Shown here: positions 1 to 49,087 of the stretch, piece after piece
How the letters are laid out: the number at the start of each line of letters is the position of its first letter
Numbering within the stretch: the first letter of the stretch is position 1
Source of the DNA: Blattamonas nauphoetae
Lineage: Eukaryota
Assembly: GCA_033064195.1 (NCBI GenBank)
Contig: JARBJD010000447.1
Span: 1 to 49,087 of the forward strand
Length of the DNA stretch: 49,087 nt
Reading direction: 5' to 3'
Translations under genes and position numbers: made by a program
The notes under the pieces: generated by a model
Told to the model about the DNA's origin: nothing
Databases searched by the model: none
The model's input: only the letters and a program-made list of their open reading frames with translations

Positions 1-1057
1 TGCAGGAATAACTCGTGCCAGTCGAGGATAATCCAGCAGATACTGGGAAAGAGTAATAGACAATGTGATTTCAATTCAATTCAATCCAGAAGTAGCATCC
101 TGAAGTAATGGGACCAGATGAAGCGAAGAACATCTTTCAGGATTCGACGAATTACCAACAGAAGGACATCAGAGAATGAAGAAGAAAGGATTTCCAGGAG
201 CAGGTGTATCCACAGTTTCTAGAATTCATCACAAATCAAGAAATTTGCAAACATTCCTTGATGAGACATAGTACTGCATGGCATCAGAGATTAGTACTCT
301 GACACGCCACGAAATATGCAACCAAGAACAGATGAAGATATCAGTCAATACCAATCTTCAGATATGCCAGCTTACTCTCAATATGTTCAGTAACAAGAAG
401 AAATGTCTGATTAAAACATTAATATATATTTTTATTTTTATGAAAGTGATGCAACCAATTCTCAGTTGTCAATTTACGAAACACAAGTTCTTCTTCAGTC
501 CCAACATCAATCACCAACAATGTCATCATCGACAATAAAGGTTCGAATTCTGAGATCTAAGCTCGAAGATCGTAATGAACAAAGCGCTAATGTCAGACTC
601 GATAATGTTCAGGTGTTTATGATCCACCACTAGAGACATATCCATCAGCCCCCATTCAAAGTCGTTCTATTCCACTTCGAGAATATATTTCAAATATTTC
701 GGCATTCAAAGATCAGTTATTACTCGTCTACAAGAATGCATTCGCTTGTGAAAAGAAACTATTGAATAATCTCATTGAACCATCAGAAACTGATCACGAA
801 CCAAAGTGATTTATGTGCACTGATTGCTACACTCACTGGGATTAATGATGTGGTGATCGAACTGGATATCTGACAAGTGCCTATGTCTGAATAAACTCCC
901 AGTGTTTAGAACCATTTTCAAGATCCTTGTTGGTGGAAAGACATGAGTATTGCCTTCAATGAAGCATGTAACACCATTCCTCAATTATGGCATTTCTCTG
1001 ACGAAAGCAATTCCTCGCTAAAATTATAAATGGTGTATTTTTTCTTTTTTTCTATAA

Positions 1058-1367
1058 ATGGCACCAAGGAAGTTTCAACAAACTCAAAAATATCGGCAAA
1101 CAATTCTTTCAATTCATCAAACCTCTAGCTCCAACATTCCTTCAAGTTGGTGGTGGATTGCTCTCACAAACGAACAGTAAATTTGGACAAACAGCAGGTG
1201 GAATACTCAATGGATTAGGAGGAATGATGGACGTTTATCAACAAAATAAGGCGATCAATCGAGCACAGAAACCGCAGATGATTGATTATGAACCACCTCG
1301 AAATGGGAGATACTCCAATGATGATATGCCACTCTCGTCAAATTCCAAAATTCAATTCAAAGGATAA
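1058..1367 (+). CDS. Small protein with N-terminal amphipathic helix (one frameshift shortly after the start); possible membrane-lytic/core virion protein
   Basis: ATG at 1058 follows TTTTTTTCTATAA. After a frame change it reads FNKLKNIGKQFFQFIKPLAPTFLQVGGGLL, continuous with ORF 1158..1367. The N-terminus resembles the next gene (MAP...KLxxxGKxxxxxxxP). Confidence 0.5.
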
Positions 1368-1404
1368 ACATTCACTCGTATTCGAATATTTTATTTTTAT
1401 TAAA

Positions 1405-1713
1405 ATGGCACCAGGTTGGTTATCAAAATTAGCAGCAGTTGGCAAAAATATACTCAGAGTTGGAGCTCCATTTCTGAATCTCATCCCCTTTGTTGGACCA
1501 CTGATTTCGAAGGTAGCGCAGACAGGAATTGAAATGATACCAGATGTGAAATCGGATCAGCAAATCCATGCAGAGAAGATGGCACAATACGAGCAAGCGA
1601 TCAATGAAGGAAACACTGCAGTAGCGAACAAGCTCAGAGGAGAAATACTGAGACTGGAAGAGAAGCTGAAGCCGAAGGTTAAGGTGAAGAAACCAAAAAG
1701 AAAAAGTAACTAG
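1405..1713 (+). CDS. 102-aa protein with amphipathic N-terminal helix and basic C-terminal tail; possible membrane-lytic/core virion protein
   Basis: ATG at 1405 in TTTTATTTTTATTAAAATG context. Reads MAPGWLSKLAAVGKNILRVGAPFLNLIPFVGPLISKVAQ and ends KLKPKVKVKKPKRKSN. Lies immediately upstream of the capsid-like gene. Confidence 0.6.
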   Translation: MAPGWLSKLAAVGKNILRVGAPFLNLIPFVGPLISKVAQTGIEMIPDVKSDQQIHAEKMAQYEQAINEGNTAVANKLRGEILRLEEKLKPKVKVKKPKRKSN

Positions 1714-1749
1714 AGTTAAAGCATAAATGTAATTTTTATTTTTGTTAAA

Positions 1750-3612
1750 ATGAACTCGCATATAACATCTGACAAACAAAGAACTGGAGCATCATCCTTG
1801 ACTGGAAATACCACTGGAAGGATAGAATACACGAGAGATGACATGGGTCAAATTCAACAACAACTCAGGTCCGAACATTTCATTAATTACCTAATGAATG
1901 ATGGGGCACACAGTACTTCGATTCAAGAATTGAAACCATCAGAGAATGCACGCTTCTACACGGGACAAGAGATAATCATTCCACTGACTGGTAATCAGGA
2001 CATTTGTCAAATTGATGATTCATTCATAACGTTCACCATGACTGCGACTCTGAAAGTTAATAATTGGCAAACAACTGCTGGAAAAATTGGTTCGTACATG
2101 AATGAGAGAATCTTCATCTTCGTTGGACTCAAGCATTCAGCATCAATCTTTCGTGACCTTACTGTTCTTCACAACAATCAGAGAATCATCTGCACAACAA
2201 ACAATGATGTCTCAATGGAATCACACATCTACAATATGATAAAACCGAAGAGTCAATTGGAGAATCGAAAACATTGTCACACACCTTGGAAAAACGCATG
2301 GGAGCATGATGAATCTGTAGCTGGTGTCTATATTCCACTTTCTGATTTTACAACAACATCTGGAACAGGGGTGTTTCAAGACACAATTGATGTGCCAATT
2401 CGCGTGTCAATCAATCTTGAAGATCTTCTCATTTTCTCTGGAATGACTGACTATCCAAAATATCTCTTTGGTGATTTGAAATTGAGTGTGCACATGAATG
2501 AGGATGCGTTTGTTTGTTGTTCTGTGAATCCTGAACTTACTTTGAAAGATACACTATCATCACTCGTAACTGGAACAGCAGCAGCACCAACGATTAAAGC
2601 AGCAATTCTCAATTGTATTCAACATCGTCCCTATTTCTTGAATAACCTTGTCACCTCATGCACAAAGAATTTCGTTCAAATTGGCCAATCATTTCTTCAA
2701 CCAACCGTTACTAAAGACATTGTTTGTTCAACAGCCAATGCCGTGACAACAGAACCAGAATTCGTCGATCAGTACATCTCATTAAACGTCACAAACTATC
2801 GGATTGATGATGTGTATTGCATGAGTGCTGGATACAAAATGAAAGATGGTGCGATAAAGAATCTGAAGCAGATGTACACAAATCGTCCTGGAACAATTCC
2901 GGCAGAAAAGATCTTATTCTATCCATTTCAGAAGACACCAACGGCAACAGGAATTGATTGTACTCAGCAAATGGTAGTGGTGAATGCCAAGGATATCATG
3001 CTTCTCTTCCGTCACTACGACAATGAAGTCACTTGCTTCCACAATCCAATGCAGAAGAACATCCAAGTGACTTTACAAAACAGGTATTATCCAGAACAAC
3101 CAACGACAACTATTGGAGCTCGCTTCTATCAGTTCGCATTATCGACTCTCAATCTCGATTCGTACCTAGCTGTTCCTGATGATTTGGAGCGATCACTGAC
3201 GGATTCTCTCGTTGAAGAGAAACTCACTGGTGACGGAACATATCCCAATGAAACAATGACAAGAGTTCGTCCAGTTCATGACAATACTGACTTCCTTCTG
3301 TGCTTTCCTACTCAAAGAAGTGGATGTCCAACGAACTGCAATGATTCCATCAGTTCAAAAGGAAACACTGCGGTCACTTTGAGATCGCATCCAATCTATC
3401 AGGGTAATCTTGACACATACTATAATGTTTACAACCCAAGTCAAAGTGGAGGTGATATGACAACATTTACTCATCCTCCAGCACCGATTCTAGCAACCAC
3501 TGCAACAACGTGGTGGGTCTTGCGATACAGCAATGGAGAACCAAAAGTTGAGTACTATCCTAATCACACATTGAAAGCATTACATAAAGATTTAGGAATT
3601 ATTCCAAATTGA
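1750..3612 (+). CDS. Putative double-jelly-roll major capsid protein of a Polinton-like virus
   Basis: Intact 620-aa ORF with beta-strand-like patterning (IIIPLT..DDSFITFTMTATLKV, FIFVGLK, YPKYLFGDLKLSV, C-terminal PPAPILA..WWVLRY). Size and gene context fit a major capsid protein; the fold is inferred. Confidence 0.65.
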   Translation: MNSHITSDKQRTGASSLTGNTTGRIEYTRDDMGQIQQQLRSEHFINYLMNDGAHSTSIQELKPSENARFYTGQEIIIPLTGNQDICQIDDSFITFTMTATLKVNNWQTTAGKIGSYMNERIFIFVGLKHSASIFRDLTVLHNNQRIICTTNNDVSMESHIYNMIKPKSQLENRKHCHTPWKNAWEHDESVAGVYIPLSDFTTTSGTGVFQDTIDVPIRVSINLEDLLIFSGMTDYPKYLFGDLKLSVHMNEDAFVCCSVNPELTLKDTLSSLVTGTAAAPTIKAAILNCIQHRPYFLNNLVTSCTKNFVQIGQSFLQPTVTKDIVCSTANAVTTEPEFVDQYISLNVTNYRIDDVYCMSAGYKMKDGAIKNLKQMYTNRPGTIPAEKILFYPFQKTPTATGIDCTQQMVVVNAKDIMLLFRHYDNEVTCFHNPMQKNIQVTLQNRYYPEQPTTTIGARFYQFALSTLNLDSYLAVPDDLERSLTDSLVEEKLTGDGTYPNETMTRVRPVHDNTDFLLCFPTQRSGCPTNCNDSISSKGNTAVTLRSHPIYQGNLDTYYNVYNPSQSGGDMTTFTHPPAPILATTATTWWVLRYSNGEPKVEYYPNHTLKALHKDLGIIPN

Positions 3613-3659
3613 AAACATTAAAAGAAAATAATGATATTGTATTTTTTATTTTTCTATAA

Positions 3660-5353
3660 ATGAGAAGTTTCAGATCTAATCAATCAAAACCAACATCGAC
3701 ATTAATTGAGCAAATTGAAGTGCAATCATATCTTCCAAAACAGTGGGATTCAGAACCTCATGTATATTCAATTCAGGAAGTGCATCCAACAAATCCTCCC
3801 ATGCCATGCAGAATTGGAGACGAGATTGAAGTTCCATTGTGCTATGACGGACATGATGTTACTGAGTTTGCGAAGAGTCATTTGCGTATCGATCTAACGA
3901 TTACTGTTCCATATACATATCCATCAGATGCGGATGCTTCAGAGTCAGCTGGATTGTACGGAATGTTCTACGGTTACAAATCATCATCAGATGCCATTCG
4001 AGACATGAGACTGGTTGACAGTAAAGGAAACATTATTGACAATACACTCCAGAATAATCATGTTCACGAATCATTTCTGTATCACACTTTCAAGTCGTAT
4101 GAAGAAAAAAACAACATGAAGCATTGTTACAGTCTGTGGGAAAATGTTCAGAGAATGGATCCAAGTGTGTGTGGATTCTACTATGTTCCAACACTCACTG
4201 GGATGAAAAAAACATTCACTGCAACGATTCCACTGGTAATTCCGTTTGTGAATCTCCTTCCACTGAGTACCTTTGATCAGTATCCAAATTCGATTTTTGG
4301 TAATTTACGTTTGATGATTTCACTTGACAACTGATTCACTTGTGTATTGTCCCATTCGAACTTCAACTGTTGTAAGAAAACACTTGAGATGATGAAAGAT
4401 CGATATCCAGATAAAGACGAGCCTCGTCTCGCACCAGAAGGGCAAATGAGTCTCATGTTCGATGGAGAATACTCTAATTTGACACAGGAATTTACACAAA
4501 TTGGTAATCCAATACTTCAATTCGATGACAATATAATGCCTTCTGTGAATTCATTTTACATTTCATATATCAAAACCAAATCCTTCACAGCCACTGTTCT
4601 TTCATCTTCGATAGATACAGTGTCTTCGATTTGTTACGGATATCAAATCACTGATGCAACGAAGCAGTCACTCTTCAACACATATTCAAAGACTCTGTAT
4701 GTCCTGAAAGCTGAAAGAATTGACACACAATCGTTCCAATCACAAGCAACAGCAATGGGAGTGAGATCAAACATCAGTATCAAGCTCAACAATCTCATGA
4801 ATCTTATGTGCTTATTCCTGAAAGACCAAATGAATGTACAGTCTTCAGAAATCCTCATTATGTTGGCTTATTCGAAATGCTTGGATCCAACTTTCCCAAT
4901 TTCCCGATGTCAACACTCTCGCCAGAGTTCTATCAAATGATGATGGTGAATGGTGATTTTATCGGTTGTTCCGCGACGGAAGAGTTTGAGAATTCAATCT
5001 GTATGTCACGCAATTCTACCTGTTTTGGAAAGGAGTTCAAGAGAACCAGAGCAGTTACGGATGCTACTTCATTCACATTCATGGTTCCAACAGATCGAAG
5101 TGAAATCGCTGGTGGAGAAGAAGGTATTTCAACAGCAGAATCAGTGAATATCGTCTACAGAGGATCACCAATCAATCAGGGAGAACTCGATCCATATTTC
5201 ACCTCAACTCCAGAAGGTCCTCCTCCTCCAATTCTAGCACTACATCAAGCAACATACTGGTTATTCTGGATTGAAAATGGACAACCACGAGTGCGATATG
5301 TCATTGATCGTCGACTCCAAGAAGCGTATGAAGAAGTGAAGAGAGGTTATTGA
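3660..5353 (+). pseudogene. Second capsid-like paralog, broken by frameshifts near 4326, 4375 and 4808
   Basis: ORFs 3660..4334, 4347..4940 and 4808..5353 align colinearly with 1750..3612. Examples: ESFLYHTFK..NMKHCYSLWEN vs ESHIYNMIK..NRKHCHTPWKN; YPNSIFGNLRL vs YPKYLFGDLKL; PPPPILALHQATYWLFWIENGQPRVRY vs PPAPILATTATTWWVLRYSNGEPKVEY. Confidence 0.75.
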
Positions 5354-5393
5354 ACAGAACAAATATGATATTTTATTTTTGTAGAAAACAGAA

Positions 5394-5804
5394 ATGGTGA
5401 AGCGCTATTTCTCAATTCAGAATTCTCACACTGCTCAATTGCCTCCTGATTTTACCAATTCCAGAAACCAAAAATATGTTCACTTTCTCGACTGCAAACT
5501 TATTCATGTGAAGGAAGAAATTAATGGTAACTCAACTGTCATCTCAAAAGACATTCCTCAGCACATTACAATCCATGGTGATTGGATCCAGACTGATGCA
5601 TTCAATGACTCATTTGTTGCTTTCTGTAACGAACAGATTGCGAAGCGAAAGAAGTGGGAATTAAGCACTCGACAATCAATTGTGAAGATCTGGTTCAAAG
5701 ACAGTTCTGGTGAATCAATTGAGATGGAAACAACGGAGACAATCAATGGAAAAATAACCAAAGAGTATTATGAATTTCTGGTTGATCTCATGTTGGAGTA
5801 TTAA
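5394..5804 (+). CDS. Small beta-rich protein, candidate single-jelly-roll minor capsid (penton) protein
   Basis: 136 aa with alternating hydrophobic strands and C-terminal YEFLVDLMLEY. Last gene of the capsid cluster, with a T-rich upstream motif. Confidence 0.45.
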   Translation: MVKRYFSIQNSHTAQLPPDFTNSRNQKYVHFLDCKLIHVKEEINGNSTVISKDIPQHITIHGDWIQTDAFNDSFVAFCNEQIAKRKKWELSTRQSIVKIWFKDSSGESIEMETTETINGKITKEYYEFLVDLMLEY

Positions 5805-5816
5805 TGCTTCGCATTT

Positions 5817-6686
5817 CTATGATGACGGAGTCATGGTATTTGTCAGGGAATTATATTTTTGTGAAAGTTCATTGATGAGTGTCTGTTGTTGTCCGACAAT
5901 GCTGCTCAGTTCCTGAATGGCTTTCACACAAAAGCACGAGAGTTCTGCGTAGTCAACTTGAAGACAATCTGGATTGGAATCATTCACGACTTCAGGAAAG
6001 ATTTCTTGGATCTGTTGTGCAATCACACCAATGTGTTTCTTCTCACTTTCCTTCTTCAAGCATTCACATTTCTCTTTGCAGTTCTTCAAGTGTTCTTCAT
6101 TGGTTTCATTCTCGATTTGTCTTGTAACTTTGTTGATCTTCGAGTCGAATGTGTTGAATTGATATTGCACAATTTCAACTTTATTCAGTTGTTCAAGAAC
6201 ATCAGGATATGGTTCAATATTTCTTTTCACTCTTCTGTCTGACAGCTGAGAAAAACTTCCTGTTGTAGATATTGGAAACACTCCTGAACCAGTGTCCTCA
6301 TCGTAGTAATAGAGTGCTGGTTTGTCACAGGGAGACCACATAATAATGCCATCACCATTGAACTGAATTCCAGAAGTTTCTGCAAGTGATTGTGATATAG
6401 AAACGCCAGAAGAAAATGTTGATGCCGGATATGTTCCAGGATACTTCGGAAGTGATCCTTCTGAGATATTCCACTTCGCTCCATTCACATTGATCAATCC
6501 TCCAATTGTTGGTGTCGTGATCGATCCATTTGTGCTCACCACTTTCTGAATTGAAGATATCGCATTCTTGTGTGCTTCTGTTGTCTTCTGTAGTGAGTCA
6601 ATCACTGCTGTATTCTCGTTGGTTGTTGAGAGATTATGATCAATCATTTTCTCAATCATTTGTGAATTGTATTTTTGTCGATTCAT
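5817..6686 (-). CDS. Fibre-like protein with N-terminal coiled coil and C-terminal Peptidase_S74 intramolecular chaperone
   Basis: Contains SDRRVKRNI cleavage motif, HIGVIAQQIQEIFPEVV and VDYAELSCFCVKAIQEL followed by a coiled coil. Likely start is MNRQKY (ATG at 6686); the ORF is open from 6788. Confidence 0.85.
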   Translation of the reverse strand: MNRQKYNSQMIEKMIDHNLSTTNENTAVIDSLQKTTEAHKNAISSIQKVVSTNGSITTPTIGGLINVNGAKWNISEGSLPKYPGTYPASTFSSGVSISQSLAETSGIQFNGDGIIMWSPCDKPALYYYDEDTGSGVFPISTTGSFSQLSDRRVKRNIEPYPDVLEQLNKVEIVQYQFNTFDSKINKVTRQIENETNEEHLKNCKEKCECLKKESEKKHIGVIAQQIQEIFPEVVNDSNPDCLQVDYAELSCFCVKAIQELSSIVGQQQTLINELSQKYNSLTNTMTPSS

Positions 6687-8256
6687 TTTTGGTTGTTGAC
6701 TTTTTATGGGAGTAAAAATTCTCCACTGAACAAACCATATCAACTTTTTTTCGTCATTGATTTGACTTTCCTCTATTTCAATCATCACTTCACATCAAGA
6801 AATTTGCCTCATTATGCACAATTCTGACATTTCGTTTGCGTAAATGAAGAATGGGTGGAAGATCTACAACAATGGGAAGAACAACGCCAACTCTCGATTC
6901 TGATGTTTGCCACCATTTCTGTTCCTGATATTGTTTTCACAGCTCATTCGAAAACTCTCCTTCGTGCTCGGAATCAATCCTCAACCATACTTAAGCGTTA
7001 AGCCAAGTACAGCTCTTCAGATGCTGTGCGAGCTGTTGGGATGCGGAGGTCCAAGGCGTACTCTGCCGCAACTGTGTAAGTACATTCGGTATCTTCTCTG
7101 CCGAGTGTTTTTCGCACTTCAAAATGTTATTCGACATTCGCTCTATCGAATCCAGTCTCGAACTCTTCTACAAATACGTATCCTCATCGACAAAGGGTTG
7201 GATGAATGTAATTTCGATGGACAACGCGACCTTGTATCTCTATTGGTGGTGGGAGTCAATTTCACAATGACGACGAAGGAACACTATCAAGAATTTCTAA
7301 GCATGGAGGAAACTAATGATGTTGATCAAATCCGCGTTGAAACCTCAAAATCTGCGCACGACACAATCGAAGCACTGATTGTGTCACTAAACACCGTTCC
7401 GACCGAAAGCAATTCGCCGTCGTTCATCCCTTTGGACGATAGCTTAAATCAGAGCGATGCGCGGGATGGTTAGTTTGTTCACTTTTGTTCAAAGATTTCC
7501 AATCATTCGATTTTTTGTTTCTCTAAATTTGATGAAAAGCCGCCTTCTTTCCAGAGACACCAGGTGAAATGAAGAGTAGAAGAAAAGTTAGTTTTGAAAT
7601 CTTTTCACGATAATTATCAATAACAGTATTCAATCAAAAACAGTGAAACGTTATCACCTCTCTATCAAAAGATCAATGTGTAAATTTCGTAGAACCAGAA
7701 CACTACAAAAGTAGTCAATCAAAACGGTAAAGAAAAGAGAACACATTCACTTGGAGAGTCTAGAAGCCTATGTGATATGAATTTTAATCCGAGAAAAATG
7801 ATACAAACCAAAAAGTCGCGTGAACGTGAAAGCTGAGTTCAATGTGATGGATGTCTAGGAAACTCATGAAAAATTCATACTTTCTGAAACCGATGTGTTA
7901 CACAAGATATTGAATTTGCCTGAAAGAAAAGAAAGTACATAGCGAGAAAAGTGATGCGTGGTACATACGTTTTTAACTTTTTGTATAAGATGATCTGATG
8001 AAAATCAAAGAGAATACCGAAGGAAAATGACATACATATTTCCGATTCAATTTTAGCGGGCCAGTTAGCTACCTAAGTATTTGTGGACACATCGATCTTT
8101 AGCCTCAATGGTTTGATCCTCTCATCTCATTCCTGACGACTCTTTACTGTTTCGTTTAGGTGTGTTTCACTTTCTACTTTCACATTTGTTCTCTTTTCTT
8201 TTTTGACATCTCATTCTTGTTCTCGATCCTTCACTTTTTTCTGTCTCTCTCGTTCA

Positions 8257-9533
8257 GGTACATCACATTGTTTTATGAACGGTGGTTTCATTCCCGACTT
8301 GTTTTGAACAGGTTTGCTCCATTTTTGAATTCATTCTTTCCTAAAACTTACTTATGTACCAACGCCGATCAAACCGAAAGTGGACCTGAAGATCAGGTAC
8401 ACAGATGCGTTTTATCGCTTAAAAGTATGTCTCTCGTGATTTACCAAACAGGTATTCTCTTCTTTTTTATTCATCTTTTCATAAAACATCTTCATGTACT
8501 CGATCTGCGTGATCATCAAACTCAGGTACACTATTGCGTCTTATGACCAGAAAGTGCTGTTCACTGAATATTTGAAACAGGTTTGCTCTCTTTTTTGTAT
8601 TATCTCTTTATAAGACACAATGACGTACCAGAATTTTCACTTCACTTTTGACATTCTCTTTTCTGGTACAACACTTCACTTTATCCTCTCATTTTCACTT
8701 CATTGTCAATTTTTTCTCATTGTCTCTCACTTTTTTACAAAATTAAAATTTAAAATGACGTGAACAAAATTTTGATCCTCATCTTTGCTCAAAAAACTTC
8801 GTGATTCATCGATAAAATTGTATGCGTTGGTACACCACTTTGTTTTACTTTCATTCAACTTTCATTTCACCTTTTACACTTCACTACTCTTCGATTTGTG
8901 CTCTTCATTTTTTCTAAAACACAACGGTGTACCAACAAAACGCGATCTGAAGTGATCATCCAGATCAGGTACACCACTTCACCTTATCGTTTCATTTCAC
9001 AACTATTTGATTTCAATTCTCTTTTTTGATCAAAACAAGGTAGAACACAGAACTAAAAATGTTTGATCGTCAAGATAAAAATGAACTGTGAGATCTGGTA
9101 CATGAATGTGTTTTATCACTTCAAACCTTGTTTCACTTCACAATTTTGATCTCTTTATTGACATTTTTGCTCTAATCTTTCATAAAACAAAGTGGTGTAC
9201 CAACGAGACTCAATCTGAAATGATCGGTGAGATCTGGTACATGAATGTGTTTTATCGTTTAGTTCTCACTTGAATCATTGTTTTTTACTCTTGTTTTCTG
9301 AAATTTTGATGAACGCGTTCATAAGGTGAAGTGGTGTACCAACGAAGTGAGAAAAACAATGACTGGAGAGATCTGGTACGTCACTTCACCTTATCGTTGC
9401 TAACATTGTTTCACTTCACAATTTTACTCTAATTAGAAACATTTTGGTCAAACTCGTTCATAAAGTGAAGTGGTGTACCAACAAAACACAAAGAATCAAG
9501 ATCGCTCCGATCTGGTACATGATTTTGTTTTAT
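8257..9533. repeat. Array of about 10 degenerate ~139-bp units built from inverted bipartite GGTAC-N11-TTAT motifs
   Basis: Forward GGTAC starts at 8257, 8396, 8525, 8665, 8829, 8968, 9097, 9236, 9375 and 9514. Reverse copies ((A/C)TAA-N11-GTAC(C/T)) start at 8341, 8481, 8610, 8914, 9182, 9321 and 9460. Confidence 0.9.
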
Positions 9534-10694
9534 CGTCTCATTCTCACTTCATTTACATTTTAGTACTCTAGTTTTGTGAAATTTAGATGAAGATGTTCAT
9601 CAAACTCAATACTTTCCCACCATTTTCACTATTTCCATTTCACCATTCACTATCATACTTGCCCACTTCATTTTAGCTTCATTCACCTTCATTTGGTCTA
9701 ATTAAGAGAAAAAGTCGACGAAAAATGAAGTATTGTGATGTGCTCGTGAAGTGTGAATGACTGAAAAATGGGTTGTAAAATGAGGGGAATGAAGAGGAGA
9801 GTTGAATACCTGAAATGTGAAACGTGGAAAGTGAAATGAGAGATGAAAGGTGTTGAAGTCGTTTAAGCTTAGACAAACGGTATGATGGAAAAACACATAA
9901 AACCAACATTATGAAAAAACTAGTCGTTAAAAGTGTCGCGAAAATTCAGTACTCCCTCCTCGAAAGGTGAGAAAGAAGATGTGATGTGAGAAAATCGGGG
10001 CAAAAATCGATATGAGTGAAAAGTTGGTGAAAATGTGGTGCAAAAAAGGTGCGTTCAAAAAAAGAGGACTATGAAGGTGAGGTGATCGGGAACCTAGGAA
10101 AAGCGTCGGAAGGACGCGAATGCGAAGAAAACGAAAAATCTAACGCAAAAAACGAAAACTGACCAAAAAAGTGGTGAAAGATGAGGTGCAAAAGTGAACG
10201 TTCGAAGAGCCGCCAAAAGGCGACTCCGAGCGAAATGAAGTGTAAAAACGCAAATAGGAGGCAAAAGTGATCCTAAAAAGTGAAGTGCTGAAAGCGCATA
10301 CATTTTTTTTAAAATTCGGAGAAACTCGAAAAATGGAATATGGGTTGATCTAGAAAAATCCCGATCCGGCCTTGATCTAACCAAAAATTCCAAAAGTGTT
10401 TTTTATCGCGAATTTCACCTTCTGAAATCGATTTTGTAATTTTAGAAGGTGTTTGAGGTGTGTTTGAGCCATTTAGCAGCAGTTTTAAGCAAGTTCTGAA
10501 AATCGACTTTTTGGTAACTTTTTCGACCACTGTTCGGTACGTAGCTCCGCGAATTCTCAACCGATCTTCATCAGGATTGTTTTGATCGACGACTCACATC
10601 GTCTCCGACATTTTAGAATTTTTTTCGATTTTTTTCGAAGTGGTTCTCAAGTTGGATTCACTTTGTTGTGGTCAAAAATAGATTTTCAGTGTTT

Positions 10695-11288
10695 TCATGA
10701 CCTCTCGTGGTACTTTCTCAAGTGAGGACGGTCTCCAAAATACAACCAATTGTCTAGTCGAACGTAATACTCATTCTTTGTTCGTAAATCGCGATATTTG
10801 AATGGCTCAAGTACCTTTGTGTATGTTCCAATGAGTTCGCAATTCTCTTTTTTCAATACATTTTCAACAAATGATTGAGTGTAATGTTTTCGTTGACAAT
10901 TATGAGCTCGATATCCTTTCATCCATTTCGAGGGAATCACTTTCCATTCGATTCCTTCGTACCGGTATGTGACAAGTGAATCAGCATACTTGTATTCAGA
11001 AATGAGTTCACAATTTTCATTTTTCAATGATTCGAGAAACTTTTCTTTCGTGCAACAATTAGATGCTGAAAGATATCTCTGGCGATTCAGATGTGGTCTG
11101 TATCCTTTGACGAAATTATTGACATACGCTCGATAAATGTCATCTGGTTTATCTTCGTGCACGTATTCGAAAGTACTCGCCGTGAGATATGTTGTTCCTT
11201 GTCGATTGAGAGTTGGTGGTGATTTCAGAATCAATTTTTCTTTCTCCAAAATTTCCAGTAGTTGAGTTGGTGTCAAGACAGAGCTCAT
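10695..11288 (-). CDS. Viral-type repeat protein (CapR-homology/DUF723-like repeats), possibly DNA-binding
   Basis: Internal repeats FLESLKNENCELISEY..WMKGYRAH, FVENVLKKENCELIGTY..WLYFGDRPH and LLEILEKEKLIL..FVKGYRPH. The start MSSVLTP sits in T-rich...TAAAATG context on the minus strand. Confidence 0.55.
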   Translation of the reverse strand: MSSVLTPTQLLEILEKEKLILKSPPTLNRQGTTYLTASTFEYVHEDKPDDIYRAYVNNFVKGYRPHLNRQRYLSASNCCTKEKFLESLKNENCELISEYKYADSLVTYRYEGIEWKVIPSKWMKGYRAHNCQRKHYTQSFVENVLKKENCELIGTYTKVLEPFKYRDLRTKNEYYVRLDNWLYFGDRPHLRKYHERS

Positions 11289-13320
11289 TTTATCCAAATT
11301 AAAAAATTGAATAAAAAAAGAAATCGACTTTGTTTTCTGAAAGCACTCAAAATTTGCTTCAAAAAAGACGCTTCAAAAGAGGTCCAAATATTTGACATAT
11401 TTTTGGAATTTAGGTCAAATATTGACATCGTCAAAATGCATAAAAGACTTTTAGTTCAAGATTCAAAAGTGGGTCAATCGGAATTGAGATTTGACTTCTA
11501 TTTATCGATCGAGACCAACGTGGTTCTTAATTCTTCTCTATAACTACTATATTTACTTCATTATTGCTTGATATTACAACAATTCATGGATATTATACTC
11601 AATATTTCTTCATCTCTTCTTTCAATGCCATTATCGTGATTCATCTCATTTTTCAATGAATTGTTCACATTTTCCACAAAATTTTCTTGTTGGTGAGTAT
11701 AGAGGAAGTAATCGGAAAACATTTCATGACTATTGTACAAATTCTGGGCCTAGCCGAATAAAACCGGTTATTTATATTTTAGCTGGTTTTGTGGAGGGTC
11801 TACAGGGTATCTCATAAGTCTTGGATCTCGCGATTTGTGAGAGACCAACAAAGCTTCATGATTCATGGCGTTCGTTTTGTGTATCCTCTCTTCTTTTGTC
11901 ACCTTTCTGCAGATGAAAGGAACTGTGAGATGTCATTCATCCCTCTGTCCAACTCATGGCAAGGATCGTCAACAATCATTTATGATGTTGTGTCGTCCAG
12001 AATTGAAGTGAATAATTGTCAGAGGTCTGCTTCTTTCTCGCCAAAAGTGCTTTGTTCCATCCATTCTCAGAAACGTTGCACCTCGTCATCATCAACCAAA
12101 ATCAACGCACCTCTTTTCGAATCAGAACAGGTTCATCGATGACCAAATCGCTTTTTCCTCGCTTCGTTCTCCGAGAACTTTCACCCTCTCTGGTTTTGGG
12201 AAGTATAGAAGACTCAGAGTTGTCGAGTTTGATCACTTGATTCACAATCACCATTTTTTCAGCATCAGGACAATCATAATTCCTGGGATCCATTCAACCT
12301 GACGAAAATGTCTCACAAAGTCGGAAGCATTGTCTGGAATCATCAGGAAGTACTCTGAAGGATCTCTCACGAAATGACCAAACTTGACGTTCTGTCTCGC
12401 TGATGAATCGAGTTGATGAACTCCTCTCTCGTTGGATCAATTCAGTTTGCCTCTATCACTTGAATTTTGATTCATTTGTTTGTGATTTCTGCTCCAGACT
12501 TCAAGAACGAACCAATCTCCTCCAATGGGATCACTTCTTTCAAAATTAGGCATTGGTTGGGATATAATCCATCATAACGAAGTCATTCACAAAACACCAA
12601 GAAAAACTCAACCATTATCTTTGATGACACTGATTGTGCTGTCTGCGGCGTCTCTATTTTTCAACCACCTCCAAAACTGTCAGTTCTGGGAGTTTGTCCT
12701 TTTCATCCTCAATTTCCGGTTGTTGGAACCATTTTTCTCAACATTTCCATCTTGTGAATCCACATCCTTCCAAACCATCGAGATAACAATCCAACCATTT
12801 CGATCATTGTGAATCCTCTCATAGTCTTCCAAACAACCAAATTGCCGATTCTCGTCGGTACGTTGCTCATCTCTGAATGAAAAATCCGTTGTAGGACTAA
12901 GTCACGTATACTCTTCTGAATGGTTGTTGTGGACCGTGTCGCTTTTTTGTTCAACGTTGTTCTCACTTCTCTCTGCACCATTCCTCTTTACTTTGATTTT
13001 CACTATGAGAATCTGTCCAAGGATTGTGTGAATGAATGGATAATTCCTGAAACACATGATTGACAGAGATCTCGATGATTTCCAAGACTTATGGGATACC
13101 CTGTATAATTCTCAGAGGCGAGACTTGTTTCTTATCTTATGATTCCGAGGTCCATGTAATCTTTTCTGATGGTTGAATCGGACTGAGGAACTCACATTCA
13201 AAGAGATTGCGGTGATACTGGAAAAGACACCACTCACAGTCCGGCAAAGAAAGGGCCTTAGCTCCATCTGATCCTCTCTCACCTCTCGAATCAAGTCTCG
13301 AAGTATTTCCGGTCCGAGTC

Positions 13321-16300
13321 ATGATCCCTCTCTCGCTCGTTTTCTGCCTTTGTCAATCCATGTTCGCCGTCACATCCAGAACAACCTCTCCAACAAATCT
13401 TCAATCACTTCTGGGCACCATATCGAACACTACCTATCAAAAATCCAATGAAATTCAACTTGCCTCGATTCTAGAAGGAACATACATTGGAAATAACATT
13501 GAAATTAGGAGTATTTGTCTTGAATTATCGGGAGAAAGATCGAACAAAAGAAACTCGTCAGGAACTCACATTGTCCCGCAATCTCGGTCAGACAGCAACA
13601 GAAATGACGAAAAGCTCACCGTTCCCATTGGTGGGAATTGCATATTCTCATTGAGCAACTCAACATTATCTTTGGAATCACTCCACTTTTCCCTCGTCGC
13701 CAATTCTGACGAAGCAAGAAAGCATAAGCATATATTACGGACTTCAAGACTGGCTGTTGTTTCAGGCAGCATGCTGACAATGTCAGAAAGTGCAGTTGAC
13801 GTCTCGTCGTGGACAAGTGCAATTCTGATTTCTCCATCGAAATACGAGGAATCAACGAGTTCGTCGTCAGTTGTGGTGAACCAATGCTCGATCTCGAGTG
13901 ACAGTGACAAGTTGCGTGGTTTTGTGGAAACTTCAGCATTTCCAAATTGTGGAGGATGGTGTTCAGTCTCGATTATCGACTGTTCGTTCAACTCACAGGG
14001 AATTCTCGGAACAGACGGGATTGGCCTTTCACTGACACAAACACCTCGAAAAAGTGCGGAAGAGGTTGGAATGATCTCATCATCGCTGATTGGATGCTCG
14101 TTTGTGAACATGAGTTCAATTGGCTCTTCCCGCCAGCTCCAGCTGTCACATTTGTCCCAAAAGATGTTGGGATGTGTTGTGTCGCTGACAAGTTCGCATT
14201 TGTCAGGTTCGACGATTCGGGATGTGAACAATGGAGGGTCAGTTCTATGCTCGAATTCCTCCTTCTCCTCCCTCCTCTCCTCCCCCAACGCCAACCCATC
14301 ACCGTCCATCGTCCATCCTGATGACAATCCTCGTCAATTTTCTCCCTCCGACACGTTTATCATCGACAACACTTTTTCGTCGTCCACCATCGCGTCATTC
14401 TCGCACTGCCACTTCAAAAGCAACGGCACCCCAACTCCCACTCGCCCGCTCTTCTTCAAAGAATACCCGGGCACCATCGTCCTCCTCTCCTGCTCGTTCA
14501 CCAACACGGCCTGCAGCGATTACTATGCCGGCGCTGTGTACATCCTGTTCAACGTGGCACCCGTCAACAACCTCGTCGGAGTCACGTCGTGCAACTTCAC
14601 AGGCTGTGCAGCTGCATCACAAGCTGGAGGGATGTATTTGATTACAGGCACAGCCATCGTCACTGTCAGCGAATGCCGCTGCGTGGGATGTTCGCTCACT
14701 GATGAGAGGCAGACGGAATGTGGAGGGATGTTCATCCAGCTCCCCAAAACACCCGGATCGACCATCTCCGACTTGTATTTCGAAGACTGCACAAGCACAG
14801 AGGCTGCGGGAGGGCTGCATGTGGGGAATGTCCGAAGCACCCATCTCGTCACCTCACTCTCGTTCAAAGAATGCTCAGCGACCGCAGAAGACAACCCCGC
14901 CCGCGGTGGAGGGCTGTACCTCGTGTGTTCAGGATCAGAGACAGCTCATGTGTCTCTTTCTCACCTCCACTTCGAAGATTGCTCGGCTGTCGAACAAGGA
15001 GCCGGGTTGTTGATCGTTTCGTATTACCATTCTCTTTCTCTCGTCGACTGCGACTTCATCCGCTGCAAGATGACCCCCTCTGAGTTCTTCGGTGGACAGG
15101 GCGGTGGGATGGAAGTCTCATGTCTCCCGTCACATCTCGCAGTGACAGCGTGCCAGTTCATCGAGTGTTCAGCAAATTCGCGTGGTGGAGCGATTTATGG
15201 GGCGTCGAGTGGGTTTGAGATGACCGACTGTGTTGTCAAGAACTGCTCGTCGGGGTCGAACGGAGCAATTTACCTCACTCCACTTGACACCTCACTCATC
15301 ACTCTTTCGAATGTTCTCTTTGTCGGGAACACGGTGGACGACAATCCTTCATATTATGAAGGTGCCATCATCACGAAAGGCCCAATTCAGTTTGCAGACC
15401 TTCTGGTTGACGGGTGGTGGAGCAACGCCACAAACGATGTGTCAGTCAGCGGCTGTTGGACGACATCACCAAACAGTTTGGGAATGTTTGATTCCGAAAG
15501 GAATGCCACCACAGGCGTCCTCTACATCGCCCGAGTGGATCACCCTGCCTTCCTCAATGTCGGACCGTTCCTGACACAGAAAGTGGAAACGTCGCTTGAT
15601 GTGGATGAATGGAGGATCGATCTGATTGTGAGGGGGAAGATTCCTCTGAAATCACAGATTTATGAAGTGACGGTGAAAGCAGAGGGAGATCCTGAACTGT
15701 CAGGGCGACTGCAAATCGTTGATGGTGTTGGCTCACTTGTGCCATCGTTCAATATGAATATGAAATTCTCAACGACATACACGATCACTTCGATTGTGGG
15801 TGTCGTCCCATCGTCGTCTTCATCGACGATGATAAACGACATCTCTCTTTCTGCCGAAGCGTGGGCCTTCAACCTCGCTGCGACTCCCTCCCTCCTCGCC
15901 TTCACCACTCCCGTTCAGCCACCCACCCTTCTCGCATCGTCTGCCAACTTGACAGATGCAAGCCAACCCTTCGCTTTTCTCATCCTTGTGTTCGATCGAG
16001 AAGTGAGTGGGTCGTACGAGATTGTTGTGGAGGAGCGAGGGAAGAACGAGAGGATCACTGTGACGATGAACGGATCGTCGTTCGAAGGAGAGAGCAAGAC
16101 GATGCGCGTCGTGGGTGACGATCGAGTCCTAACACACGACACGACATACACAATCAAGTCGCTCTCTCCAACAGTCGGAAGTGAGACAGCGACGACTGTG
16201 TGGATGAACAAGACAGTCACATTTCACATCCCTCAATCTTCGTACTCGGCTGGCAATAAAGCCCTGTCGCCCAAAACGAAGGCGCTGCTGAGCTGGCTGA

Positions 16301-17295
16301 TTCCTGTGGTCGTGTCAGTTTGTGTGGCTCTTTTGGTTGCGATTGTTGTGATCGTGTTGCTCCGTCGACGACATCAGAAGTCGCAAGTTCCTGCGAAAGA
16401 GATGGAAGAGCCAGACCAAGTGCAAGTTGAAGACAAGATGGACATCGTCGAAAGTGGGTGCACGAATCAACTCGTACACTCCGACGGGATGAGTCACTCT
16501 GCATTCGGGTCGTCCAGCAATTACCTGCCGACAGTGGGCCACTTGCAAGATGGACTGAAATCTGAGACAGTAGCGGAGTGGGCAGAGGTGATGACGTGCG
16601 GCGGAGCGTTTGAAATCTCGGCAGCTCCAATCACGAACACGCTGTATTCGGTGTTGCACAAGGAACGGAGGGAGATTGAGAAGCGAGGAATTGGAATTCA
16701 GATTGTGAATGGATTGAAGCAGGTTGTGGCAACTCGAGGACGGAGTGATGTACTGACTCATCTTTCGTCTCACTGGATTCTGATTGACACAGCAGGGAAT
16801 GTTCAACTGAAGCTTCAAATGAACGCGTCAGAAGCAGAACAGGAAACAGCTCGAGCTCAAAGACAAGACCCTGCCGTTGCTGGAGAGGAGAAAGTACCAA
16901 ACCAAAATGGACTCCCCAGACTGATCAGAAACGAAGTGAAGGACAAGTCGGGAATGGAGGGTCTGCGATGGTGTCCCCCTGAAGTATCGACACTGAAGGG
17001 CGGGCAGGTGGATGGGCACAAAGCGTCAGTTTTTAGTCTTGGCCTGATCTTGTGGGAAATAGAGACTGGACAAGTGCCGTATGGAGAGCTGGATGCAGTG
17101 AATGCTCAGCGACAATCGGGAACAGGAATTGGACCGAAAGTGGACGCTCTGAAGAACGAACAGTTTGTGTCACTGATCCGTCGCTGTGTGTCGGTTGACC
17201 CGAACGAACGACCAACGCTGACAGAAATCGGAGAGTTCCTCTCGTCTCATCCAGATGACACAGTTGGTGAGTCTCGAAACGAGATGAAGGAATAA
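13321..17295 (+). CDS. Single-pass receptor-like protein: signal peptide, beta-helix (pectin-lyase-like) ectodomain, transmembrane segment, degenerate TKL-like pseudokinase C-lobe
   Basis: Hydrophobic N-terminus; repeated FxxC..GG(A/G)(I/L)Y motifs; transmembrane WLIPVVVSVCVALLVAIVVIVLL followed by RRR; kinase C-lobe motifs LRWCPPE, ASVFSLGLILWEIETGQVPY and DPNERPT. No recognisable HRD, DFG or VAIK. Confidence 0.8.
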   Translation: MIPLSLVFCLCQSMFAVTSRTTSPTNLQSLLGTISNTTYQKSNEIQLASILEGTYIGNNIEIRSICLELSGERSNKRNSSGTHIVPQSRSDSNRNDEKLTVPIGGNCIFSLSNSTLSLESLHFSLVANSDEARKHKHILRTSRLAVVSGSMLTMSESAVDVSSWTSAILISPSKYEESTSSSSVVVNQCSISSDSDKLRGFVETSAFPNCGGWCSVSIIDCSFNSQGILGTDGIGLSLTQTPRKSAEEVGMISSSLIGCSFVNMSSIGSSRQLQLSHLSQKMLGCVVSLTSSHLSGSTIRDVNNGGSVLCSNSSFSSLLSSPNANPSPSIVHPDDNPRQFSPSDTFIIDNTFSSSTIASFSHCHFKSNGTPTPTRPLFFKEYPGTIVLLSCSFTNTACSDYYAGAVYILFNVAPVNNLVGVTSCNFTGCAAASQAGGMYLITGTAIVTVSECRCVGCSLTDERQTECGGMFIQLPKTPGSTISDLYFEDCTSTEAAGGLHVGNVRSTHLVTSLSFKECSATAEDNPARGGGLYLVCSGSETAHVSLSHLHFEDCSAVEQGAGLLIVSYYHSLSLVDCDFIRCKMTPSEFFGGQGGGMEVSCLPSHLAVTACQFIECSANSRGGAIYGASSGFEMTDCVVKNCSSGSNGAIYLTPLDTSLITLSNVLFVGNTVDDNPSYYEGAIITKGPIQFADLLVDGWWSNATNDVSVSGCWTTSPNSLGMFDSERNATTGVLYIARVDHPAFLNVGPFLTQKVETSLDVDEWRIDLIVRGKIPLKSQIYEVTVKAEGDPELSGRLQIVDGVGSLVPSFNMNMKFSTTYTITSIVGVVPSSSSSTMINDISLSAEAWAFNLAATPSLLAFTTPVQPPTLLASSANLTDASQPFAFLILVFDREVSGSYEIVVEERGKNERITVTMNGSSFEGESKTMRVVGDDRVLTHDTTYTIKSLSPTVGSETATTVWMNKTVTFHIPQSSYSAGNKALSPKTKALLSWLIPVVVSVCVALLVAIVVIVLLRRRHQKSQVPAKEMEEPDQVQVEDKMDIVESGCTNQLVHSDGMSHSAFGSSSNYLPTVGHLQDGLKSETVAEWAEVMTCGGAFEISAAPITNTLYSVLHKERREIEKRGIGIQIVNGLKQVVATRGRSDVLTHLSSHWILIDTAGNVQLKLQMNASEAEQETARAQRQDPAVAGEEKVPNQNGLPRLIRNEVKDKSGMEGLRWCPPEVSTLKGGQVDGHKASVFSLGLILWEIETGQVPYGELDAVNAQRQSGTGIGPKVDALKNEQFVSLIRRCVSVDPNERPTLTEIGEFLSSHPDDTVGESRNEMKE

Positions 17296-18828
17296 GAATC
17301 GCGATTGTCAACTTCCATCTCACATTCCTCTCATCGTTGCTCCATCGCAATGCTCACACTGCACCCGTCATTTTCTGTTCATCGGATCAGTGGTCTTGGC
17401 CTTTTGCCATGCCACTTCAACCATTTCAACGCGTTCACGATTTGATCTCCTGTCATGTCAGGATTTGGTGAGCATCTGGAGAGTTGGAGGAAGATGTGGA
17501 GTTCGACGAGAACTCTCTCTTCTCCTTTCTCACTCGCACACTCTTTCTTCTTGTCTTCCTCCACATCAATCAATCTTTGGTTTCATGTCCGACCATCACT
17601 TTCATTTGTTCTTTCTTCGTTCTCCAACATTCTCTTTCTCTTTTGATGTCAGAGTTAATCGATCTGGATTGTGGGAAACCAATTTGCATTTCCTCTCTCA
17701 ACACAACCACTCTCTCCAATCTTTTCGGACTCTTTTTATTTCCCGACCGATATGTCATGCCTCACATCACACCCATCATCACACACTCCGCTTCCTGCTC
17801 TCCGCGAGGTTCTTCACATTTGAGTGAGGTCTCTGGATGAGATGTGGAAGCTTTCTTCTCGTCTGGAGTGACATGTGATACTTTTCTGCTGCATTCTGTG
17901 TTCATTTTCAGTTTCATTGTTCACTTCCTCACATCCCGTTACCATCATGGTCTGTTTTCAAAATAAAGTTAAGAAATAGAATAAGCGAGCTGTACCCCCA
18001 ATCAAGACGGTGTTCTTTCACTTTCTATTCCATCACAATCCGGTCTGACATTTTTGTGAACTAAGGGCATGATCTGAAGAACATTCGTTGATATTTCTTG
18101 ATTCATGATGATATCACCTCCAGTGTCACTGTTTCTGTTGTTCTGTTGCATCTTACATTGTGTTGAGAAACACTACCAAGATTTTGATCCAGTCTTTGAG
18201 AAGAAAGCTCACAAACAGCATTTCGCCTCAAACACAGAATTAGTCCATCTCTCATCTGATATTAGATTGTATTGGACGAATGGCATTGGTATTGTATCGA
18301 AATCGGTGAAAATGAACGAAATGGCAAAAAAACGAAAACACAATCCAACAGACAACAAAGCTCAGTCATCCTGAACGATGGATGATGGAGGTGCGGAATA
18401 GTTCGTTGAAGATGCGATCATTTGGACTGGACGCGGGAATTACTGGAACAACAATCTGTTTGGTTGTTCGGTCGTTAGTTGAGGTGATTGATAGCCAGAT
18501 CTTTTCAAACGTGGAATGTTGTGGATTTGTGCTTGCGGACTAAGTTGGAAGTGGATCGAGCCAGATTGTGATAGTTGGGAGCAGTCACAAATCATCGACA
18601 CAAAATGTGGTTCTTCCACTTGTTGGTCGAGGATAAGGACAACTGAACACGAACAATGAAGAATGGAAGAGAGATGAAGAGGGATTTCGTGATGGATGTG
18701 TTGAAAGGGAAGAGATTATCGGAGTTGGACTGTTGTTCGATTCGATGCACTTTGAACTTGGAACTGGCCCTCTTTTCTCGTTTGTTGGGAAATCGTTTTT
18801 GTCAGGGTAGGAGTTTGAGAAGATTGGG

Positions 18829-19322
18829 ATGGTTGGAGAGATTTCGACCGAATTGAGAACGAGCAGTCTTTTGAATGTTACGAGCAGTTTTGGAACTGTG
18901 AGCAGGAAGATTGTGGGAGTGGGGAGTTGTGTGTGGGAGAGAGTGGTTGGGAGCAGGATTTCTTTGAGCACGAACCACGACATGGGGACTGGACTGTGTG
19001 GGACTCGATTGGGGTTCAATGTTGTTTGTGTGAACAGTTCGTTCTCATCCTGTGTTCGCACCTCGAACGATGAAATCGACTTGAAACACGAAGACATCAC
19101 TCGAACCAACATCAAGCGAACAAATGTGAATCCATCATCGAAAATGACGTCCGTGAAGTTCTCTATCTGCACTTTCAGCGGCATGTGCGCATACGGCGGA
19201 TCTGGCACATATTTCGCGGGTGCAGCGATCTTTCTCATCCAATCAAAATCAACCCTGACTGTCAATCAGTGCTTCTTCCACAAATGCAGATGCTTGGCCA
19301 GTGACGAAAGTGGAGGAGCGAA
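18829..19322 (+). pseudogene. Fragment of another beta-helix surface-protein family gene
   Basis: Reads VVGSRISLSTNHDMGTGLCG..VVCVNSSFSSC..FSICTF..GAAIF..CFFHKC..GGA, similar to the ectodomain motifs of the neighbouring genes. Upstream frames are broken and the motif pattern stops at about 19320. Confidence 0.5.
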
Positions 19323-19643
19323 CCTCTGGAAGTTCCGGTGGGAATGTCTGACTGCTTCATCGATGAAAGTACATCGTCGGTGGTTGTCCGTCAGACGTGC
19401 GAGTTTGGACGACAAGAGTGATGAAGATGAGAAAGAAATCAAGACATGTTCCGAATCTTTAGATTCTCAGAATGGGCGATGACGTACTTGTGGTTCGATC
19501 GTCAAGAGAAACACAATTCAAGACTGATTCCGTTCGATGATATCACCGTTCAACGAAGGGGATCCTCAAAGAAAGGGCCTACAATCATTCAGTTCACTTT
19601 TTCATTTCGAGAATCTAGTCTCGACGTATCACTAAAACCAATC

Positions 19644-22600
19644 ATGATCCCTCTCTCGATCCTTCTCTACTTCTTGCAACCAATATTAACTGTCACTTCC
19701 CAAACAACGAATCCATCAAATCTCACATCACTTTTGGACACCATACAAACCATCGCAGATCCTCAATCGAATGAAATTCAAGTTACCTCGATTCCCGTAG
19801 GAACGTACATTGGAAATAACATCGAAATTAGGAGCAGGTGTCTTGCATTGTCGGGTGAACAGTCATACCAAAGTGCATCTCCAGGAACACACATTGTCCC
19901 GCAATCTGGGTCAAACAGCAGGAGAAATGAAGAAAAGTTGTCCATGCACACTGGTGAGAATTGCATATTCTCATTGACGAACTCAACGATGTCGATGAAA
20001 TCACTCCACTTTTCGCTTGTCTCCAATTCTGAAGACAGAAGACAACAGAAATACAACGCACGCCCAAAAAAGCTGGCAATTGTTTCAAGCAGCATCCTGA
20101 CAATATCTGAAAGCTTAATTGAAGTCTCGTCGGGAACGAGTCCGATTCTGATTTCACCATCGACATTCGAGGAATCAGCATCACAATCGTCAGTTGTGAT
20201 GAAGCAATGCTCGATCTCGAGTGAAAGTGGCCAGTTGCATGGTTTTGTGGAAACACCAGTATTTCCAGATTTTGGAGCAACACGATCAATCTCGATTGTT
20301 GCATGCTCGTTCAACTCGCAGGAAGTTCTGGGAACAGACGGGATTGGCCTCTCTCTGACACAAACAGCTCGAAAAAGTGCAGAAGACGTGGGAATAATCT
20401 CGTCATCGCTGATTGGTTGCTCGTTTGTGAACATGAGTTCGATTGACTCTTCACGCCAGCCACAGCTGTCGCATATGTCCCAAAAGATGTTGGGATGTGT
20501 TGTGTCGCTGACAAGTTCGCATCTGTCAGGATCGACGATTCGAGATGTGAACAATGGAGGCTCCGTTTTATGCTCGAATTCCTCCTTCTCCTCCCTCCTC
20601 CCCTCCCCCAACACCGACCTGTCCATCACTTACCCCAATGGCACTTCCACTCATTTTGATGATGATGGCACCGACTATTACTTCGACAGCTGCAGCGGGG
20701 ATGAATACACATTCGCCTCCTTCTCGCACTGCCACTTCACTGGCACCCACTATGGATTCGGTGCTCGCCCTCTCACTTTCATGGAGTACCCAGGAACCGT
20801 CTCCATCCTCTCCTGCTCCTTCACCAGCATTCTTTTCGATCACTCCTTCGGCCAAGGAGCAGCTGTGTATGTCATCCTCAGTACACCGTTCAACCGCTTG
20901 CGGTTCACAGCAGTCTCGTCGAACTTCACGTCCTGCTCGGCAGGGGTTTCAGGTGGAGCGCTGGCCCTCCTCGTTTTGGACGACAATCTCGTCGATTCGT
21001 GCCTCTTCTAAGGCTGCTCAGCGGCTGAGTATTCCTGGTCTTACGGCGGGGCGCTCGGTGTTTCTGCGTACAACAACGGCGACTCCCTCAAACAGCTGAG
21101 ATTGGTTGGTTGGGTCATTGCCGACTGGTTCACGCTGGGAAGTGGAGGTGGCGTGGATCTCTCTGGGTGCATCGATCTTTCAGTTGTCGACACGTTATTT
21201 GAACACTGTGAGGTCACCAATGATCAGACAACCTCGCGTGGAGGAGGAATTAGCGTGAGACTGCTGAATGAGCTGACAGTGGCGAGATGTTCCTTCGTCG
21301 AATGCTCGTCCGGTGGCGGAGGAAGTGCAGTTCACTTCGTGCATAACAGCCGCATCAGCATCTCCGACTCTCTCGTTCAGAACTGCTCCTCAGGAGCGAC
21401 TGGTGCGATCTGCATCTGCAGCCCTGGCGATTATGCGCCTCTTTCGTTGTCCCGTGTGTACTTTGTCTTGACTCCTCTTCGTTACCCACCCTCCTGATTG
21501 ACGAATGTTTCACGCACATCATTCCTGACTCAAGTGGAATGATTATCAAAGGAGATGAACTTGAGTCAGATCTGTACGACTCTGTGCGATGTCAACATGC
21601 CGAGTTCAACAATATTGGTCCAGTGCTGACAGCGAAGCCAACAGGGAGAGTGAACAGGGAGACAGGAAAGATTGAGTTGGAGATGAAGGCGATAACACCT
21701 CCGACATCGCAGGAATTTGAAGTGACAATGAAAGAGGATGGGAATGAAACAGATACAGTCTTGAGAATGTTGTTCTCGGAAGGGACAGGGACTCTAATCT
21801 TTGAGTCAGAAGCCAGTCAGAAGTACAACACAGCTTACACCATCACAAAGATTGTGGGAGTTGTTCCTGACTCTTCTTCTTATCGGATGCCAAATGGCGT
21901 CACAGTGCCTGCCATAGCGTGGCCGTTCAACCTCGCCGTGAATTCTGATTTCCTCACATTCACCACACCAAAACAACCCTCCACTCTTCTCTCAGCCATT
22001 TCCAACATCATTTCAGACGACTCGAAGTGTGCACATGTGATCCTCATCTTTAACAAAGAAGTGTATGGATCGTTCGACGTTGTTGTGGAGGAAGATGGGA
22101 AGGACGTGATGTTGACAGTGCCGATCTTGACGGAAGCTCTGGCTGGGGAAAGTGGGAAGTTCGTCATTGTTGGAAGCGATCGTCTCCTCACACATGACAC
22201 GACATACACAATCAAATCGATTGAACCAACACCAGGAACAGACACCCTGTTTGTGTTCATGAATCGCTCGATCACATTCCACATCCCGAAATCGTTGTAC
22301 GTACCTCCGGAAGAGCCGGAACCTGAAGATCCGGAAGATCCGAAGAAAGCCATGTCACCCGAAACGAAGAAACTTCTGAGCTGGCTGATTCCTCTGGTTG
22401 CTTGTCTGCTGATTGCACTCCTCCTCGCCGTCGTTCTCATCGTTCTCCTCCGTCGACGACTGCAGAAGAAAGCTCAGTTTGAACAGAAAGAGATGGAAGC
22501 GCAGGAGACGTTGTAAGTTGAGAAAGTGGAGGAGTTTGGGATTGATTGTTCGAATGGAGTGATTCGGACAGATGACAATGATTGATCACCGTTGAATTTG

Positions 22601-23590
22601 TCAAACGAGAAGAGATCGGAGATGGAGATATCTCAACAGGATGCTTCGCAGTCTGGAGAAGTGATGGCGTGCCATGGAAATTTAGGGATATCAACAACTC
22701 AAATGGATTCGACGCTTTACAGTCTGCTTCACAAAGAACATCGCGAGATTGGGAAACGAGGAGTTGGACAACAAATTGTGAATGGATTGAAACATGTTAC
22801 TCATTGCGGATGGAGTGATATCCTGACTCATCTTTCGTCTCACTGGAGTCTGGTTGATTCAGCTGGGAATGTTGGCATGTATTACCCCTGTAGGTTATCG
22901 GAACCCTGTAGGTTGTGGGAACTCTGTAGGTTGCGAAATGGAACTCTGTAGGTTGTGAAAGGAACTCTGTAGGTTGTTTTGGAACTCTGTAGGTTGTGAC
23001 CCAACATTATGTTCTCGACTCATCCCAGTCCATTACACATCCAAAAGACATCAACGAGATAAAGATAGCCCAGATCGTTCCACTTTCACTCTTACTCTGA
23101 AATACTCCCTTTTCAGCTTTCATTCCTTTCGTATTCTCATTCATTTGCCATATCACCCTCAAAATGCTACTCAATTGTTTGCTAAAATCATACCTGGTCG
23201 TGATCCATGATCAAGACCACAACAACAAAATCAGAGATGGACGAATCAAAAGGACACAATCGTCACTATTCTCTTCTCATTTCGCATATATTCATCTTTT
23301 CTCTTCCTTTTTTCAGAATATTCCACAGATTAACCTGATAGATCGTGAAAAGTGCATTTGATCAAAAGTGTTTGGGAAAGTACATAATTTCCTCCGAACC
23401 GATTTCCAAAAGAAATCAGAAAACGAGGTAACACCTTCAGAGGTTTGTACTTTTCCACAATCCTCCCTCTAGGCATACCTCTCTTTCACGCAGTAGCTGG
23501 ACAACCTACAGGGTTCCGATAACCTACAGGGGTAATACATGCCGGAATGTTCAACTGAAGCTTCAAATGACGTCCAGAGATGCGGAACCA
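19644..23590 (+). pseudogene. Decayed paralog of the receptor pseudokinase at 13321
   Basis: Same MIPLS start and near-identical blocks (SQKMLGCVVSLTSSHLSGSTIRDVNNGGSVLCSNSSFSSLL). In-frame stops at 21009-21011 and 22514-22516, frameshifts, and a MITE inserted in the GNVQLKLQM motif. Confidence 0.85.
22874..23543. mobile_element. 670-bp non-autonomous DNA transposon (MITE) with perfect 43-bp TIRs and 8-bp TSD GGAATGTT
   Basis: TIR GGCATGTATTACCCCTGTAGGTTATCGGAACCCTGTAGGTTGT at 22874-22916 and its reverse complement at 23501-23543. TSD at 22866-22873 and 23544-23551. The empty site GGAATGTTCAACTGAAGCTTCAAATG is present in the intact paralog near 16796. Confidence 0.95.
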
Positions 23591-23829
23591 GACCCTTCAT
23601 TCAGCCACATCACTTTTCCATGTATTTACTTGATTATTCATTGTCTCCACCTCGTTCCGTTTAATTCTCACCCATTTTTTCTTTCGGATCGATGTCCAAT
23701 CACTTGGGTGAGAGTCTGAGTGAAGTCAAAACTGCCTGAGATGACTTCTCTCAAATTTTACTCATATTCTGACAACATTTCGAATAAAAATAGAGAAACA
23801 GAAACATGAGGGAAACGTGTCAAAACATG

Positions 23830-25803
23830 TTAATGATAAGGTAGATTCGTGACAGAAAGGTTGCCCAGCTTCTTGACCAATCGAGTGCTTGGAGTCCGTG
23901 TACCATATGGTCGATTCAGTAGTACTTCATCATCAGATTCTGATTCATTCTCTGTCCGTCTTTGCGGCCTCTTAAATTTGGTGATTTTGCTCAGAATTGA
24001 GTTGATCTCTTCAGGAGATATCGACTCACTGGATGTGTCCGTCTTCATGGCTAGGAGGAGAGCATTACGTCGCTCGACACGACATAGCGTATCGTGTTTT
24101 GTCGGACATTCTGAGACGGGAGTCTGTTCCGGATATGATCTGATCACTCTTGGAGGCGTAGATTTTGGCTTCACAAATTGGACAATTGTCCACAGGTTGA
24201 GAGGAAGACATGCAAATGGCGAAGCGTATACACAGCCATTTTCGACTTTAAAATTCAGAAAATCTTTGATGCGTGGGAGGGTGTACGTCTCAAAGAGTTC
24301 TGTTGACTCAATTTCCACCAAATGGAAACTGTGTGAAGGCGGAATATGTTTCAGTTTGATCTGTGAACGAAAAAAGGCGATAAGTTGTTGAACTGTCGTA
24401 ATTGAGTTGTCAATTTTGGATGATCGGAGACAGCTTGCGAGGACTCCGAAGGCTCCGTCGCAGACGCACTTCCCATGCCCCTCGCAAAAAAAGGCGACTG
24501 ATACCGTGCATTGGGGTAGATAGGCCTGTAATCCAAAGAAAACAAAATGGAGAAAAGAGCCGGAACGAAAATGAGGGCCAGTATCGGACCAAAGATATAG
24601 GTGGGTGAGAGAACGAAAGTCAGACATGAGAAGGAGATCTCTGAAGCAATGGATGACATGTTGTGTGTCATGATTTAGTGTTTTCGAGAGGAAGTGGAAA
24701 TATCGAATTTGGTGGGTTTGATCATCTTGTTTTGTGAACAGTGCAAAACCAAGATGGGATATTTGCTGTTTCTTATAAAAATCTTTGGAATGTTGTTCAG
24801 GGGAGACGCACAGGCGCCAATTTTCTTTGAAATCAAAGACGAGCAGTCCTTGTCCCTTTTGGAGTTGTTCCACTTGAGAATGATACGAGTCTCTTGTTAT
24901 TCTCGCTTGTTCCTTGTGGTCTTCGAGAATTTGTTTCTCTCTTTCTCTCCTTGCGAGAGTTCTCTTCCTTGACTGTGAAGTGATGATTCCTGCCGCTTCA
25001 GTTGATCCAGTCTTCCGCAACGATTGCATATATCCGTCCTCCTTCTTGGTTTTGAGAGATGCTTGCAAAATCGGCGAAATGACGATTTCGAGATTCGATT
25101 TGCTGGATGTTCTTGACAGTACAACTGATGTAGGTTTTTTGAGAATCATTGAGAGTTCGAGCCGACCATTTCCATTTATATCTGTCTGTATTGAATTTTT
25201 GGGGAGATTGTCATGGTCCCTTGATTGTTCTTGTCGGACCGCTTCTTCAACGAATTCAGGTTTTGTTTTTTTTGTTTGTGCTGTACACGATTCCACTGAA
25301 TGTTTGTGAAGGAATGTGTGGACCAGTATCTGTGTTTCCACGGGAATTGAATGTCTGGATTGGTTTTGGATTGGTGATCTTTCTGGTGGGTATAAATTCA
25401 GGCGCTTCAAACGATATGGATGGCGTAGAGTGTTTTGATCTATACCAAATCGGTATTTTTTGAAGTCTTCAAAGGTGAAGACTTGCAGAAGAGCAGTGAG
25501 CAGGAGAACTTTGGAGTGCTTGGACATTGATAAGAATGCGAGACGAAGTTGTTTCATTAGGCTGTCGAAGGATTCTACTTGAAGAGAATAAGAAGTTAGA
25601 AATGACAGAAATAAACCAAGATGTTTGCGACGAAGGGCATCTTCCACTTTCTTTCCTTCTGATGTGTGTTCAATCGTAAACTTGAGTAGGGCCTCCGGGT
25701 TCAGATGATCGAGTTCTTTCGCTCTATTGATGATCTGTCTGGCACGAGCTTGACTTGTTTTACGTGTTACGCGATATTCGGTATTCATTCTGATCAGACC
25801 CAA
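23830..25803 (-). CDS. DDE-type transposase, probably Sola-like, with two compensating frameshifts
   Basis: Motifs VFDFKEN, LWSDTGPHFRS and FFCEGHGKCVCDGAFG. An alternative frame (24897..25124) supplies YCQEHP..ISKSSFRRF..TDICNRC. No TIRs were found by eye and the superfamily call is tentative. Confidence 0.7.
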   Translation of the reverse strand: MGLIRMNTEYRVTRKTSQARARQIINRAKELDHLNPEALLKFTIEHTSEGKKVEDALRRKHLGLFLSFLTSYSLQVESFDSLMKQLRLAFLSMSKHSKVLLLTALLQVFTFEDFKKYRFGIDQNTLRHPYRLKRLNLYPPERSPIQNQSRHSIPVETQILVHTFLHKHSVESCTAQTKKTKPEFVEEAVRQEQSRDHDNLPKNSIQTDINGNGRLELSMILKKPTSVVLSRTSSKSNLEIVISPILQASLKTKKEDGYMQSLRKTGSTEAAGIITSQSRKRTLARREREKQILEDHKEQARITRDSYHSQVEQLQKGQGLLVFDFKENWRLCVSPEQHSKDFYKKQQISHLGFALFTKQDDQTHQIRYFHFLSKTLNHDTQHVIHCFRDLLLMSDFRSLTHLYLWSDTGPHFRSGSFLHFVFFGLQAYLPQCTVSVAFFCEGHGKCVCDGAFGVLASCLRSSKIDNSITTVQQLIAFFRSQIKLKHIPPSHSFHLVEIESTELFETYTLPRIKDFLNFKVENGCVYASPFACLPLNLWTIVQFVKPKSTPPRVIRSYPEQTPVSECPTKHDTLCRVERRNALLLAMKTDTSSESISPEEINSILSKITKFKRPQRRTENESESDDEVLLNRPYGTRTPSTRLVKKLGNLSVTNLPYH

Positions 25804-26072
25804 GTTTTGACATCATCCAGATTCTTGCCCACTTCCCAGTCGCTGTTTGGATCCATTCGCTCATGTTTTGAAGACAGCGGTTTCATCCTCGCTGTTGACG
25901 ACGGAGTGCCATTCTCACTTCTGTTTCCTCCCGTTCCTCTTTTGGCGAGTTTTCAGAAAACAAGAACTCTCAACAAACATAACAATGCACAATTTGTAAC
26001 AAAGTGTGGTGAGTAACATATACAACAGTCGTGATTCGTTCCCATCCTACTGGAGAAGGACGACGCTCAGTG

Positions 26073-27342
26073 TCAGTTACAACTCGATGAACTGCCTGAA
26101 TTCGTCCAATCATACCCCTGTCTCGCCCCATTATCGTAGATACGAGGAGACGAGCTTCGGCTGGTGCAGTTCACAAAGTTGGACGGTAGAACGTTCCTGC
26201 CCTTGTGCTCAAAGTAAATGTCGTGTCCCTGTCTTCCTTTATTGGCGAAGGTGACGTTGGAATAGTATGTATGAACAAGTTCTGAACCTGATGGACGGTC
26301 GACATAAATGCCACCGCCCCTGAAGGCAGTGTTGGCGATAAATTGGCAATTTGTGGCACGGAACGCTTTGTACCCTCCAGCAAGGGAGAGCCCACCTCCA
26401 TCGCGGGTTCCGTTGTTGTTGGCGAAGATCACATCGATAAGAGTGATGTTGGCTTGCGCGGGGATCCAAAGACCAGCTCCGTCAGGGATTGTGTTTCCAG
26501 AAGAGCCGAATCTGAAAGTGGAGTTTGTAATGCTCACATAACTGGTTCTGGGCTTGAAACTGTCGGAGATAGCCACAGTGTTTGTGCAGTTCTCCACAAG
26601 GACGTAATCGAGTGTCACATTGTTCGCTTGAACGGCCGGGAAGATGCCACCGGACAAGGGGCCATCGCAGCAGAAGAAGTGGCAATTGAAGATGTAGGCT
26701 TGTGAGAGCCTGACGTAGCTCTGTTGTGCCCCTTTTGATCCGGTGAACTTCACGTTCTTCAGATTGCAGTGTTTGACGTTCAGATAGTCGACGCTGGGGT
26801 TGCAGATGAAGGGGGTTTCGGATGCAATAGAGAAGTTGCCAGTATCCCATTCAACAACATTGACGGTTGTGCCCAATGAGGAATTGTTCTCCTCGTTGGC
26901 GACGACAAGGGAATTCTTGTGAACGCTGTTTGGTTGGAAGGTATTGGTGATGAAAGAAACCGATCCAGATATAAGTTGAACGACTGGAGTTGTTCGAACG
27001 GAGTATGCATGATGAATGCCTCCAAATTCAATGAAAGACCAATCGGACCCACAACAAATGGGCACCAGTTGGGACGATAATAGTGACGTCGCGCAGGGAG
27101 AGTGTGGTCCTGTTCACAGTGAAGAGTTGCTTGCTTTGGTCTGTGACATTTAAGGTCACTGATGTCGATGGATAAGTCGCTTTAAGATAACGTTCATTCC
27201 TTTCGACGAGGATGTCCGAGCCAACGTATGTTCCCGCTTCTAGTTTAATGGTGGGAAGCTTGTCATCGAGACTTCCAAAATAAGGTGCCAACGGAATAGT
27301 TTCAGAATAAATCGCCTGGAAGACGAGAAGAATGATGGACAT
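26073..27342 (-). CDS. Secreted/surface right-handed beta-helix protein with Pmp-like GG(A/G)(I/L) and FxxN repeats; frameshift near 27062
   Basis: Signal peptide MSIILLVFQAIYS and L.AGTY motif in ORF 27028..27342. Continues in ORF 26073..27065 with FANNNGTRDGGGL, FIANTAFRGGGIY and FANKGRQGHDIY. Confidence 0.65.
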
Positions 27343-28521
27343 CTGAATTGGTTCAAATAAAGGGAATGGATCAGATTTCGGAACTTTTTCTCAGTTTTAC
27401 ATGTCATAATCTCAGTGGATTAATGGCAACCAAATGGACACACTCGAAACATACTCTAATCAGAAAATATTTCTCTCTAGTGATAATTACAATAGTTTTT
27501 TTTTCCACTTTGAGAGAGCGGAAACGTTTTGATCGAAGTGGGGTGATATGATTGGAATATCGCGTCCTTGCGTTGCAGCGATGGATTTGTGTCGACGTGG
27601 GATGGTTCCAGGAGGACAATGACCAGATGATCTATGCCAGTCACGGGAAAACGAAGGAACAGAATGCAGAGTGGGTTGGGAGAGATGGGAGGGTTGGATG
27701 GAAAGTGGATAGTGGAGAGGGGAGTCAAAAGCATGATCGAACTGAAAAATACAGACATTCCTGTGAATCGTGGAGAGAGGACGAGCTGCCTGGTGTGTCG
27801 ATGGAGACGCGAGCGTCTGTCGCCACTTTTCTTTCAAGCGACACGTCAGGGTGTCAGGGAAGAACTCAAACACCCAGAGTCAAAACAGTCCTACGTGTCG
27901 CATGCCGAAATAAGGGTACGGCCGACTCGTCTCCGATCCGACGTTCATTTCGTCCAGTTCGCGGACGGCGTAGTCCTCCTGGTCTTTGTGGAGGAGGGCT
28001 TCTCGTCGATCATCAAATCCTTCCTCCCTCATCTGCGCGGCAAGAATCTGATCCGATGGATCAGTTGATTGGAAACTGTGAACGAGCATCCGTTCAGAGT
28101 CGTCCTCCTGTGGGATGCACTCCGGATCGGTCAGCAGGAACACAAAACTGAAGAAGCGCGAAAGTCTGCGGACATTCTCAGACGTCGTGGTTTCGTCCTG
28201 AATGGCATACAACACAGCCGATCGGATGGAGGTCAGAGGGGGACGAAAGCGACGGTACTATGTGAAAAACTCGGGAGCGAATGTGTCATCGGGAAAAATC
28301 AGAGTGAGTCGGTTGACAGTTTTGTAGAACGAGAAGAGAAGCTGCAAGAGGTGCAGAAGCTCGGGTTCTCGTTGCTGAGTGCAGAGAGTCTCTCGCGGGA
28401 TGATTTCGGTGATCGCGTTGTCCAGTTGTCCAGTGTCGATGGCAGTGTCGATCACTCCTCTCTCCCACTCGGCCTGCTCCCCATCGCCCTCCATGAAGCG
28501 AGTCTGGGTCACAATTCGGGT

Positions 28522-30777
28522 TCAGCAAGCTTCATCAACAAGCACCCTCAAACGTTGTTCCAGTTTCTCCAACACAGCCTGGAGAAGAAGGCTCTGAGCG
28601 TGTTTTCCTGTTCGCTGGAACACTTGAAGGAAGTCGGGGTAGAACATAGCCTGGTTTGTCGTATACGGAAATCGTTGGATCAGGACTTCGAGTGAGATGA
28701 TCCAGTGTTTGAAGATGAAGTCGGAGAGAGGGAGACTCATTGTGGGCTTGCGGGTCTCGCCCAGAACGGTGATGGATTGGGAGAGTGCGTGGAACGGAGT
28801 GGTGGCGTCTTGAGTGGCTGAGGCGAGTTCTGCGAAGAAGTCAAGCACAGCGCTGATCAGAACTGGCGACGTCGATGACAGAAAAAGTGCCAGAATCGGA
28901 GCGAGCGAGAGGGGGTCGGACAGCTGCTGGTTTTGAACAAGTTGCGTGCACTCTCTTACCATGTCCAGTGTTGTCTGGAGTGCTTCCTCAGACGACCACA
29001 ACACATGTCCGCGATGGCTGAACTGTACAGAGCGCTTGTCTGCGAGCACCGAGCCCAGTTCCTTCAGACACTCCACCACCTCTCCCTCCAAACTCCGTTC
29101 CAGCCACTGCAGACGAGCCAGTTCGGAAAAAACGCTCAGCACAAGTTCCGCATTGTTCGTTCTGCGTGCGTGACGGCGAAGGAAAGGCGTGAACCCATCC
29201 ACGAACGTTGGATTGTTCAGGAGAAAGACCTCCGAAAGTGTGTGCTTCGACAGAACGCGCAGAGTGATGAACAACCTTTCGTCTGTCCCAGCCTCTTCCA
29301 GCAACGCCAGAACTGCCTCGCACTGTTCGGGTTGGAGAGTGGCGTTGTCGCTTGGGACCACAGCCAGCTCTGTCAACGCCCGCCATCGGCCTTCCTTCAT
29401 CAACACGAGACGGTTCATGGCTTTCTTGTGCAGTTGCGGAACCTCAACAGTGCGGGGCATGTTCCCAAATCTGTTCGTTTCGAGGGGTGCTCCTGCTTCG
29501 CCCACTTTTGCGAACATGTGGTCGATTTGGATGATTGTGGAGGACGGGATGTCGGGAGCATCCGCGAGAAGGAGGTCCATAAGCGCATCTTCCGTGTAAA
29601 GTGTTGCAATTGGATGAAAAGCTGCACAATCGAGGATATGTTGTCCGATGATTCCAACCAACAGATTCCTCACTCTTTCCGAGTGAATGAGAGAATAAAA
29701 GAGGAGTATTCCAACAGTTGACGATGTGTGGGAGTGATAATGATGCCGACGGTAGGAATCGTCCGTGTTTCCATAAGATTCTTCGATGAAGTCAAAATAA
29801 TGTCCGATCGTCTCTCTGTTCATTTCCTCGTCCTCCAAAAGTGATGAAAGACGATTGTACAGGCCGAAAGGAAGCTTCAATTGGAAATACGCGAAAGAAG
29901 ACATGTTCTCCTGATAAGCGAGGATCACGTCGTGAAGGGTGTTGAATGATTTCGATATATCGGTGGAAAGGACAAATGGGAAGTCTGGGGGAGGAGAAAC
30001 CAAAAGAGATGTGTGTTTGAGTAATGTGGTCACTTCAGCCTTATCCAATTTCGTCAGAAGAGTGAAGGCTTGGATTGCTTCGTCAGCATCATCTCCAGCG
30101 AGTCCAGCACGAAATAAAAGATGAACAAGACATGAATTCATCCACCAATCAATGACTTCTTGATTCTCCTTCGTCATTTCTGGGTAACAATTCATGATTC
30201 GCCAAAATGGCTTCAGCTGGCGGTTCAGGTCCTCTTGATAGTTTTTGCGGTGAGAAAAGCGAGAAGTTGAATCTGAGAGAGAGAAGACTGCGTGTTGAAT
30301 GAAGTCTGAGCACATGAGAGGGTGCCGTTTCACTGTGGATGGAGGGGAGAGGTTGAAAAGATGAAGCAGAAGCAGATCCCCATACCAAGAAGAATAAGGA
30401 TGTCTGTTTGGAGAGTTAACGCACGTTCCCATGCTTTGAGGTAGGATGGTTGATTTAGGGACATGAGGGTGGAGATCCCATGGTTTGAGAAGAAAGACTG
30501 AATCTCCCCTTCGTTCGCTGGTACACGGACAAGGTTGACCCGATAAGGACTTGCAATTGCGGCATTTTGTGTGGTGAGATCGTTTCGTTGAGTCCGATGA
30601 GATCGGCCTGCTTCGATTGAATAACGGAGAAAAGATCAGTTTTGATCCCATAAACCATGCTTGAGATGGTTTCGTGCATGGTAAAGTTGATAAACGATCG
30701 AGAGAGGTCAGATCGTTGTGGTTTGGAGAATGGAGATGGTCCTTTGGCTTGTTCATTTGACTGAGGGATTTTTGCAA
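28522..30777 (-). CDS. Large Leu-rich, probably alpha-solenoid hypothetical protein; gene likely extends in broken frames to about 27700 and 31200
   Basis: 751-aa ORF with helical Leu-rich patterning. Flanking minus-strand ORF fragments (30832..31203, 28258..28512, 27880..28215) have similar composition. Confidence 0.5.
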   Translation of the reverse strand: MQKSLSQMNKPKDHLHSPNHNDLTSLDRLSTLPCTKPSQAWFMGSKLIFSPLFNRSRPISSDSTKRSHHTKCRNCKSLSGQPCPCTSERRGDSVFLLKPWDLHPHVPKSTILPQSMGTCVNSPNRHPYSSWYGDLLLLHLFNLSPPSTVKRHPLMCSDFIQHAVFSLSDSTSRFSHRKNYQEDLNRQLKPFWRIMNCYPEMTKENQEVIDWWMNSCLVHLLFRAGLAGDDADEAIQAFTLLTKLDKAEVTTLLKHTSLLVSPPPDFPFVLSTDISKSFNTLHDVILAYQENMSSFAYFQLKLPFGLYNRLSSLLEDEEMNRETIGHYFDFIEESYGNTDDSYRRHHYHSHTSSTVGILLFYSLIHSERVRNLLVGIIGQHILDCAAFHPIATLYTEDALMDLLLADAPDIPSSTIIQIDHMFAKVGEAGAPLETNRFGNMPRTVEVPQLHKKAMNRLVLMKEGRWRALTELAVVPSDNATLQPEQCEAVLALLEEAGTDERLFITLRVLSKHTLSEVFLLNNPTFVDGFTPFLRRHARRTNNAELVLSVFSELARLQWLERSLEGEVVECLKELGSVLADKRSVQFSHRGHVLWSSEEALQTTLDMVRECTQLVQNQQLSDPLSLAPILALFLSSTSPVLISAVLDFFAELASATQDATTPFHALSQSITVLGETRKPTMSLPLSDFIFKHWIISLEVLIQRFPYTTNQAMFYPDFLQVFQRTGKHAQSLLLQAVLEKLEQRLRVLVDEAC

Positions 30778-31796
30778 GAACAGAGAGTGTGTTAGTGAGG
30801 ATAGAGGGAAAGAGAAGGTTGATGGTTGGGTCTAAGGAGAGCGTGGCATTTTCAGAGAAAGATTCAAGAATCTTCCATATCTGAGAAGATGACGAGAAAG
30901 ATAATTCCATACATGAACATATAGATGCGCTGACTGCTTGGTGACAATGGAGGGAGTGGCCTTCTCCAGAATCGCAAGACACAGACCTGACTTGACGAGC
31001 GTGTTGCAGTTATCGTAACTTGAGCATGCTGTACAAATGGTTGGAGGAAAGCAAGAGACCGAGTGTTGACAAAATCCAGGAAAGGTTGGTCTGTGAAGAA
31101 AGGGTGCGGATGGAATGAAAAGCAACGAGAAAAATACGATTGAAGTCTTAGCTTGAGACGCTGTCAAAAGATTTGACAGGTTCTTGATATCTTCGTATGT
31201 CACAAGGATATCAATCAGGATTTCATCTTCTGGAAGACATTAAAGGGAACATAAGATTGATTTGGAGTTGAATGGGAATGCGAACTAGTGAGGAGTTGCT
31301 GGAGCTGCATGAGTGACTGATTTGATAAACCCCGACTATCCGAAAAAATATCACGAAAGAATGTTTGGAGAGTGTCCTGAAAGAGTCAAATCAGAAAGAA
31401 TACAGGAAATTCAAATATGAAAAAGAGGCAAACAACGGGATCGACATCAAGTAATATGTTTCCGACAGCGCTGTCTCTATCAAGGATTTTTTGATTTTCC
31501 ATTGTGAAAGAATGAGAGGACCGATTTGATCTCTTGTGGTTAGGATCAGAATCTCATGACAAAATGGACTTCTTGATATATCTCGAAGTCAACCTGAAAT
31601 GACAAAAATCGAATAAAAACCGAAAAACACACTTCGATTTGTGAAGTCGCTTGTAAAAGTGAAATTGGGATGCATAACGAATAAATTCAGAAGAAAAGTG
31701 AACGACATGAAACCTTCATGATCAATCATTCAATCCCCTTTCCATCTGAATAACTAGGTCGTTGGGTCGATCTTAATCGAGGAGAAAGTCCAAATC

Positions 31797-32894
31797 TTGT
31801 CAGCCTATTTCAGATCAGAAAATGGTGGACTTGATCCCTTTAACAGTGGCACAAGCATGCAAAATACGACACATCATGACACAAAGGAGTGCAGTTCATC
31901 ATTTAATGACGTTTCACAACCATTGTTTCTTTGTGTACGGCCAGAGACTCTCAAATCATTGAAGCAGCTCACGCCTCTTCTTTGTTCGCTTTTTCGCTAT
32001 ATTGACGATGGAAACGATTACGACGCACAAATATCCACGCAAACATGTGCTATTCTGGAGCGAGTCACGTCTCTTTGTGAAAAAATGTTCAGCAAACGAG
32101 ATTCGCACGTCGAACACTTTCATTCAAAGGGTGGTTCATTTCATCGTTTCACCGAATCGCTTGTGGCACTCCTCCGATGCCCCCACGAGGAGCTAGTGCA
32201 GTCCACTCTTTCTTGTCTGTCCGACCTCTGTCGCGGAGTTGATCGTTCCATTCTCTTCGTTTTTGTGGAAGCAGGGTTGTTCTCTCACCTCCCACAAGAA
32301 TTCTTTCTGCGAAATGAGCATTTTCTTCAAGCACAAGGATTATTTCTGTTTGAAGTCGCATTCTGGGTTCTGACTTGCACTCTCCCAGACACTGCGGATT
32401 GGATCAGCGATTTGTGCCACATTTCGATGGACACGTTTGAGGAAATCTTCGTCGACAAGTTTCTCCGTCCTATCGAACCCTTTCTGGAGCACATATCCAA
32501 GAATCGACGCCGAATTGATGATCCGAACAATCTGTTTACCTTCTTCTATCGGATCGGAGACATCATCACATACTCGCCCTTCCTGGAAGAGATGACTCAG
32601 TTCGTTCTGACTTCTTCGCTCGCTTCTGCCTTCGTCGACGGCCTCGTCTTCTTCGCAGATTACCGCAAGCCAAACCTCCTCCTAAAGCAGTTCTTGTCGG
32701 GAATCAGGTATTGGCCATTCAATGGTTCCATGATTTACATTCGAAGCAAACAGATTTGGGCCACACTGATGGAAGAAGGCTTTGTGGATGAGATTGAAGT
32801 GTTCGTGAACACGAGCAGGGTCAGCATGGGGATCAACTCACCAGACAGTTTGCAGGCAGATTTGGTTTGTGTGTGGGGTGGGAATGTCGAGTAA
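31797..32894 (+). CDS. Hypothetical helical protein of an expanded lineage-specific family (paralog of 33091..34200)
   Basis: Shares FTES, LVQS.LS, FL.PIEPFL..I..NRRR, SPFLE..TQFV, L.EEGF.DE.E and C-terminal GGN with the next ORF. Confidence 0.7.
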   Translation: MSAYFRSENGGLDPFNSGTSMQNTTHHDTKECSSSFNDVSQPLFLCVRPETLKSLKQLTPLLCSLFRYIDDGNDYDAQISTQTCAILERVTSLCEKMFSKRDSHVEHFHSKGGSFHRFTESLVALLRCPHEELVQSTLSCLSDLCRGVDRSILFVFVEAGLFSHLPQEFFLRNEHFLQAQGLFLFEVAFWVLTCTLPDTADWISDLCHISMDTFEEIFVDKFLRPIEPFLEHISKNRRRIDDPNNLFTFFYRIGDIITYSPFLEEMTQFVLTSSLASAFVDGLVFFADYRKPNLLLKQFLSGIRYWPFNGSMIYIRSKQIWATLMEEGFVDEIEVFVNTSRVSMGINSPDSLQADLVCVWGGNVE

Positions 32895-33090
32895 GGTGTT
32901 GTTCTCAGAAAACGTCCATTTCCACAACTGGACTGCCACGTCCTGTTCTCCATTCTCTCTCTAAATCCTTGCGTGAATTATTCTTTTCAACTTCATTGAA
33001 TTTTCGTCAATGCACACCACCATGTCATTCGGTGAGAAATTGTGCCGAGAATCCGTCATTTTGAAAGAGATAGTAAATTGAAGAACTTGT

Positions 33091-34200
33091 TTGTGGTTTG
33101 GATCCGATCACCTATCCATCATTGATTGCCCAATGAGAACAAAGTCCTACTCCAGTCAACAAAGTTCTATCCAATTTATCAACTGCGATGTCCAGGGTGA
33201 TACGACTCCCTTGTTTCTTCTCACTGAACCAGAAACCATCGTCACAGTGAAAGAAGCCTCACCACCATTCCTGTCACTTGTTGGCTTCATCAAGGAAGGA
33301 AATCGTCTGGATGAGAAAGAAACCAAACACGCATGTGCCCTTCTTGAGAGAATCAAACCTCAAAACCAGAACGGCTTCACCTCCGAACACCTTCTCTTCA
33401 AGCTTGTTCCATCGCCCGATGGCTCTTGTTCTGGCTTCACAGAATCAATTTTTCCACTCATCACATTATCCAACGAGAATCTTGTCCAGTCTGCATTGTC
33501 TCTTTTGCACCAAGTTGTGTCGTTTTGCGCTCCACCAACACATTTTGACTTTCTCGCAACAGGATTCTTCAAACTTCTCCCACGATCCTTCTTTGAACAA
33601 GAAATTCATCTCTCCGTCTTTCACTGTGAGTACCTGATTTTAATCGTGACAACTTTCTTTCTCTATTTGTTTCCTCATTCAACAAAAGCGATCCGCAAAG
33701 AAAGGCGACTTTCGATGGAAACCTTCCAACTCACCTTCACCGACCAGTTTCTTCATCCCATCGAACCATTTCTGGACATTCTCTGCAACAATCGTCGCAG
33801 AAGCTGCTATTTTCAGGTTTGTCCCAATATATCAAAGTTGATGGGGGTGATTGTTCAATGTTCACCCTTTCTGGAACAGGTGACCCAGTTCGTGTCGTCT
33901 TCACCTTCGGTTTGTCTGACATACTCCGACAGCCTTCACTTCAGCGAATACGACACTATGTCCTTCCAACTCCTTCGAAATGTGATTGAAGGTGTCAGTG
34001 CATGGCAGGAGGGCTGCCCAACTGTTCAGAAGCGAAGCAGACAGATTCAGGCCAAACTCTGTGAAGAAGGATTCTCGGACGAAACCGAGCTCCACATGCG
34101 ATCCCGCTATAAGAGCAACACCAGATTCCGATTTATCTTACTAGGAGCACATCTTATCCACACTTTTGGTGGGAATGCTTCATTTTCAGCCGAAAGATAG
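33091..34200 (+). CDS. Hypothetical helical protein, tandem paralog of 31797..32894
   Basis: 369-aa ORF with colinear shared motifs (FLHPIEPFLDILCNNRRR, SPFLEQVTQFV, LCEEGFSDETE, FGGN). Confidence 0.7.
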   Translation: MWFGSDHLSIIDCPMRTKSYSSQQSSIQFINCDVQGDTTPLFLLTEPETIVTVKEASPPFLSLVGFIKEGNRLDEKETKHACALLERIKPQNQNGFTSEHLLFKLVPSPDGSCSGFTESIFPLITLSNENLVQSALSLLHQVVSFCAPPTHFDFLATGFFKLLPRSFFEQEIHLSVFHCEYLILIVTTFFLYLFPHSTKAIRKERRLSMETFQLTFTDQFLHPIEPFLDILCNNRRRSCYFQVCPNISKLMGVIVQCSPFLEQVTQFVSSSPSVCLTYSDSLHFSEYDTMSFQLLRNVIEGVSAWQEGCPTVQKRSRQIQAKLCEEGFSDETELHMRSRYKSNTRFRFILLGAHLIHTFGGNASFSAER

Positions 34201-34370
34201 GACCGAGTGTTCTCACGCACTTGGCCGAAAAATGGAACTGAGAAGGGGCGTGCAGGAGGCCCAATCAGCAATGATTGTCGAAGATTTGTGGGGAACTTCG
34301 CACGACGCTGGCAGACTGATTTTTGAGACTTCATTCTCAAATTGACAAAACAATAAGAGATGAATCTCTT

Positions 34371-49087: not shown

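Follow-up and report, generated by a model that had tools for sequence, protein, structure and literature searches.

A truncated member of a highly repeated family of endogenous virus-like elements, with a block of virion genes that includes a predicted double jelly-roll capsid gene

In the 49,087-nucleotide stretch of DNA analysed here (the window), positions ~1-6695 make up one copy, truncated and in part decayed, of an endogenous virus-like element that is present in high copy, and this copy holds a block of virion genes. From left to right, these are a decayed gene of a 206-aa protein family, two small MAPG genes, two capsid genes (MCP1 and MCP2), a gene for a 136-aa protein and, in convergent orientation, a gene for an S74 fibre. 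An earlier note on this DNA had described several of the genes as intact, which holds for three of the seven recognisable genes, each with its own start; the others are broken, except that the fibre ORF, although open, is without its native start. The same note had read the locus as the virion-gene module of an integrated virus with a double jelly-roll (DJR) capsid. Since the 620-aa MCP1 protein models with the DJR fold and the S74 fibre is real, this reading is supported. The element is probably an endogenous virus with a DJR capsid, of the Polinton/Maverick or Polinton-like kind and present in many copies, of which this is a truncated one.

The intact MCP1 gene (1750-3612, plus strand) encodes the 620-aa protein. 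Its AlphaFold2 model, computed from a 53-sequence alignment, reached a pLDDT of 87.4 and a pTM of 0.88. The best Foldseek matches of the model were virophage, iridovirus, chlorovirus and mavirus capsids (Sputnik 4.9e-12, Qinghai Lake virophage MCP 4.2e-15; probability 1.00). When aligned with DJR capsid proteins using VIA-align, the model gave Z scores of 13.5-16.9 with 341-399 residues aligned (PBCV-1 16.9, with 350 residues aligned at an rmsd of 4.2; mavirus 15.4; Sputnik 14.2), and residues 36-610 of MCP1 were spanned. All of these scores lie within ~3 Z units of each other, and the capsids of virophages or Polintons are not ranked ahead of those of giant viruses. Judged from the fold model and its relatives, MCP1 is a predicted DJR major capsid protein of the kingdom Bamfordvirae, with two successive eight-stranded jelly rolls in a single chain that match solved DJR capsid structures along most of its length.

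A total of 333 relatives of MCP1 were found at E ≤ 1e-3, 47 of them at ≤ 1e-30 (best 8.4e-65), and they are mostly 530-680 aa long. All ten of the MCP1-related clusters that were looked up are metagenome proteins without a name, on contigs of 2-9 kb. The metagenomes in which relatives were found include those of guts and digesters. Pfam contains no model for this capsid family, and DUF4106 was matched neither by MCP1 at E ≤ 1 nor by any of the 53 family members at E ≤ 0.01; as the DUF4106 model was built from a narrow set, a distant kinship to MCP1 is compatible with this result. Neither the MCP1 capsid nor the 136-aa protein had a relative in IMG/VR, and no complete viral genome with an MCP1-type capsid is therefore known.

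The second capsid-like gene that had been noted, MCP2 (3660-5353, plus strand), is a full-length paralog of MCP1. The two share 25% identity (E 3e-20 and 6.5e-16), and MCP2 matches the capsid family profile in two frames (5e-76 and 7e-40). MCP2 is broken by a premature TGA at 4332-4334, which is a real lesion since TGA is a stop codon in use, and by a one-base frameshift near 4816. At the latter position MCP2 is one base short, and other copies have the extra base in 20-33% of the summed depth in runs X2-X4 (summed depth being that of contigs from four of the organism's own sequencing runs, X1-X4, placed on the window). Tandem capsid paralogs were absent from all 16 flanks of related loci, and they are the sole unusual feature of the element.

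The capsid genes are accompanied by small genes, several of which also have homologs next to capsid genes elsewhere. At the left, 440-1030 (plus strand) has only short ORFs and matches the profile of a 206-237-aa protein family weakly and colinearly, with profile positions 84-114 in one frame and 115-141 in another; from these matches it is a probable homolog of that family, whose gene lies 3' of the capsid gene in related contigs. The two small amphipathic genes seen earlier were recovered as a pair of hydrophobic and basic MAPG proteins, both on the plus strand. Copy 1 (1058-1370) is frameshifted, its ORF ending after 40 aa, and other genomic copies are one base shorter at 1066; read through with an X, it gives ~103 aa that align with copy 2 and with proteins of the related loci L008 and L016. 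Copy 2 (1405-1713, 102 aa) is intact, with a hydrophobic segment (highest 19-residue hydropathy 1.63) and a basic tail, and may be a virion membrane or core protein. MAPG-type small proteins adjoin the capsid gene on its upstream side in three related loci (L006, L008 and L016). The small gene reported to follow the capsid genes is present as well, as a 136-aa ORF at 5394-5804 (plus strand). Among 17 related loci on metagenome contigs, 5 have a homolog of it next to the capsid gene (E 2e-25 to 1e-9). It had no match in Pfam, PHROGs, NCBIfam or a PDB profile search, nor a usable one in the Atlas; we regard it as a candidate vertex or minor capsid protein. The capsid gene thus has conserved neighbours.

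The convergent fibre gene (5817-6695, minus strand) was confirmed by two profile libraries. In Pfam, the C-terminal Peptidase_S74 intramolecular chaperone domain (PF13884) scored 54.0 bits (E 2.1e-14), well above the gathering score of 22, with residues 182-267 covering profile positions 1-57 of 58; in PHROGs, 41 families matched, mostly tail-fibre or tail-spike proteins, the best being a tail fibre at 1e-19. The ORF itself has 322 aa (5817-6785), and its 5' end extends through flanking DNA past 6695. Other copies have an ATG three codons upstream, beyond 6695, and the native length is ~295 aa. The S74 match begins at S182-D-R-R-V-K, an S-D-x-R-x-K stretch, at which phage S74 proteins cleave themselves. 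The likeness to phage S74 tail-spike and fibre proteins of the endosialidase type consists of this C-terminal domain starting at that stretch; the element's protein differs in being short and in sitting in a eukaryotic element, and no enzyme or receptor-binding domain was detectable in its N-terminal part.

Promoter-like TTTTATTTTT boxes stand on the plus strand 0-13 nt upstream of gene ATGs, at 430-439 (directly abutting the ATG at 440), 1389-1398, 1734-1743, 3644-3653 and 5371-5380. The window holds seven matches to this motif versus 0.38 expected, a number reached in 0 of 100 shuffles, and the five of the seven that lie inside the element are all on the plus strand. The boxes were also seen as repeat families (D7, D8 and D12). 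From their sequence and placement, these T-rich boxes may be the element's own late-type promoters.

The repeat status of the element and its right-hand limit were read from the summed depth. In run X2 this was 42,348-126,508 over 401-6800 versus 283-395 over 6801-8000, and the ratios in X1, X3 and X4 were similar (about 100-fold), where summed contig depth does not equal copy number. Given this ~100-fold deeper pile-up, the block is one copy of a large, high-copy repeat family. Loose contig ends lie at 6695, beyond which other copies diverge, and contigs with 0-1 mismatches span the junction (6666-7038) at unique depth; this copy is broken off at ~6695, where the fibre gene starts. The suggestion of a recent integration is doubtful for this copy because it is broken in several places, but taken together the copies of the family point to recent activity, with 25,043 of the 82,592 contigs of run X1 that were placed on the window at least 99% alike.

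The earlier note had treated 1-11548 as one continuous unit with a right arm, and this part of it did not stand. The summed depth drops ~100- to 300-fold near 6800 and rises again only at 8001-11600, and the stretch 6696-8000, outside the element, is host-like DNA at unique depth (111-395 in the four runs) with a 150-aa ORF (7021-7473, GC3 0.47). The non-coding repeat region exists as a dispersed array at 8100-9600, in which direct as well as inverted repeat families are spaced 139 bp apart and the X2 depth is 7,000-20,000; Tandem Repeats Finder reported nothing in ~8.1-9.6 kb. Further right, a second repeated block (~10400-11600, X2 depth up to 33,642) contains a 197-aa ORF (10695-11288, minus strand), formerly called CapR-like, for which searches of Pfam, PHROGs, NCBIfam, PDB and a word index of proteins returned no match, these libraries being without a CapR model. 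As the repeated element ends at ~6695, neither the array nor the 197-aa gene adjoins it; both are separate repeated DNA beyond 1.3 kb of unique sequence, and may or may not belong to the same element.

On the left, 1-439 is repeated DNA at lower depth (2,697 in X2) without a long ORF, the only one of at least 60 aa being 278-538, and the element probably extends through it past the edge of the window. The replication and packaging genes had been placed beyond that edge. None of nine scanned ORFs of 1-11548 matched pPolB, integrase, ATPase or protease in Pfam, and the element probably runs past the left edge. Terminal inverted repeats with 5-6 bp target-site duplications, as in Polintons, are not in view either: the left end is beyond the window, and on the right this copy stops at the truncation near 6695. 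Neither an A32-type ATPase nor an Ulp1/adenain-type protease was found in 1-11548, a short truncated sequence, using Pfam, PHROGs and NCBIfam, nor among 16 flanking ORFs of related loci, whose contigs are at most 4.4 kb long. A Polinton-type replication and integration module would have been part of the parent element. The only transposase-like match in the window, a DDE_1 fragment at 41307-41984, is unrelated to the element.

Composition and position agree with what had been claimed for the locus. GC is 0.377 in 1-11548 versus 0.468 in 13321-46950, and GC3 is 0.33-0.42 in the element's genes versus 0.40-0.55 in host-like ORFs. A TTAGGG array at 46960-49087 forms the right end of the window, which puts the element ~40 kb from a telomere.

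The host is a eukaryote, probably a metamonad, and the element plausibly has a metamonad link as well. Among the closest clusters in the Atlas, Preaxostyla (87 members, score 0.98) and Parabasalia (522 members) predominate, and in one relative (L007) 15 TAA/TAG codons stand at Gln positions of the capsid gene, which indicates that TAA/TAG are read as Gln. Metamonad genomes have been reported before to carry endogenous capsid genes of this type, and the locus adds to a known kind: Bellas 2023 (PMC10120064) describes a "Metamonada group" of capsid genes, lists 820 hits for S. strix and 6 for M. exilis, notes that the oxymonad (S. strix) genes also read TAA/TAG as Gln, and equates DUF4106 with the Trichomonas Maverick capsid. 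With the Maverick-Polintons and Polinton-like viruses (PLVs) of that group, as described there, the element shares a divergent DJR capsid that only its structure reveals, integration in many copies into genomes of anaerobic protists and, through the one relative, the altered code. It differs, going by the published description, in its tandem capsid paralogs and in having no DUF4106 match. According to PMC12220804, S74 fibre genes are ubiquitous in PLVs from most eukaryote groups and parabasalid PLVs are without one; the element has one. PLVs and virophages more widely (mavirus, Sputnik, Gezel-14T-type) resemble it in the DJR fold, the phage-like S74 fibre, the compact virion-gene block and the integration and expansion in protist genomes. 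Their capsids have only 6-10% sequence identity to MCP1, and the visible part of the element differs from them in its tandem capsid paralogs and in holding no identified penton, ATPase, protease, polymerase or integrase.

The element could instead represent a new lineage of small DJR-capsid viruses of anaerobic protists that is not Polinton-like, sharing only the capsid fold and using another replication and integration module. The lack of a Pfam model, of a DUF4106 match and of IMG/VR relatives for the capsid family fits such a lineage, as do conserved neighbours (the 136-aa, 206-aa and MAPG proteins) that match no known family, and a 2026 preprint still leaves the Maverick-Polintons and PLVs of Metamonada ungrouped. 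However, published endogenous PLVs look just like this, being integrated in high copy with an S74 fibre and a block of small genes centred on the capsid, and no observation demands a new class, so we hold this reading to be unlikely.

Alternatively, the DNA might be a piece of a giant virus that had integrated (Nucleocytoviricota, such as one akin to egoviruses) and not a small element. The best structural Z scores, to chlorovirus, iridovirus and faustovirus capsids, fit this, and the gut and digester metagenomes with MCP1 relatives are egovirus habitat. Giant viruses commonly carry multiple capsid paralogs, and A/T-rich boxes close to the ATG recall poxvirus late promoters. Against this, giant-virus core genes are absent from the window, and the ~100-fold depth of a sharp-edged 6-kb block fits a small proliferating element. 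The egovirus preprint gives genomes of 160-467 kb with giant-virus core genes and capsid proteins that average 806 aa, compared with 620 aa for MCP1 and the shorter range of most relatives (lengths alone being compared). A giant-virus origin therefore appears quite improbable. Still less credible is that the genes are capsid-derived and domesticated by the host, or that the locus is an artefact of assembly or contamination. Three genes (MCP1, one of the MAPG genes and that for the 136-aa protein) retain open frames, and the window, whose telomere repeats are noisy, probably comes from a long-read assembly; but other genes next to them in the block are broken, a depth of hundreds-fold speaks against a single domesticated locus, and short contigs from four runs span 6666-7038 at unique depth in a contig that ends in a telomere.

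Under the preferred Polinton/Maverick or Polinton-like reading, the parent would have been an integrating DJR-capsid virus that multiplied within the host genome. Its intact copies would give rise to an icosahedral capsid built from MCP trimers, probably containing a membrane and bearing fibres at its vertices, with each trimeric fibre folded by its C-terminal S74 domain, which would then cut itself off. The present copy would no longer be able to build a capsid. More tentatively, and with doubt, the element might stand for a distinct lineage of integrating viruses in anaerobic (Preaxostyla-type) protists, absent from IMG/VR and Pfam and present in about a hundred or more copies, with its own small virion proteins, an ATG-proximal late promoter and two anciently diverged DJR paralogs per virion, perhaps forming capsomers that are mixed or specific to a position, as giant viruses have, though here in a small element.

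Endogenous Polinton-like viruses fill large parts of some protist genomes, and those of metamonads are the least understood. The locus gives a well-modelled capsid to a family that numbers at least 333 sequence clusters, without a Pfam model or an IMG/VR relative, together with a conserved set of neighbouring genes and a candidate promoter box. The tandem capsid duplication could show how small DJR viruses gain specialised capsomers, and a recently expanded family of this kind in the host genome bears on how genome size evolves and on the antiviral roles that these elements may have.

The key prediction of the earlier note was that the 620-aa product of the plus-strand gene at 1750-3612 (MCP1) would model as a double jelly-roll (DJR) protein, and structural modeling bore this out. 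AF2 returned a useless model from the single sequence (pLDDT 32), and a 53-sequence alignment yielded one with a pLDDT of 87.4 and a pTM of 0.88. The top Foldseek matches of MCP1 in the PDB were the capsid proteins of Sputnik, Singapore grouper iridovirus, PBCV-1 and mavirus (4.9e-12 to 1e-8), and those in BFVD were capsid proteins of virophages, ascoviruses, pithoviruses and adintoviruses (best 4.2e-15). VIA-align gave Z-scores against the model of 16.9 for PBCV-1 (350 aligned, rmsd 4.2), 15.9 for Singapore grouper iridovirus, 15.7 for Faustovirus, 15.4 for Mavirus, 14.6 for ASFV p72, 14.2 for both Vaccinia D13 and Sputnik, and 13.5 for the adenovirus hexon, all of them so close together (13.5-16.9) that structure does not separate lineages within the DJR viruses. 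Since the AF2 model, Foldseek and VIA-align agree, we consider the DJR capsid fold of MCP1 established.

An exhaustive HMMER search found 333 relatives of MCP1 at E<=1e-3, 217 at <=1e-10 and 47 at <=1e-30, the best at 8.4e-65 with 32% identity. A word-index protein search returned no match for MCP1 or for its 53-sequence alignment, which we attribute to a limit of that tool because the exhaustive search recovered all these relatives. No PDB entry matched the capsid alignment in a sequence-profile search, the IMG/VR scans gave no relative, and the GTDB scans gave a single 1.66-kb contig (L018). The ten relative clusters that were looked up consisted of unnamed metagenome proteins, with one exception labelled 'hypothetical protein', and their longest contigs measured about 2.2 to 9.0 kb.

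Directly downstream lies a second, broken capsid gene (MCP2, 3660-5353, plus strand). A tblastn search with MCP1 matched the window at 3708-4817 (25% identity, 3e-20) and 4742-5338 (25%, 6.5e-16) in two frames, and the family profile also gave two matches there, 5e-76 for profile positions 1-389 and 6.9e-40 for positions 360-555; these two-frame matches across the stretch therefore add up to a complete second capsid gene. Under the standard code, with which all ORFs of the 1-11548 span were read, it falls into three pieces (3660-4334, 4389-4940 and 4877-5353), and it is disrupted by a TGA that comes too early (4332-4334) and by a frameshift of one base near 4816. The TGA counts as a stop because MCP1, the end of MCP2, a 197-aa ORF and one host ORF all terminate with TGA, and a reading of TGA as a sense codon was rejected on the same grounds. 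Contigs of other copies carry one more base at 4816 (11,551 of 52,888 summed depth in DNA run X2, and comparable fractions in X3 and X4), which confines the frameshift to some of the copies, the one in the window among them. A FastTree tree of 95 rows, comprising the two window proteins and the 93 of the 150 listed matches that measured 480-700 aa (the other 57 were excluded for length), placed MCP1 and MCP2 in one 36-row clade with support 99; this clade is unresolved at its base and both branches are long, so that the tree does not settle whether the two are sisters. In related loci, 16 flanks of capsid genes reached about 600 bp or more, and a second capsid gene was seen in none of them. 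The tandem arrangement of anciently diverged capsid paralogs is the one feature that we did not find described; a literature search for Polinton-like viruses with paired major capsid proteins listed a single 2016 network paper. Low-depth contigs also join 1026 to 3636 and 3662 to 1067, linking the region before the first small gene with the MCP2 promoter region; these may be variant copies without MCP1 or mis-joins between similar promoter boxes.

The smaller genes were compared with 17 related loci of 1.2-4.4 kb, all from one metagenome scan. Five of the 17 have a homolog of the 136-aa protein (5394-5804, plus strand), a candidate penton, next to their capsid gene (E 2e-25 to 1e-9). In L002, L010 and L011 the homolog follows the capsid gene and shares its strand, and L012 and L013 encode it on the opposite strand; for the 136-aa protein Atlas scores stayed below 0.9 and PDB profile matches were at chance level. 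Upstream of their capsid genes, L006, L008 and L016 encode small proteins that start with MAPG or MGVG and have a hydrophobic Gly/Pro/Ala-rich core, and the window has two of the MAPG type. The one at 1405-1713, in a 141-aa plus-strand ORF (1288-1713), is intact and 102 aa long, with a hydropathy peak of 1.63 and 18 K+R vs 9 D+E, and the one at 1058-1370 carries a single-base insertion at 1066 when compared with other copies. Further left, 440-1030 gave weak profile matches, colinear but split over two frames, to a family of 206-237 aa that comes after the capsid gene in L012, L013, L015 and L017; it is probably a decayed gene of that family, which is the weakest of our assignments. Pfam searches of 16 flanking proteins of related loci gave nothing informative except an HNH_3 endonuclease in L006 (898-1482, minus strand, 4.6e-5) and a full protein-kinase domain in L014 (1637-2491, minus strand, 4.8e-55), each adjoining the related capsid gene; these could be mobile or host neighbours.

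The window contains 7 copies of the box TTTTATTTTT, where 0.38 would be expected, and 0 of 100 shuffles gave as many. Five of the seven lie inside the element on the plus strand, with 0-13 nt between the end of the box and the ATG at 440, 1405, 1750, 3660 or 5394, and the boxes coincide with repeat families D7, D8 and D12. Similar T-rich boxes precede genes in the related loci, and we regard the TTTTATTTTT boxes as candidate promoters.

Among the nine ORFs scanned, the sole significant Pfam match was that of the 322-aa minus-strand protein (5817-6785), which carries Peptidase_S74 at residues 182-267 (54 bits, cut-off 22; E 2.1e-14). It also matched 41 PHROGs families, mostly tail-fibre or tail-spike proteins (best 1e-19), and the other eight ORFs had no PHROGs match at E<=0.001. 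The S74 fibre named in the earlier note is thus real. Its S74 match opens with S182-D-R-R-V-K, where phage proteins have their self-cleaving serine. Past 6695 other copies diverge from the window, and on the minus strand their sequence there supplies an ATG three codons before the window's Q31; the window's fibre gene therefore lacks its native start and promoter, and codons 1-30 of its ORF derive from flanking DNA.

This break coincides with a collapse in repetition. Contig depth was taken from four DNA runs of one sample (X1-X4), and the summed values are not copy numbers: they show a large repeat family, with a ratio of order 100. Across 401-6800 summed depth was 19,777-58,885 in X1, 42,348-126,508 in X2, 20,902-56,795 in X3 and 10,972-31,607 in X4, and across 6801-8000 it was 167-338, 283-395, 125-177 and 111-151, respectively; X2 gave 2,697 at 1-400, 7,261-33,642 at 8001-11600 and 1,944 at 11601-12000. 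Of 82,592 X1 contigs aligned to the stretch, 25,043 were at least 99% alike, 29,052 were 95-99% and 28,497 were 90-95%. Contigs at unique depth bridge 6666-7038 with 0-1 mismatches in X2, X3 and X4, and the junction is therefore real. Only part of the element is present in the window: the copy breaks off at about 6695 on its right side and, at the left, either decays or runs out of the window.

The right arm that the earlier note extended to 11548 fares less well. A repeated block does end near 11.6 kb, matching the proposed boundary, but 6696-8000 is unique, host-like DNA, whose 150-aa plus-strand ORF (7021-7473) has a GC3 of 0.47. Repeated DNA of lower depth than the element makes up both the 8.1-9.6 kb array and the block that contains the 197-aa minus-strand ORF (10695-11288). 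The 197-aa protein had no match in Pfam, PHROGs, NCBIfam, PDB or the word-index protein search, and these searches lent no support to the 'CapR-like' label of the earlier note. The sequence that follows 6695 in other copies is absent elsewhere in the window, so the 8.0-11.6 kb block is not demonstrable as a displaced continuation of the element.

The span has a GC of 0.377 vs 0.468 for 13,321-46,950, and its genes a GC3 of 0.33-0.42 vs 0.40-0.55 for host-like ORFs; further low-GC patches occur elsewhere in the window. A TTAGGG array at 46,960-49,087 closes the 49,087-bp window, which is therefore a chromosome end. Toward its end the array degenerates increasingly, with the variants TTAGGAG and TTAGAG; these may reflect either genuine repeat variation or errors of long-read sequencing. 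No Rfam or tRNA match was obtained in the window, the remainder of which holds no second copy of the capsid element. Two paralogous genes encode large cysteine-/serine-rich transmembrane proteins, one at 13321-17295 (1324 aa, with a partial protein-kinase domain at its end, Pfam 7e-10) and a split one at 19446-22516 (ORFs of 521 and 325 aa). A 25-nt inverted repeat (11801-11825 and 13081-13105, 96% complementary) flanks a 1.3-kb segment with short ORFs only, which may be a small transposon remnant. A 225-aa ORF in a low-GC patch (41307-41984) has a DDE_1 transposase domain fragment (Pfam 6e-10) and is unrelated to the capsid element. The second half of a 548-aa ORF (37306-38952) is a long tandem array of PNHHSRPHL/PNRHSRPLL units, in a region with a GC of 0.60 and a GC skew of -0.6.

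As to the kind of virus, Bellas et al. 2023 (PMC10120064) report thousands of endogenous capsid genes in protists, among them a 'Metamonada group' for which the Trichomonas Maverick capsid (Pfam DUF4106) was the seed and which has members from five parabasalids and Streblomastix strix; in their Table S1, S. strix accounts for 820 hits and Monocercomonoides exilis for 6, and the S. strix elements read TAA/TAG as Gln. In comparison, the related capsid gene of metagenome locus L007 has 15 TAA/TAG codons at conserved Gln positions. This gene (1914-3083) and its neighbour (624-1154) are both open only with TAA/TAG as Gln, and L007 therefore comes from a host that uses this code or has become adapted to one. 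In the neighbour there is a WDTYRAAHPL stretch of a kind seen in glycoside hydrolases. Unlike the Trichomonas Maverick capsid family, the capsid family described here has no DUF4106 match, and the mean of 806 aa given for egovirus capsids in a preprint does not fit it. A 2025 paper (PMC12220804) describes S74 fibre genes as ubiquitous in Polinton-like viruses (PLVs) of most eukaryote groups, parabasalids, ochrophytes and amoebozoans excepted, and the Metamonada Maverick-Polintons/PLVs still stand ungrouped according to a 2026 preprint. A literature search for oxymonad or Monocercomonoides capsid elements gave nothing beyond a review. The nearest Atlas clusters are mostly from Preaxostyla (87 members), Parabasalia (522) and Preplasmiviricota viruses (148), and we treat this kinship as leads only. 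Altogether, the window holds a decaying piece of an endogenous DJR-capsid virus present in many copies, most likely of a Polinton/PLV type that is known from metamonads.

What the first reader, a model, noticed from the sequence alone, without database searches (positions are those of the whole stretch)
8257..9533. Phased array of inverted bipartite GGTAC-N11-TTAT sites (139-bp period) in the viral non-coding arm
Seen: about 17 motif copies keep an exact 11-nt spacer while the spacer sequence varies. Forward-copy spacings are 139, 129, 140, 164, 139, 129, 139, 139 and 139 bp. In six units a reverse copy precedes the forward copy by 34-35 nt (24 nt in a seventh), giving ATAA-N11-GTACC-N34/35-GGTAC-N11-TTAT. 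Geometry is conserved far better than sequence, as expected for a protein-binding array rather than a neutral satellite. Known analogues: bipartite adenovirus packaging A-repeats (TTTG-N8-CG) and palindromic baculovirus hr origins/enhancers. Inference: a packaging signal, origin/enhancer or recombination array. An array of structured small RNAs cannot be excluded.
Basis: partly seen in the sequence, partly recalled or inferred. Interest (0 to 1): 0.75.

Follow-up and report, generated by a model that had tools for sequence, protein, structure and literature searches.

The report
Helically phased binding-site array in protist virus
A multi-copy virus-like element in a protist genome carries 17 copies of one 20-letter DNA site, alternating in direction at spacings close to whole turns of the DNA helix, which likely forms a protein-binding platform, perhaps for the element's replication.

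Summary
There are 13 exact and 4 one-mismatch sites, all in 8257-9533, against 0.15 expected by chance.

New here:
- The 'N11' is not free; the site is one asymmetric 20-bp consensus of about 26 bits.
- Forward-to-reverse spacing is 84-85 bp in 7 of 7 intervals and reverse-to-forward is 54-55 bp (once 44), about 8, 5 and 4 helical turns. Both short units lack exactly 10 bp.
- In sequencing contigs of other copies (one sample), 0 of 34 listed variable places hit a motif letter (p=0.012). Unit number varies while the register is kept.
- Neighbouring arms are no more complementary than random pairs, which argues against hairpins or RNA.

The context is an endogenous Polinton-like virus (predicted double jelly-roll capsid, phage-like fibre), with a three-repeat basic protein 1.2 kb away as candidate ligand. 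A protein-binding platform is likely (about 0.85). Its job is inferred: origin/enhancer about 0.4, packaging signal about 0.2. A terminal repeat, binding, and linkage in most copies are not shown. My searches found no paper and no earlier scan note on such an array in these viruses.

The parts
8257..9533 (.). Array: 10 forward and 7 reverse copies of a degenerate 20-bp site (consensus about GGTACAYSANTKYRYYTTAT); 139-bp unit = 85 + 54
8257..9533 (+). Forward sites (20 bp each) starting at 8257, 8396, 8525, 8665, 8829, 8968, 9097, 9236, 9375, 9514
8341..9479 (-). Reverse sites (20 bp each) with low coordinates 8341, 8481, 8610, 8914, 9182, 9321, 9460
9599..9618 (-). Decayed reverse site at +85 from the last forward site; loose contig ends suggest an intact reverse site near this end of the array in some other copies
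   Evidence: table 7
8110..10357 (.). Strand-skew domain: + strand pyrimidine-rich over 8110-9698 (purines 0.40, TTCAC 21 vs GTGAA 4), flipping to purine-rich over 9700-10300 (0.70, 0 vs 9)
10695..11288 (-). 197-aa basic protein (pI 9.1) with three internal repeats; weak likeness to DUF723/CapR-type DNA-binding repeats; candidate ligand (inferred)
1750..3612 (+). Major capsid protein, predicted double jelly-roll; homologues include Streblomastix strix proteins
3660..5353 (+). Second capsid-like paralogue, in three ORF pieces in this copy (the first piece is 27% identical to the major capsid protein; the other two were not compared)
5394..5804 (+). 136-aa ORF; homologues lie on the capsid-bearing contigs L003, L011, L012 (also L014); function not found
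5817..6785 (-). Phage-tail-fibre-like gene with a C-terminal Peptidase_S74 chaperone
6943..8010 (.). Low-depth variable segment between the capsid block and the array (approximate bounds from depth bins), with a 150-aa ORF at 7021-7473

Best explanation
The array holds 17 copies of one asymmetric 20-bp DNA site in alternating orientation at near-whole-turn spacings, is likely a protein-binding platform of the endogenous Polinton-like virus, and most likely serves as its replication origin/enhancer. SHOWN: the sites, the 85/54 geometry, loss of exactly 10 bp in both short units, motif letters spared among listed variants of other copies, variable unit number with kept register, and the neighbouring capsid and fibre genes. 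INFERRED: protein molecules bind on one face of the helix and touch their neighbours, so whole-turn deletions and unit loss are tolerated but other indels are not. The filled array would bend or loop the DNA next to the purine/pyrimidine switch at 9698. The binder would be the three-repeat basic protein at 10695-11288. The purpose would be to start or boost replication and transcription of the excised element, as baculovirus hr arrays do. Odds: platform about 0.85; this ligand about 0.4; this job about 0.4.
For: Chance is excluded. Centre-to-centre distances are 8.0-8.1 turns forward-to-reverse (7 of 7) and 5.1-5.2 turns reverse-to-forward (6 of 7), with the seventh at 4.2. At 10.7 bp/turn, 15 of 16 intervals are within 0.15 turn of whole. 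In-register linkers are only 39-41% alike (shuffled 32%), yet align almost without gaps. A crude drift model gives P=0.001 for 7 of 7 linkers within 1 nt at indel/substitution 0.05. Of 34 listed variable places inside the array, 0 fall on the 153 motif positions (expected 4.1, p=0.012) and 3 on the 340 site positions (expected 9.1, p=0.009). Joints with known inserted letters give net lengths equal to the forward-to-forward distance in 5 of 5 rows from X2-X4, which are three distinct joints of 139, 268 and 710. The neighbouring protein sits on the same high-depth segment, is basic and has three repeats. Its Atlas neighbours include DUF723/DUF4379/CapR clusters at 0.91-0.92, domains described as DNA-binding in PMC10448857 and PMC8096241 (passages). 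A sharp skew flip adjoins the array.
Against: No binding, replication or expression data exist. No replicase or integrase gene is in the window, because the contig starts inside the element; if the virus is protein-primed it would need no internal origin (own knowledge). The 164-bp interval is out of phase, and 3 of 10 units lack a good reverse site. The drift test is weak at low indel rates (P=0.04-0.26 at ratio 0.02) and counts only units that kept a reverse site. Only 40 of 88 variable places were shown, and all four runs are one sample, possibly the window's own. In X1, 1 of 7 joint rows is exact, 5 are off by 1 and one by 5. The 197-aa protein has no Pfam or meaningful PHROG match, its Atlas recognition of 2008 is in the weak range, and it lacks the CxxC...CxC zinc motif described for CapR. 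The arm's summed depth is roughly a tenth to a third of the capsid block's, and a low-depth kilobase separates them, so many capsid-bearing copies may lack this array or carry a diverged one.
Confidence: 0.4

Rival explanations
1. Genome-packaging signal: redundant, same-face sites recognised by the virus's packaging ATPase and an adaptor, like adenovirus A-repeats.
For: It shares fixed internal length, whole-turn spacing and redundancy with A-repeats (PMC5033970 passages: TTTG-N8-CG, 21-bp spacing equal to two turns). It lies beside the structural gene block.
Against: The array ends about 2.2 kb before the high-depth segment ends near 11,750, whereas the adenovirus domain must be within 600 bp of the ITR. 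The internal 11 nt are constrained, not free. Arm depth is well below capsid depth. No ATPase gene is in the window.
Confidence: 0.2
2. Centromere-like partition or tether cassette: the 197-aa protein coats the array to keep an excised episome with host chromosomes, or the 3.6-kb arm is a self-contained module that spreads among virus copies.
For: The array and the candidate binder share one high-depth block (about 8,100-11,750) bounded by low-depth DNA on both sides. Unit number is flexible. Protein-plus-array cassettes do this job in EBV, KSHV and plasmids (own knowledge).
Against: There is no evidence of an episome. No terminal repeat bounds the block. The protein shows no second domain beyond the three repeats.
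Confidence: 0.15
3. Site-specific recombination array (tyrosine-recombinase-type sites that invert or resolve DNA).
For: Identical sites occur in opposite orientation: 8825-8847 = 9183-9205 (23 nt) and 8968-8987 = 9321-9340 (20 nt). The forward site at 8829 carries a reverse-type flank. PLVs often encode tyrosine recombinases (PMC10120064, PMC11296320, passages).
Against: No strand-changing joint was among the 15 of 21 listed. The identical pairs keep their order rather than reversing it. Nothing coding lies between the sites, and no recombinase gene is in the window.
Confidence: 0.08
4. Neutral old minisatellite whose motif is only a remnant of duplication and gene conversion.
For: Recent two-unit duplications exist (277-bp offset, 74% identity). 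The drift test is not decisive at low indel rates.
Against: Forward and reverse sites are 55% alike across the N11, while their 11-nt flanks are 30% and 23% alike. Motif letters are spared among copies. Length changes are whole turns or whole units. Tandem Repeats Finder does not detect it.
Confidence: 0.07
5. Array of hairpin small RNAs or single-stranded DNA hairpins.
For: Reverse+forward windows fold better than shuffles as RNA (z -1.7 to -4.4 in 6 of 6); one pair is a full stem with G-U pairs.
Against: Partner arms are no more complementary than random forward/reverse pairings (38 of 77 vs 42.5 +/- 5.5; p=0.37-0.80 in all six tests), so the folding follows from the shared motif. No Rfam match approaches its gathering score.
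Confidence: 0.05

Closest known systems
Baculovirus homologous regions (hrs; origin and enhancer arrays)
   Same: Non-coding viral array of repeated inverted elements with variable unit number. PMC4535591 (search listing, abstract start) describes three to eight 64-bp units, each with a 24-bp imperfect palindrome, acting as origin and enhancer.
   Different: Here the inverted halves are 20-bp asymmetric sites separated by 34-35 and 65 nt of non-palindromic DNA. Units are only 32-75% alike, one array is seen in the part held, and no IE1-like gene is present.
Adenovirus packaging A-repeats (TTTG-N8-CG)
   Same: Fixed distance between invariant ends, redundancy, and spacing in whole helical turns (PMC5033970, passages).
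   Different: The inner letters are constrained here. The sites alternate in orientation with a 139-bp period over 1.3 kb, more than 2 kb from the apparent end.
Metamonada-group Maverick-Polintons/PLVs (PMC10120064; 10.64898/2026.06.19.733378; passages)
   Same: Divergent capsid recognisable only by structure, with homologues in Streblomastix strix; multi-copy in a protist genome.
   Different: No cis-acting site array appears in the passages read. That this capsid belongs to their MMN cluster was not tested by a tree.
EBV oriP repeats, KSHV terminal repeats, plasmid iterons and parC (recalled, no call)
   Same: Helically phased arrays of sites for one element-encoded protein.
   Different: Those have near-identical or much shorter units and known binders; here the linkers have drifted to about 40% identity and the binder is unproven.
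CapR / DUF723 / DUF4379 DNA-binding repeats (PMC8096241, PMC10448857; passages)
   Same: Tandem small repeats without a nuclease domain; language-model neighbours at 0.91-0.92.
   Different: No HMM match and no four-cysteine zinc motif in the 197-aa protein; eukaryotic-virus setting.

Membership tests
Polinton-like virus / Maverick-Polinton | Double jelly-roll major capsid protein | tested here: met
   AF2 model pLDDT 89.6; top fold matches are iridovirus, PBCV-1 and virophage capsids at E 1e-13 to 1e-15
Polinton-like virus / Maverick-Polinton | Integrated, multi-copy in a eukaryote genome | tested here: met
   Contiguous with host genes on a telomere-capped contig; depth far above host flanks (one sample, not a true copy number)
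Polinton-like virus / Maverick-Polinton | Packaging ATPase, polymerase or primase-helicase, integrase or recombinase | not testable with these tools
   The contig starts inside the element and no genome is held; none found in 1-1,406, 6,800-8,241 or the ORFs scanned
Polinton-like virus / Maverick-Polinton | Terminal inverted repeats | tested here: inconclusive
   Only one end is present; arm depth is lower, not higher, than interior depth
Adenovirus A-repeat packaging domain | Two fixed motifs with a fixed-length, sequence-free spacer | tested here: not met
   Length is fixed but the spacer carries about 10 bits
Adenovirus A-repeat packaging domain | Repeats on one face of the helix | tested here: met
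   15 of 16 intervals near whole turns; geometry only
Adenovirus A-repeat packaging domain | Within about 600 bp of the terminal repeat | tested here: inconclusive
   About 2.2 kb from the end of the high-depth segment; the true terminus is not known
Baculovirus hr | Each unit centred on a contiguous imperfect palindrome | tested here: not met
   Inverted sites are 34-35 nt apart, with no partner-specific complementarity
Baculovirus hr | Origin and enhancer activity with a viral transactivator | not testable with these tools
   Needs bench assays
Structured RNA array | Partner arms co-vary | tested here: not met
   Six permutation tests, p=0.37-0.80; no Rfam family at gathering score
CapR/DUF723 DNA-binding family (197-aa protein) | Profile match and CxxC...CxC zinc motif | tested here: not met
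   No Pfam hit to E 10 and motif absent; only a language-model lead
Tyrosine-recombinase site array | Strand exchange at the sites; cognate recombinase | tested here: inconclusive
   No strand-changing joint in 15 of 21 listed; contigs are short and the element is incomplete

The most novel reading that the evidence does not exclude
The array and the adjacent three-repeat protein are a matched cis/trans pair. This would be the first identifiable genome-recognition signal of a Polinton-like virus (packaging or centromere-like tether), built from a nuclease-free homing-endonuclease-type DNA reader and 17 helically phased sites. It would make directly testable how these viruses pick out their own DNA.
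Probability: 0.2. Interest if true: 0.8.

Novelty: new variant of a known kind. Interest (0 to 1): 0.55.

Why it matters
My searches found almost nothing on the cis-acting DNA signals of Polinton-like viruses; one paper proposes the terminal repeats as origins (PMC11296320, passages). This array has a defined 20-bp site, a spacing rule that predicts which insertions should break it (5 bp yes, 10 bp no), and a small candidate binder next door. That gives an immediate in-vitro test and a marker for finding origins or packaging signals in related elements. It also points to an apparently undescribed virus family, abundant in this protist genome.

Tried and rejected
- Word-indexed protein searches found no relatives of the capsid or the 197-aa protein, and only five distant S74-domain proteins for the fibre. 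None of the six viral or arm proteins looked up is in the collection by exact sequence.
- Motif-pair scans of viral contigs gave one locus each. L001 lies inside coding-like DNA and L019 is a perfect palindromic contig; both were rejected as chance or artefact.
- The three-site pattern has 0 matches in prokaryote genomes.
- The 17 metagenome loci with related capsids are 1.3-4.4 kb long and hold no motif. They are too short to reach an equivalent arm, so this is no test.
- Viral-contig scans with the capsid alignment and the 197-aa protein found no relatives.
- The single-sequence fold was unusable. Phage tblastn and PDB sequence searches for the 197-aa protein gave nothing useful.
- No RNA holder was listed; this is no evidence on expression.
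- Two paper searches returned 0 papers.
- The hairpin/RNA and simple-satellite readings were tested and disfavoured.

Full report
OBSERVATION. The pattern GGTAC-N11-TTAT occurs 13 times exactly in the window, all in 8257-9533, against 0.15 expected. With one mismatch allowed there are 20 hits. Seventeen form the array, one (8451) is an out-of-register weak match inside it, and two lie elsewhere. A weight matrix from the 17 retrieves only these 17 above 9 bits. Of spacer lengths 5-19, only 11 works.

ANATOMY. The site is a continuous, asymmetric 20-mer of about 26 bits. The inner 11 letters carry about 10 bits, against a mean of 1.9 for random array 11-mers. Forward and reverse copies are 55% alike inside and only 23-30% alike in the 11 letters on either side. 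Successive distances are forward-to-reverse 84, 85, 85, 85, 85, 85, 85 and reverse-to-forward 55, 44, 55, 54, 54, 54, 54. The other two intervals are forward-to-forward, 164 and 129, where the reverse site is decayed. At 10.5 bp/turn these are 8.0-8.1, 5.1-5.2 and 4.2 turns. At 10.7 bp/turn, 15 of 16 intervals are within 0.15 turn of whole, and the 164-bp interval is the exception. Both 129-bp units are 10 bp short. Their flanks resemble different full-length units, so I infer two events, which is not proven. Units in register are 32-75% identical and linkers about 40%, yet the full-length units align nearly without gaps. A crude star-tree drift model makes 7 of 7 linkers within 1 nt unlikely at indel/substitution 0.05-0.1 (P at most 0.03) but not at 0.02 (P 0.04-0.26). 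It counts only units that kept a reverse site. The + strand is pyrimidine-rich through the array and flips to purine-rich at 9698.

OTHER COPIES. Four DNA runs of one sample hold the region. They may be the window's source and are not independent support. Summed depth is very high over 1-6942, low over 6943-8010, high over 8011-11748 and low again beyond. For example, X3 gives 18,000-115,000, then about 410, then 9,000-31,000, then 230-880, with host bins down to 113-159. Single pieces suggest tens of near-identical array copies: X3 has depth 2,649 at 8402-8539 against 49-62 for host pieces, and X2 has 856 against 37. The tool warns that this is no copy number. Overlapping pieces run from the fibre gene through the low-depth segment to 8188 (table 8), so at least a few other copies join capsid block and array. 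No piece spans the whole, and linkage in most copies is not shown. Of 88 variable places, 40 were listed, 34 of them inside the array. None falls on the 153 motif positions (expected 4.1, p=0.012) and 3 fall on the 340 site positions (expected 9.1, p=0.009). Joints skip whole units. Where the inserted letters are given (12 of 18 rows shown), net lengths equal the forward-to-forward distance in 5 of 5 rows from X2-X4 (three distinct joints). In X1 they are exact once, off by one five times and off by five once. None of the 15 of 21 listed joints changes strand.

CONTEXT. The 620-aa ORF has 333 homologues at E up to 0.001, one top cluster being Streblomastix strix proteins. It folds confidently from a 101-sequence alignment (pLDDT 89.6) and matches double jelly-roll capsids of iridoviruses, PBCV-1 and virophages. 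A broken paralogue follows, then a 136-aa ORF with homologues on relatives' capsid contigs and a fibre-like gene with an S74 chaperone. Such fibres are reported in PLVs (PMC12220804; passages and section 16 read). GC is 34-39% in the element and 47% in the host part. This is an endogenous Polinton-like virus by capsid and setting. ATPase, replicase, integrase and TIR could not be tested because the contig begins inside it. An earlier scan note names the host as the oxymonad Blattamonas nauphoetae (not verified by me, consistent). The 197-aa ORF is basic and has three repeats. Its only link to known DNA-binding repeats is a weak language-model lead to DUF723/DUF4379/CapR clusters. HMMs do not confirm it, and the zinc motif reported for CapR (PMC8096241, PMC10448857; passages) is absent.

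MECHANISM. Several features point to a protein platform: conserved letters at both ends of a two-turn site, spacing in whole turns, tolerance of whole-turn and whole-unit loss, and indifference of linker sequence. These are what a cooperative protein array on one face of double-stranded DNA would leave (inference; about 0.85). A hairpin or RNA role predicts that partner arms co-vary, and they do not (six permutation tests, p=0.37-0.80). The good folding scores follow from the shared motif, and Rfam has no match near threshold. For the job I favour an hr-like origin/enhancer (0.4), because of the inverted pairs, flexible unit number, adjacent skew switch and neighbouring candidate binder. Packaging (0.2), a tether or self-contained module (0.15), recombination (0.08), neutral repeat (0.07) and RNA (0.05) follow. 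None of these roles is shown.

COMPARISON. It works like baculovirus hrs (PMC4535591, listing and abstract start only), adenovirus A-repeats (PMC5033970, passages) and, from recall, EBV/KSHV repeats and plasmid iterons. It fails a defining feature of both hrs (contiguous palindrome) and A-repeats (free spacer) and is filed under neither.

NOVELTY. Searches for oxymonad viruses and for repeat arrays, origins or packaging signals in PLVs and virophages showed no description of this element or such an array. Passages of PMC10120064, PMC11296320, PMC10703272, PMC12220804, 10.1101/2024.03.23.586382 and 10.64898/2026.06.19.733378 showed none either. The library lacks most subscription papers, and no supplements were read; those of the PLV surveys could list related elements. 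Earlier scan notes held nothing similar by sequence or words. The three-site arrangement is absent from prokaryote genomes, and the two viral-contig hits were rejected.

VERDICT. The array is real, under apparent spatial constraint, and likely a protein-binding cis-element of a protist Polinton-like virus. Its role and ligand are inferred. It is a new variant of a known kind; interest 0.55.

Noticed in passing
window 11801-13105: A 1.3-kb low-copy segment bounded by a 25-nt inverted repeat (96%) that begins and ends with TA; probably a decayed DNA transposon near the virus-host junction. No Pfam hit in three minus-strand frames.
   Followed up: partly
window 1750-5353: Two tandem capsid paralogues, the second in three pieces in this copy; the family is detectable as a capsid only by fold and appears very abundant in this genome.
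   Followed up: partly
window 8825-8847 vs 9183-9205; 8968-8987 vs 9321-9340: Perfectly identical sites in opposite orientation in the same order; the forward site at 8829 has a reverse-type flank and sits at the only out-of-phase interval. This suggests site-level conversion between orientations; unexplained.
   Followed up: partly
window 6695-8110: Variable slot: some other copies diverge just past the likely start of the fibre gene (loose end at 6695); this copy's version with a 150-aa ORF has low depth.
   Followed up: partly
window 9698: Sharp switch of strand composition, with the short word TTCAC on + to the left and on - to the right.
   Followed up: partly
window 23830-25788 and 40719-43206: ORFs that by eye resemble DNA-transposon transposases (recalled motifs, not searched).
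   Followed up: no
window 38166-38946: 27-bp tandem repeat, 29 copies, 95% matches, inside a long ORF.
   Followed up: no
L012:838-1135: A two-copy direct repeat of about 140 bp (76% identity, 161-bp offset) on a relative's contig, between its capsid and 136-aa-ORF matches.
   Followed up: no
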